NCBI GenBank assembly: GCA_016746295.1 | Contig: JAEAOA010001935.1 | Span: 2,738,024-2,802,023, forward strand | Origin: Potamilus streckersoni | Lineage: Eukaryota | DNA length: 64,000 nucleotides | Direction of reading: 5' to 3' | In this document: positions 1-64,000 of the stretch, piece by piece | Layout: every line of letters starts with the position of its first letter | How positions within the stretch are numbered: the first letter of the stretch is position 1 | Program-made: the position numbers and the translations under genes | The notes under the pieces: generated by a model | Database searches by the model: none | What the model was told of the DNA's origin: nothing | The model's input: the letters and a program-made list of their open reading frames with translations, nothing else

Positions 1-553
1 TATACATAGCATAATTCTCATGACATAGCCTTATACATAGCATAATTCTTATGACATCGCCTTATACATAGCATAATTCTTATGACATCGCCTTATACAT
101 AGCATAATTCTCATGACATGGCCTTATGCATAGCATAATTCTTATCCTGTGACATCGCCTTATACATAGCATAATTCTCATGACATGGCCTTATACATAG
201 CATAATTCTCATGACATAGCCTTATACATAGCATAATTCTCATGACATCGCCTTATACATAGCATAATTCTCATGACATAGCCTTATACATAGCATAATT
301 CTCATGACATAGCCTTATACATAGCATAATTCTCATGACATAGTCTTATACATAGCATAATTCTCATGACATCGCCTTATACATAGCATAATTCTCATGA
401 CATAGCCTTATACATAGCATAATTCTCATGACATAGCCTTATACATAGCATAATTCTCATGACATAGCCTTATACATAGCATAATTCTCATGACATGGCC
501 TTATACATAGCATAATTCTCATGACATAGCCTTATACATAGCATAATTCTCAT
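1..553. repeat. Minisatellite with a 31-bp unit (ccttatacatagcataattctcatgacatagc), about 17 copies, ending 7 nt before the acceptor of the first exon in the window
   Basis: Head-to-tail periodicity of 31 bp read directly. Variants at unit positions cg/ag/gg. Confidence 0.95.
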
Positions 554-560
554 TTTTTTA

Positions 561-660
561 GGGGGCTTCTGTTGCCCAAGACAGTGGTGGATAAGTTTGG
601 TGTAAACCGAACAGATGCAGGAAATCTTGGATGTGGAATTTACTTCTCTGATGCAGCAAG
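561..660 (+). CDS. PARP4: PARP4 window-exon 1, PARP catalytic domain: (G)LLLPKTVVDKFGVNRTDAGNLGCGIYFSDAA(S)
   Basis: Acceptor tttttttag|gg and donor aag|gtgagt. The GIYFSD peptide matches the GKGIYFAD motif of the PARP catalytic core. Phase is consistent with the next exon. Confidence 0.8.
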
Positions 661-674
661 GTGAGTCAAACAAT

Positions 675-955
675 GTGAAGATGATATGAAAAATACCAAA
701 TTTGCCCATCATTTTGAAAAATAGACATTGGGCAAGTAATGAGGATTTATTAGCAATCAGAATAAGACAATTTGAAAATGATATGGCACCAAATTTGCCC
801 ATCATTTTGAAAAATAGACATTGGGTAAGTAATGAGGATTTATTAGCAATCAGAATAAGACAATTTGAAAATGATATAGCACCAAATTTGCCCAACATTT
901 TGAAAAGTAGACACAGAGCAAATAATGATGACTTATTCGCAGTCAGAAAATGAGA
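675..955. repeat. 78-bp tandem repeat, about 3.5 copies (ccaaatttgcccatcattttgaaaaatagacattggg...gaaaatgatatggca), starting just after the exon 1 donor
   Basis: Direct repetition. ORFs 702..953 (+) and 488..967 (-) are periodic artifacts. Confidence 0.9.
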
Positions 956-2574
956 ACAGTAAAACATTGTGGCAGATGTACATATAAATAGTTCACATAT
1001 GATTGTTTATGTGTCTGTTGATTTGTACACATAAATAATTTATTTGTGTGGAAGGATGTTCAAATAAAACATACTTGGGACTTGGGGAAGTCACCAAACA
1101 TTGCAATTTAGAAATCTGGATTGTTTTCATATGAACTCTTTGAATCACAATTCCATTCCATATGGTGTTAAATTTCTACCTTCCCTGGTTCAATGAGTGT
1201 TCAAATTGAAGAATGCAGAGAGAGAGGGAAAGGATAGAAATGTAGCTAATGAGTTGGATGTAGATGAATCGATAGGTAAATGAAGATGCATGCTGAAAAT
1301 ATTTAAAACACCTAATCTTATCTTTTTCTGATTAATTTTGTTACTGATATTGTTTTTGATCTTTTTATGATTCAATAACCTTATCTAGCTGTAGCTTTGG
1401 TCTTCATTTTAGGCCATCTAAAAAATATCAAATGATACAAAGCAAGTCAAAAGGTGACTGAATTTGATTTGTACATAGTATGTGAGATCATCAATGTATA
1501 GTAAAACATAACATGTGAAATTATCAATGTAGAACATAAGATTTGAACATGTGATCATCATTGTAACATAGCATCTGTGGTTATCAATGTTCAACAGTGG
1601 TGCTTAACTTGCTTGGGCAGTGATCCAGATTAGGTTTTCAATGTTTGCCTCACCACCCATCAAAAATTGCTTGGGTAAGAAGTTTCAAATTATTAAGGTT
1701 GATCTCTGTGACCTGCAAAACAGCATTTTAGTGCCATCTGTGCATACAGAACAGATCCTCACAACACTACCTATGTGGCCTGTAGTGACTCAGCACATTG
1801 ATCTGTTTTGTAGCAGTAGTGGATATACCAGTAACATAGTCCCATTGTAGTATTGACTGTGTTTATAATTTCTTGGGATGTACAATATCAGAATTTCACA
1901 CCCAACACCTAGCAGATATAGACCACACCAGATTTGTATGACTGGGTATGGTGATCTAGTTTCCCTTTGACCTTGTTCTGGCTTTAAGACCTTGATAACA
2001 AATGATGTGGCGGTACAATAAGAAAGAAAAACTCTCTTGAAAATAACACCCTCTTCTGATCATGTTGCTGATATATTGCATTGCTTAGATAAGCAGCTTG
2101 AGGACCAGGTCTTTTATTTCACATCCACAACTCCCAACCAAATTTTGATCCAGTTTTCTACATACTTGTTTTTCATACTGAAGTCCCAGCTGTTGTTAGA
2201 GATATTGCAAATCTGGGAATGTCATGGGTTCTAGTGGTTGAAACAGACACCTTTCAGGTCACTGTGTGGAGCCTCTGAGACACAACTCTTGTACAAAACT
2301 GGCTTCAGGACATTCTAGTCAGGGCAGGCATAATTAGTGAGATACATGCCTTGTCATTTGATCAGACTATGTGGAGTCACACCTTGATTGTGTTCATTGC
2401 CAAGAACAAACTCCCACAGAATCAGTCCTTTGTCTTGATAGCTGCCTTCTTTGGACCCTTTATTAAGAAGGAAGTGATGAGATTTCCCCTCAGGCTCTGT
2501 CATCCTTGATGTATTGATTATCTGCCCAGTGTACAAGAAACTAACTCAAAAACGAAATGAAGTTCTTATGCAAT

Positions 2575-2880
2575 TTGGTACATGAGATTAGGGCATCCAC
2601 TCACTAACTGGCATAAAACCGCTCCAGTGCCCTAGTAGTTAGAACATCCGCCATGGATGTGGGAGTTCGTGGGTTTGATTTCCGGTCGAGTCATACCAAA
2701 GACTTATAAAAATGAAACTAACAGCTGCCTCGCATGACACTCAGCATTAAGACGGCAGAGTTAGCACTGGTCAGCCAGGTATCAGGATAATGTGACTGGG
2801 TGGGACATCATGCTACATGTCTGCGGCATAATGCCCCAGTGCTAGACCACACTATAAACTACCACATTGCAGACATCATA
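2575..2880 (+). mobile_element. SINE-like element with a tRNA-related head (gttcgtgggtttgatttccggtcgagtca) and a body shared with an inverted copy at 4783-4905
   Basis: T-arm-like motif, but no canonical acceptor pairing. The body 2738-2880 is about 85% identical to the reverse complement of 4783-4905. Confidence 0.55.
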
Positions 2881-4276
2881 GGGATATGACTGAAAATTTG
2901 TTAAAGCTATGTTAAAAATCATAATCACATCACATCACTAACTGGCATCATCCAAGCAATGGGTTGGAGGTCAGAAATTACATTCTCTAGCTTTTACCTC
3001 AGATGCATTCCCAAAAATGTCTCAATTTGACCAGGTGGTACGTATATCAGCATTGCAGTGGTTAACCCTCTCAGGTTGATCTCAGGTAATAATATTGGTC
3101 ACTCTACTTTTGCAGATTTGTGAGAGTGTAAATGTTTTATTCAAACTGTTTCATGTATAAACCATGTGCTAGCTCTAGCCTATAGCTCTTGACTTGAAAC
3201 TGCTTCATGTAGCTTAGGTCAGGGCCAGCTTGTGGGTAAAGGTCTGTAACTCCCTTTTCTCTTAGCATCTTATCATTGAGTAACATATTTGAAGAAGAAA
3301 CTGATTTATAGAGTTAAGTTTCTTTTATTGATAATATTTACCTAATCATCATATGGATGAACCTTCTCTCCATGGAAGAGATTGCACATTTGCTTCAGTG
3401 GTATCTGTTGATTGCTGGAATTTTGTGGGAATACAGTGGGAATTAGTGGGAATCAGATTTGAACTTTTAAAATGTCATTTTTGCAATTGGTGAAAGATAA
3501 GTCCCAAACTCAAGTTTTTTATGATTTTCAGGTCTGAAATGGAAATGACTGATAATTTAGAGTTCCCATAGCTAAGTCTTTCTTTGTGCATGTTAGAAAA
3601 GACTTGGTGTTTAGTCAGATGAATAAAATAATTTTATAATAGAAGTTTGGCTATCTCATAGAAAGAAATGTAGGTATGAAAATGTAGAGATACAAGGTTG
3701 GTCTAATTGAACAATAAAAATAAATCAGCTTGTACAGTGCTTGAATTTCTCAAAAATTTAAAATAGAAATTTTTTGTGCAATATATCTTAGATGGCTTTC
3801 TGTCATGGCCTAAGCATGCTTCATATACACAGGAATTATACAAAAATATCTCATATAGAAATTAGACAAAAATATCTTATAATTTGATTGAAATTGGTTA
3901 TCTAACCCTTAACTCTCACAATAATATTAAAATACAAAGTTTTGAAAAGTGTCTGTAATTTTTTTATACAGACTTGTGTCATAATTCTGACCTACTTTTT
4001 AAAATATCATGTGATAATGCTGTTGATCTAACTTGTCAAATATTCAAAATATTAACAATGTACATATAGTTTACAAATCTATTTTATTCTATATTTTTAA
4101 TGTGTGTAGTTGAGTGGATTGAAAACATGAGATTAATTTTTAATGACTGGTTAAATGGATCAACAGCATGAGATCTTTTTATGACTTGTTGAGTGGATTA
4201 AAAACATGAGATTAATTTTATACATGATGTAAATGTTTATTTAATAATGTTTATTGATACTGTTGTCCTCTTGCAG

Positions 4277-4460
4277 TACATGTGTGAAATATTCCTCACC
4301 TGGAAAGGTATGTGGCACCCGGTTCCTGCTAGTTTGTGATGTTGCCCTTGGAAATGTCCATGAAATGAGACACGCTGATCACTCTGTCACAGCTCCACCA
4401 GATGAATTTGACAGTCTGCATGGTGTGAAAAGTACTCCAGAAGCATACAGTCAGTTTGAG
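4277..4460 (+). CDS. PARP4: PARP4 window-exon 2, PARP catalytic domain: (S)TCVKYSSPGKVCGTRFLLVCDVALGNVHEMRHADHSVTAPPDEFDSLHGVKSTPEAYSQFE
   Basis: Acceptor ctcttgcag|t and donor gag|gtttgt. LLVCDVALGN aligns to PARP1 LILLGEVALGN. Joins exon 1 in frame (ag+t=S). Confidence 0.85.
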
Positions 4461-4782
4461 GTTTGTTAGTGACAAACAAGTATGATAACTTGTATTAGAA
4501 AGTTTGGATGTGGATATACTTTACATTGTTCTTTTAAATGCAACATTTTCAAAATTTGTACTACATGGCTCTCATGTTGATATTGCTATCATAATTATGA
4601 ATTGAGTGTAAAAACCTGGATTGCCTTTGTTAAATTCACAACTCAAACCAACCTTCACTGCACACCTGTCCAACTATTACACATTTTAGAGTGTTGTGTT
4701 TGTGTTGTTTATAATTTTTAACGTAGCTTTAACAATTTTTTATAGTCATATCGCTATGATGTCTGCACTGTGGCAGTTTAAA

Positions 4783-4905
4783 GTGATGTCTAGCACTGGG
4801 GCATCATGCCGCAGACATGTAGCATGATGTCCCACCCACTCACATTATCCTGACACAAGGCTGACTAGTCCTAACACTAACCTCTTAATGCTGAAATAGT
4901 CTCCA
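4783..4905 (-). mobile_element. 5'-truncated copy of the same SINE body, inverted relative to 2575-2880
   Basis: Its reverse complement aligns to 2738-2880 (ggataatgtgactgggtgggacatcatgctacatgtctgcggcat). Confidence 0.6.
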
Positions 4906-5046
4906 TACATAGGTTAATTTCTGATGTGGGGATTTTTATTTAAGCCATCATTACTGATTTCTTATTTAAAATTGATGTAAGAAGTGTTAAATTTAATCTT
5001 TTTATCTTCATAATGATGTGACCTGGCATTTAATCTTTGCTTTCAG

Positions 5047-5206
5047 GACAATGAATATGCTGTTTTCAGTCCAGAACAACAGTGCATCAGGTATGTAGTG
5101 GAGTTTTCAATGACAGGGGATACAATTACACCATTTCCACAGGATTTGATAGCATCAACAGTTGAATCTCCTGCTGCTGATCTTTCACAAGGAATGTCAA
5201 ATATAG
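5047..5206 (+). CDS. PARP4: PARP4 window-exon 3, end of PARP domain plus linker: DNEYAVFSPEQQCIRYVVEFSMTGDTITPFPQDLIASTVESPAADLSQGMSNI(+g)
   Basis: Acceptor tttcag|gac and donor atatag|gtaact. The NEY catalytic glutamate is conserved (PARP1 YNEYIVY). YVVEFSM matches PARP4 YIIKFSM. Confidence 0.8.
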
Positions 5207-5689
5207 GTAACTTAATTTTATTTTATGTTAATAATTTCCACACAATTTCTGTTAAAGTATTTTGAGGAAAAATGTTTGAAAAGTTTATTGCAAGCAAGGT
5301 TTTATCATGAAAATGAGACTGTGTGTACAAGAAGATTAACTGAGCTGCATCGTTTATTATTGGAAATCTTCATCTCAGTGATAAGTTACATGTTCTGTTG
5401 TTTTTGGTAGATGGATGCTGGAACAAAATTATTAATTTAAATTAGATATCCTGATGGATATAGGACAAGGAAGAATATGGTATAATTTGGGGATCTTGAT
5501 TTATCTTTATATTAATGATGTATGGTGCAATTTAGTATGTGTGGTGAACACTGTTATACAGGTGTGTGAGGTTTAAGTTTAAGAATTGAATTAGATAAGT
5601 AATAGACTTAAATAGAAAAATAAACAGGAAAACAATTAAAAATAAAGGTGACAACTTTTCACTATAGAAGTGATATTTTAAAGTAAAGA

Positions 5690-6070
5690 AATAAAGAAAA
5701 TAAAAATCTTTCACAAGACAATAATAAAAATGAAAATGTTCACAAGACATATAGCATATTACAGTGTAATAATCAAACTCTAAATCTTTCACAAGACAAG
5801 TAACATATTAATATATAAAAATAAAAATGAAAATGTTTCATAAAAATAGCATATTAAAGTATGAAAATTAAAAGACAAGTAGCATATTAAAGTGTAAAAA
5901 TAAAAATTAAAATGTTTCACTAGATAAGTAACATGAAAGTGTAATAATCAAAATGTTTCAGAAGACAAGTAGCATATTAAAAGTGTAATAATCAAACTCA
6001 AAATGGTATCATATTCAGGTAGCACATTAAAGTATAAAAGTAAAAATTAAAACTTTTCCCAAAATAAGTG
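5690..6070. repeat. Degenerate tandem repeats, about 45-60 bp (aaaatgtttcacaagacaagtagcatattaaagtgtaataatcaaa)
   Basis: Visible imperfect periodicity. AT-rich. Confidence 0.7.
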
Positions 6071-6338
6071 GCATAAGGTATAAAGTATGTGTTCTTAGCT
6101 AATAATGTGATACCAGGGAAATATGCAAAGGAAAGAAATTATAATATATATCAATGGCAGATTCAGGTAGAATTTAGTAAAATCCTTGTAACAAAAAAAT
6201 CTGGGATCTGCCCCTGGCAATTTTAAAACAGATCAAACCAAAACCTCATTATCAAATGCATATAAAAATTTTGATTTTCCCATTATTGACATTTTGAAAA
6301 TAAAATATTAATGTTTTTGTTTCTTCTGTATTTTTAAG

Positions 6339-6469
6339 ATCTCACTGATTTGAAGAACATACAAGACCCATTATCTAAGGTCAAGGCTGGACTGCAGGGA
6401 ACTGGCAAAGAATCTGTCCCACTGAAAAGTGTCCATGTCCGAGCCAAAATGCTGGACCTTGTGGCCCAT
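6339..6469 (+). CDS. PARP4: PARP4 window-exon 4: (D)LTDLKNIQDPLSKVKAGLQGTGKESVPLKSVHVRAKMLDLVAH
   Basis: Acceptor tttttaag|at and donor cat|gtgagt. Aligns to human PARP4 KAGLQDASGNLVPLEDVHIKGRIIDTVAQ. Confidence 0.8.
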
Positions 6470-7654
6470 GTGAGTGCATTTAGTTTGATTGATTTTGATT
6501 GACTAATTATATTGATTTTGATTAACTCATTGATTTGATTGATTTTGATTGACTCGTTGATTAGTAAACATTAAATGACTCATAAGCATATGAAAATCTA
6601 TTTAGTACCATTGCAATGGCAGTAAATTACTTTGCCAAGATACACAACAGTTGACCTGGATGTGTCTTGGCAGAATTCAGACTTGCAAGCCACTGGTTGT
6701 GGCTCTGCCATACAAATCATCAAGCCAGCTTGACTTTTCAACATGCAGTTTGAAGAAAAGCTGGCAGGGAACTTATGATATTGTGCATGTACATTTGGAT
6801 CTATTTATAGTAAATTTTAATTTAGAAAATTTATAACATTTTTCTGTTGTGATTTTATTGTTTTATATAATTTTTGAATTTATTCTCACTGAAAACAAGT
6901 TGTTGAGGTTTACTGGAACCAACCAATCACATATCCAGTTTCTGTGTTCTCCATTCCTTGTACTTTATGTTGGAAGCCACATTATGACAAAGTGTGTACT
7001 GTGTAGCATTTTCATGGCCCAGTCTTTAAGATCAAGATTAAAGGTCAAGGTCATGAACTTTAATGTCTAATCAATAAGGTAATGGCCTAAAATGTCACGC
7101 AAATTTATATCATGAAAACTCGATCATGGAAGTTGACCTGGTCTGGCCTGGGCAGGATTCAAACTTGCAACCCACTAATTGCGAGTTCTGCATACCACTT
7201 ATGGAGTCCTTCCATTAAGGTCACAGTACAGGAGCACTTATTTATGGTGCGAAGGCTGTAGCTTATGCCATTTGAGACTGATATGCAAATTGCATACTTT
7301 TTCTTCATGATTCAAGGATGTGCCACATATCACTCTTACAATTTCATCAATAATGTCAAGTTCATATGCATGTGGAGATATGCTGTAAGCTCCTGTTTAA
7401 TTACTCTTCTTGATTTACATTAATTTCTATAAACAATTCATTTTTTGGTATTTGGGATTCATTAACAATAGGTTCCACTAATTGGTTGATGCACAGGATA
7501 GATAATTCAATTTCCTAGACTTGTATGTATCGAAAGAGTAAATAACCACTTAAATAACTTTAGCTTGCCCCAAAAAGTAGCCATTATGCTCAGATTTGAC
7601 TTTATTTTTGCAAGACAGAAAGTTTTCATTTATCACATTATACATTGTTAACAG

Positions 7655-7781
7655 GTGGTTGTACTACAGTATTACCATAACTGCAGTAACACTCCTATTG
7701 AAGCCAAGTATGTGTTTCCTCTGGACGACTCAGCAGCTGTCTGTGGCTTTGAAGCTTTCATCAGTGGAAAGCACATTGTAG
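7655..7781 (+). CDS. PARP4: PARP4 window-exon 5, start of VIT domain: VVVLQYYHNCSNTPIEAKYVFPLDDSAAVCGFEAFISGKHIV(+g)
   Basis: Acceptor ttaacag|gtg and donor gta g|gtaagg. Near-identical to human PARP4 PIEAKYIFPLDDKAAVCGFEAFINGKHIVG. Confidence 0.9.
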
Positions 7782-8888
7782 GTAAGGGTATATTAGTGTC
7801 ATTTTTCACATGAAATATTTGATATAACATTGAATAGGCCATTTGATTTTTTTTTGTTATATCACTGTTGTAAAATTGAGACATAGGAAACTTTAAAGAG
7901 AGATGAATTTTGACTAAAATTAAAAACTCTTAGAAATTCTGTAAGTGACTTGAGGTATGATGTCTATGTTTAAAATATAGCTTCTGGGTTTGCACAGGCC
8001 TGGAAAAGTTCTGGAATTCTAGGGGTTCTTGGAAATGTTATGAAATTAAGTCATAAGTGGGTTGTTTTGCTTTTGGAGAGTCTTTGAATTTGGAGAAAAA
8101 AAACTCCTTAAAGTTTTACAATATGTCCTGGAGTTATTATAAGTAAAATAAAATTAATTGGTTTTCAGAGTTCATTTGAAAGAAAAATGTTTTTTCACAT
8201 TTGAAAAACAAAATTATTGATTATATTAGTGTTCAATAGTGTTGCCTAGCTGAATTTGATGTTAGTGCTGACAGCTGGGTACCAGTCTTTGATTTTGATG
8301 TTTGGAATCCTCTAATGTTTTTTTTTAGTATTATTATAATTTCTTGAAAAGCATATGTCCAGTGAAGTGGAAGAATTCTTTGCAAATGAGGAAAGTTGAG
8401 TAAGAGGAAGTGTGGTTACATATCTCTAAAATCAACCAAGTGCCACAACTGCATCTTTCTTTGGTCTGTCATTTGAAAGTTGTTTAAATTGTAGTTTAAG
8501 TGATTAAATATAGTTTGAATAATACACAGTGCATCCTTCTCTAGCCACTTTATTTTGGACCCCTCTTTGTCTACGAGGGTTTCACTACCATAATTGATGT
8601 TGTAGTCAGTATTATGTCAATAAGCTAGTAACTAAATTGAGGTATGTCGTCATGTTGAACCAATCAGATTACTGAGTCTGGAGCATGTGATCACGCATTA
8701 AGTTGTCCCAGGAATTCATAGAGCAGCTAGGGATGTGTGTGAAGGGTGCGTCTTCCAGTGCGAATTATCAACGCCACAATTAACTTTAGCAATTTATCGG
8801 TGGAAAGAGCCACCCGCCTCCCCACCTTCCACCATGTCATTTATTTGGGGCATTTTTTGCATGGTATACTGTTCCAGTTTTGGTTCCA

Positions 8889-9295
8889 TTGCCAAGTTTT
8901 CATTCATTCAAAACTTTGCTTTTGAATCCCAATTTGTGTCAGTGCTTAAATGTAAACGACTATTATGCCCATATACTTCATACCAGCTTCCTACGGTGCA
9001 TGTATGGAGTATCGGCTGATGTTTGTTATCATAGCATCCTCAGGATCGGACTTGTCGAGTTTCGGTTATCATTGTTCCTATATACCTCATGTCAGCCCCA
9101 TGCTGCTCAACATACAGGTATCAGACACTTCATAACCCTACAAACTCCAACATGTATCTTGTCCTGAGGTATCCTTTAGAACAATTCAGAGCTGGGCTGG
9201 GGCAGTGTGCTGAGACAGGATTTGCCCCCATTATGCCAAAAGAATTATGTTATATATACAATAAAGTGTCTATTGAACCAGTGTATTGTGTGTTG
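8889..9295 (+). repeat. Dispersed repeat copy A, about 405 bp, same family as 37459-37865. Flanked by further shared segments (8270-8480, 9300-9460, 10370-10450)
   Basis: About 90% identity to 37459-37865 over about 400 bp. ORFs 8880..9167 and 37461..37739 encode the same pseudo-peptide. Confidence 0.8.
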
Positions 9296-10439
9296 TTTAA
9301 ATTAGTATTATTATAATTTCTTGAAAAGCATATGTCCAGTGAAGTGGAAGAATTCTTTGCAAATGAGGAAAGTTGAGTAAGAGGAAGTGTGGTTACATAT
9401 CTCTAAAATCAACCAAGTGCCACAACTGCATCTTTCTTTGGTCTGTCATTTGAAAGACTGATGACAATGGAAAGGACAAACAATGATTCAGAGTTGTCAG
9501 TACCTCCATTTTCAAGCCATAACAAGACAAAACAGTTTTCATGTGGTGACAGGAAAGCTGCATAGGTGTGTGTTTGGCTTGGTAGAGCATTTTGAGCATT
9601 CAGTGAAGAACAGTGTTTCAGGTCCGTTTGATGCAAGTCTGACGAAAATGTTTCAAGAAAAGCAATTAGATGTTCACTTTACATTTTTAATAATCCATCC
9701 ATTAAAGTCAATTACTAAAATTTAAGAAATATTTGCATAAGAATTGTCAGAACCTTTTTTCTACCTAAATTGAATTGTGAAACAACTTAAGAAAGTTTGG
9801 AAACCTCAGTTAAAATGTTGATGATGATTCTAGTTTACTGATTCCTATATATTTAAATGTAATGATATAATTAAAAAGGTTTCAGATGTGAACTGTTTTC
9901 TTCAGTTTTATTTTTATTGCAATAGAAAAATATTATCTTGATTTATTTTGTTATAGATTTGATCTGCCAGGAAAAAAGTTTATGTTTTTTTGGTAAATTA
10001 TCATTTTAAACAGAGTAACAATTTGGATGAAAATACTTCGTAATGATTATGTAAAATGCTGGAAAATATTTCACCAAGTCGGTATGAACCCTTAACTAGC
10101 ATTTTATCAAAGACACCACTTATTTCAATAATACTGTGCATTCAGTTATTTTAATTGGTTTCATTTTTCAGTTTTTCATACATTGATATTTCCATTGTTG
10201 CTTAAATTCATATATTTGTTAAAGTTTTCTATTGTTTCCACAGGAATGATTGCTCGTTGGGACTCTTAATTTGTGGGTTGTAGCAAAATCGAAAAAATGA
10301 TTGGTAGGCCACTAAAAAAGTAAATTTACGGTATGTTGAGATAAGATTATTTTGTATTGTTCTGAACAATACAGCTGGGTACCAGTCTTTGATTTTGACA
10401 TTTGGAATCCTCTGATGTTTTTTTATAGTATTATTATAA

Positions 10440-11060
10440 TTTCTTGAAAAGCATATGTCAGTATTTGCTGATGTGTAAGGCAGATCTGATAATGTGTGTT
10501 CTTTGATTTACTGTTATAATTTCAAGGGACAGTATAGACCAAGATATGCAGATATATGCTGTTTGGCTTGCCAGTTTGTTTTCAGGGAGAACATTATTAG
10601 CTCAGATCTGCTGATATATGCTGTTTGATTTATTTAAGAGAAACATGGTAGAACCATGTCTGCTGATGAATGTTGTATGACTTAGCGTTATAATTTAAAA
10701 GGAACACTTGAGACCAAGATCTGCCGATGTATGCTGCTTTACTTACTGGTTTGATTTTAAGGAAATAGGATAGACCTGCAGATACCTGCTGTTGTATACT
10801 GTTTTACTTGCAAATTTGATTTGAGGGGAATAGCATATCTCCAGACCTGCTGATACATGCTGTTTCATTTGCTAGTATGCTTTCAAGGGAACAGCATTGA
10901 CACAGATCTTCTGCCATCTTCTGCTTTTGGACTTGTAACTTTGACTTCAAGGAAACATCATATGCCGAGATCTCAGATATTGTTGCCAGTATGATGTTGT
11001 TGTTATTGTTGTTATGATGTTGTTGTTATTGTTTTTGTTGTGTGCTTAATGTTGTTTTTC
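10440..11060. repeat. Degenerate tandem repeat, about 60 bp (cagatctgctgatatatgctgtttgatttacc...)
   Basis: Recurring atctgctgat.atgctg motifs at regular spacing. A second block lies at 11280-11900. Confidence 0.7.
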
Positions 11061-11279
11061 AATAAATGATAGGCTATACATGGCAGCCATTATAGAGAAA
11101 GAACCCTGGAAAACTCGGGGAAGAAAAGCCCACCCAAAAACTACTGGCAAGTCTTCTCACATACCCATGTTGGTCTAAACTAGACTCTTGGACCCAGGCA
11201 GAGAGAGGTGAGATATCAATGATTTGAAAACACACACACACCTTAGACCACTTGGCCACCTGGGGACCTCTTGCAAGTA

Positions 11280-11900
11280 TGATTTATAGAGAACAATGCT
11301 GTTATATGCATCCATTTGACTCACATGTATCCATTTGACTTGCCAGTATGATTTCAAGAGAACAGAGGTGATATATGCATCCATTTGACTTGCCAGTATG
11401 ATTTCAAGAGAACAGTGTTGATACATGTATCCATTTGACTTGCCAGTATGATTTCAAGAATGAAACAGTATAAATCCAGATCTGCTGACATATACTGTTT
11501 GCTTTACCAGTATGAATTCAAAGAAACACTGTAGACCCAAATCTGCTTATGTATGCTGTACATTTGACACTGGTATTATTTCAAGGGCAAATAATTAACC
11601 AATATCTGCTAATGTTTGCTGCTTATTTGACCTATGTTTGCAGTTTGAATAACAATTTGATTTTAAGGAAACATCATAAACAAAGATCTGGTGATGTTTG
11701 CTATTCATCTGATGTACCAGGATGATATCAAGAGAATAGCATAGGCCTGGAACTGCTGATGTTTGTTGTTGACTTACTGCCTTACATTAAGGGGAATAGC
11801 ATTGACCCAGATCAGCTGGTGTAAACTGATGACTTGACTAACTGCTATGATTTCAAGAGAACAGCATAGACCCAGATCTGTTGATATATGGTGTTTGTTT
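11280..11900. repeat. Degenerate tandem repeat, about 60 bp (catccatttgacttgccagtatgatttcaagagaacag...), related to 10440-11060
   Basis: Direct periodicity. Shared motifs with the upstream block. Confidence 0.7.
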
Positions 11901-12399
11901 GATTTACTGATATGATTTCCATTGTTGTAAATGGACGGGAAATATCTCTACCTTTCATCACACGACTGCTGTCATTCGTCACATGACCTTTTGCAATGGT
12001 GATAGTGGACACAAACTGACTAAAAGCCATGAGGTCTTAATCACTTGCATATTCTATCACGTTACTTGAGATAAACATTAATTGCAACACATTTGCAACC
12101 TAATATTTTGGAGGTTTCTCAAAGAGTATGTTTGCACAGATCAGGCTAGCTACAGGTACCATTTCTAGTGGAAGAAAGCTGTTTTATTTATTGTTTCATT
12201 TTATAACTCAGCTGCTCATTATTATTTTAAAATGAAAATCAGACGAATCAAGGATTACATCATTATTTATAGCTAACCTTGTCATAAAACCTGGGGAGCA
12301 TTTGGTATGACCCTGTATCAGTTAATTGTCCATCTGTGTACGATTGCTTATTAACATTCAGGAGTCTATGTTTCTGATCATTTCAATCAGACTTGAAAT

Positions 12400-12990
12400 A
12401 TGGGTTTATATCAATTACTTGATGAATTTCACAATGAGCATGATCCATGCATATTAATGAGGTGATGGGTTTATATCAATTACTGGATGAATTTCACAAT
12501 GAGCATGATCCATGCATATTAATGAGGTGATGGGTTTATATCAATTACTGGATGAATTTCACAATGAGCATGATCCATGCATATTAATGAGGTGATGGGT
12601 TTATATCAATTACTGGATGAATTTCACAATGAGCATGATCCATGCATATTAATGAGGTGATGGGTTTATATCAATTACGGGATGAATTTAACAATGAGCA
12701 TGATCCATGCATATTAATGAGGTGATGGGTTTATATCAATTACTGGATGAATTTCACAATGAGCATGATCCATGCATATTAATGAGGTGATGGGTTTATA
12801 TCAATTACGGGATGAATTTCACAATGAGCATGATCCATGCATATTAATGAGGTGATGGGTTTATATCAATTACGGGATGAATTTCACAATGAGCATGATC
12901 CATGCATATTAATGAGGTGATGGGTTTATATCAATTACTGGATGAATTTCACAATGAGCATGATCCATGCTTATTAATGAAGTGATGCTG
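12400..12990. repeat. Minisatellite with a 65-bp unit (atgggtttatatcaattactggatgaatttcacaatgagcatgatccatgcatattaatgaggtg), about 9 copies
   Basis: Exact periodicity. The motif gatccatgcatattaatgaggtga recurs dispersed at 23480-23660. Confidence 0.95.
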
Positions 12991-13634
12991 CATCTGATTG
13001 GCTTACCACTCAAGTCATTTCAGATTAGATTTCTGTCAAACTTGAAATATATTCCTATATTGTCAAGCTCATGGATGAATTTGATAATTGATAATTTAAT
13101 CTTGCATCTGATTGGCTGACCATATTAAAACTCTGGAATCTATATTTGTAATCTGGTTTTGATCAGACTTGGAATATATTTCTCTATCAGAAACTTGGAG
13201 TGTTTAAATAATGAGCTTAGATTAATGGATATTAATGAGGTGAACTTAAATTTAATTGATTGGGGTTCTGATTGGGGTTCTGACCACTATTAAACCATAT
13301 TTGTGATTTGTTGTGTTTATTATTATTAACATCTTCATTAGTTTTGATTCAGATAGACAAACTTTTCATCAGGATATAGTAAAATAGGTCAAATAGACAT
13401 GATGTAAAGTTTTGGGTTTTACACTACTACATAAATCTGCTTAGGTGAAAGTGTCAGCTGTTAAGAATAATCATTAATGATTCTTCAGTATAGAAAAGGA
13501 AAGTCCACCCTTGTAATCTGAAGTTTTTGTCAGATACTGACAGGGCCTCATGTTTGGGTGGAATACACTGATGCATGTGCAGGATTCTGTTAATACTATA
13601 TGATGTTGTATCATAAATGTGCATGTGTTTTCAG

Positions 13635-13726
13635 GTCAGGTGAAAGAGAAAAGCAAGGCAAGGAAGGAGTACAAGGAGGCAATAGACAAAGGACATGGGG
13701 CTTACCTTATGGAAGAAGAAACTCCA
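13635..13726 (+). CDS. PARP4: PARP4 window-exon 6, VIT domain: (G)QVKEKSKARKEYKEAIDKGHGAYLMEEETP
   Basis: Acceptor ttttcag|gt and donor cca|gtaagt. Aligns to human GEIKEKEEAQQEYLEAVTQGHGAYLMSQDAP. Confidence 0.85.
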
Positions 13727-14635
13727 GTAAGTTATTTGTTATCTGTTCCCATTAGTACTGAAAATATTGTGATAACCTCTCAGTCTTTCTAGATCTCTTT
13801 CAACAAGATTGTGTTACCCTTTCTCAATTTTTCTGACTCACTTTCAAAAAGATTGTGATACGCTTTCTAAGTCTTTCTGGCTCTCTTTTGACAAGGATAT
13901 TGTTATACCCTCTCTTCAGTCCTTCTGTCTCTCTTTTGACAAGTCTTATATATGAGTAAACCACTGAATGGAGATTGACAAAACTATTTTCCATATGACA
14001 AAACTATGTGTATGATATTAATTCTGTATTTGTCACCTTCCTATGTATGGATCCTGAAAGAGGGTCAGAAGGACTAATGCAGCAAAATTTTAATTGCAAT
14101 GATATTTTTCAAGTATACTTTGACCAAACTGTACATGGTATTAAGAGACACAATAAGCATAAACAATTTCAGGTTCTGATTTCAGGGTCCTGTCAAGGAT
14201 CAAGTTGAGGATGGGGTTGTAAATATTTCCTTAAAAACTATGGACTTTGCTTTTGAAGTTTTTGAAGTTTCTCTAATTTAAGGTTTCTGTATGTTTGACA
14301 TAATGCTCATCAAAAACTTGCTTTAAAAATATTTTATGCCCCAACTTATACTAGTTTTATAGTGCTATCCACTTTTCACATTTCTATGTGCATATGATAA
14401 GGTTTTCTGGCATAATAATGAGCAATATTTCTATCCTTCATCACATGATTACAGTCTTTCATCACATGAATCTGGTTTTTCTCCCTAACGTTTGAAGGAC
14501 AGCAAGAATTGCTGCTAAATTTGATGTTTTACATTCAGAAGATCATGTCAGACAAAATTAAACCCAGTTATATCCCATTTGGCATTTTATGAACCTAACA
14601 GTTTAGCATTGTAAGTTGAAGAATTTCCATAAAAT

Positions 14636-17600
14636 ATGTCATGATTCATGGTAAATCTGAAACTAAGTCAAGATTCATGGTACATTTGCATTTGAGCTAT
14701 AGCTCCAAAGTCAATCAAGATTCATGGTACATTTGCATTTGAGCTATAGCTCCATAGTCAATCAAGATTCATGGTACATTTGCATTTGAGCTATAGCTCC
14801 ATAGTCAATCAAGATTCATGGTACATTTGCAGGTGAGCTATAGTTCCAAAGTCAATCAAGATTCATGGTACATTTGCATTTGAGCTATAGCTCCATAGTC
14901 AATCAAGATTCATTGTACATTTGCAGGTGAGCTATAGCTCCATAGTCAATCAAGATTCATGGTACATTTGCATTTGAGCTATAGCTCCATAGTCAATCAA
15001 GATTCATGGTACATTTGCATTTGAGTTATAGCTCCAAAGTCAATCAAGATTCATGGTATTTTTGCATTTGAGCTATAGCTCCATAGTCAATCAAAATTCA
15101 TGGTACATTTACAGGTGAGCTATAGCTCCATAGTCAATCAAGATTCATGGTACAATTGCAGGTGAGCTATAGCTCCAAAGTCAATCAAGATTCATGGTAC
15201 ATTTGCATTTGAGCTATAGCTCCATAGTCAATCAAAATTCATGGTACATTTGCATTTGAGCTTTAGCTTCAAAGTCAGTCAAAATTCATGGTATATTTGC
15301 ATTTGAGCTATAGCTCCATAGTCAATCAAGATGCATGGTACATTTGCAGGTGAGCTATAGCTCCATAGTCAATCAAAATTCATGGTACATTTGCATTTGA
15401 GCTATAGCTCCATACTCAATCAAAATTCATGGTACTTTTGCATTTGAGCTATAGCTCCAAAGTCAATCAAGATTCATGGTACATTTGCATTTGAGCTATA
15501 GCTCCATAGTCAATCAAAATTCATGGTACATTTGCATTTGAGCTATAGCTCCAAAGTCAATCAAAATTCATGGTTCATTTGCATTTGAGCTATAGCTTCA
15601 AAGTCAGTCAAAATTCATGGTACATTTGCATTTGAGCTATAGCTCCATAGTCAATCAAGATTCATGGTATAGTTGCATTTGAGCTATAGCTCCATAGTCA
15701 ATCAAGATTCATGGTACATTTGCATTTGAGCTATCAAGATTCATGGTACAATTGCAGGTGAGCTATAGCTTCATAGTCAATCAAGATTCATGGTACATTT
15801 GCATTTGAGCTATAGCTCCATAGTCAGTCAAAATTCATGGTATATTTGCATTTGAGCTATAGCTCCATAGTCAATCAAGATTCATGGTACATTTGCAGGT
15901 GAACTATAGCTCCATAGTCAATCAAGATTCATGGTACATTTGCAGGTGAGCTATAGCTCCATAGTCAATCAAAATTCATGGTACATTTGCATTTGAGCTA
16001 TAGCTCCATAGTCAATCAAGATTTCTTGGTACATTTGCATTTGAGCTATAGCTCCATAGTCAATCAAAATTCATGGTACATTTGCAGGTGAGCTATAGCT
16101 CCATAGTCAATCAAAATTCATGGTACATTTGCAGGTGAGCTATAGCTCCATAGTCAATCAAGATTTCATGGTACATTTGCAGGTGAGCTATAGCTCCATA
16201 GTCAATCAAAATTCATGGTACATTTGCAGGTGAGCTATAGCTCCATAGTCAATCAAGATTCATGGTACATTTGCATTTGAGCTATTGCTCCATAGTCAGT
16301 CAGAATTCATGGTACATTTGCATTTGAGCTATAGCTCCATAGTCAATCAAGATTCATGGTACATTTGCAGGTGAGCTATAGCTCCATAGTCAATCAAAAT
16401 TCATGGTACATTTGCAGGTGAGCTATAGCTCCATAGTCAATCAAGATTCATGGTACATTTGCATTTGAGCTATTGCTCTATAGTCAGTCAGAATTCATGG
16501 TACATTTGCATTTGAGCTATAGCTCCATAGTCAATCAAGATTCATGGTACATTTGCAGTTGAGCTATAGCTCCATAGTCAGTCAAAATTCATGGTATATT
16601 TGCATTTGAGCTATAGCTCCATAGTCAATCAAGATTCATGGTACATTTGCAGGTGAACTATAGCTCCATAGTCAATCAAGATTCATGGTACATTTGCAGG
16701 TGAGCTATAGCTCCATAGTCAATCAAAATTCATGGTACATTTGCATTTGAGCTATAGCTCCATAGTCAATCAAGATTTCTTGGTACATTTGCATTTGAGC
16801 TATAGCTCCATAGTCAATCAAAATTCATGGTACATTTGCAGGTGAGCTATAGCTCCATAGTCAATCAAAATTCATGGTACATTTGCAGGTGAGCTATAGC
16901 TCCATAGTCAATCAAGATTTCATGGTACATTTGCAGGTGAGCTATAGCTCCATAGTCAATCAAAATTCATGGTACATTTGCAGGTGAGCTATAGCTCCAT
17001 AGTCAATCAAGATTCATGGTACATTTGCATTTGAGCTATTGCTCCATAGTCAGTCAGAATTCATGGTACATTTGCATTTGAGCTATAGCTCCATAGTCAA
17101 TCAAGATTCATGGTACATTTGCAGGTGAGCTATAGCTCCATAGTCAATCAAAATTCATGGTACATTTGCAGGTGAGCTATAGCTCCATAGTCAATCAAGA
17201 TTCATGGTACATTTGCATTTGAGCTATTGCTCTATAGTCAGTCAGAATTCATGGTACATTTGCATTTGAGCTATAGCTCCATAGTCAATCAAGATTCATG
17301 GTACATTTGCAGTTGAGCTATAGCTCCATAGTCAATCAAAATTCATGGTACATTTGCATTTGAGGTATAGCTCCATAGTCAATCAAGATTTCATGGTACA
17401 TTTGCAGGTGAGCTATAGCTCCATAGTCAATCAAAATTCATGGTACATTTGCAGGTGAGCTATAGCTCCATAGTCAATCAAAATTCATGGTACATTTGCA
17501 TTTGAGCTATAGCTCCATAGTCAATCAAGATTCATGGTACATTTGCAGGTGAGCTATAGCTCCATAGTCAATCAAAATTCATGGTACATTTGCAGGTGAG

Positions 17601-17850
17601 CTATAGCTCCATAGTCAATCAAGATTCATGGTACATTTGCAGGTGAGCTATAGCTCCATAGTCAATCAAAATTCATGGTACATTTGCAGGTGAGCTATAG
17701 CTCCATAGTCAATCAAGATTCATGGTACATTTGCAGGTGAGCTATAGCTCCATAGTCAATCAAAATTCATGGTACATTTGCAGGTGAGCTATAGCTCCAT
17801 AGTCAATCAAAATTCATGGTACATTTGCAGGTGAGCTACTGCTCTTTTAC
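14636..17850. repeat. Very large minisatellite with a 47-bp unit (tcaatcaagattcatggtacatttgcatttgagctatagctccatag, alternating catttgag/caggtgag and caagatt/caaaatt variants), about 68 copies over 3.2 kb
   Basis: Period 47 bp measured between successive tcaatcaag motifs. Confidence 0.95.
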
Positions 17851-18368
17851 CTTAAAAGTTTTGGTCAGTTATAGTATTGTAGGTATACATGTTACCTAGA
17901 CTTTTAGAACTATTATTTCACCCCTAGGTTCATATAATGCATTGCATTACAAGATGAATTCATGTATTATGACAAATATTTGCACAAAATGTGTTTCCTG
18001 AATTTGAGACTTGACCCATATGTCACAGGTTGGAAACTGTTGAGATCCCCAACCCATAACTAAATATTCAGTTGTAGACTGTATAAAATATTAACAATCA
18101 TTTATAACCTAAAAACAAATGATAAAATCTCCAAGTTTATGGTGTTACATAATTGATGTGATTTAAAGATGAGCAAATTCACCTAGTCTTCACGAATACC
18201 CTGAAAAGAGTACGTTTAAATTTTGGGGCTTTTAGTACTATAACAGCTTTTTCTAGTTAAATTTGAAAATAAATCTTATGCTTTTATAAGAATTGTATAA
18301 GTAACAATAGTAATTTAAGAAAAATTTTGTATGTTTAGTTCATTATTTAATTCTTCCTTCCATTACAG

Positions 18369-18533
18369 GATGTATTCTCCGTCAGCGTTGGTAATTTACC
18401 ACCCAATAGTGATGTCCTAATTAAAATTACCTTCATTACTGAACTGCAAGTCTCTGGAGATAATGTATGTTTTTATCTACCATCTTCCGTGGCCCCATGG
18501 CTAAAGGATGCAGCACTAGCTCAGGAAGCACAG
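18369..18533 (+). CDS. PARP4: PARP4 window-exon 7, VIT domain: DVFSVSVGNLPPNSDVLIKITFITELQVSGDNVCFYLPSSVAPWLKDAALAQEAQ
   Basis: Acceptor ccattacag|gat and donor cacag|gtgata. Matches human DVFTVSVGNLPPKAKVLIKITYITELS...ATVAPW. Confidence 0.9.
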
Positions 18534-18954
18534 GTGATAAACATTAATCCCATAATATTTGTATTAGTTTTATAATAGCATGCCATAAAATTAAGTATTA
18601 CACTTTGATTAAATTCCTAGCAACATGGCATTGCTAAATCATGGGTAAGTTTTCATATAATGTTAACTATCAGTAGCATAACCCACCTTTATAAAAAACG
18701 GGAAAATATATATGACACTTTTTAGAACAACACAAAACAATAACATGTATAGTCATCATACTACTTACACAAGCAGTCTGTTCCATGTCATAGTTACTGT
18801 AAATCACAAAAATATAAGCAAGCCTGAAATGTTACTGAATTTGTGAGTGATCTAATTTTCACTAAACTTCTGTTCATTTAAAAAAAATTACTCAAAAGAA
18901 CACAATATGTATTCTTTAAGTGTTAAAACCTGTTGTTCCAGAACCAGAATTACA

Positions 18955-19845
18955 AGGACTGGTAAGGTATTGACTTGGTAGAAGGACTGATTTGCTGTTG
19001 ACTAGGTAGAAGGACTGGTATGCTATTGACTAGGTAGAAGGACTTGTATGCTGTTGATGTGGTAGAAGGACTGGGTATGCTGTTGACTAGGTAGAAAAAC
19101 TGGTATGCTATTGACTAGGTAGAAGGACTGGGTATGCTATTGACTAGGTAGAAGGACTGGTATGCTGTTGACTAGGTAGAAGGACTGGTAATGCTATTGA
19201 CTAGGTAGAAGGACTGGCATGATCTTGACTAGGTAGAAAAACTGGTATGCTGTTGACTAGGTAGAAGGACTGAGTATGCTGTTGACTAGGTAGAAGGACT
19301 GGTATGCTGTTGACTAGGTAGAAGGACTGGTATGCTATTGACTAGGTAGAAGGACTGGGTATGCTGTTGACTAGGTAGAAGGACTGGTATGCTGTTGACT
19401 AGGTAGAAGGACTGGGTATGCTGTTGACTAGGTAGAAGGACTGGGTATGCTATTGACTAGGTAGAAGGACTGAGTATGCTGTTGACTAGGTAGAAAAACT
19501 GGTATGCTATTGACTAGGTAGAAGGACTGGGTATGCTATTGACTAGGTAGAAGGACTGGTATGCTGTTGACTAGGTAGAAGGACTGAGTATGCTGTTGAC
19601 TAGGTAGAAGGACTGGGTATGCTGTTGACTAGGTAGAAGGACTGGGTATGCTGTTGACTAGGTAGAAGGACTGAGTATGCTGTTGACTAGGTAGAAAAAC
19701 TGGTATGCTGTTGACTAGGTAGAAGGACTGAGTATGCTATTGACTAGGTAGAAGGACTGGTATGCTGTTGACTAGGTAGAAGGACTGAGTATGCTGTTGA
19801 CTAGGCAGAAGGACTGGTATGCTGTTGACTAGGTATAAGGACTTG
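18955..19845. repeat. Minisatellite with a 28-29-bp unit (ctaggtagaaggactggtatgctgttga), about 31 copies
   Basis: Direct periodicity. Variants ggtatg/gggtatg/gagtatg. Confidence 0.95.
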
Positions 19846-20239
19846 TTTTTAAGAATTACTGCTGATGATGTTTAGCTTGTAATTGTATTGAACAGATAGA
19901 TGTTACTATCAAATGTGCTTCATTTTGTTTGTGTTTTGATAATCCGTTTCTGTGGGAATAAAGCAATCATTTCATTTTGTGTTTGATAATCCTTTTTTGT
20001 TGAAAAAGTGATACCATTTGTGTTTTACATTGCTTAGCATACAAACACACATATTACTTGAATATGATTGTAAATTCAGTAAAACGTTATATTTTGCCCA
20101 TTTGTAATTTCCTAAGGGCTGTTTGAGGAAAGGCAGTTTTTTTAAAAAATTATATGCAAGGAAACTGATTACTCAAAGAGTTCATAGGAAAATAATACAA
20201 AATTCTTAATTACATCTGTGGATGACTACTCCATGACAG

Positions 20240-20960
20240 AATGCAACAGCAGGTGTATGTTTCACTGATTATGCATTACAGTATTCACTGGCAGATCATG
20301 GTGTATATTTCACTGATTATGCATTACAGTATACAATGGCAGATCATGTTGTATATTTATTCATTGGCAGATCATGGTGTATATATCACTGATTATGCAT
20401 TACAGTATTCACTGGCAGATCATGGTGTATATTTCACTGATTATGCATTACAGTATACAATGGCAGATCATGGTGTATATTTATTCATTGGCAGATCATG
20501 GTGTATATATCACTGATTATGCATTACAGTATTCACTGGCAGATCATGGTGTATATTTCACTGATTATGCATTACAGTATACAATGGCAGATCATGGTGT
20601 ATATTTATTCATTGGCAGATCATGGTGTATATATCACTGATTATGCATTACAGTATTCACTGGCAGATCATGGTGTATATTTCACTGATTATGCATTACA
20701 GTATACAATGGCAGATCATGGTGTATATTTCACTGATTATGCATTATAGTATACAATGGCAGATCATGGTGTATATTTCACTGATTATGCATTACAGTAT
20801 ACAATGGCAGATCATGGTGTATATTTCACTGATTATGCATTACAGTATACAATGGCAGATCATGGTGTATATTTCACTGATTATGCATTACAGTATTCAC
20901 TGGCAGATCATGGTGTATATTTCACTGATTATGCATTACAGTATACCATGGCAGATCTTA
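20240..20960. repeat. Minisatellite with a 48-bp unit (cagatcatggtgtatatttcactgattatgcattacagtatacaatgg), partly in about 124-bp higher-order units, about 15 copies
   Basis: Periodicity read directly. The overlapping + ORFs 20241-21008 are repeat artifacts. Confidence 0.9.
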
Positions 20961-22411
20961 TACATAGATGTATATATTAGAGACCTTAAACCCTGTTATA
21001 AATTGTAACTGGTAGTTTTGATTGGATTTAGAATTTTGATCCATTTCCAGGGTGGAGCAGGGGTGGGGTGGTGGGGTTTCTTGTTAATAAGTATACTATA
21101 ATGTATTTTAAAACATAGTAATGTCTTAAATTCTGCAGAAATAGGTTTTGAAGTCCTCCAACTGTGTAATAAAATACCAGTTTGAGGTAGCACTGTAAAC
21201 TGAGAAACCTCTGTTTAGTGGTTGCTATTTTTTGTTGTTAAATTGGGATGTACATAGTAGGTTTATAATTTCATCGCAATACCTTGTTACAGAGCTTGCA
21301 TGTGTATAGGAATAGTGGGAGGTGGGAATAACTGAGGAAATCATGAAGAGAATAGTGCTTTTATTGCAGACATCAATTTTTAACAATAAAAAAAAATACT
21401 TCTTAGCATTACAGTTGTGTGAATTTTCATGAGGTAGCAGTTTGCAGATTTCAGGGTTGTTACAAATCACAAATTCAGAGTCCCACTGAACTATCACCCT
21501 ACTATAGAGACATGAAGACATTTTTTTAGTTGCATAAATGTAAAAATTGACAAAAATCATAATTTGCAAAGGCAGGAAAGGTGGTACAAAATTCAATGAA
21601 TTCACAATATACTAATTCAAAGACTAGGCCTTTATCCCAATTGTGAGTTTGATTGGTTCTCAAAATTTTACGTTTGGATATACTTTGTCTCTATTTGTAA
21701 CAATGTAAAACTGATACAGGATGTAAAAGTAGTTTTTAGCTATCTGATTTTTGCAGAATAGGTTAAAATACTTTGACATAAAACCATGCTAATGCACATT
21801 CAATAATAAATTTATTGTTAAAAAGATAATTGTTTGAAAATGTTTTGATTAATCACAATTATTATTTTTTCATAATAAAGAATTAGAAATTTTGTGCTTA
21901 CATTTTGATTTTGAGAGAATATATGTCTTTCATTTCTAGCACCTTGATGAGAATCCCTTAACTGATGGCTTTAGTTTATAGAAGGTTATAATTGTATATT
22001 GTACTATCTGACTCGTTATGAAGGGATTCGATGTACAAGACATTCAGGCTTTATTCAGAATGATCAACATAAAAAAAAATGTCAAAATGTGGATGTAATT
22101 TCCAGTTGTCGTTCCTATCAAGCTTAGGCAGGATATAGGTTTCTTTATTTCAACAATGTTGTTACTGTATTTGCATAGCTGTCAGTACTATGTGGTCTTT
22201 AAATTTAGCTCATGACCATTTCTCAAAAACTGCTGGATGTATATTGAAACTAGATAACTGACAACATCTGGAGAAATGCTACTCACCCATCACAGAGGTA
22301 AGTGACATTGGATTGGGTTAAGGCAAGGGTAAGATTAGGTTAGGATAAGGAATTGTGCATTGAAAGAGAAGATTATGCAAAAATAGACATTGTATAAAAT
22401 TCTTTTTACAG

Positions 22412-22534
22412 GAAAGCCTTCATTCTGTGAAAATAAAGGACAACAAAAGATGTGAATGCTCAGTTCAGGTTTCTGTTGAGATGCCCTTTGACATCAGGAA
22501 GATCTACTCACCAACTCATAGATTAAAAGTCAAG
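22412..22534 (+). CDS. PARP4: PARP4 window-exon 8: ESLHSVKIKDNKRCECSVQVSVEMPFDIRKIYSPTHRLKVK
   Basis: Acceptor tttttacag|gaa and donor aag|gtagcg. Aligns to human SLTMSIEMPYVIEFIFSDTHELKQK. Confidence 0.8.
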
Positions 22535-24566
22535 GTAGCGTAGAATAGACAATAAGTAAATTAAATTGAATTTTTTTCTGAAATAAATCATAATATATTT
22601 TGTTAGCATTTAGAAAATAACACGGTATTTTTTCTGTGAATATGAAAAAAGTAAAGTAAATATTGGCATTTGGGGTATACAGGAATAGTCTTGTTTCTGT
22701 CCTTGTTTTTTTGTGTGGATTACCTGACTTTAAGGTCAAGTGATCTTTTACTGTAGTCCTGCAGCCATTCATCAACACTTGCTATGTTACCCATCTGGAG
22801 GCAGTTTCTTACCCAATTTTGATTAACTTGGAAGGATGATGACCAGGATCTTGTGTATGCTTGGAATGACTTGTTATCACCAGTAGCTTCTCGTGGGTCT
22901 GTATTTCTTTTTGCGGATTTCCTGGTTTCTTTCTCCACCATAATACTGGCTGCCATGTATAGCCTATCATGTGCTGAAAAATGGCTTTATGCCCCAGAAC
23001 AACAACAACAACAACAGCAACTTGTTAGCACTCAAGAGATTGTATTTCTGATCTGATTTTTGATCAAACTTGGTAAGTAGGCTTATATGATCAAGATTTC
23101 AATTGAATATAGTTTTGACTGAGCTGTTATTTCATCTAATCATCATCAGATTGTCAGTATTTTTGCAACACAAACTTGGTAAATATGTTTACATTATCAA
23201 ATTATCCATTAGTTTATTATGAGCAGATTCTGTTCATATTAATCAAGTGTCCTTGCATCTAATTGGTTGAGCTGCTATGAGTCAAGAGAGAGTATTTCAT
23301 ACTTGATTGTGATCAAACTTGGTAAATGGAGGTAATATTTAGAAGTTGGATGATTTTGTTTTTACTTTCAACAAATCCTATGCATATTTTAGCTTCTTAC
23401 CAAGTATATAACAGCTGTATTTCTGATCAGATTTTGATCTGATTTGACTTGGTAAATAGGCCTAAATCATCAAGAATATAGCTGTGAGTGAGATCCATGC
23501 ATATTAATGAGGTGATTTTTCATTTGATTGGCTTGTCAAAACACTTTAGTGACTCCATTTCTGAAGAGTTTGTTTATCAGACTTGGTAAAAAATCTTATA
23601 TCAGAATTTTCAATAAGTTTTTATGTGAGAGGGATCTATGCATATTAATGAATTGATCATGCATGTCATTGACAGAGCTGTGTACATAACTTTTACTCCG
23701 AGTCCTGTGTACATGAGTTTTACTCCTGTGTATGTTTATGAGTTGATCATGCATCTTATTGTGTGAGATCACATTTTTTGTAGGATTGTGATCAGACATT
23801 GGATTATATCATCAAGGTTTATTTGATCATTATTATTATTTTCATCAAACCAACCATGTTTGTTGACATTCTAGGAAATATATTTCTGATTAGATTTTGA
23901 ATAGTCTAATGTTGCCAAGCTGTTGTATAAATTTGATTAAGAATAAGGTCTGTGAATGTTATAGTTAATCACCTGAGATCTGTGCATGTTAATGAAGTAA
24001 TTTTCAGTCTCATTGTCTGCTTAGCTGAGCTTGTAATCTCTCTAGAGACTGTCATCTAATTTCACTAAAACAAGTAAATAGGTTTATGTAATAAGGATCA
24101 TTGATAGCTTCAGTTATGAGCAAGAGACAAGGCATGCTATAATGTTTAAGGGGAAATAATTTTTTTCAGATTGCTGTTTAAAAGAGACAAAAACTATATT
24201 ATATAAAAATTTTGAAATTTGGGTGCCATATTGTCTCAAATATCATGATTATTAAAGAATTATTGTTGTTGCAAAGAAGGTGATTATTATTAAATGTTAT
24301 TACTACTTTATTTACAGTAATAAAAACAATCTTGGCTTAAATTTCTGAATAAATGTTTATGATTCACTCCATCTGCATCATTGTTTTTCGTAGTCAAACT
24401 GCATTTAAATGAATCACTTGCCTTGTATAGATACAGATAAAAATTAGTTACTAAATGAAAGTGCTCACACCAGTAAAATGTTTTAGGTTAATTTATAGAA
24501 AACAAAGTACCTGAAATAGGCACCGAGTAAAATTGTTAAGATATCAAATTATTAATTCTTTGCCAG

Positions 24567-24701
24567 AAAACAGATACAAAGGCAGTTGTAGAAATACCAA
24601 AGAACTCCAGGCTGGATGAGGGATTTGAACTTCAGGTTTCACTTGCAGAAATCCATGTGCCAAGAATGTGGGTGGAAGATCATACAGAAAAAGATTCACA
24701 G
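24567..24701 (+). CDS. PARP4: PARP4 window-exon 9: KTDTKAVVEIPKNSRLDEGFELQVSLAEIHVPRMWVEDHTEKDSQ
   Basis: Acceptor tttgccag|aaa and donor cacag|gtgcgt. Aligns to human RTDCKAVISTMEG...LPRMWVEKHPEKESE. Confidence 0.85.
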
Positions 24702-25085
24702 GTGCGTACTCACCAGACTAACTGTATTGCAGTTTATTGATGCCATGAACTTGTAGCATTTTATGACTGAGATTGCAATATTCTGATTCCAAAGTATGTG
24801 TAATATAAAAAATAGCATTGATCCCAGAATGGGATTCATGTTTATAGCCATGTTTTATGATGGACTGTGCTGTACTGAGCTTCTTTTATAATGAGGGGTC
24901 CCTATAGTAATAGTGACATTTAAAGTTCTGATTTTAGGTCCAGGTACTTAAATTTATACAGGTGCAAGACACAGTCTGGTTAACAATCAGGCGCATAATT
25001 GACCAATCAGTGTGAGGTGCAGTCTGGCTAATAATCAGACAATAGCAGGTCTATATCTAAGCTGTTGACACATTTTTCAATAACT

Positions 25086-25087
<2 letters not shown>

Positions 25088-25125
<38 letters not shown>
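25088..25125. repeat. (TC)n microsatellite
   Basis: Uninterrupted tc dinucleotide run. Confidence 0.95.
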
Positions 25126-25126
<1 letters not shown>

Positions 25127-25467
25127 GTAAGTTGTTGAAGACATTTTTCAATAACTGATCTTTCTCTATCTGTAAGCTGTTGGCACATTTTTAAGTAACT
25201 GATCTCTCTATCTGTAATCTGTTGACACATTTTTTTAAATAACTGATCTCTCTATCTGTTAGCTGTTGACACATATTGAAATTGCTACTCTATGTTTATG
25301 CTGATTGCAGATGCATAGGCCTCTTGTGGAACAAGTACATCAGTAATTTAGATGCAATATTTCTTGAAATGATGTCATGCACCCTTCCCCCATGACAAAC
25401 AAGTTTATATTACACAAATGCATTGAATTCTGATCTGTTGTTGATTTTTCTGATTTTTACTTTTTAG

Positions 25468-25587
25468 GCCTGCATGTTGACCTTCTACCCAGAGTTTGAG
25501 AGTGAGAAAGAGGAATCAGCTGAAATTCTTTTCCTAATTGACATGTCAAATTCTATGAAAGGTGATGCTGAAAGAGATGCTAAAAAG
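25468..25587 (+). CDS. PARP4: PARP4 window-exon 10, start of vWA domain with MIDAS motif: ACMLTFYPEFESEKEESAEILFLIDMSNSMKGDAERDAKK
   Basis: Acceptor ctttttag|gcc and donor aaaaag|gtcagc. ACML is identical to human ACMLVFQPDL. DMSNS equals the DxSxS MIDAS motif (human DCSSS). Confidence 0.9.
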
Positions 25588-26401
25588 GTCAGCCTTCTAC
25601 ATTCATCCTTACATTGGTGTTTTAAATTTTAATAAAAGTTATAACAGAAACAATCAAGACCTGTTATGCATCATATTGATCCACTCTTAAAATATTGCTT
25701 CTGTGAGTGATAAGTAATAAAATAAAACGTAAACTTTTTTTCACCAAGAAACTGTTAGATGTACCTGTGGTTTGACTCAAATTAATGGAGAGTATTTTGG
25801 TATTAAGACAAATAAGATTATGCCATTCAGTCTTGAAATGTTGTTTCTATTAATGAAATAAAACAAAATCTTGAAAAAGCTTCATCAAAAAATCAACTTA
25901 CAATAGACACATATTGATCTTATTAGACAAAGAACATCTTGGCATCAAGCCCCTAATTATTTTTACTAATGTAACTAATTGTCAGATATAGTAATGGATT
26001 AGATAGAACTTCAAAAGAATTTTTTAAAAATATTTTGACCACCATCAGACGAATTTCATAGAGAGAATCATGGCAGAAACCCTTGCTCTTGTCTCTGTCC
26101 TACTGCCCCTACAATGTCTTCAAAATCACCCACACACACACACACAAAGCTCCTATGTGCAGACAATTGCATTGTTTCATTTCAATTGTATCTTTCTGCA
26201 TAACTGCCTGCTTCATTTTATTGCATAATATAAATTTGATGATTAAATCACTTTTTTTCAAACAAAACATAATAAAGCACATGATCTCCAGTTCAAAATA
26301 CAAGCCATAGTCAACATATACCAATGTTAACAAAGTGCCTTTCCCTGCCATATGAAATTTGTAGTTGAATTTCTGCATTAAAAATGTCTTTTTCATTAAA
26401 G

Positions 26402-26542
26402 GTGCTTGATCTTGCATTGGATCAGCTGCCAGCAGACTACTACTTCAACATAACTGTATTTGGCACATCACACTCGGACTTGTTTTCTGCCTCACAGAGA
26501 GTATCCAAGGGGACACTTGAGAAAGCACAGGAACATGTCAGA
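26402..26542 (+). CDS. PARP4: PARP4 window-exon 11, vWA domain: VLDLALDQLPADYYFNITVFGTSHSDLFSASQRVSKGTLEKAQEHVR
   Basis: Acceptor cattaaag|gtg and donor aga|gtaaga. Aligns to human IALHALSLVGEKQKVNIIQFGTGYKELF. Confidence 0.8.
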
Positions 26543-27329
26543 GTAAGAATTGTTACATAATACCATGTATCTCTTACTTTTCATTATTATGCATCAGTAA
26601 TGTATCACAGCAAAGCACCACAAAGAATATGTATTCCATGTCTTTGGCTGGTAAATGTAATGCAAGTTATATGACTGAATATTTCTTAGCAGTTTATTTC
26701 ATCAAGGAATTTGCATATTTTTAAGAGACCTCCATTTGGATGTATATATATGAAAATTATAAAAAAATAATAATAAAAACAATTTTAAAGACTCATAAAA
26801 TGTAGAAAGAACTCTGCTTGTTTTGTGTAAAGAGAAATCAGTTTGTTTCATGTAGAAAAAGTTCAGTTTGTTTTGTATAGAAAAAATTCAGTTTAAAAAT
26901 AAAAGAGAATTCAGTTTCTTTTATATAGAAAGTATACAGTTCATTTCAGATTGTCTAGATGAAAATTAAAAGTTCTTGATGAATTTTAAAAAATGGTCTT
27001 GACAAATAAAATATTTCTGATGAACATGAAAATGATGTGATGAAACAAAATTGTTGTTGAACTTTAAATATTGCAGGAGCATTATTTGAGTCAGCAGACT
27101 TCTTTCTGTGTACATACATTTTGTGTCAGGTGCTTTGGACACCATTCCTTCCAAATGGATAGTCACATTCAAACTGGGAGCTCTCACTTGATATATTTTA
27201 ATATCAAATTCAGTTTATCATTTTCTCCCAATCGGATACTCAAATGCTATACTAATAACGTAAAGGTCATGCTTGTTTAATATGTTTATTTTACAGTTTC
27301 AAATAGGAAAAATATGAACACTTTATTCA

Positions 27330-27860
27330 TGCTGGTATCAGCTTAGCTTTATTCCACTAACCTGGGATCAACCCAGAATACACTCTATGCAGGGATAAGC
27401 TTAGCATAGATTTAGTTACGATGGGATAAGCCCAGGATACTCTAGTATGCTGCGATCAACCTAGCACATAGTCTGCATATGGTAAGCTGGGATAAGCCCA
27501 GAATACACTTGAATGCTGGGATCTGCCTAGCACATAGTCTGCTTAAGCTGGAATCAGCCTAGCACAGTCTACAGAAGCTGGGATCAGCCCAGAATACACT
27601 TGTATGCAGGATCAGTCTAGCACCAATTATATTTGAGATGGGATCTGCCAGAATATACTATGATGCTGGGATCAGCCTAGTATAGATTTACTTGAAGATG
27701 GGATCAGTCAACCATAATACACTCAAATGCTGGGATCAGCATAGTGCAATGCATACCTTAAGCCGGGATCAGCCCAGAATACACTCAAATGTTAGGATCA
27801 GCTTTGCGCTGATTTTACTGTAGCTGGGATCAGCCTAGCTCTGATTCTTCTTGAGCTTGA
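27330..27860. repeat. Degenerate tandem repeat, about 55 bp (gctgggatcagcctagcacatagtctgc...cccagaatacact)
   Basis: Recurring gggatcagcc and agaatacact motifs at regular spacing. Confidence 0.75.
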
Positions 27861-27877
27861 ATCAGCCCACTATCGGT

Positions 27878-28015
27878 GTAAAATTGATCAAGAAATTTAT
27901 TTCAACTAGAATATTTTAAATGATGTGTAAAGTGTGAATTATTTGCAAAACAATTGTTACCCTCATCCCCTCATAAAAGAGGGGTGATATTTTTGTCTAA
28001 ATCATTGGCTATATA
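27878..28015 (+). repeat. About 140-bp dispersed repeat, copy 1 (tgtaaaattgatcaagaaatttatttcaactagaatattttaaatgatgtg...). Copy 2 is at 38402-38536
   Basis: About 92% identity between the two copies, same orientation. Confidence 0.8.
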
Positions 28016-28329
28016 AATGGGTCAGCCTATCAGCAATTGGGAATCATAGTCTTGTACATTTAGATTCTAGCCCAGGAGTACCCCCAAAAGAGAGCAAATA
28101 TTTAAAATGTTTTAATTAAGTTCTTTAGTTAAGATCTAGTTGTTGTAGAATATTGGTAAAAATAAATACTGGCTTGTTGAGATAAGAGAGAGAGAGAGAG
28201 TGAGAGAGAGGGAATGAATGCATATACTTTTGTATCTTACGTTTTCTTATGATGTATGTATTAAATCTTTCCTCATACGATTCAGTATTTTTAGTTGTGC
28301 ATAAATTGCAGCATTACATTAAGGTCTCT

Positions 28330-29560
28330 CAAACCAGTTGTATCAGCTTCATTGGAAATATGACATATAATTAACACAATGGAAATGTGATATACACTTA
28401 ACACAATAGAAATGTGATATACAATTAACACAATGGAAATGTGACATACAATCAACACAATGGAAATGTGATATACAATCAACACAATGGAAATGTGATA
28501 TACAATTAACACAATGGAAATGTGATATACAATTAACACAATAGAAATGTGATATATAATCAACACAATGGAAATGTGATATACAATCAATTAATGGAAA
28601 TGTGATATAAAATCAACACAATGGAAATGTGATATATAATCAACACAATGGAAATGTGATATATAATCAACACAATGGAAATGTGATATACAATCATCAC
28701 AATGGAAATGTGATATACAATCAATACAATGGAAATGTGATATAAAATCAACACAGTGGAAATGTGATATATAATCAACACAGTGGAAATGTGATATACA
28801 ATCAACACAATGGAAATGTGGTATAAAATCAACACTATGGAAATGTGCTATAAAATTAACTCAATGGAAATGTGATATACAATCAACACAATGGAAATGT
28901 GATATACAATCAACACAATGGAAATGTGATATACAATCAACACAATGGAAATGTGATATACAATCAATACAATGGAAATGTGATATAAAATCAACACAGT
29001 GGAAATGTGATATATAATCAACACAGTGGAAATGTGATATACAATCAACACAATGGAAATGTGGTATAAAATCAACACTATGGAAATGTGCTATAAAATT
29101 AACTCAATGGAAATGTGATATACAATCAACACAATGGAAATGTGATATACAATCAACACAATGGAAATGTGATATACAATCAACACAATGGAAATGTGAT
29201 ATACAATCATTACAATGGAAATGTGATATAAAATCAACACAGTGGAAATGTGATATATAATCAACACAGTGGAAATGTGATATACAATCAACACATAGGA
29301 AATGTGGTATAAAATTAACTCAATGGAAATGTGATATACAATCAACACAATGGAAATGTGATATATAATCAACACAATAGAAATGTGATATATAATCAAC
29401 ACAATGGAAATGTGATATATAATCAACACAATGGAAATGTGATATACAATCAACACAATGGAAATGTGATATATAGTCAACACAATGGGAATGTGATATA
29501 CAATCAACACAATGGAAATGTGATATATAATCAATACAATGAGTTTCTGGCTATTCATAT
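28330..29560. repeat. Minisatellite with a 27-bp unit (atcaacacaatggaaatgtgatataca), about 45 copies
   Basis: Period 27 bp. The minus-strand ORFs (YHISIVLIV)n at 28291-29558 are repeat artifacts. Confidence 0.95.
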
Positions 29561-29589
29561 ATCATAAACTGCAAGAGAATACCATTGTA

Positions 29590-30000
29590 TCAGAATAGTC
29601 TGCTTGGAAAATAATGCAAATCTTATGTACAGTAGATTCATTGCAGTTATCTCCTTAGAAAACATCTCAGATCTTATGCACAGTAGATTCAGGTCAGTTA
29701 TCTCCTTAGAAAATATCTCAGATCTTATGCACAGTAGATTCAGGTCAGTTATCTCCTTAGAAAACATCTCAGATCTTATGTACAGTAGATTCAGGTCAGT
29801 TATCTCCTTAGAAAACAAACATCTCAGATCTTATGTACAGTAGATTCAGGTCAGTTATCTTCTTAGAAAACATCTCAGATCTTATGCACAGTAGATTCAG
29901 GTCAGTTATCTCCTTAGAAAACATCTCAGATCTTATGCACAGTAGATTCAGGTCAGTTATCTCCTTAGAAAATATCTCAGATCTTGTGTACAGTAGATTC
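29590..30000. repeat. Minisatellite with a 51-bp unit (atctcagatcttatgcacagtagattcaggtcagttatctccttagaaaac), about 8 copies
   Basis: Period 51 bp. It runs in frame into the real exon at 30070, which explains ORF 29833..30366. Confidence 0.9.
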
Positions 30001-30069
30001 ATTTTAATTAAGTACTTTGAAATTATCTCAGATCTGTTGTACAGTTGTAATTCTTTTTATTGTTTACAG

Positions 30070-30257
30070 TGCCTGAGTGCCATCTATGGGTCAAGTGATT
30101 TCTTTACTCCCTTAAGGTCATTTCATCTGCTTTGCCCAGCAGAAAGCCATCAGAATATCTTCCTCATATCGGATGGTCATGTGACCCAGGATAGCTTCAT
30201 CTTGAACTCTATCAAGAGGGCTGCCAGACGAAGCAGACTGTTTACATTGGGAGTAGG
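30070..30257 (+). CDS. PARP4: PARP4 window-exon 12, vWA domain: CLSAIYGSSDFFTPLRSFHLLCPAESHQNIFLISDGHVTQDSFILNSIKRAARRSRLFTLGV(+gg)
   Basis: Acceptor tgtttacag|tgc and donor gg|gtcagt. Aligns to human MGNTDFWKTLRYLSLL...NILLVSDGHLQDESLTLQLVKRSRPHTRLFACGIG. Confidence 0.85.
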
Positions 30258-30559
30258 GTCAGTAGTTTGGTCAGTTTTTCAATGCTGCCATATTAAACAT
30301 AGCTCTCCATGGATGTGTCAATGTTTCCATCTCTCAGTATTGAACAGCTTAATGGACTTTTGTTGAGATGGTTTGATTTATGACCACTCATGCTTTCATT
30401 GCAAAGAATCTATCCTTAGATGTGGAAATTTGATTTGGAGACTTCTTTATGTAGGATCATTGAAAACTATTTGACACACATATATATAATTTAAAAATGT
30501 TGTATTGACTGCATTAGACTGTTGGTAAAATAGAAACATGACTGAAGTTTTCATTTTAG

Positions 30560-31960
30560 CCACACTTACATACTTAAATATCTTGTATATGTAGACATAG
30601 ATCATGAATAGGTATGTAGATATTGTGTATATGTAGGTATAGGTATATAGACACAGATGATGTATACATAAGCATAGGTATGTAGACTTAAATTATTTGT
30701 AGATAGGCATAGGTATGTAGACATATCATGCATATGTTAACATAGATGATAAATGTCATCCATATGTAAATATCGGTCATGCATATGTAGGCATAGAGGG
30801 TATGTAGATATAAATCATGTATATGTAAGTATAAACATATACACATAGATTATGCATATGTAGACACAGCTCCTGCATATGCATGCATAGGTGTGTACAT
30901 AGATTATGCATATGTAGGCATATATATGTAGTCATAAATTATGAATAGGAATGCATAGGAATGTAGATATAAATCATGCATATGTATGATGACAGATCAT
31001 GCAGATACAGACACAGATCATGCACTTGTAGACACAGCTTTATCAGTATATATCTCAACCTTATTGGTGGGTCACCTATTGCCATGCATAACAGCTTAAG
31101 CAGTTACATAAGCAATGGGACTTAGATAATGCAGATGTAGACAGATCATTAGACATAGATCATGCACATGTAGACATAGACATAGATCATGCAGATGTAG
31201 ACAGGTCATGCAGATGTAGACATAGATCATGCAGATGTAGACAGATCATTAAGATGTAGACATAGATAATGCAGATGTAGACATAGATCATGCAGATGTA
31301 GACAGATCATTAAGATGTAGACATAGATAATGCAGATGTAGACATAGATCATATATATGTAGACATAGATCATGCAGATGTAGACAGATCATTGGACATA
31401 GATCATGCAGATGTAGACAGGTCATGCAGATGTAGACATAGATCATGCAGAGGTAGACAGATCATTAAGATGTAGACATTGATCATATATATGTAGACAT
31501 AGATCATGCAGATGTAGACATAGATCATGCAGATATAGATATAGATCATTAGACATAGATCATGCAGATGTAGACCGGTCATGCAGATGTAGACATAGAT
31601 CATTAGACATAGAGTATGCAGATGTAGACAGATCATGCAGATGTAGACAGATCATGCAGATGTAGACAGATCATGCAGATATAGACAGATGATTAAGATG
31701 TAGACATAGATCATTAGACATTGATTATTTTGATGTAGACATAGATCATAAATATGTAGACATAGATCATAAAGATGTAGACAGATCATTAAGATGTAGA
31801 CATATCATTAGACATAGATCATAAAGATTTAGACATAGATCATTAGACATAAATCATGAAGATGTTGACAGATCATAAAGATATAGACATAGATCATAAA
31901 GATGTAGACATAGATCATTAAGATGTAGACATAGATCATAAAGATATAGACAGTTTAAAG
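30560..31960. repeat. Minisatellite with a 21-bp unit (gatcatgcagatgtagacata), more than 45 copies, with a degenerate 5' part at 30560-31000
   Basis: Period 21 bp. The minus-strand ORFs (MIYVYIC)n are artifacts. Confidence 0.9.
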
Positions 31961-32029
31961 ATATGCTATTTTTATGATGGAGACTTCTCATATAAATAAA
32001 CATTTGCAAGAATTTATTTCTTCCTGCAG

Positions 32030-32129
32030 CCCAACAGCCAATCACCACCAGATGAGATGTATTGCCAGCCTAGGAGGGGGAACATATGAGTACTATAATG
32101 CCAACACCAAATCAGCTTGGCAAAGGAAG
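32030..32129 (+). CDS. PARP4: PARP4 window-exon 13, vWA domain: (G)PTANHHQMRCIASLGGGTYEYYNANTKSAWQRK
   Basis: Acceptor cctgcag|ccc and donor aag|gtgaga. Aligns to human STANRHVLRILSQCGAGVFEYFNAKSKHSWRKQ. Confidence 0.85.
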
Positions 32130-33660
32130 GTGAGAGATATGAGTATTATAATGCCAACACCAAGTCAGCTTGGCAAAGGAAGGTGAGAGATATGAATACT
32201 ATAATGCCAACACCAAGTCAGCTTGGCAAAAGAAGGTGAGAGATATGAGTACTATAATGCCAACACCAAATCAGCTTGGCGAAGGAAGGTGAGAGACAGA
32301 AAGGAGTATTATAATGCCAACACCAAATCAGCTTGGCAAAGGAAGGTGAGAGATATGAGTACTATAATGCCAACACCAAGTCAGCTTGGCAAAGGAAGGT
32401 GAGAGATATGAGTACTATAATGCCAACACCAAATCAGCTTGGCGAAGGAAGGTGAGAGACAGAAAGGAGTATTATAATGCCAACACCAAATCAGCTTGGC
32501 AAAGGAAGGTGAGAGATATGAGTATTAAAATGCCAACACCAAGTCAGCTTGGCAAAGGAAGGTGAGAGATATGAGTACTATAATGCCAACACCAAGTCAG
32601 CTTGGCAAAGGAAGGTGAGAGATATGAGTATTATAATGCCAACACCAAATCAGCTTGGCAAAGGAAGGTAAGAGATATGAGTATTATAATGCCAACACCA
32701 AGTCAGCTTTGCAAAGGAAGGTGAGAGATATGAGTACTATAATGCCAACACCAAGTCAGCTTGGCAAAGGAAGGTGAGAGATATGAGTACTATAATGCCA
32801 ACACCAAGTCAGCTTGGCAAAGGAAGGTGAGAGACAGAAAGGAGTACTATAATGCCAACACCAAATCAGCTTGGCAAAGGAAGGTGAGAGATATGAGTAT
32901 TATAATGCCAACACCAAATCAGCTTGGCAAAGGAAGGTGAGAGACTGATATGAGTACTATAATGCCAACACCAAATCAGCTTGGCAAAGGAAGGTGAGAG
33001 ACTGATATGAGTACTATAATGCCAACACCAAATCAGCTTGGCAAAGGAAGGTGAGAGATATGAGTATTATAATGCCAGCACCAAGTCAGCTTGGCAAAGG
33101 AAGGTGAGAGATATGAGTACTATAATGCCAACACCAAGTCAGCTTGGCAAAGGAAGGTGAGAGACAGAAAGGAGTACTATAATGCCAACACCAAATCAGC
33201 TTGGCAAAGGAAGGTGAGAGATATGAGTATTATAATGCCAACACCAAATCAGCTTGGCAAAGGAAGGTGAGAGACTGATATGAGTACTATAATGCCAACA
33301 CCAAATCAGCTTGGCAAAGGAAGGTGAGAGACTGATATGAGTACTATAATGCCAACACCAAATCAGCTTGGCAAAGGAAGGTGAGAGATATGAGTATTAT
33401 AATGCCAGCACCAAGTCAGCTTGGCAAAGGAAGGTGAGAGACAGAAAGGAGTATTATAATGCAAACACCAAATCAGCTTGGCAAAGGAAGGTGAGAGACA
33501 GAAAGGAGTATTATAATGCCAACACCAAATCAGCTTGGCAAAGGAAGGTGAGAGACAGAAAGGAGTACTATAATGCCAACACCAAATCAGCTTGGCAAAA
33601 GAAAGGTGAGAGACAGAAAGGAGTATTATAATGCCAACGCCAAGTCAGCTAGGCAAACAA
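32085..33660 (+). repeat. Minisatellite derived from an exon-intron junction. The unit is the last 42 nt of exon 13 plus the first 11-15 nt of the intron (gagtactataatgccaacaccaaatcagcttggcaaaggaag|gtgagagatat). It occurs as 53-nt and 57-nt variants, about 27 copies, and each copy carries an aag|gtgaga donor
   Basis: Direct comparison of the unit with the exon 13 3' end and donor. ORF 33368..33631 shows the 57-nt variant reads through in frame. Confidence 0.9.
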
Positions 33661-34949
33661 AAACATTTGGTTATTATAACACCAGCACAAATCAGTTTGG
33701 CAAATAAATGTGAGGGAGTGTATGAATATTATATTATATATGATCTTTTCCCATGACATCCAGTACTGGACTGGAGTACCAGATGCCACATGACTGAAAG
33801 CACCTAACCCTCAGCCATTATAGTTCTAGTGCTAGTTTTAACCTGGAAACCTAACATCTTAAGCATGTCCAGCACCTTAATCAGAGATTTATCTCATCCT
33901 ATCCTTACTGAAAGCATAGTAGTCCAGTACCAGGCAGATCCTTCACTGGTTTTGGCTCCATCTTGACCCATTACTGTCTACCATGACACACTTATCCTGG
34001 ATTCCCATTACCAGCCCTAAATCAATGGATATACACAATGAACACGTGGCAATAACTATATCCCAACATGAACAGATTCCCAGCATTTGTTGTCCGACTC
34101 ACACAGCTTGTTTGGCTAGATCTGTAACTGCTGTCCTCACAGGAGGCTTTTCTGTTACAATTTTCAAAGATTCATGGTCATGAGTTCTATCTTCCTTTTT
34201 CAACCTGATGATGTTGAGAGATGTTTAAGCATTGATTAGTGAGGTATCCTGCTCAATCTGCCTCTTATCTGTTCCTGTATTCATTGATTGTTTAGTCAAG
34301 AGAGCTCAGCTGTTACTCAAGCAACTATCATAGTTTTGTTGGTGACTTCATTGCTTTTGAAATGTCATTTCAAGACCCAGGTGTTAACAGCCTTGGTGTT
34401 TTTCATCAGCAGTGGCCAGTTTCAATCTAATTTGCTTAGCTGCTGCTGTCAGTGGAAATGTGGTTGTTTGTCATCCTTCATACATCTGTATGGAAGGAAG
34501 TCCTTCATTGACACATCAGCTGCTTCAAATTATTATAGCATTAGGACCCACACTCAGCTTGGTTTCCATGTTGTTGTTTTTTTTCCAGCAATCTGAGCAA
34601 GCATAAATAAATGTTTTTGAGAAACAAGTCATGCTGCAGAGTCCAACCTGCATATGGCTCCTGCAGTAACAGACTAACTCAACTCTTGCTTCCCTATTAC
34701 CGTTGCTGTTAATCTTCATCTGGCAGAGGAGATGCAGTTCTTTTCATACTCATTATCTGGGCAATTATTGCAGGGCCATTGCTAGATTGCAACAGGCCAC
34801 TGTAGAGAACAGAACGTCAAGGACCCAGTGACTCAGAGCCATGCCCTCTTTCCCTTTCTCTTAATGCTGTCAGCAATTATGCAGTGATTCCTTTCTAATA
34901 TTCCAGTGGGAGAAATTCAGCATGGCAATATCCCTCAGATCAATGGAAG

Positions 34950-35480
34950 ATAAGGCGTTATTTTTGGAGGCCATTACCCTACCATATGACATTAGTGATC
35001 ATTACAGCCCAACACAGCTGTACAATACAGGTTTTTTTTGGAGGCCATGTCCCTACCATATAACATTAGTGATCATTACAGCCCAACAATGCTGTACAAT
35101 ACATACTTATTTTTGGATGCCATGCCCGTACCATATAACATTAGTGATCATTACAGCCCAACTTAGCTGTACAATGCAGGGTTATTTTTGGAGGCCATGC
35201 CCCTACCATATAACATTAGCGATCATTACAGCCCAACAGAGCTGTACAATACAGGGTTATTTTTGGAGGCAATGCCCCTACCATATAACATTAGCGATCA
35301 TTACAGCCCAGCAGAGCTGTACAATACAGGGTTATTTCTGGAGGCCATGTCCCTACCATATAATATTAGAGATCATTACAGCCCAACAGAGCTGTACAGT
35401 ACATAGTTATTTTTGGAGGCCATGCCCCTACCATATAACATTAGCGATCATTACAGCCCAACAGCTGTACAATCATATCC
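34950..35480. repeat. Minisatellite with a 75-bp unit (ggaggccatgcccctaccatataacattagcgatcattacagcccaacagagctgtacaatacagggttatttttg), about 7 copies
   Basis: Period 75 bp. ORF 34922..35509 (195 aa) is an artifact. Confidence 0.9.
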
Positions 35481-37094
35481 TGCAGCTAGAACTAGCATAC
35501 TCCTTATAGAAGTTGTTGAAATAAACTCAAGCAGGAATTTACTCCAGACTCTTCTTGACTGATGGCATACTTTGACTGGTCGTAGATTTTATCTTTCTCA
35601 AGCTTTTTAATTCAGATACCTTGGTTTGGAATGGAAATATTAAGACTGGTTCTCTGTGCAGATCAGGAGGGAAATTTGTTTGGCATTCAGAGATACAGTA
35701 TACCAGCTCATGGCACTCCTGTTTGGTCTGAGTATCAGTCACTGGGTCTTTTCAAGAATTGTGGACAGCCACATTATTATGTTTGACCTCCAACTGCCAG
35801 AACAGCATTCTGCACAAGTGTTGGGTGGGTTATATACTAGATCAGGACCTGAAATTCCATTTTTCTGCTCTGCCATGAATTCCTTGTCAACAAGAGCAAA
35901 TCCATTATCTTACCATCTCAATATTTTGCCAACTGAGTACAGAGTTCAGAATCCATATGAACAGAATCTGTTTCCCTCAAGAACAATCCTTAAGATCATC
36001 CTTACAGTCTTCTGTCAAACAATCACATATTGTCTGATGAATTTCTTTGTGTTTTAAATGTCCTTGGTCCAGTAGCATATTTCATCTTCATTTGCTGTCT
36101 ATTTATGAGGCTATTGAAGATGATTCTCTATGGTGACTGTAGCTTTGTCGATTGGGTCCAGTGAACTCAATTTCAGAATACATGAAGTCCCTCAAGAAAT
36201 TAGAGAACTTGGCCTGGTTTACAGTGGGTATTTCCATGCAGATTCAGCATCAAGGATTATGATCAGCTAGGGTGTCTGCCTCCTGCCTTCATTTTAGAAA
36301 CATAGCTGGGAGTGGTCCTTTCACTCACATCACTTCTAGCTTTAAGTTAGTGAGCTGACAACATTTAGGACTTGTTGCAAAAAATGAGCTTGTGAGAGCT
36401 GGATTAAATGCATTATGAAAGGTAATTGTCTGAGTAGTATGTTTTATCCTAAGCCTTCAGACTGCTTTTATCATGCTTTTTTTGTTAGCTATCAAATAAA
36501 TCATATTCTCACATAAAGATTGTTGTGGAAATCGACTGTATCCTTTTATTATGTCTTGAAAACTTGCAAACTTAAACTTGCTCATAAGGTTTATGAATTC
36601 TATGTATATCGTTTTGATCCAAATCATATCCATGCACTTCAACTATTTTAAGCCAAGATAAATAAAACCCACATATTCAAATACCATTATGCCAAAGTAA
36701 ATATGTATCCTTCAGTAGTTGGGATAAAAACTGGTGTGATATTTAAGGTCATTGTCAATGAAAATTACTAAAATTACATTTCCCTCAATTGTTTTTTTTT
36801 TTATTGAAGGACAGTCAGAGGGAAAAAGAAAAATGGCAAAAACTTTATTTCAAGGGATGTTAGATTGTTTCAGAATGAAAACCAGTCAGATCTACTTGTT
36901 AATGGTCACCAACATTAAACAATTATCTGTCTTAAACAACTGTCTTTTCAAAAAGTCCAATCAATCAGATAACTTCGGATAGCTCCATGAAATTAAATAA
37001 CTACCCATCTTATGGGACCATATTTCTTACATTCCACTGGTAATTCCTCAATATGGGTCTTTCTGTATCAAATTTACCTTTGCTCTAATTGCAG

Positions 37095-37265
37095 GTAACA
37101 TCTCAGCTGGAGCAGGCATCCCAACCTAGGTTGATGGATGTCAGTGTCGATTGGATACAAGGAAATGATAAGGCTTCAAATCCGCTTCAGGCCCCTAGCA
37201 GTATTCCTAGTATCTTCAGTGGCTCTAGACAGGTTGTTTATGGCTTTGTCCCAAACTGTATGCAG
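37095..37265 (+). CDS. PARP4: PARP4 window-exon 14: VTSQLEQASQPRLMDVSVDWIQGNDKASNPLQAPSSIPSIFSGSRQVVYGFVPNCMQ
   Basis: Acceptor taattgcag|gta and donor atgcag|gtaaga. Aligns to human IEDQMTRLCSPSCHSVSVKWQQLNPDVPEALQAPAQVPSLFLNDRLLVYGFIPHCTQ. Confidence 0.9.
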
Positions 37266-37458
37266 GTAAGAAATGCAGGGTCAAAGAAAATAATAATCTC
37301 CTTTCTCAAATGGAACGTGATACTATACTGGAGTATTTTTTCTATCTAATAAGATTTTTTCTTAAGTCTGTGTGTCTATCATTTATATTGTAAAATTGGG
37401 GGCCTCGTTACAGTCACACTGTTCCAGAGTCACAGTGCTACTTTCACTTCGTTTGGGC

Positions 37459-37865
37459 CATTGCCAAGTTTTCATTCATTCAAAACTTTGCTTTTGAACC
37501 CCAATTTGTGTCAGTGCTTAAATGTAAACGACTATTATGCCCATATACTTCTTACCAGCTTCCTACGGTGCATGTATGGAGTATCGGCTGATGTTTGTTA
37601 TCATAGCATCCTCAGGATCGGACTTGTCGAGTTTGGGTTATCATTGTCCCTATATACCTCGTGTCAGCCCCATGCCGCTCAACATACAAGTATTGGACAC
37701 TTCACAACCCCACAAACTCCAACATGTATCTTTTCCTGAGGTATCCTTTAGAACAATTCAGAGCTGGGCTGGGGCAGTGTGCTGTGACAGGATTTGCCCC
37801 CATTATGCCAAAAGAATTATGTTATATATACAATAAAGTGTCTATTGAACAGGTGTATTGTGTGT
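37459..37865 (+). repeat. Dispersed repeat copy B, about 405 bp, same family and orientation as 8889-9295
   Basis: About 90% identity to copy A. Confidence 0.8.
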
Positions 37866-38401
37866 TATTTGAATAAGTTTGTTGTGCTTTTTAGCTGTCA
37901 TTTATATACCTGCTATCCATTCTTAAACTCAAATTTGATTTCATATTTTCATATGCTATCCACAACCCGGATTTTATCATGCTATATGTTGTTCATCTTC
38001 TGTCAGTCTTTTAGTTTTGTATCAGTTTTGTTTCCACACAATAGTTGGACTTGTGCACCATCTATTGTTACCAAACTCTATGGAAGGCATTCAGTTGGGG
38101 CAAGGAAGAACACCATCAATTAGTCTAGTTCCCTGCTTCGTATGCTCGCTGCGTTGCACTCCGCTGTACAGAGTCAGATGAACACCAATGCCATATTGTT
38201 ACGTGATCTAAACAAATGGCCTCACATGTAGAGATCTAGTTAATGTAACCATGTCACATTTATTTCTTTTCTATTCTGTTTGTCAGTGACACAGTGACCA
38301 AATATCATCACATTCACCCTCTCATGGAATAGGACTGCTATTTTGATCCTAATATTTGACAAAGTCTGAAGTGTCATGTACAATGAGATATCAATATCAG
38401 T

Positions 38402-38536
38402 GTAAAATTGATCAAGGAATTTATTGCAACTAGAATATTTTAAATGATGTGTGAAGTGTGAATTATTTGCAAAACAATTGTTACCCTCATTCCCTTATAA
38501 AAGAGGTGATAATTTTGTCTAGATCGTTGGCTATAT
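38402..38536 (+). repeat. About 140-bp dispersed repeat, copy 2 (see 27878-28015)
   Basis: About 92% identity to copy 1. Confidence 0.8.
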
Positions 38537-38949
38537 TTAGGCTGTCATAATCACCTCATTTCAATTTCAGTGTGACATTTATCAAGCAATCAAATGGAGA
38601 AGAAATTTTTTGGATGATGCTGTGTAAAATGTGCAATATAAACAAAATATTGTTGTGTATACTATTTTCATTCATCTTCGCCTGCTAATAAAAATATTTG
38701 TAAAAATAATTATGTGACCGAATTGGTGGTTAAGTTCAACACAAGATAAATACTATAATTCAAATGGAACATATTAGTAAAGTTTACATTGTGTCACAAA
38801 CAAACAGAATATTAAAGGAATAAGTGTGATGTTGTTAGATTAACAAGATATCTCCATATGATGCCATTTGTTTTGATCATGGGACAATATGGTGTCAGCA
38901 TTGGTGGGAGGGAGGGAGCGCATGAAGCAGGAAAACCAGACTATCCTCT

Positions 38950-39430
38950 AAATTTTGGGGTCTAAAGGTCAATGGGTAGTGTCACTGTGACTGAAAGAAG
39001 AAATGATTTCACAGTGTCTTGAGTTCTGTCAAAAACATTTTGGTAGACTTGCTCTTTGGATAAGGTAGAAACCCATCAGTTTTGTGGTCAAAACACTAAA
39101 TGTCACTATGACGGAAAGAAGAACAATGGTTTTCACACACTAAAATTAGTTCCCTATTTTAGATATTGACCCAGTTTTATGGCTGTAATGTGCATGGGAT
39201 AATGAAGAAAAATATTGTTTTTAGGGTAAAAATATCAATGTCAAGGTCACATTGACTCAAAGAGGAAAAATGGTTCCCACAAAATAACATTAGTTCTGAC
39301 TAGACTTTGTGATTGGCTTAGCTTGGAATAAGGAAGAAGCCTAATATTTTGTGGCCAGAAGGTCAGAGGTCAAGATTACTGTCCCAGAAAGAAGAAAAGT
39401 GGTTTTGTGACATAAATTTAAGTTAGCTAC
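38950..39430. repeat. Degenerate tandem repeat, about 135 bp, about 4 copies (ggtcaa..gtcactgtgactgaaagaagaa.tggttt.cac...attagttc)
   Basis: Four diverged copies sharing the motif order ggtcaa / gtcac / gaaagaag / tggtt / ttagtt. Confidence 0.6.
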
Positions 39431-41828
39431 ATGAGGATTAATAGACACATCAGGCATATAATAGGCCATTCATGGTATTAGTATCCCTGTTTTAAGTTTA
39501 TTGAAATTTTGCATAGTTTGCACAGATCTTGAATTTTTTTATGTTTGGTCATTATTTATAGGGTTAAACTAATCATTCATTTTATAACATATTACAATTA
39601 TTTGGATACCTTTGGTATTATACAGTGTCCTAAGGCCAGACTGTAATAAATTGTTTTCTTGAACTTCACAGGACATAGTTTTGATGTCTTTATTTATACA
39701 CTAGTGATGCAATGGCAGACAAAGCACAGGGAACATTGGTTTTGTGAACTGCTTTAGTGAGTGATAGACCACAGATCCCAAATATCCAAGCTTTGGGGGA
39801 ATACATTGATAGATATTGGGATAAATAAAGGGAGTATAAGAAGTAAAATACACCAGTCATTGGCAAACACTTTGGAATCCTCTGAACAGTCATTGACTTC
39901 TTTTAAAAATGTTTGCAGATTTTGAGAAAATTATCTAAGTCTGCTAGATCTTCCATCCTCCACCTGATGAAGCAAACACATATTTGGAATCCCTCCCATG
40001 CATTCGCATTTAAAGCTGAAAGCTTTGCAAAGAAGGCAGAAAACACATGGCAATTAATATTGACAGTCAGAACTGCTTTAGGAAAAGATATAAAGAAAAA
40101 GCCCAAGAATTAAATAATCTGGGAAAGAGAAACAAAACAAACATATGATATGAGAACTTCTGAAGAAGTAAAATTAAGAGATTGGACATAGTTTTGGAAG
40201 ATAGAATGCAGTAATTAGTAATATCAATAGATTCTTTTGACAGTGCCCTTACTGTATGTTTATGTTCATATATCAGGACCAACTTTTCAAACTTTGCTTT
40301 AAAATTTGGAAGATGAACTCAAATATAGTAAAAGAGGTTCTTAGTTCAACTTTAAAAGTGGACAGCTTAATTTAAGCAAACCTTGTAAAAATTATAACAA
40401 GCCCTTGAAAAGGCATGGAAAAATTCTTAAATTTGGTCTTGAGATTTTTGTATGAACCTTTTTTTTCATAGCTGTGGCTGTGAAGCAAACATTTTTCTTC
40501 ATTTTTCTATTCCTTTGAATATGAAATTCCACCATTAGTACAGAGAAATAAAGAAGTGATTGTTTTTTTAATAGAAAAAAAATATAGAAAAAAAATATAA
40601 AATTGTTATAACAAAATTGATATAATACAACCTTGGTGTAGGGCCCAATGTTGGCATTAGTTTCACCAATATTTTGAAGTACTGCAAAGTTTTGCGCCAT
40701 AAGAAACAAAAGTTTTAGTTAATAATTTGATGTGTTGCATTCTTGAAAGAAAAAAATTTCATACCATTGCATCTTTCTTTATATAAAAAAAGATTTAAAC
40801 ATTTGTTTGTGAATGTTCAGAAGTCAGTCACTGATCTCTGATCTATGTTTATTTTTGAAGGCTATCAGCTCATTAAGTTTTGATCATAAATTTATTTACC
40901 CATGAATAGTAAAGCCATTAAGTGTTGTTTGTGTTTGTCCATAATTAATTCAGTGTACAGTCATTTCTGAAACACAGTCAAGAGGTACTTACCATTCAAC
41001 TGGCATATACAACAAATAACCAATGGAGTGGTTAATGAAAGATTCTCATCAGAATTTATGAATCAGTTAATTAAGAAATTCAACTAATTTAATTAATTGC
41101 TTATCATCAAAGTCAATCTCCTAGCTAAAGGTTGTTCAAATAATGTGGCAATGATTTCTAAAAACATTTAAAAAATCCAAAATCTACCAGCATATGCAAA
41201 TTGCTTCACAATGATGTCAGACATTAATCACAGAATCAGTGACCAGTGAATAATGTCATTCTTTCCCTAAAAACTGACCATATTGTTTTCATTAACAATT
41301 AATCTTGCTGTCATCATTCAAACAGATAGGTGTCATTGATTTAATTAGTGGGGATTTACAATGCATAAAGGTACTTGGAAATGTATTGCTTTTACTGTTA
41401 AAGAAGAGCTTGAAGCCTTGGACGGCATTAAGTCAAATGCAATTAGATGGAGATGATCACAAATCAACCCTCTGAGCAAATAGGACAGTCACAGGATGAA
41501 AATCAATCAGTTTTTCAAAGAATAATAAAGTATTCTGATTCTGACCAGTGAAAATTCTACTGGAACAAAATTTATTGAGACAATTTATAATGACATTCAA
41601 ACATACAGGGTTATGTTCACTTACTGAACAGTAACTGTGCTTCATTTTATTTTACATAATATTAGTAAATTTTTGCATTGAATTCAGACACAAGAATCTA
41701 TGACAAAATGAGAAAAAATTCTTAATGCACATATTTTGATGCAATTGCTTTCACTTCACTTGTATTATGGATGCAGTGAGATTGGTTGGTGAGTCGCATG
41801 TTGACGATTGAACTATTCCAGCTATATG

Positions 41829-41873
<45 letters not shown>
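41829..41873. repeat. (AT)n microsatellite
   Basis: Uninterrupted at dinucleotide run. Confidence 0.95.
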
Positions 41874-41875
<2 letters not shown>

Positions 41876-42755
41876 TACAATAAACTGATGATGAACAGTG
41901 CAAAACTAGTAACTAACTAGCCTGAGCACTTTCGACTCTTAATGAGTCTTTTTCAAAGGCAAATAAATAAACTTACAAAACAAACAAATAACCCCAAAAA
42001 CATTGTTTGTAAAACTTTACATGGCTGTCTCCACATGAGTTAAACTTAGAGATACATTGTCTCAACCAGCCTGTATAGACTTGTTGCAAATACTGAAAAA
42101 TGTTTATAATTCCCTAAAAGTCTATGAGCCAGAGCGACATCTATTACTTTGTGTACATTTATGTAACGCAGATTATATCCCAGATATTTGATTCTATACA
42201 GGATATTTTATTCTTATAGTAATAATTAAAGGATACTAAGAAGATTTAGAAAAACTTTGAAAAGAAACTTGTCGGCTACAAAGACTAATTCGACTAGTAC
42301 ATAGTTTTCTTTTTCTAGTCTTCTTGGTTTAGTCCGCATGGATTAAATGTTCTAAGGCAGCATATCCAGTAAGATTTTTTTTCCTTCCTGGTTTCGGAAC
42401 TCCAGCAGTGGTTGTTAGCAATTGCAATAAGTGTTATATCACTGAAAGTGTGGCCAGGGGATGAGAAGTCTTCTGCGACCGGGCTTCTGTACAGCTTCTT
42501 AGTCATCCATTCAGATCTATGAAGGTTTATCCTTTTGTGTAGCTTTTCAGTTTCTCTGACATACTGAAGGCTACAGATCTTACATGTGATGAGATAAATA
42601 ACATTCTAGTTTTGCACGTTTTGTTTGGACCATGTATGTTTAGTTTTTCTTTAGTCACTGTGCTAGTGAATGTCCTGGTCTCTATCATATGTTGACAGGT
42701 TTTGCATCTTTTATCACCACAGGGTCCAGATTTACTAGGTTGGTCTTTACTAGTG

Positions 42756-42757
<2 letters not shown>

Positions 42758-42822
<65 letters not shown>

Positions 42823-42830
42823 ACGATGCA
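42758..42830. repeat. (AT)n microsatellite, about 36 units
   Basis: Uninterrupted at dinucleotide run. ORF 42702..42896 (IYIY)n is an artifact. Confidence 0.95.
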
Positions 42831-43967
42831 TGGTCTCTAAATAAAATAAAATACTATATTACATATACAGCTTTTATATTTTCACTATATATGTAATTTT
42901 TTGTTTAATGTGCATTGAATTAAGATGGTAACTGTGCCAAGTAAATAAGTAAATGTAGTTTTTCACCCATGTTTGTTACTCACCCCTCCTTTTTGTGCAT
43001 GCAATTTCATCAGCTGACTTGGTTGGTTATAGCTTGATACTGTAAAAAGAATAACATTTTGTGGACCCCAACCATATTATACTCTCGATGTTTTAACAAG
43101 CTCATACATGAATAGAAGCATATTAGCAATTGTTATGTATATCTATTTTGTGTGTTTAATTCTTTTTCGTCAATGATTGTAGATTGTACGAGTCATTTTG
43201 TAAACAAAATATTATGTAGGTAATTTTTGTATATTACTATAGATTATATTTTAAGATAATTATCATGTGTAGATAAGCATGTTTACTTGGATCTTAGTTC
43301 AGGACATTGGTTTTCCTCTTAGAAATTCCTTGTTTACATGATGTTTGTGTTGTTCTTCATTAAAATTTAAGTCAGTGACCTGACCTTGTTTATAATTTAG
43401 AATGTTATGAAAATTAACTTTATCCTCATCCTGGTCCTGTTATTGTGTCAGGTTTTTATATTAGGTTGCTTACATCATTATTATTCATTCCTGATTTTAA
43501 TTTTGTTTGTGTTAAGATTTAGTTTAAGATGATTTTTTTTTTATTTTCAATTCATTTAAATTACAAAGTGCTCACTGACTTTAGATCTAAAACCTTATTT
43601 TGGAATTATTGTGAATTCATTCAAGGAAATTTTGGATTTTGTCATTGTGATACATCCAGATTGTTAGCAAATCAGACCATTAAAGATAATTGTCACAACA
43701 TGATATCCAGGATTAGAATTCATTTGGAACACCACTGTAATTCATTCTGAATGCTCTATACTTTTGAATGTGTGATAGAACTTTTAGGGCTGTTTGGGAT
43801 TTTATTCACAATACTGTAAGTTCTTTTTCGATTTCACTTTGTATTCGAGGGAAATAAATTATTTGCTGAATTTTACACAACTTGTTGGTTTTGCTTTTCT
43901 GCTCCTTAAGACCATAGAGTGACACAATATTTTTGTTATGCCATCTTCTATTTTTGTATTTATTCAG

Positions 43968-44048
43968 GCAATATTGCGTGCAAAAGTAAATGGTCAAGAG
44001 ATTTCTACTCAGGTCTCCACAGTGGAGTTGAATATTACAGATGGTCAG
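43968..44048 (+). CDS. PARP4: PARP4 window-exon 15: AILRAKVNGQEISTQVSTVELNITDGQ
   Basis: Acceptor tattcag|gca and donor gtcag|gtcagt. Aligns to human ATLCALIQEKEFRTMVSTTELQKTTG and is contiguous with exon 14 (GFVPNCMQ|A). Confidence 0.75.
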
Positions 44049-44224
44049 GTCAGTCAGTATGTGGGTGTTGACAGGTTTATCATAGGTGTCTTAAATGCAG
44101 TGAAAGTTGAAAACATAAAACAAAGCAGCCTGATGCCCCTAAACTCATCAAACTGTTTAAATTTTGTTCTTTGTTCCTTCTTGATTAACATATTATATTG
44201 TCACCAGCTTGTTCTGTAAGATAT

Positions 44225-44935
44225 CAAGTATTACTGTAACATGAATTAAAAGTAAAAGATACAGGGAAGATATCAAGTATTAGTGTAACATTGGTTAAAA
44301 GTGAATGATACAGGGAAGATATCAAGTATTACTGTAACATGGGTTAAAAGTGAAAAGATACAGGGAAGATATCAAGTATTAGTGTAACATTGGTTAAAAG
44401 TGAATGATACAGGGAAGATATCAAGTATTACTGTAACATGGGTTAAAAGTGAATGATACAAGGAAGATATCAAGTAGTACTGTAACATGGGTTAAAAGTG
44501 AATGATACAAGGAAGATATCAAGTATTACTGTAACATGGGTTAAAAGTGAATGATACAAGGAAGATATCAAGTAATACTGTAACATGGGTTAAAAGTGAA
44601 AAGATACAGGGAAGATATCAAGTATTACTGTAACATGGGTTAAAAGTGAATGATACAAGGAAGATATCAAGTAGTACTGTAACATGGGTTAAAAGTGAAA
44701 AGATACAGGGAAGATATCAAGTATTAGTGTAACATTGGTTAAAAGTGAATGATACAGGGAAGATATCAAGTATTACTGTAACATGGGTTAAAAGTGAATG
44801 ATACAAGGAAGATATCAAGTAATACTGTAACATGGGTTAAAAGTGAAAAGATACAGGGAAGATATCAAGTATTACTGTAACATGAATTAAAAGTGAAGGA
44901 TACAGGGAAGATATAAAGTATTACAGTAGCATGTG
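44225..44935. repeat. Minisatellite with a 49-bp unit (gggaagatatcaagtattactgtaacatgggttaaaagtgaatgatacag), about 14 copies
   Basis: Period 49 bp measured between atatcaagta motifs. Confidence 0.95.
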
Positions 44936-46596
44936 TTGAAACTGAAGGATGCTGCTTTTTAAAAGGAAAGGATATAGGGAAGTTGTCAAGTATTACTGTA
45001 ATAAATGTTCAAAGTGAAGGAGACTTGAAAGATATCAAGATAACATTTGCTACAGTCAAGACTGTTATATTATTCACCAGTGTGCTTGTGGCCTTGTTAC
45101 AGTCAGTCATCTTCACTCAGATATTGTTGCATTATCTTATGTCTTTACAGAAGATCTACCATATTTATCTGTTTATAAGTCAAGTTTACCTGCAAACTGC
45201 ACAAAATCATATCTAACATTGCATAATGTGCCAGCCGATCTGGGTCTATGCAGTATCTTAGAAGCAATCATTAGAAGAAACATAGACCCTGATCTGCCTG
45301 CACATTATGTGAGAGTAAATCTGGGTATATCTTATTTGCAGTTGAACCCAAATTATAAGCATGTATATATGGTATACACTAGAAGTGGGCCTAGATTATT
45401 TTCCAAGGATTTGTAATAAGACCAGTAGTTAAAAATACATATACAAAGATTTTTAATAATCAACTTAATATAATGTTACATCCTTCTTTGCTGACTTTTA
45501 TTTAAGTATTGTATGATACATAACAGTAAAGTCTAAAAATTGTGTTGTTATAAAGCCTTATAAAACATTTAACACAGGGTCTATTCATTTCTACCTACTT
45601 TTTGTTCACATCATAATTGTCTAGACCCTGTATTAGCTAAATTTCTTGTTATTTTTCATATTTACCCCCTTTTTGGTACCATTTAAATTCAAATAATTAT
45701 ACTATAGCAGTGAATGGGACACAGAGTCATAAGTTGAACACTCACTTTTGAGAGTATTGAAAGTTATAGTTATACTTTGTTCATAAATTAAAGTGAAAAT
45801 GTGAACTGTACTATGAGATTTTACTTACATTTTTAAATTGCTTACATGTGTTTTTATTCTCATAAAAATTTGAAAATAAAAGTAAGTTAAGACAGGATAT
45901 TTTGATCTAGATAAAATATGCTCTGTACCATATATAGTTCTTATTTAATTGTTAACCTGTATTGCTTGTTGCAATATCACTAGTACCTCTGGTAGAGGTT
46001 TCAAAGTACTTGAAATGATGTATGTCTTTTCAGGTTCACAGCTGATTATACATCTGAGTACTTAAACTTGACATCAATAATTGAACTAAATTTGATTGGT
46101 TTTTTGGGCCCTGGAACAGGCAAACGAGCATTCTGTCATAGTTTTAAATTTGCATTCATCAAAGAAGTTTTACAAATACTTGTTTGTGGATAAAGGAGGC
46201 AACAATTGTAGTTATGACTCCACTAGCCCAGTAAGTATAATGCAGGGAAAAATATTCAAGAAATTCAAATTGTCCTTCTGTTTTACGATAAAAAGAACAG
46301 GTTTGTTACATGAATTTTTACTTATTTTAGTTGTGCTGGTTAGTTGAGCTTGGAAACTGTTGATGCCAAAAGCTGCTGAGCCATATCCATATGATATCTG
46401 TATCATCCAAAATTTAGGGATGATTCACATCACACCTAGAAGAAATAATTATAACAAATCAGTCACTGAATCTTGTAAAATTTTGTATTAGGTAATATAC
46501 ATTCACGCTACGTTAACTATTCATGACTATTAATATAATTAAAATGGAAATGATACACTAATAATAAATGTGTTTGTGTGAATTTTATTCTGTTAG

Positions 46597-46677
46597 ATGC
46601 TTCACCAGTTGACTGCTCGTGCAGTGATCCGAGATTTTGAAAATGGAATTTTGGATGCAGATAGGATACTTCATCAG
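46597..46677 (+). CDS. PARP4: PARP4 window-exon 16: MLHQLTARAVIRDFENGILDADRILHQ
   Basis: Acceptor ctgttag|atg and donor atcag|gtatgg. Aligns to human IHKLAARALIRDYEDGILHENE. Confidence 0.85.
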
Positions 46678-47433
46678 GTATGGACACATAGCTATTGAGG
46701 AGGTGAGAATCAGTTGAAAGAGGAGGAGTAAAATAATGAAAACAGCAACAACAATGATAAAACGAATATAGCATTGAGAATTATTATGGTTAAAATAGAT
46801 AAGTGATAATCATGATAAAAAAACGATATGCTGGGAATGATTTTCTACTTTTTAGGGGTTTCAGTTTTCATGTTTTTGCAACAACGTTTTTGCAGTTACT
46901 TAAATTGATGGAATGAGGATAAGGTCTTGTTGTTTCCATGTAAATTTAATTGTTTATAGGACTTTAAATTTATGGTTTTCAGAAAGAATGAAATCCATGA
47001 AAATGGGTACAAAATGAAAAATGCACAAATCACAGTAGTCTTATTACTCTGTTATGAGAAAAGCCCAAGGTTGATTCCTTGTAAAATAATTGTTGTCACT
47101 GGGTTAAGATACTCTGTTGTCAGGATAGCCTAAGCTGGGATTCTTGTAAGGTTCTTGTAAGATGTTTTATGTAATCGGATGTTTATGGATGATATGATTT
47201 TTGCAGAGACCCTTGTTTAAAATATGAAATAATTTTTATGTTTTTGATTCTATCCATCTAAATATATTATAGAGTAAAGAAGAGTAATATCAGAGCATTT
47301 AAAAATTAAGATGTTTTTATTTGATGAAGACTATAGAACCTTGTTTTTATATATTGTAAATTCATATAATATTGTCAATAAGATTTGTTATATTACATCT
47401 TTTCATACATGTATGCATCCTTTGTACTTTCAG

Positions 47434-47535
47434 ATGTTAAAATCGGAGAGAAAACAGACCATTATTGAGTTGAGTAAAGAGTATTCCATAGTTACACCAT
47501 ACACCAGTTTTGTGGCTGTTGAAGAGAGAGAAGAG
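47434..47535 (+). CDS. PARP4: PARP4 window-exon 17: MLKSERKQTIIELSKEYSIVTPYTSFVAVEEREE
   Basis: Acceptor tactttcag|atg and donor gaagag|gtaggt. Aligns to human MKKQTLKSLIIKLSKENSLITQFTSFVAVEKRDENE. Confidence 0.9.
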
Positions 47536-49683
47536 GTAGGTTTCACAACTGCAGGGTCAAAAGTTAGTGGATTATTATTCCATAGTAAGCCCAATGGGTA
47601 GGTCAAATAAGAGTTTAAAAAAAATCGAAGTGGAGTCACAATTTGCCAAAGTCGTGACAGACAGCAAGTTTCAGAGACAAGATATTAGAGAAGATACAAT
47701 CAGGTTATGTACAACACTTTTCAAGCTGGACATCACTTGGTACCAAAATCTAAAATACAGCAATTCAATAAGAGCTTAAGTTTTTCAGAGGTTTTTGTGG
47801 TGTAATGTGCCCAACTAAATATGCCTTGCAGATACTGTGTGCAGTGTATATAGCTATACATGTCATGTAGATATTTTGGTATAGTGTATCTGTCTAAACA
47901 TATCTAGATATTGTGGTAAAATTGTATCATGTAGATATTTTAGAGTGGACTCAAAGGAGAAAGCAGATTTGCTGGTAAATTATGTTTCCCCAAGAATTTT
48001 TGCTTCATTGTATTAATATTAAACCCTCCCACACCTTTCCACAAATGTGAGCATCCTCATTGACATATCAAGCAAAAACTAAGTAAACAACTTGGGTTGG
48101 TGATGGGAGGTAAGAGTTATGGTTGGGAATTGTTTCTTCCCTTTTTCTTGTATATAGATGGGAAAGACAAAAACTTCCATTCATCTTTACACAATTGCTG
48201 ATTTGAGAATTAGTTGAGCTTCTTCCTAAAGTAATATGATTGAGTTATTAGATGCAATTTTGGAGAAATAGTTTTCTGAAAAATTTGCTGTTTGAAGGAT
48301 ATTATCATTTATTTTAATATACCATATATACTTGTGTATAAAACCTTTCATATATAATCCAACCCTTATAACTGAATAGGTATAAATGCTAAAAAGTGCA
48401 TGACCCGCATATAAGCCAACCCACAGGTCCAAGACTACATCACAAGATGCAAACGTTGAGTTCTAAATGCATTTATTTTGGCAAATTTATAGCAAAAATG
48501 TTACAAGTATTCTCTTTTGGGGTTGGCATGTATGATTATTACATATAAATGGTATAAATTTGTTTAAAAAGTCAATACATTTATTTAATTTTATGTTATT
48601 GTTTCTATTTTATTGTTTTTTGGTGATCATTCTAATAGTCAGGAAAGACAGTTACACATCAAAGTAATGTTATAGTTGCCAGTCAGAATTCCCTCTTAAC
48701 CAATTTCAGGATTTTAATGATTAACCAGCTAGTTTTTCTGTCGGTAAACAAAAGGCAAATCAAACAATTATAAACAAAGAAGACACTGATACATCCAGCT
48801 TTCCATTGTGTGGGAAATTATGATTTTGTCAAAACAGAACTAAAATAGATTGATGCTCTATTTAGAATTTTAGCCTTTATTATTACCATTCTTTAATGAA
48901 CATGTAACAGTTATGCTGATTGTGCCTTGTGCAATTGTACCTTTTCATAAAGATTGCTTCAATTTGTAGCATCACCTATATCATTGGAAAAGAGTAACTC
49001 ATGAACATTTGGATCAAAGGAAATGAAACAGCTATTTCCCAGTAGCTAAAATGTTATCTGGAAGATTGCATTTTGGTCAAAATAATGAATAAAGCGAAAT
49101 CTGCATCTAATGTGTTTGAGAATAAACAAGAATTAAAGTAACACTAAGCGTGATTTGCACTATTTTAGCACTGTACTTTTTAGTACAGCCTGATTTCCCA
49201 GGTAAACTCGAACCAGCACAGGGACTTGTATGGTTGTTTACAAGTTAACTATTGGTCAAATATGTATTATTATTATATAGTACATGTATGACAGGGAAAT
49301 TGTAGGCAATCACAAAAGCACCTATGAAATTATAAAGTCTTTATTTACCTTTATTTAATTTCATGTTGGAGGAATCAGAAAATATGCACATGCAAAATAA
49401 TAACATTATGGTATCCAACTAAAAAAATCTTGAAAACTTTCAAGTTTAGTCCTTGTCATGCAGATAAGCTGCCCTCCTTTTTTCCTAAATTATTTGACTT
49501 GTACCAGTTAACATAATTTTATTGCTTTTAATATTTGATCTTGTTCTGCTTCTTGTTTAGTTACCTTTACCATGTAGCCATAATTGTGCTTGGGTGTTAT
49601 AAAACACTGTGACATATTGTTTTGATAATCCTTCATTACTCTATATCAGCTTTATAAATTTCATTATTTGTTTATGCTTTTAG

Positions 49684-49791
49684 GGTGAAGAGAAACATGA
49701 TGGCCCTTCTATTGCAGACCTAGTTGACCTAGAAAAGGTTGATATTCTACCATACATGCAATGGGATAATGCAGATGATTTTGATGAAATG
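49684..49791 (+). CDS. PARP4: PARP4 window-exon 18: GEEKHDGPSIADLVDLEKVDILPYMQWDNADDFDEM
   Basis: Acceptor gcttttag|ggt and donor aaatg|gtatta. Aligns to human SPFPDIPKVSELIAKEDVDFLPYMSWQGE. Confidence 0.8.
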
Positions 49792-49812
49792 GTATTATTT
49801 GTTCTTACATAA

Positions 49813-49832
49813 TCTCTCTAGCTCTCTCTCTC

Positions 49833-49910
<78 letters not shown>
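49813..49910. repeat. (CT)n microsatellite, about 45 units, beginning about 20 nt after the exon 18 donor
   Basis: ct dinucleotide run with a few ca/tt interruptions. Confidence 0.95.
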
Positions 49911-52900
49911 CTGACATTGGAGACTATAATATTTTGATCCAAAAGTCACTTATTTTTCTGTCTGTGATCCACTCTAACCCATCACAGACAGAGGGCTATT
50001 AAACATAAATTCATAACTTGGATTATTCTCCAAATAATAACTTGACAGATGAAATAAAACCCCAAAGATTATTTACAGCATCAGCAAGATGTGGAATATG
50101 GCAGACACTATTTTTAACTCATTTATCCTGCTATTAGCTGCAGGGTATTAGGTTTGCAGATTTAATATTTTTCTTTCACTCATATTGATATTTCCAGTCA
50201 TCTTTTCACCTGTCGATGATAACTTCTTGTTATCAATCATTAGTTGGGCAAAACTTACTGCTTGTGAGTTATCCAGGTTGATAGGTGGATATGTTGTTTC
50301 AAGGTTTAGCTCTTGTAGACCTGACATACTTAAATTAACTGTCATTGTATCTCCAGTGGTTGTAGTTACTTTTGTTTTTCTTCTGTTGAGCTTTCAATTA
50401 ACGTACCAAATTTTGTGTTATTACCATGAGATTTTGTGAATACCTGGTACAGAAAAAACATAATCAAGTTTGACACAGAGTGCTTAATCAAACAGTAACA
50501 TAACCACAATTTACTGGATTGTCATTACCTGATAGTGGGACAAACTGGATTGAGCAAAACTAACCTTCTGATGTATTTATTACTTAATGTAATAGGACTA
50601 TGATCGAGTTTATATCTACATGATCAGTCAACAGTCAATAAAGAATTGCTTAGTGAATACAGTGGAAAGCTAAAATATGTGTAGGCAATGATATATTTAT
50701 TATAAAACAACCTGAAGATCTAATTCCATTTGCAGAGCTAGATTGTCTTTGATGACATTTTACTAAGCAATTCTGAGATGGATAAGATAAAATCTTACTT
50801 TTCATTGTCAGAACAAAAAAATGTAATGCAGTCTGTCTGGCACTAGGATTTTGTAACATCGATCAATTTGTCAGGCGAAATACAGTTTGTTTTATACTAT
50901 TTGCTGTACTTGACAATGTTGATGTGCAAAATATAGCCTGAGAGATAAATTTGCTGAGCTTTGTTATAACACTACTGGAAGAAGTGCAGAAGAAAGATAT
51001 TGAAAAAAATAGGAGGCCCTAGTGCGCTACAAGAAGAGGTAAAAAATTTAATCTCTGAATCATTACATCAAGAATTATTATCATGGTCACAAAGATGTCA
51101 GAAGAGAATCAGATTAAGTTTTATTAAAAAGAAACTGCAAGAGAACCAATATCAAAAGAAGAAGCTTGGTATGCCATGGCAAATATAAAAACTAACATGA
51201 ATGATGATTTCACATTTCAATCGATCCAGCCAGCTGACCCGGTTTGGATTTCTGTTAAGAGACAGCAATGCTCTTACAGCGTTACAGATATAAAAAAAGC
51301 AATAAAGTTATTGATTACAACTAAAGTTTAATCTGCTTCATACAATTTTGAGCTCATTCCAAACTATAATAAACTGCATGCCAGAATCACTTTGAGAAAC
51401 AATTTTTAGTATCACCAGTAGCATCAGGCCATTGTTAGGTTTTACTAGAAAACAGTTTGGTTCTATGTAGAGTGCTTTAGTTTCATACAATGGTGAATGA
51501 CCAGTAGATGTAACAAAAATAAGTTCAATTTTAGTGAACTGCTCGATTGTCAGCTGGTCGTATACAGCGTGTGGCAATAAGGGACAAACTATTTATCTGT
51601 ATAGTACTGATGTTCCACCAGGTTCGCTTATGCAAGTGATACCATGGCAAATAATCTATCCTATTAGTATTAAAAATCAAATATCTTTTGTCACGATGAC
51701 ACTGACTGATCAATCCTGCTGGCAGCTAAATCTCAATGATGAAATCATAACATATTGCACATGAGGTCAGTTAACTAATCACAGTGAGCTAGCTCACCAC
51801 AACTATTCTCACCAAAGTCAATTTTATCAGAAGTTTTGTATACCAGAATGAAACATGAAAAAATTTATTGCAGAAAATCGTACATGGTTTGATTGGAAAT
51901 ATATTCTCTAAAATAGTTGCAACTTTACCTGGAAATGCAAATAAAGTATCACCTATGACAATTGATGCATTTAACACTTTTGCCATAGGAGCCTCATCAG
52001 CAGCTGTCAGACAAAAGATTGCTGATAAAATTGCAGAGCAGTCTTGCACCCATTGCAAATTGCAAGTGACAAGGATATAAAACAAGTAATTTCTGAAAAT
52101 ATCACCAATGTCAGAAACCGCAGGAGCTATGATAAAAATGACAAAAAAAAACTGCTATCTCTGCCAGGTGAATAAATATTAGAAAATTAATAACCAAAAC
52201 TAGACCACATCCAGATATTGTAGCATTCTAATGGGTTACTGCGCAGCAAACTTTGATTTTATCTAACAAATACAAATAAAAATGTCTATAAAAAATACCT
52301 TGACCTGATCGTGGAAATGCCAACAGATAACTCAGGAACAGAATTTGAGTATGTTGAGTATCTCATTGAATCTAACAAAATAGGTATAAAAACTTGTAAT
52401 ACATTAGATGAAGATGTGTTTCTGTTGCCACACAAAGCTGTACTTGAAGTTTGAGGTAGAACCCAAACAACTGATAATCCACCTGGAGATATTACAGCTG
52501 ATACACATATAACACTTGTGAACATTGGTTGGAGTTTATTTAGAGGTATCAACTAGCTAATTAAACTGTAGAAGATAGTTTGATGTACTTAACAATTGCA
52601 AGTACTGTTCATAATGTAGTTTCATTTAGCGATGACTACTCACAATCTGTTGCAATAAATATGATATGGTTTAGAGATACTGGACCTGGCACAATTGCAG
52701 TAGCTTAATTACTTAGAGTTGTTACAACACCAATTGCTGGTGCTGACAATGCTTGAACTAATAATCATGCATTTCTAGCTCTGCTTCATGCTCAGTATGT
52801 GACAACGCCATCAGCTGATAATGCAGTGGATAATGTCAGAAATGTGCTAATAGTTCTTTGCAATGCAATTGGAAATACCCCACCAGGTGATGCAGCTGCG

Positions 52901-55900
52901 ATGCTAGCTAAAGCTCAGTCTATCATTCCAGTGATTAGAGCTCAATCTTACAATGAAGATTATGTTAAATGACAAACATTTACAGATAACTCAAATCAAA
53001 TAACTATGATGCTGATACTTAGCATACTATTTAATTTGCAGAGACTATAATAAGTTATTTTATGGTATAAAACACATTTACACTTGATCGAGCTGATCAA
53101 AATGATTGTCTAATGAAAGCTGCTGGTGTCAATGATGCACAGTTTATAATTTCACAGTTGGTGTTGTGGATGCCACATATCATTCCTTTGATTGATAAAT
53201 TAATAGAACCTGAGACAATGCTAACAAAATTCACAGAAAAAGTATCTTATGCAGAACAAAGTTTATCAAATTGCAATTCACAATTCTATCAATAACACTT
53301 GATGAATAACAACAGTATCAAGCAAACAGTTACCAAGGCATGTATTTATTGTGTTTTAACAACAGAATAGACATGGAAGTCAACTTCAAAACAATTCTGT
53401 ACTGGATAGTCCAGATGTAAGATGAATATTTGTCAGAATAAATTCCAAGCAGTATCCTGACCAAGCATTCAAATATAATTTTGCAGCTAATGCTGCAGTA
53501 TCAGCTGACAGAGATGTATTTTGAGCTTACATGTATCTGATGTAAAAATATCAAGATACTGACATTTAATCTCAAATTTTAATTGAAGAATTTAGGAAAC
53601 TTCATTCAATATTTCACTTTGATGTCAGTAAGCATAACGAACAAGCTATGGTATCAACTTCAGATATTGAGGTCACGTGGACACTTGGACAAATATTGAG
53701 GTCACATGGACACTTGGACAGATTCTAGCTGCTCCAGATAATATGTATTATGCATACATGCTAAATGATAAATTCTTAACAATAGAATCTACCAAGGGAA
53801 GGATGACTGTTGTTTAAGTGTTAACTGGTGTGAGCAATACAACTTTATTCACAAAGTGATGGAATGTATTGATTTTCTTGCAAGTAGTGGAGTGATTGAA
53901 GTATAACTTTTATCAAACAAAAGGAAAAGAAAATACAATGAAATATATTATACACAATGTGATCTTATATCTGAGACAAATTAAAACATTAACACAAGCT
54001 ATTATTAAACAATAATCTGTTTCACTGAAGATAGATTTCAGACTAGGATTGTCGAGCAATCCACCACCAGCAAAACTAACACTAACACAGTGGCAACTCA
54101 ATAAAATACAACTGCAAAAACCTATTATGTTAAATTTATCAGCAGTGCAAGTTACTGCAATGGCCAAATTGCAGGTGATCCATGGTGGTATTTTGGGACC
54201 TGCAATTGCAACTGTTGTGAAAATGGTTCTACCAAAATTACCACTAGTTTTAGGAATGTTTAGGATAGCCGCTGCTTCAGGGGCAATATCTGGAGCAACA
54301 AAAAAAAAAGATGTGTCTGGTGATTAAGTCACCAGCAATGGAATCAAACAGTAATCTAGTGATTTTATCTAATGGTTATAATAAAAAAAATGCCTGGAAA
54401 ACATAAAACAGCAACGACATGTAAAAACAACTAAGAAAAAAGAGAAATGCAAAGATGAACTGGAAAGCATTTCAATGTGGATTCATAGGTCTGTTCTTAG
54501 CTGGAAGTCTACTTCTCAATCTGCTGGGGATAGGAAAGGACTAAAGACAAGTTACTGCTCCACTCTCCACTGATAAATCAAAGTTGTGTTATAAATATCC
54601 AAAATTTCAACAATAAATCTGGTACAGATTGGGTACAGTTTATCAACAATAGATCTGGTACAGATTGGATACAGTTTATCAACAATAGATCTGGTACAGA
54701 TTGGGTAGCATTTTATAACAACTGCTTTCATTCATCGGGCTGCCAAGTCGATGAAATCGCAATGCCTCATGACATGTTCCCATGACAACAAAAAATGACA
54801 AATCTGGTTGTAACTGTATAATGCTTGATGAGTTGAGTGATATGAAACTGAAAGGAAAAAGTGAGCAAGTTGATTGTATGCTAGTACAATGTATCATTGG
54901 AGCAAAATATAAACTTGGAAAGCCCTGGCTTGAGAGAAAAGTATACTTTACAACAATGGAGTGCAGAGCACTTTAGCACATGCACTTCACAGACCTAAAA
55001 AAGGTTACCTCGATGAAGCCTTATTGCAAATGCAGTTGATGACATATGGGCAACACATCTCACTGATATGTCAAATATTTCACAGTACAATGAAAACATA
55101 AGGTACCTGATGAATGTAGTTGATATTTTTTAGTAAATACGTGTTTAGGAAAAGCTATAACTAATGCAACAACAACTCTTTGAAATGAAATCCTGTATGT
55201 CAGACCAATAAAAACCTTACAAAGACTAAAAACACCATACATGAAAATTGTATTCATACATTATATAAGATCAACAGTTTTAAAACAAATGGTATACACA
55301 AAGAATTTTTACACATATTTACATCATTATTTACATTTTTGAAACTTTATTTCATTCTTTTTACTTATAACCTTATCATCTATCTGCTTTGGCTGAACAA
55401 AGAAGCTTTTGATGGAGTCTCCCTTTTTCATTTCAAAGTTTCTTTGTAAACAACTGTAATGTCATTACTTCATATTTTACAAAAAGCATGGGAAGATCCT
55501 AACTTGGATATATCTACGGTGCCAGGGCAGACTTTATTCCAATCAGTCTGAAACTTGCCATGATCTCTGCCAGTATCTTCAAGCTTGCATTTCTTTAAGT
55601 TAGGCTTGACCATTTGATGGATGGAATATTTCAACTAGATTGATTCATTTGAATATTTCGACTAAAATATTTTAACTAGATGAAAGAAAAAAAAGAAAAA
55701 AATTAAGATTTGACACATGATATGTGAAGATCTCCCAATTACAAATGTGTTATGAATTTATCTATATCTCCCATAAACTACAAGATATTATGCCAAGAGC
55801 TATAAAAAAAATGGAAATCTAGAAATAAAGAAATCGACATCAGTCCAGAAGTTTCTTCCTTGTAAGCTGTTGATGGTTTCTATTAAAAGTGTATATCTGG

Positions 55901-56719
55901 TGTTTGAAAAGTTATGAATTTGCTAAATGGTGTGCTGATTTTGGTCACAAACTTGATATAAATTGGCAGTGTTACACATTTTCAAGCCACAAAAGTGGTA
56001 TCTGTACTACTGTCATTATAGCAATGCATCTTCATGTTTGCATTACATATCTGACAAACTTAATTCAAACTATGACAGCATGATAAAGTGCTAAATTCAG
56101 CAGACTGTTTATTTTTAATTATTATATTGTTACAAATTTTAATAAATCAACTTTATCGCCACACAAAAAAGTTGGACAAATTATGGTTACACCAACATGA
56201 CTGCCACACTCTGCAAAGTATGAAAATTTTGTAAATTTTATGCATTTGATAGTAATAAGTATAAATAATAAAATAATCATGTATAAAATAAAAAAAACAT
56301 ACTACACAGGTAGTTAGTCAATATTAGAAATCTGAGTGAATGTCAAATTTCAGAGCCATAAACAAAAAGATCTTCACACACACGAGTTGAACCATGAGTG
56401 AAACTCATTTCATTATCTAATGAAAAGTATGCTTTTGATTATGATTTGTTTGGCTGTTTCAGGCCATCCTTATCTCATTGAATTCTCATTCTAAAATACA
56501 ATTTTGCCCAGATTCCCAGATGCACACAAAGCGAAAAAAAAATATTTAACAAAGATTTAAATTTTGTATGAAAAATAGTACAAAACAGTTGTACGGCCTA
56601 CACTGACAAAAAGGAAAAAAAAAACATACAAATTATGGGTAAATTGTACAAATTGACACCTATGCTAATGCTATGTGAGATATTATAATCAGCACATAAA
56701 GAAACCAAATAAAGTATGG

Positions 56720-57110
56720 ATGTCATAGAGTGGAGTTTTTAATAAGCAATTCAAAGAGTTTCTGGAACAAAATAGTATTATCAAATATATCACTGGGAAT
56801 GAAGGAAAAAGTGTCAGTGTCCAGAGATTTAATCACACAATAAAAGAAAAGATCTACAAACAACTCACAGCCAAAACCACTAACAGATATGTTGATGATC
56901 TGCAAAAGATTGTGTCAATTTACAATAACACAAAAGCATAAAACACTTGGAATGTTGCTCAATGAATCTGTTAATAATCCAGTGCTGGTGAACGAGAATA
57001 TGTACCAAAGACACAAATTTAAAGTCGTTGATAGTGAGAATTTCACTAGTTGCAATATTATTGTCAGTTACACTCCCATATACCTGATAGACTCACATCC
57101 CCATTTGAAT
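56720..57110 (+). mobile_element. Decayed rve-type (retroviral or Polinton-like) integrase core fragment. It reads FNKQFKEFLEQNSIIKYITGNEGKSVSVQRFNHTIKEKIYKQLTAKTTNRYVDDLQKIVSIYNNTKA*, then continues after a frameshift as HKTLGMLLNESVNNPVLVN
   Basis: Conserved C-terminal integrase core pattern (V.RFN.T.K..I.K.L....W...L..IV..YNNT.H.T.GM.P.E), interrupted by a stop and a frameshift. ORF 56889..57365 is its out-of-frame tail. Confidence 0.5.
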
Positions 57111-58614
57111 ATTATCACACAACAGTTTATAAATAAAATCCTTGATAAACATTTCAGTATATTCCACATCATTCTCCAATGTCACTTTTATCTAACCAGC
57201 TGGAGTTCTAACCACAAATTTAGTTTTAAGATTAATCACCACTCCCAGCATATTTCCAGCATAGCAGTTGTACTTCTGATAAATGTAGAATATCTGCTGC
57301 TCACTAGCCATTGGTTTAAGTCAACTAAGCATAATTTTGTTCATCTTATAATAACACCAATTTAGTTTCTTTTATTGACGTTTTCATATTGTACTAATAA
57401 AGAAACATAAAACTGTAAATATAGCAATTTTGAAACTTGCTGATATCGCAAAGAGAAGCTTAATCTTGACAGAAAGATGTCAGCCTAAAAAAATTACAGC
57501 TGGGTTCAATAACACCTCGAGATCTGATGATAAATGTTTATTAGCAATGTTTATTTCTGTGCCAAAAATTTATATCATCTGCTTCTACCAACAATTAAGT
57601 CTGAGCTTGCCTTAGACAAGAGTCTAAGATGATAGTTAAGTGTTTTGTTCAGCTTTCTAAGCTAAATGTCTTCAGGATATCAACAGCAAATAGGCTTGCT
57701 GATCAGATGTCTCAGCAGCGAGAGGAATTTGCTAATCATTATATCACATAAAAATGACACTATGAAATATAATCCATTGCAAAGTAGCTCATATGTTGAG
57801 CTGCCCACTAAGATAAAAAACTCAAAATGTTGCATCAATGTCTGGAACAATGATGGCAAATGTTTTCAATGGCCTATATTAACAGTGTTATTTCCAGCAT
57901 GAGAGCATTCTTATCAGGTATCAAATTATATTCGTCATGTTTACAATCTTAGTGGGATTGACTTTCCTGTTTTTGAAAATCATATTCCAAACTTTTGAGA
58001 AACAAAATAAACTCCTGTTATCAGTAGATATTAGTATGTTTGGTGTTAATGATGATACATAATAGATCTATCCAAGATGCATCAAACATCACCAACACCA
58101 ATAAATGCACTACTTTATTAAATAAAGAACTTTAATGGGCAAGTGAGAGGGCAATATAACAAGCATAAGGAAAAAAACAATTTATGTTTCATATGCTGGT
58201 ATGGTTGTAAGTCTCAACAGGTATTTGAGTAACATCTTGAGAATTGCTCTAAAGTACAGTGGATATCGATGCCTGGTGAAGACAAAAAGATTTTACAAAT
58301 TACAAACACAAGATGAAAGTGCCTTTTATAATTTATGCAAATTTTGAGTTTGTTTTACTTCCAGTGCTTGGAGCAGAAAATAACCCTGATAAATCTTCAA
58401 CAAAAAAAATTCAAGAACACATCTTGTGGAGTGGCATTTAAAAATGTCTGTGCTGCTGATAAAGGTTTATCAAAATCAATAAAGATTTATCAGGGCATAA
58501 ATCCTGCCCTCTGGCGCCTGAAAAAAAACTTACAATGACCTTGATTTTCACTGATGTTATTTGCTAAGGCAAAAAAAATGAAACTGATAGCAGGAAACAA
58601 GAGGCTTGATTTGC

Positions 58615-59345
58615 TTCAGTAGAACTATGTCATATTTGTGAACAGGAGCTTTTGCCTTAAGATCATGTAAACTATCACTGTCATATTACTGGTAAGTATC
58701 GCAGTCCAGCACATAACAAATGTAATTTAAAATATACCACACCAGATTTATTTCCTGTTGTCTTTCAAAATTTCATAGGATATGATTCTCATTTGTAGTT
58801 TTAGCTTTACAGCCAAAAAAACCCATCAGAAAATGATGTTTAACAATAAAATAAAGTGCAAGTCTCTGACACTCAGCAAGATTTATTGATAGTTTTCAGT
58901 TTATGGCAGCATCATTCGATGAGCTTGTAAAAGGTCTGCATTAAATTCAATAATTTGACTAAATATTTTGGTGATAAATCAAGTTTATTGACACAAAAAG
59001 GAATTTTTCCTTATGAGTATCTTGATGATTGGAACGGAAAGATAAGTTTTTTTTCTTGTTTAGATCTTGAGAGTGTCAGTGATGTTGATTATGCTGAATA
59101 GATATGGGACTCATCCGGCTGTAAAAACTTGAGAGATTATCATGATTTGAATCTTATCACAGATGTGCTATTGCTCGCAGATTTATTTGAACATTTCTGA
59201 TGTCTGCACTGATAATTATTCAGATGGATAAGTGAAAAACAATTTTTTGATGAAGCTGATAGAATCGTTACAGTGGGATGCAAGAACCCTGAAGTTCGTT
59301 ATTTTGTTGGAGTTGATTTTGACGATCCTTTTGAGATTTATGATG
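58615..59345 (+). mobile_element. Decayed protein-primed family-B DNA polymerase (pPolB, DNA_pol_B_2-like) fragment, the Polinton/Maverick hallmark gene. It reads CHICEQELLP*DHVNYHCHITGKYRSPAHNKCNLKY..PDLFPVVFQNFIGYDSHL ... SFDELVKGL ... FKNLTKYFGDKSSLLTQKGIFPYEYLDDWNGK ... SDVDYAE*IWDSSGCKNLRDYHDLNLITDVLLLADLFEHF
   Basis: Recognised from memory, not from a search, as the conserved N-terminal module of eukaryotic element-encoded pPolB (CxxC...DHCHxTGxxRGxAHxxCNL, PVxFHNLxGYDxH, PYEYxDxW, KNLxxYHDLYLxTDVLLLADVFExFR). Multiple stops and frameshifts indicate a pseudogene. Confidence 0.5.
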
Positions 59346-59945
59346 AGCAATAACAACTATCCATTTTGTCCAGAATCAATGCTGATTGATTACAATTTAT
59401 TATGATGAGCAATAACAACTATCCATTTTGTCCAGAATCAATGCTGATTGATTAGAGTTTATTATAATGAGCAATAACAACTATTCATTTTGTCCAGAGT
59501 TATTGCTGATTGATTACAGTTTAATATGATGAGCAATAACAACTATCCATTTTGTCCAGAATCAATGCTGATTGATTACAATTTATTATGATGAGCAATA
59601 ACAACTACCCATTTTGTCCAGAATCAATGCTGATTGATTACAGTTTATTATGATGAGCAATAACAACTATCCATTTTGTCCAGAATCAATGCTGATTGAT
59701 TACAATTTATTATGTTGAGCAATAACAACTATCCATTTTGTCCAGAATCAAATGCTGATTGATTACAATTTATTATGATGAGCAATAACGACAATCCATT
59801 TTGTCCAGAATCAATGCTGATTGATTGCAATTTATTATGATGAGCAATTACAACTATCCATTTTGTCCAGAATCAATGCTGATTGATTACAGTTTATTAT
59901 GATGAGCAATAACAACTATCCATTTTGTCAATGCTGATCAATTAC
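59330..59945. repeat. Minisatellite with a 62-bp unit (tgatgagcaataacaactatccattttgtccagaatcaatgctgattgattacaatttatta), about 9 copies, beginning inside the 3' end of the pPolB remnant
   Basis: Period 62 bp. The first unit is contiguous with the pPolB-fragment reading frame (..FEIYDEQ). Confidence 0.9.
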
Positions 59946-60139
59946 AATTTATTATCTGATGAACATATGTTAACCTTTTTCTGAAAACAAAACCTGAACA
60001 GCTCAATTGTTGGGAAATTTTAGATAAGTTACAACTCTCAAAAGGCTTAAGACTAATGGATGAATACTCTTGAATCATTTCATTATAATTTTACATGTGT
60101 ACTCAAAGCATAATGCACAAATACAGATCACTTACATCA

Positions 60140-60400
60140 TGTTTTACATGATCTCAGCTGGTAGAGTATCAGTCTTGTATTCAAAGGGTAGCAGGTTCAA
60201 TACCCACCAGTTAAGGTCAGCTGCCTAGGCATGCCCATGGGAAAGGCATTTAACTAACATTTCCCCAATGTGATATAACAAACAGAAAAGTGCCATTTGT
60301 CCAGTTTTGGACTTCCAGACATTAAAATAAAAACTAAACTGCCATGGAAGTCACACAGAATTTGTATGCTCAATTTTTTAAAAACCCTGGTGAAAATTTG
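60140..60400 (+). mobile_element. SINE-like element with a tRNA-related head (tctcagctggtagagtatcagtcttgtattcaaagggtagcaggttcaatacccacc)
   Basis: D-arm-like (agctggtagag) and T-arm-like (ggttcaatacc) motifs, but no acceptor-stem pairing. Followed by a non-tRNA body. Confidence 0.45.
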
Positions 60401-60589
60401 GGTTGTTTTGAAATAAATGATAATAAGCAAACTTGTAGGTTTCATAACAAACAAACCCAGTTATCTCAATTACGTCGGAGGTGTCAACAAATCTTTGACA
60501 TAATTGGGACCCAAGAATGATTTGGTTTGGTGTTCTATTTCACAGCAACACAGAAAAGGTTATATCATTCTAAGGCAAATAATTTGTCT

Positions 60590-60700
60590 TAATACACCAC
60601 AGTATCCTATCTTGTCCGAATCAGTGGCAGAAATTGAACCTGCACCGTTCTGGTCACAAGTCTGATGCATTAACCACTGAACCACCTTAACTGTATATAT
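60590..60700 (-). mobile_element. tRNA-related SINE head or tRNA pseudogene (reverse complement ggtggttcagtggttaatgcatcagacttgtgaccagaacggtgcaggttcaatttctgccactga)
   Basis: D-arm-like and T-arm-like motifs on the minus strand. The anticodon stem does not pair canonically. Confidence 0.4.
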
Positions 60701-60927
60701 TGGCATGATTAAATATAGTTTTTGAATTCTGTTAGTCATCAGTCCTTCACCTCTGCATCCAAGCCACAATGGATGTCTGTATTTTGGATTGATGAAAGGT
60801 AGCTTGAATCATTGGAAATGATAGGAATAGGAATATTTACTGTCTATCAATGTCCAGTTATATTCTTTGTGCGTTTTTTTGTTTGTGTATATAACATTTC
60901 TTGGAAAATGTGTTGGTCTTTTTTCAG

Positions 60928-61074
60928 AGTCCAGAAGATACAATTAGAGGATTGCTGCAGAAGGGGAAAATTGCAGAGGGCTTTTCAATGAACAGAGCAG
61001 AGGAGATCTATACCTCCATAGGAGACCTTCTAGAAGAAGCCAGTCTCCATGAAAACAAAGATCTAGCCAAAGAG
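60928..61074 (+). CDS. Probable further exon of the same + strand gene (C-terminal region): SPEDTIRGLLQKGKIAEGFSMNRAEEIYTSIGDLLEEASLHENKDLAKE
   Basis: Acceptor cttttttcag|agt and donor aaagag|gtttga. Open frame, phase-compatible with exon 18 and the next exon. I recall no homology to assign, and exons may be missing in the preceding 11-kb intron. Confidence 0.5.
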
Positions 61075-61083
61075 GTTTGAATG

Positions 61084-61230
<147 letters not shown>

Positions 61231-61329
61231 TTAGATTGTGAAATATTTTGATGATAAAAAATATGACCAATGTGGAGTGAAAGGAATTCTCACATTCCAA
61301 AATCTTCAGTTATTCTTCTCATGATTTGA

Positions 61330-61640
61330 ACCAGAACTTTTTTGAATGATTGAGAATGGAACTGGGCCCATCATTCTGGGATTTCTGAATGATTGAGAAT
61401 GAAACTGGGCCCCTCATTCTGGGATTTCTGAATGAGATTGGAACTGGGCCCCTCATTCTGGGATTTCTGAATGATTGAGAATGGACCTGAGCCCATCATT
61501 CTGGGATTTCTAAATGATTGAGAATGGAACTGGGCCCCTAATTTTGGGATTTCTGAATGATTGAGAATGGAACTGGGCCCATCATTCTGGGATTTCTGAA
61601 TGATTGAGAATGGATTTGGGCCCATCATTCTGGGATAGAA
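61330..61640. repeat. Minisatellite with a unit of about 44 bp (gaatgattgagaatggaactgggcccatcattctgggatttct), about 7 copies
   Basis: Direct periodicity with one shorter variant unit. Confidence 0.85.
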
Positions 61641-62366
61641 AATTTATGGATTTTGAATTTCAGGAGTAAATTCCTACAATCCGGAATTCTGATTAACTTC
61701 CTAAAATTCTGTCTTATATTGACATAAATGTGAAAATAGCAAATGTTAGTGTCAGTATTGAGTTGTGTTTGAGAAGATGACAGTATGTGAAATGGTGCAA
61801 GTCATTGTATATTATATGTAAATGTTTAATCTATGTACAATCTATTTTTTAAACAGTTTCTTTTATCTGATGTGTCATTTCTTCTTTAAATACATCAGCC
61901 AATCATAATACTTTTGAAGAACTTCTACTAACTCACAGATTCAGCCCTCCCAGATAATACTCTTAGCTAAATGGAGCTGAAGATTGTCTGCCAACCTAAA
62001 TGGCAGTCAGGCAAAGTGATATCTTCATGGTATAACAATTGACAGCAAAACCTGTGAAATCCTCTGATACTACCAGATTCCAGAGGGAGTTTTCATTCAT
62101 GGAAAACCCCATAAACATTATTGTTTCAGTTCTGAAAGTCTGTTCATAAACACATAATGAATTTATGGAATTGCTGTTTGTGAAAAAATGTACAATGCTG
62201 GACAGTCTGGATGGATTTGATAATAACATTGCTTCGAATTGTAGCTAGGAACATAACAAATATTTCAGTTTGTAATTTTGAAAGACAGATTCAAAGTTAG
62301 TTTAATCATAGAAATGGGCATGAGTCTATATCCATGTGATGTTTAATATATTTGTATCTTGCTTAG

Positions 62367-62454
62367 GTTTACTCAACACTGGATGATTTCTACTGTCAGA
62401 ATGGATCAGAAGAAGTGAAAGAGGTTCTGGCACAAGTTAAACCTCACATCAAAG
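62367..62454 (+). CDS. Probable further exon of the same gene: VYSTLDDFYCQNGSEEVKEVLAQVKPHIK(+g)
   Basis: Acceptor cttgcttag|gtt and donor aaag|gtaatg. Phase-compatible with 60928-61074. No homology assigned. Confidence 0.45.
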
Positions 62455-62509
62455 GTAATGCCATCATATACTGTGAATGTGTTCACATATAAACCAAGTC
62501 CAGCTGCAA

Positions 62510-63100
62510 ACTGCACGGACTCAGGTCTACTGTCACATAATGTGTGGGTATTTTCAGGTCTACTGTCACATGATGTGTGGGTATTTCCAGGTCTACTGTC
62601 ACATAATGTGTGGGTATTTTCAGGTCTACTGTCACATGATGTGTGGGTATTTCCAGGTCTACTGTCACATAATGTGTGGGTATTTCCAGGTCTACTGTCA
62701 CATAATGTGTGGGTATTTCCAGGTCTGCTGTCACATGATGTGTGGGTATTTCCAGATCTAATGTCACATGATGTGTGGGTATTTCCAGGTCTACTGTCAC
62801 ATAATGTGTGGGTATTTCTGGGTCTACTGTTACATAATGTGTGGGTATTTCTGGGTCTACTGTCACATAATGTGTGGGTATTTCCGGGTCTACTGTCACA
62901 TAATGTGTGGGTTTTTCCAGGTCTACTGTCACATAATGTGTGGGTATTTCCGGGTCTACTGTCACATGATGTGTGGGTATTTCCAGGTCTTCTGTCACAT
63001 AATGTGTGGGTATTTCCGGGTCTACTGTTACATAATGTGTGGGTATTTCCGGGTCTACTGTTACATAATGTGTGGGTATTTCTGGGTCTGTGCAGTTTGT
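62510..63100. repeat. Minisatellite with a 33-bp unit (caggtctactgtcacataatgtgtgggtatttc), about 18 copies
   Basis: Period 33 bp. ORFs 62458..63126 (+) and 62483..63223 (-) are periodic artifacts. Confidence 0.95.
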
Positions 63101-64000
63101 TAAGAGTTTTAAGTAGAACAAACTAGATAGAACTGGATCTGCCAGCATATTATGTGACAGCAGATTGGGATGTGCATTTATTATTGGAATTGACTTCTGT
63201 CTGAGTATACATGATATTTTCATGGTTTTCTTTCATGTGGTTTTATGGAAATTACATTTTATTCAGGAAAAGGGGTCCTATTATTTTCACAGAAGAACAA
63301 TTTTTGGTTTGTAGCAGCCACAAATCCATGAAAATTATACCCCATAAAAAATAGTGATATTTAAAAAATTCAGTAGTCTTTCTCTAACAGATCCTTTGAA
63401 ATCTTAAAGCATTTGATGTTTAAGAAAAGTCCTTAAAATATTCTGGAATTTTATGCTTCCAAAGCTGTATGAATTTTGTATTAGTTTGAGTGTTCATCCA
63501 ATCGGCAAGTATTTTCTTAATGACTTTTTAAAATTTTATTACAGTCATGCTCTTCCTCATCTTGTGTTTTGATTGACAGGTTAGTTATTTAAAATGTGCA
63601 CATTTATATGTGACAGGACCAGATCTAAAATCTGGCACCACCCTTAAATTAGCCTTGGCCTTTTCCATTTGAGATATTGGAGCTGATGTTCCGAGCCAAT
63701 CTTTATAATTTCACTTCAACCAGTCCCACTAAATTTATAATTTCATTTCAGGGGGTCCTCATTTTACTTTGTGTAAAGAAGAATGGTTTGAAAAATATAA
63801 TAAACACAAGAAGTAACTCATTTCACAGTTTTTAATATTATGTTTGTACTTAATCCAATTTAGTAAATGGTATGATGAGTTTAGGGTCTAGGGAGGACAC
63901 TTTCTATAACTGTACCATACAGGTCAGAGTTTCTGGAAGTTGGAAATGTTTCTCTTTATGCAGATCTTACACTCGGTCATGTAATTCAAAATGTAAATTG

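Follow-up and report, generated by a model that had tools for sequence, protein, structure and literature searches.

The gene and its thirteenth exon

The window analysed here, a stretch of 64 kb, is AT-rich (about 34% G+C) and carries on its + strand an intron-rich gene in which PARP catalytic, VIT and vWA domains follow one another in that order. Using tblastn with exon translations of two relatives, L001 and L002, we located 14 open, conserved exons between 560 and 37265, and the 13 exons whose boundaries were inspected have canonical splice sites. When the window exons were concatenated and compared with Pfam, matches to PARP (4e-10), VIT (1.4e-34) and VWA_3 (3.4e-22) were obtained, and the same domain order was observed in both relatives. 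This order is the architecture of PARP4 (vault PARP), and judged by the content and order of its predicted domains, the gene is PARP4-like. The best matches in two protein searches were 50% identical over the vWA region and up to 86% identical over parts of the highly conserved VIT query. A weak match, P0006 from the ascidian Phallusia (E 8.8e-7, 30% identical), bears the UniRef name PARP4. Exons of the gene measure about 80–190 nt and introns reach about 6 kb; no second copy was found within the window. Neither an Rfam match at gathering score nor a tRNA gene was detected in the window, and the ORF fragments at 51–59 kb gave no Pfam match.

The 13th exon in the window, hereafter exon 13 (32030..32129, +), codes for the C-terminal edge of the vWA domain, (G)PTANHHQMRCIASLGGGTYEYYNANTKSAWQRK. 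It is preceded by the acceptor ttcctgcag| (at 32028-29) and ends in the donor AAG|GTGAGA, whose intronic part at 32130..32135 (+) is the authentic 5' splice site of intron 13, as indicated by a splicing simulation and by homologues without an insertion. Intron 13 (32130..37094, +) is 4965 nt long and is followed by exon 14 (37095..37265, +; 171 nt), which encodes VTSQLEQASQPRLMDVSVDW...VPNCMQ and is bounded by the acceptor ttgcag| and the donor CAG|GTAAGA. An unrelated 75-bp minisatellite also lies in this intron, at 34957..35473.

A tandem array of the exon 13/intron 13 junction

A tandem array with its 5' edge inside exon 13 continues into intron 13 over about 1.57 kb. Tandem Repeats Finder placed it at 32084..33657 (+), with a period of 53, 28.8 copies, 91% matches and a score of 2329; unit alignment and core matches agreed with this extent and gave units of 53 or 57 nt. 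Unit 1 is the last 46 nt of exon 13 itself (32084..32129). A 37-nt unit core that includes the donor was matched 27 times at no more than 3 mismatches, all 27 matches falling within the array, compared with 0 matches expected by chance (100 dinucleotide-preserving shuffles). With head-to-tail copies of a unit in the 10–100 bp range, far above chance, the array is a minisatellite. No copy of the unit occurs outside the array on either strand of the window, so that the idea of a dispersed element received no support, and an exact scan of metagenome contigs did not return the core.

The preliminary description had counted about 27 tandem copies that all carry an identical donor. The array stands, and nearly every unit does indeed carry the same donor, but a motif scan corrects the count to 28 donors, one of them a variant: AAG|GTGAGA is present in 27/28 and AAG|GTAAGA in 1/28 (32667|8). 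The consensus splice site is thus kept in the units, which makes the array a repeat that multiplies a splice site. The first donor follows 32129; donors 2–28 (n = 27), identified by the motif scan and used in the splicing simulation, extend over 32183..33611 (+). Their exon-last bases are 32182, 32235, 32288, 32345, 32398, 32451, 32508, 32561, 32614, 32667, 32720, 32773, 32826 and 32883 (donors 2–15) and 32936, 32993, 33050, 33103, 33156, 33213, 33266, 33323, 33380, 33433, 33490, 33547 and 33605 (donors 16–28). Sixteen of the steps from donor to donor measure 53 nt, ten 57 nt and one 58 nt. Sequence reading and unit alignment revealed that the 3' edge (33606..33745, +) holds two to three units in decay: one has lost its donor, another has AAT|GTGAGG, a degenerate donor, at 33710, and a further one is incomplete. 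Decayed edge units are usual for an aged array whose core is still being homogenised.

Anatomy of the units

According to the unit alignment, each unit consists of the 3' end of exon 13 followed by 7, 11 or 15 nt of the intron start, and three junction types can be told apart. Type A units are 53 nt long (46 exon nt plus 7 intron nt, GTGAGAG). Type C units (n = 4) are 57 nt long (46 exon nt plus 11 intron nt, GTGAGAGACTG), as are type B units (42 exon nt plus 15 intron nt, GTGAGAGACAGAAAG), which number six in addition to a 58-nt variant and one decayed unit. The intron prefix GTGAGAGAC is common to all three. The unit had previously been described as 42 exon nt with 11–15 intron nt attached; the fusion of exon and intron is confirmed, whereas the two-type description gives way to three types (46+7, 46+11 and 42+15). 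These junctions point to GTGAGAGACAGAAAG as the original intron start, and they suggest that the array arose from more than one breakpoint or that its junctions were remodelled later.

Read in the exon frame, no type other than B remains open; type C, for instance, runs into a stop (GTG AGA GAC TGA). The earlier statement that the 57-nt unit stays open therefore holds for type B (6/10 of the 57-nt units) but not for type C (4/10, with the in-frame TGA). The open type B units are located 200–1400 nt from exon 13, and consecutive open units occur in one place only, 1.3 kb from the exon, where a run of three type B units (57, 57 and 58 nt; 33434..33605, +) reads VRDRKEYYNANTKSAWQRK in the exon frame. 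An open reading stretch over such units, as had been claimed, does exist: it extends from stop to stop over 33350..33628 (93 aa) and includes the three consecutive 57/58-nt units.

A codon-position tally of the variants gave no sign of constraint on the coding capacity of the units. The exon-derived 42 nt contain nine variable columns, five at codon position 3, four at position 2 and none at position 1, and the variants include a nonsense change (TAT>TAA in u09) as well as missense changes (W>L, N>S, Q>R). We accordingly set aside selection on coding as an explanation. When the repeat peptide was compared with Pfam, only PhiCb5_coat was returned (E 0.0023; 18.4 bits against a cut-off of 27), a sub-threshold match that we judged meaningless.

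Origin and turnover of the array

The part of the exon 13 peptide that is repeated, YEYYNANTKSAWQRK, lies at the C-terminal edge of the Pfam vWA model and aligns with YEFYDTATKSKWEGK of P0001. The exon 13 peptide is 50% identical to P0001 and 45% identical to P0002, and it also aligns with more distant vWA proteins. This alignment with homologues from other organisms marks the exon as the ancestral copy and the array as its derivative. The array, beginning at 32084 in exon 13, thus overlaps a genuine exon-intron junction, and the conservation of the exon peptide bears out the earlier proposal that the unit stems from the point where a vWA-coding exon, exon 13, meets intron 13. Moreover, the alignment is gapless over the exon 13/14 junction (TKSAWQRK|VTSQLEQASQP versus TKSKWEGKVRSQIQKSSQP). 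As the homologues have no gap at this position, it is the first donor that the productive mRNA uses, joining 32129 to 37095.

We propose that a segment of about 50 nt straddling the exon 13/intron 13 boundary was locally duplicated in tandem, giving rise to an intronic minisatellite, which unequal exchange or replication slippage later enlarged, 1–6 units at a time. Such a duplication would begin within the exon and run downstream, so that copy 1 spares both exon and donor. With these left untouched, the protein would show no trace of the rearrangement provided that splicing keeps to the first donor, and this is why an array across the junction can be tolerated. The locus in this way shows a route to tolerance for a repeat that starts in coding sequence.

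Several features speak for turnover. One block of 330 bp, six units long, occurs in two identical copies (32774..33103 = 33104..33433, 330/330), which together cover 32774..33433 (+), and the longest exact run at lag 330 is 363 nt. A three-unit block is duplicated at 161/163 identity. These two duplications show that the array has grown very recently and several units at a time, which is what unequal exchange or slippage would produce. The exon copy of the unit is identical to the array consensus; the units diverge by 2.5% on average from the consensus and by 3.6% on average from one another. At two common variant sites, all four combinations are present among the units, a pattern that suggests units exchanging sequence, or else recurrent mutation. 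The array thus combines higher-order blocks with mixed variant combinations. Judging from this structure, its length is likely to differ between individuals; the array described here is that of one haplotype, and its length may be affected by assembly error.

Consequences of donor use

In a splicing simulation, exon 13 was extended to each of the 28 donors, joined to exon 14 and translated. Donor 1 was the only one that preserved the frame into exon 14, and all other donors (27/27) led to a premature stop. Donor 2 (+53 nt) produces ...GGA AG|G TAA, that is, a stop right at the junction of the extended exon 13 with exon 14, while donors 3–28 all lie downstream of the TGA at 32184..32186 (+), the first in-frame stop when exon 13 is read into the array. 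The frame is closed right after exon 13 because the adjoining unit is 53 nt long and its donor is read as GG-TGA-G. With 16 of the 27 steps measuring 53 nt and this early stop, the array is not an in-frame coding VNTR. In this haplotype, the use of any downstream donor results in a truncated protein. A premature stop with further exons downstream is a likely target of nonsense-mediated decay. As more exons follow, this applies to transcripts with an extended exon 13: those from downstream donors would be non-productive and would probably be removed.

We also looked for acceptors within the array. Over the 18 nt that precede each AG in it, the pyrimidine content never exceeds 50%, compared with 56–83% at six real acceptors of the gene. 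With such a low pyrimidine content, pseudo-exons formed from units through internal acceptors are not plausible. Since no usable acceptor precedes them, the 27 extra donors could serve only to extend exon 13, as alternatives to its own 5' site.

Donor choice

The explanation that fits best, and which we hold to be probably correct, is that of a junction-derived intronic minisatellite, enlarged in blocks, with a productive first donor and silent extra donors, the whole being essentially neutral. Exon definition is to be expected for exon 13 because the exons of the gene are short and the introns long. The acceptor at 32030 would then be paired with the nearest donor, 100 nt downstream, and the remaining donors would be left as orphan U1 sites, to be cleared as the spliceosome assembles or commits. 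The array would be one among many minisatellites in an array-rich region.

The silence of the donor copies is, nevertheless, an assumption of this explanation, because a known rule of splice-site choice favours downstream sites and because the donor is strong for this gene: AAG|GTGAGA equals or surpasses most donors of the PARP4-like gene. Regardless of the number of 5' sites, a single U1 snRNP survives into complex A, and when two identical strong 5' sites are at least 45 nt apart, the downstream, intron-proximal one is used almost to the exclusion of the other in model substrates (Hodson et al. 2012, PMC3413131). Taken naively, this proximity rule would predict the use of the last donors here, against the first-donor reading. 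The substrates of Hodson et al. 2012 (PMC3413131) resemble the present locus in that identical donors at least 45 nt apart (here 53–58 nt) contest one acceptor. However, those substrates pair two sites with a short intron and favour the intron-proximal one, whereas here there are 28 sites and a 3.5-kb intron remainder, and only the distal first donor is compatible with the protein. If the proximity rule were in force at this locus, the gene would be expected to be inactivated; yet its other exons are intact. Either the rule fails here (given the long intron, exon definition and 28 sites), or some transcripts are lost.

The second of these possibilities leads to an alternative in which downstream donors are used appreciably, so that the array is a sink for unproductive splicing and PARP4 output falls with array length. 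It is consistent with the presence of 28 near-identical donors that share identical upstream exonic context for 42–46 nt, with the size of the exons that donors 2–4 would create (153–259 nt, within the normal range), with the preference of duplicated strong donors for the downstream site (PMC3413131) and with the stop that the simulation found in every alternative product. A precedent comes from human CUL4A, where an expanded intronic VNTR reportedly altered splicing and lowered expression (summarised in PMC11701250). The exons of the gene, however, are intact and conserved, which argues for enough correct mRNA, and we regard an appreciable loss as a minor possibility. A broader version, in which the locus stages a 28-way contest that either ends in favour of the first donor against the proximity rule or costs a measurable share of PARP4 transcripts that depends on array length, and in which haplotypes with open 57-nt units moved next to the exon by one unequal exchange would give in-frame 19-aa insertions, is somewhat more doubtful still. 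If length-dependent loss to premature stops were true, the VNTR would tune vault-PARP dosage and constitute an expression-level polymorphism; if first-donor choice were strict, the locus would be a ready-made substrate for asking how exon definition overrides the proximity rule.

It is very improbable that an assembly error produced the array, or its length and the block duplication inside it. Assemblers can create or collapse structures such as the exact 330-bp duplication nested in this repeat. On the other hand, the units differ at 10 positions, the three junction types occur in a non-periodic order, and decay of the edge units is what a genuine array of some age should show. Given this ordered diversity, an assembly error is unlikely to account for the existence of the array.

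The preliminary description had further proposed that downstream donors insert 19-aa repeats after the vWA domain and so generate protein isoforms, a proposal to which we now give next to no weight. Type B units, 57 nt long and open in the exon frame, do exist, three of them in a row, and should the exon copy once recombine unequally with unit 25, open units would come to lie next to the exon. In this haplotype, though, the first intronic unit is of 53 nt; with the stop created at donor 2, the TGA upstream of donors 3–28 and the stop in type C, in-frame insertions of 19 aa are impossible. The simulation of the 28 donors refutes them for this sequence, and the homologues have no insertion at the exon 13/14 position.

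The notion that the array is a relic of intron birth, in which a coding segment containing AGGT was duplicated and one copy became the donor and a later one the acceptor, merits equally little credence and was rejected: although L001 and L002 have no intron here (the whole vWA region lies in a single exon of about 1 kb), the units contain AG|GT, and read-through of the intron start (K-V-R) matches KVR in P0001, the expected homology between exon and intron ends is absent (the intron 3' end and exon 14 start are unlike the unit, with a local alignment score of 12 versus 12.4 +/- 2.0 for shuffles), the real acceptor lies 3.4 kb past the array with its own pyrimidine tract, the AGs within the array make poor acceptors, and KVR is not conserved (KLL in P0002), GTGAGA being simply a consensus donor.

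Relation to known repeats and significance

Repeats of this kind, which lie over an exon-intron boundary and multiply a splice donor, are already known; new here is an unusually large example, with 28 copies. Zhuo, Madden, Elela and Chabot reportedly described, in 2007 (PNAS 104:882; cited as B100 in PMC3488318), alternatively spliced introns that arose from tandem arrays whose units carry splice sites. Those arrays likewise have a splice site in each repeated unit and hence many equivalent sites; they reportedly supply donor as well as acceptor and create new introns inside exons, whereas the array described here supplies donors only and depends on an independent acceptor.

Tandem repeats at exon-intron boundaries of human genes that change splicing have been catalogued (De Grassi and Ciccarelli 2009, PMC2812944), with 162 alignments as candidates and 27 intron modifications after curation, frequently accompanied by alternative transcripts. 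As here, minisatellite-size units extend over an exon-intron boundary and multiply splice signals. The human cases (PMC2812944) concern recently duplicated primate paralogues with about 4 units of about 30 bp and are supported by transcripts, while the present case comprises 28 units in one gene, without a second copy in the window, of an AT-rich animal genome. Intron gain through AGGT duplication (Lehmann et al. 2010, PMC2891723) shares with our locus a tandem duplication with AG|GT at a position where some relatives are intronless, but here the intron 3' end shows no homology to the upstream exon end. For intronic VNTRs, a disturbance of splicing or expression has been measured in MIR137HG (PMC6692358) and, reportedly, in CUL4A (summarised in PMC11701250). 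The array in intron 13 is likewise a putative intronic VNTR whose length could shift the share of correctly spliced transcripts; the effect was measured in those two genes and is a possibility here.

The junction array also has to be seen against its surroundings, as about 17 minisatellite arrays cover about 21% of the 64-kb window. From about 16 arrays, seeds of about 50 nt, about 50 kb of unique sequence and about 36 splice junctions, we roughly estimated that about 0.6 junction-spanning arrays are to be expected. By this rough estimate, one such array is unremarkable if it is tolerated. The preliminary view that a VNTR had formed here in an unusual way was therefore overstated: about one fifth of the window is minisatellite, and boundary repeats are known in human genes (PMC2812944).

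Most likely, then, the array is neutral, a tolerated by-product of a minisatellite-rich genome rather than a source of new protein forms. It would gain biological weight only if the extra donors were used; in that case PARP4 output would vary with array length, and studies of 5' splice-site choice would have a natural substrate in the locus. A practical consequence concerns annotation, since gene predictors and splice-aware aligners may set the donor of exon 13 at any of 28 equivalent sites, and a misplaced donor would yield invented frameshifts or repeat-containing proteins.

Among the other arrays of the window, one of 3.2 kb occupies 14668..17838, one stops 25 nt before the acceptor of exon 12, and another lies directly upstream of exon 13, at 31124..31953.

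Gene structure in relatives

We compared the PARP4-like gene with PARP4 genes on two contigs from environmental assemblies, L001 and L002, in which the vWA region is 50% and 45% identical, respectively, to that of the window gene. Both genes are compact. Exons 8-14 of the window correspond to a single exon of approximately 1 kb in each (L001 10001..11020; L002 3375..4472), indicating that the lineages differ in at least six introns.

When the start of intron 13 (window 32130..32135) was translated through, it read K|VR, the same as the KVR of P0001, a homologous protein encoded without this intron. We considered whether this match is meaningful and attributed it to chance: GTGAGA matches the donor consensus, and a second homologue, P0002, has KLL at this position.

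Repeats in the window

Approximately 17 minisatellite arrays, whose periods range from 21 to 93 nt, together make up about one fifth of the window (1..64000), and nearly all of them are intronic within the PARP4-like gene. With 67.7 copies of a 47-nt unit, the array at 14668..17838 is the largest. A 51-nt minisatellite (29620..30045), each unit of which ends in ...TCTCAG, stops 25 nt upstream of the exon 12 acceptor (30069|30070). Judged by its sequence, this array is a row of weak acceptor-like sites closely 5' of the real acceptor, a mirror image of the donor array at exon 13.

Two different introns of the gene also carry copies of a dispersed repeat (8879..9306 and 37452..37878), which are 95.3% identical over 428 bp in the same orientation. 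This repeat probably represents a short mobile element.

ORF fragments clustered at approximately 56.7-59.4 kb gave no match when checked against Pfam; they could represent a mobile element that has decayed. One member of the cluster, the open reading stretch 59232..59402, contains the start of a 62-nt minisatellite of 9.5 copies (59338..59929). This minisatellite would be a further array seeded in once-coding sequence. A pure (ATA)46 microsatellite was also found at 61087..61224.

Follow-up and report, generated by a model that had tools for sequence, protein, structure and literature searches.

A decayed Polinton/Maverick-like element, with a minisatellite derived from its polymerase gene, in a putative PARP4-like intron

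About 10 kb of the window analysed here, a 64-kb stretch of DNA from Potamilus streckersoni, are very probably the fossil of a Polinton/Maverick virus-like element that entered the germ line in one integration event; the probable host gene is PARP4-like, and the element sits in a putative intron of it, in the sense direction. The surviving element extends from about 50.15 to 59.99 kb, and its genes are collinear and decayed: A possible fibre-like gene on the minus strand is followed by an ATPase, a penton, a double-jelly-roll major capsid protein (MCP), the conserved gene X2, a region corresponding to the protease and a phospholipase A2 (PLA2), an rve integrase (INT) and a protein-primed DNA polymerase (PolB), and this is the order found in intact relatives. 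The PolB, INT and MCP remnants are Polinton genes; the ATPase and the penton are identified less firmly, and all of them probably go back to a single insertion rather than to several. The core of the original prediction is borne out: An intron harbours the decayed remains of a Polinton/Maverick, and part of the PolB reading frame has turned into a minisatellite. The start of the element had been placed at 56,720; it actually reaches about 6.5 kb further in the 5' direction, where profiles from related Polinton loci detected remnants of the ATPase, the penton, the MCP and the N-terminal half of INT, all with the same orientation and arranged as expected. These profiles were built from 26 related loci and searched against the six-frame translation of the window, with reversed DNA as the control. 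The similarities of PolB and INT and the periodicity of the minisatellite are all far above the chance level.

The PolB remnant (57,427-59,337, + strand), which was delimited by homologues, profile and frameshift-aware alignment, comprises the N-terminal region and the exonuclease domain through Exo III of a protein-primed family-B polymerase. The polymerase half is missing: Searches with homologues and C-terminal profiles found none of the downstream polymerase motifs in the window. With a hand-stitched translation as the query, E was 1e-5 or lower for 1,017 proteins, and the top match had an E of 2.2e-101 and 45% identity; many of these homologues carry PF03175 and PF02945. In the unguided six-frame translation, a profile of 45 long homologues gave matches with E of 1.4e-62 and 7.4e-33. 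The peptides that had been read as the N-terminal module of the polymerase lie at 58,661-59,197 on the plus strand. The fragments had been described as riddled with stops and frameshifts, and PolB by itself carries 14-15 frameshifts and 4-10 stops (14 and 4 in the frameshift-aware alignment with P0001 at 53% identity, 15 and 10 in that with P0003 at 40% identity). The closest relative in PolB is only 45-53% identical. The distance of 1.5 kb that had been given between integrase and polymerase was measured between just those motifs that had been recognised; PolB starts about 0.2-0.4 kb past the INT remnant. Alignment with intact homologues places the junction of an internal deletion at 59,290-59,320 (+), by which about 110 codons (LTD...YLDANNLYGWAMS...GYILE) would have been removed. 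Each side of this junction is matched by a different reading frame of one and the same DNA (…WDARTLKFVILLELI; VGVDFDDPFEIYDE), and the break may have occurred at a microhomology. The earlier view of an internally deleted insertion does not hold in the sense of a small stub of INT and PolB: Capsid and ATPase remnants are present upstream. The last recognisable PolB codons (59,952-59,990, +; LLSDEHMLTFF, similar to MLSPYC...) were matched by eye over a short stretch, and there is no PolB similarity beyond them. Elsewhere in the window, a match of the C-terminal PolB profile at 11,096-10,863 on the minus strand (iE 0.019) was discarded as noise; tblastn failed to reproduce it.

The rve integrase is present as two collinear pieces. 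The N-terminal part (54,909-55,146, +) includes the region of the first catalytic D (IRYLMNVVDIFSKY), matches the INT profile with an iE of 1.6e-9 and is collinear in tblastx with the integrase of the related locus L001; its frameshift-aware score is 121. The C-terminal part (56,699-57,010, +) is the fragment that had been noticed originally: The quoted peptides VQRFNHTIKEKIYKQL...IVSIYNNTK and HKTLGML were found at 56,732-57,150 on the plus strand, and their assignment to the C-terminal rve core is supported by the INT profile (E 1.1e-16 at 56,705-56,935; best match in reversed DNA, E = 2), which was made from integrases of Polinton loci carrying PF00665 and PF00385. In tblastn, the rve+Chromo integrase of L001 matched this part at 1e-13 with 45% identity. 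A degenerate SH3/chromo-like tail possibly continues to about 57,240; this was seen by eye and is not significant. An unrelated AT-rich stretch of 1.55 kb (55,147-56,698; 29% GC) interrupts the integrase, as judged from the spacing of the INT segments, which is 127 bp in L001 and about 1,600 bp here. In this insert, we found neither terminal inverted repeats (TIRs) nor target site duplications (TSDs), no Rfam or tRNA match and no other copy in the window. As in the intact relatives, INT lies directly 5' of PolB.

Among the virion genes upstream, the MCP (52,323-53,692, +) was detected by profile, Pfam and frameshift-aware alignment. Its profile gave four collinear matches (0.007, 7.9e-7, 4.7e-6 and 7.3e-14; best control 5.7), the alignment with the MCP of locus L009 scored 219 as compared to 38 for shuffled sequence, and the C-terminal 650 bp or so contain 6 frameshifts and 4 stops. 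The frameshift-corrected translation matches the Pfam family PF21738 (DJR-like_dom) at 6.2e-7 with 29.4 bits (cut-off 27), a score that is somewhat inflated as the frames were chosen against a family member; the family members themselves match PF21738 at 1e-57. The packaging ATPase of the A32/FtsK type (50,463-50,953, +) has a Walker A motif that reads LIVGQTGLSKTN and a Walker B motif that reads IVFDD, and it has acquired about 6 frameshifts and 2 stops. Its family profile matches marginally at 50,523-50,825 (iE 0.0012; next match in the window 2.8, best match in reversed DNA 4.3), and all five family members, which match Pfam Pox_A32 at 5e-14, map to the same interval in frameshift-aware alignments (55-76 vs 44-65 for shuffled sequence). 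The C-terminal 70 or so codons of a penton-like, putative minor capsid gene (51,519-51,746, +) were found by a family profile (iE 4.6e-7; control 0.059), and all three family members map there (59-78 vs 43-54); the label "penton" reflects position and size in the relatives. The family has no Pfam match. The gene X2, a conserved Polinton gene of unknown function that sits between the MCP and the protease in the relatives, is represented at 53,934-54,321 (+) by three family members (67 vs 41, 57 vs 44 and 52 vs 46), and is not significant by profile search alone.

Other genes left fainter traces at best. A possible PLA2-like remnant (54,744-54,941, +; DEIAMPHDM...) is aligned by one family member at 54 vs 40 for shuffled sequence, the others being at the control level, and the PLA2 profile gave no significant match in the window; the position fits the PLA2 gene just 5' of INT in L001, L003 and L005. 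For the adenain-like (Ulp1/C5) cysteine protease, nothing above the controls was found in the window, even though several family members map to the syntenic interval of 54.54-54.81 kb at chance-level scores. The protease has either been lost or has decayed, and such a loss in a fossil is no evidence against Polinton ancestry. Remnants of the protease, PLA2 and X1 are not claimed here, as their positions are syntenic but their scores are at the chance level. At the left end, a fibre-like or F5/8-type-C gene may be preserved weakly on the minus strand (49,930-50,405): The three top matches of profile Y14, whose members flank the ATPase in the relatives, all lie in this interval (E 0.085-1.4), the first fibre profile matched there at 0.031, and frameshift-aware scores reached 56-60 for some members, as compared to 35-41 for shuffled proteins, and the control level for others. 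A tandem repeat of 36 bp in 3.2 copies (54,607-54,721; Tandem Repeats Finder) also lies within the element.

A lack of significant HMM matches had been named as refuting the prediction, and in direct Pfam scans neither the integrase nor the polymerase piece matches rve or DNA_pol_B_2 significantly; the Polinton reading is nonetheless upheld by the homologues, which carry PF00665+Chromo and PF03175, respectively, and reside in full Polinton gene sets. The window itself gave no significant direct match to rve, DNA_pol_B_2 or Pox_A32 (for the INT piece, rve 0.14 and rve_3 0.12; for PolB, no match to PF03175 and Endonuclease_7 at a non-significant 0.004-0.015). This can be explained for PolB by the survival of the N-terminal and exonuclease part, which is not matched by PF03175, while the polymerase half is absent, and for INT by an rve core that is split and mutated. 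Similarly, the direct scans of hand-stitched translations of INT, PolB, ATPase, penton and MCP were not significant because the frames are partly wrong and the decay is heavy; after frameshift-aware stitching, the MCP alone passed. A whole-database search with the hand-stitched translation of ATPase, penton and MCP, again with partly wrong frames, returned nothing, indicating that these upstream remnants are weak.

The element fills almost the whole of a putative intron of 11,136 bp (49,792-60,927, +; about 10 of 11.1 kb), which begins with GT at 49,792 and ends with AG at 60,927. The putative upstream exon of the PARP4-like host gene (49,684-49,791, +; GEEKHDGPSIADLVDLEKVDILPYMQWDNADDFDEM), read from the sequence, and the putative downstream exon (60,928-61,086, +; SPEDTIRGLLQKGKIAEGF...) are both preceded by AG and followed by GT, their open frames are compatible in phase, and they lie on the same strand as the upstream PARP, VIT and VWA exons. 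The 11-kb intron of the original prediction, in what appears to be a PARP-VIT-VWA gene, is therefore plausible from the exons on either side, but no homologue spanning the junction was found; a search of the whole database with the two flanking exons and a VWA exon returned nothing. A (TC)48 microsatellite (49,813-49,909; Tandem Repeats Finder) lies at the left margin, after the exon and before any element-like sequence. The flanks had also been expected to hold TIRs and 6-bp TSDs. A comparison of 49.8-50.5 kb with 59.95-60.9 kb and a search of the whole of 48.5-61.5 kb revealed no TIRs above the shuffle level, and we found no TSD of the 5-6 bp typical of Polintons, a result that is consistent with the loss or truncation of both ends. 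The boundaries are thus putative, as is the single insertion. In an interspersed-repeat search, the element shared only microsatellite matches with the rest of the window. Two candidate pieces of a tRNA-derived SINE at 60,140-60,260 (+) and 60,600-60,690 (-) were rejected, as ARAGORN and Rfam gave no match.

Four other readings of the locus have to be weighed. By eye just INT and PolB stand out, and the hand-stitched upstream translations gave nothing in the Pfam and whole-database searches; it could thus be argued that only a stub of these two genes (56.7-59.9 kb) is derived from a Polinton and that the upstream DNA is unrelated intron. We regard this as quite improbable, since the upstream matches of MCP (7.3e-14), penton (4.6e-7), INT N-terminus (1.6e-9) and ATPase (0.0012) are collinear and on the same strand with clean reversed-DNA controls, and since the upstream MCP matches the Pfam DJR-like domain. 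Somewhat less improbable, though still unlikely, is a composite of at least two independent Polinton fragments or a rearranged copy, for instance blocks of 50-55.1 and 56.7-60 kb joined by the 1.55-kb spacer. Such a spacer without TSD or TIR lacks the hallmarks of a transposon insertion, the ATPase lies on the plus strand here and on the minus strand in the three most similar loci, and the termini do not define one element. However, the INT pieces cover positions 40-107 and 137-214 of the profile and thus adjoin without overlap, they share one orientation and follow each other as expected, and the overall gene order is that of L001, L003 and L005, so that a chance meeting of two fragments is unlikely.

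The original prediction had itself named a Gypsy-type LTR retrotransposon as an alternative source of the integrase fragment, which would then adjoin PolB by chance. Chromoviruses do have rve integrases with chromodomains, and Pfam cannot discriminate for this piece (rve 0.14). Yet the fragment matches integrases from Polinton gene sets (1e-13 for that of L001, 1.1e-16 for the family profile), its N-terminal half follows in register 1.6 kb further 5', capsid and X2 remnants lie immediately 5' of INT, and the order and spacing of INT and PolB are those of L001, L003 and L005. A Pfam scan of the 1.4 kb at 53.7-55.1 kb revealed no signal of reverse transcriptase, RNase H or protease, and INT is not flanked by long direct repeats; with neither the upstream RT-RNase H nor the LTRs of such an element in place, we reject this source as highly improbable. 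There is just as little reason to believe in a domesticated part with a host function, such as a regulatory or splicing role of the array or a product of the 158-codon open reading frame at 56,889-57,365. This frame has survived and the element lies in sense orientation within the intron, but the frame is an integrase tail without the catalytic core and matches no family significantly, all genes contain several frameshifts and stops, and the array has at least 20 similar counterparts in the window. The element is dead, without present function, and a neutral filler of the intron.

Frameshifts and stops have disabled every gene of the Polinton copy. The later events would have been the entry of about 1.55 kb of foreign DNA into the integrase, a deletion of about 110 codons within PolB, the loss of both ends of the element and of the polymerase half of PolB, and the amplification of a 62-bp stretch of the already dead PolB to ten tandem copies. 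This minisatellite (59,338-59,951, +) was delimited by Tandem Repeats Finder (62-bp unit, 9.5 copies, 93% matches, 59,338-59,929) and a manual layout that yields ten units up to 59,951, the last with a 7-bp deletion. With head-to-tail units in the range of 10-100 bp it is a minisatellite in the usual sense, and the earlier count of about nine copies comes close to the ten units, the last of them imperfect. The unit is a segment of PolB, ...(Y)DE/NNNYPFCPESMLIDYNL, that aligns to ...HDLHNDYPLAPEKMxVTEDML with the core motif HNDYPLAPEKM; part of the transposon reading frame has indeed seeded the array. The unit region scores 17.7 bits against PolB in phmmer (shuffle maximum 10.3), its matches are mostly collinear in 49 of 120 homologues, and the C-terminal PolB profile matches every unit. 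That the array starts exactly where the polymerase frame ends, as had been suggested, is not the case: Its unit consists of PolB coding sequence, and codons resembling PolB are found for about 40 bp beyond the array. The array sits at the 3' end of the surviving PolB, within the PolB remnant and not at the true terminus of the element. One frameshift, between ...YDE and NNNYP..., is common to all units, which indicates that the amplification followed the inactivation of PolB. Most likely, two imperfect direct repeats that bracketed the unit (TTATGATGAGCAA ... TTATCTGATGAACA) would have set it off, by slippage during replication or by unequal exchange between them. Since the window contains at least 20 other minisatellites, the 62-bp array is not special.

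The PolB piece also carries an Endonuclease-VII-like motif, CxxC...DHCHxTGxYRxxAHxxCN. In this PolB lineage, the corresponding His-Me/zinc-finger insert sits between Exo I and Exo II, and it is widespread: Precomputed matches to PF02945 exist for roughly half of the 120 homologues listed. We found no discussion of this insert in the literature. Two further readings may be considered, although we regard them as unlikely. One is that the insert represents a functional module of adintovirus polymerases that has so far escaped description. The other is that the locus is a clean snapshot of the birth of a minisatellite, in which the progenitor, the bracketing microhomology and the timing after pseudogenisation are readable, in a genome producing minisatellites at an unusual rate (at least 20 arrays in 64 kb).

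Polintons, or Mavericks, were reportedly described by Kapitonov and Jurka in 2006 and by Pritham and colleagues in 2007. The fossil resembles them in having PolB, an rve integrase, an A32/FtsK-type ATPase, a double-jelly-roll MCP and a candidate penton-like gene in one block of about 10 kb in an animal genome; the Polinton capsid genes were demonstrated by Krupovic, Bamford and Koonin in 2014 (PMC4028283). In contrast to Polintons, this copy is dead and without detectable TIRs, TSDs, adenain-like protease and polymerase half of PolB, and it contains a foreign 1.55-kb insert and an internal minisatellite. Judged from the gene content of the relatives, it probably belongs to the Polinton/Maverick lineage that is now also named Alpha-type adintoviruses. 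L001, L003 and L005 hold the adintovirus gene set, with a Pox_A32 ATPase, capsid genes, a PLA2-like gene (Phospholip_A2_4, PF08398), an rve+Chromo integrase and PolB; in these loci the integrase immediately precedes PolB and shares its orientation. PLA2 genes distinguish the virion module of the Alpha (Mayetiola) class (PMC8502044). Unlike in these viruses, the PLA2 remnant of the window itself is not significant, and its PolB is 45-53% identical to the nearest one. Degraded adintovirus/Polinton copies are endogenised across all eumetazoan phyla and have been rebuilt via synteny (Starrett et al. 2021, PMC8502044), as was done here, and Mavericks occur in every mollusc genome analysed (PMC10294476). 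A scan of IMG/VR with the closest PolB (P0001) found no relatives; a scan of JGI metagenomes returned 61 loci, and those nearest to P0001 (L007 and L023 at 93%, L008 at 69%) are 1-3.2 kb long and thus too short for gene context.

The conversion of transposable elements to tandem repeats is well reviewed (PMC9659126), and further reviews concern minisatellites and satellites of this origin (PMC6947457, PMC12628747). The emphasis in these reviews appears to be on MITEs and retrotransposons, and Polintons or Mavericks go unmentioned in PMC9659126. The 62-bp array is similar to the reviewed cases in that the interior of a mobile element gave rise to it and in that it has short flanking direct repeats, consistent with slippage or microhomology-mediated duplication. 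It differs in that its progenitor is the coding sequence of a Polinton PolB, and, as compared to satellite families, it is small (0.6 kb), local and, as far as the window shows, not dispersed.

The locus is an ordinary genomic fossil, an object of a known kind that raises no new question. Its main value lies in annotation: About 10 kb of the intron are probably one endogenous Polinton/adintovirus fossil, the PolB, integrase and capsid pseudo-ORFs should be masked and not annotated as genes, and the 62-bp array is to be annotated as derived from a transposable element. The finding thus adds one further case to two documented phenomena, the degraded endogenous Polintons of animal genomes and the use of dead mobile-element DNA as raw material for tandem repeats.

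The locus is a Polinton/Maverick of about 10 kb that is near-complete but dead, since remnants of genes for an ATPase, a penton-like protein, the double-jelly-roll (DJR) major capsid protein (MCP), the X2 family, the rve integrase (INT) and the protein-primed DNA polymerase (PolB) follow the order of its relatives. The original prediction had recognised an integrase and a polymerase fragment with a 62-bp array, and all three are present: the predicted peptides lie on the + strand, with the INT-like stretch at 56,732-57,150 and the PolB-like stretches between 57,765 and 59,350. Thus, the proposed Polinton/Maverick identity stands; however, the element is not a two-gene stub, as ATPase, penton, MCP and X2 remnants are found upstream as well.

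A hand-stitched PolB translation matched 1,017 proteins at E<=1e-5, with P0001 as the best match (2.2e-101, 45% identity); many of these homologues, the named ones of which come from a scallop and corals, contain PF03175 (DNA_pol_B_2) and PF02945 (Endonuclease_7). A profile of 45 long homologues run against the unguided six-frame translation matched at 58,289-59,200 (1.4e-62) and 57,714-58,502 (7.4e-33), and tblastn with P0001 moved the upstream limit to 57,427. Frameshift-aware alignments gave 53% identity with 14 frameshifts and 4 stops for P0001, and 40% identity with 15 frameshifts and 10 stops for the homologue P0003. Compared to intact homologues, the remnant covers Exo III (DVLLLADLFEHF) and continues to ...WDARTLKFVILLEL, after which about 110 codons, YLDANNLYGWAMS among them, are absent. 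PolB picks up again at VGVDFDDPFEIYDE / NNNYPFCPESMLIDYNLLSDEHML, aligned with LEVDLEYPEELHDLHNDYPLAPEKMxVTEDMLS; this segment scores 17.7 bits versus a shuffle maximum of 10.3 and has matches, mostly collinear, in 49 of 120 homologues. The polymerase motifs KLMNNSVFGK and YTDTDS are found neither past 59,990 nor elsewhere in the 64-kb window, thus indicating that the polymerase half is gone. Between Exo I and Exo II, both the window (58,610-58,730) and the homologues P0001-P0120 have a CxxC ... DHCHxTGxYRGxAHxxCN motif: the window's version is a weak match to Pfam Endonuclease_7 (PF02945; 0.004), and precomputed PF02945 assignments exist for about half of the 120 PolB homologues listed.

Among the contigs encoding intact PolB homologues, L001, L003 and L005 all encode Phospholip_A2_4, a Pox_A32 ATPase and several ORFs of virion size, and in each of them PolB is immediately preceded by an rve+Chromo INT in the same orientation; in L002, L004 and L006, these hallmark genes are arranged in other orders. 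The L001 INT matched the window at 56,699-56,935 (1e-13, 45% identity) and an L001 virion ORF matched at 52,607-52,693 and 53,077-53,205; tblastx showed all of these to be collinear. L001, L003 (ENA ERZ25073780, about 22x coverage) and L005 are apparently intact Polinton/adintovirus-like genomes on metagenome contigs, with uninterrupted ORFs for ATPase, penton-like protein, DJR MCP, protease, PLA2, rve+Chromo INT and PolB; a second, fragmented PolB copy lies downstream on L001 (14.8-17.9 kb).

After addition of 61 metagenome loci, all ORFs were clustered from the 26 loci that reached 4 kb or more. The resulting family profiles were run against a six-frame translation of the entire window, divided into chunks, with reversed DNA as the control. 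Pfam identified family members as MCP (DJR-like_dom, 1e-57 and 1e-55), ATPase (Pox_A32, 5e-14) and, weakly, protease (Peptidase_C5, 0.0038). All significant matches are on the + strand: ATPase at 50,523-50,825 (iE 0.0012; best control 4.3), penton-like at 51,519-51,743 (4.6e-7; best control 0.059), MCP at 52,323-52,562 (0.007), 52,544-52,687 (7.9e-7), 53,065-53,202 (4.7e-6) and 53,243-53,689 (7.3e-14; best control for MCP 5.7), and INT at 54,930-55,133 (1.6e-9) and 56,705-56,935 (1.1e-16; best control for INT 2). The four MCP matches are collinear in profile coordinates, and the frameshift-corrected MCP translation directly matches Pfam DJR-like_dom (6.2e-7, 29.4 bits, cut-off 27). Protease, PLA2 and the families X1 and X2 gave no significant match in this search of the whole window. 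Frameshift-aware scores were 219 versus 38 for the shuffled protein with MCP, 55-76 versus 44-65 with ATPase, 59-78 versus 43-54 with penton, and 52-67 versus 41-46 with X2, the latter at 53,934-54,321, X2 being located between MCP and protease in relatives. At the left edge, weak fibre-like matches lie at 49,930-50,405 (-). The resulting order, ATPase, penton, MCP, X2, (protease/PLA2 region), INT and PolB, is that of L001, L003 and L005 with the exception of the ATPase strand.

It had been considered that the INT piece might belong to a Gypsy element. This is contradicted by its matches to integrases in Polinton context and by the region upstream of INT, which gave no reverse transcriptase or RNase H signal in a Pfam scan of 53.7-55.1 kb and holds capsid remnants; moreover, LTR-like direct repeats were not found. 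That two fragments, rather than one insertion, make up the locus seems very improbable, given that the INT pieces abut in profile coordinates and that the gene order is conserved. The two INT pieces are separated by about 1,600 bp here, as compared to 127 bp in L001. An AT-rich block (55,147-56,698; 1.55 kb, 29% GC) lies inside INT; searches of it for terminal inverted repeats, target site duplications, RNA families and tRNAs were all negative, and it occurs only once in the window. Its minus-strand translations contain short open stretches, e.g. ...VKPNLKKCKLEDTGRDHGKFQTDWNKVCPGTVD... A check of the flanks revealed no terminal inverted repeats at the element ends. By eye, stretches resembling tRNA halves were noted at 60,140-60,260 (+) and 60,600-60,690 (-) (…GGTAGAGTATCAG…GGTTCAATACCCACC), just past the element, and a reading as tRNA-derived SINE fragments was discarded, as ARAGORN and Rfam give nothing.

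Tandem Repeats Finder reports the 62-bp unit in 9.5 copies (59,338-59,929, 93% matches); laid out by hand, the array has ten units (59,338-59,951) with a 7-bp deletion in the last one. Each unit encodes the PolB motif. Since all units share a frameshift between ...YDE and NNNYP... and the period is not divisible by three, the array was probably amplified when this DNA was already non-coding. The unit is flanked by an imperfect direct repeat (TTATGATGAGCAA upstream, TTATCTGATGAACA after the last unit), which would provide the substrate needed for slippage or microhomology-mediated duplication, in line with a general model of tandem-repeat formation (PMC9659126). Tandem repeats that derive from transposable elements are already known (PMC9659126, PMC6947457, PMC12628747). 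In the third unit (59,462-59,523), substitutions have given rise to a perfect hairpin stem of 9 bp (AGCAATAAC...GTTATTGCT), the cause of a spurious, sub-threshold Rfam match to Plastid-psbA-3 (E 0.58). The minisatellite density of the window is exceptional: there are at least 20 others, whose periods range from 21 to 124 bp. One of them repeats a 47-bp unit 68 times over 3.2 kb, and examples are located at 1-553, 12,400-12,987, 14,668-17,838, 18,954-19,843, 20,252-20,957, 28,353-29,541, 31,124-31,953, 32,084-33,657, 34,957-35,473, 44,218-44,950, 61,339-61,636 and 62,522-63,089. In this genome, tandem arrays form commonly. Several of these minisatellites produce long spurious ORFs.

The window is AT-rich and has the character of eukaryotic DNA; its GC content is 30-37% over most of its length and peaks at 42% near 32-36 kb. 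On the + strand, it encodes a PARP catalytic domain (exon(s) at 4,323-5,148, 8.4e-11), VIT (four exons, 6,338-18,533, 1.3e-37) and VWA (three exons, 25,468-30,258, 1.2e-10), a set that is the architecture of PARP4 (vault PARP); the host gene is PARP4-like. The introns of this region (4,323-30,258, +) are very long and packed with repeats. Open + strand segments preceded by AG and followed by GT at 49,684-49,791 and 60,928-61,086 are the putative upstream and downstream exons; if they flank one intron, it is 11,136 bp long. Such an intron, which would hold the element, is plausible from these splice-like borders; a database search with the two segments gave no match. An unclassified 428-bp interspersed repeat has two intronic copies in the host gene (8,879-9,306 and 37,452-37,878, +, 95% identical). 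At 42,751-42,318 (-), a CxxC-rich stretch precedes a candidate GIY-YIG endonuclease remnant (NVIYLITCKICSLQYV...; Pfam GIY-YIG 0.005, below cut-off) that might derive from a Penelope-like or another GIY-YIG-bearing element.

Polintons/Mavericks with DJR capsid genes have been described (PMC4028283), and all molluscs analysed have Mavericks (PMC10294476). For adintoviruses, PLA2 is a mark of the Alpha class; synteny has been used to reconstruct degraded endogenous copies in all eumetazoan phyla (PMC8502044). The element in P. streckersoni has no function, and the locus adds a further copy to an already known type of element.
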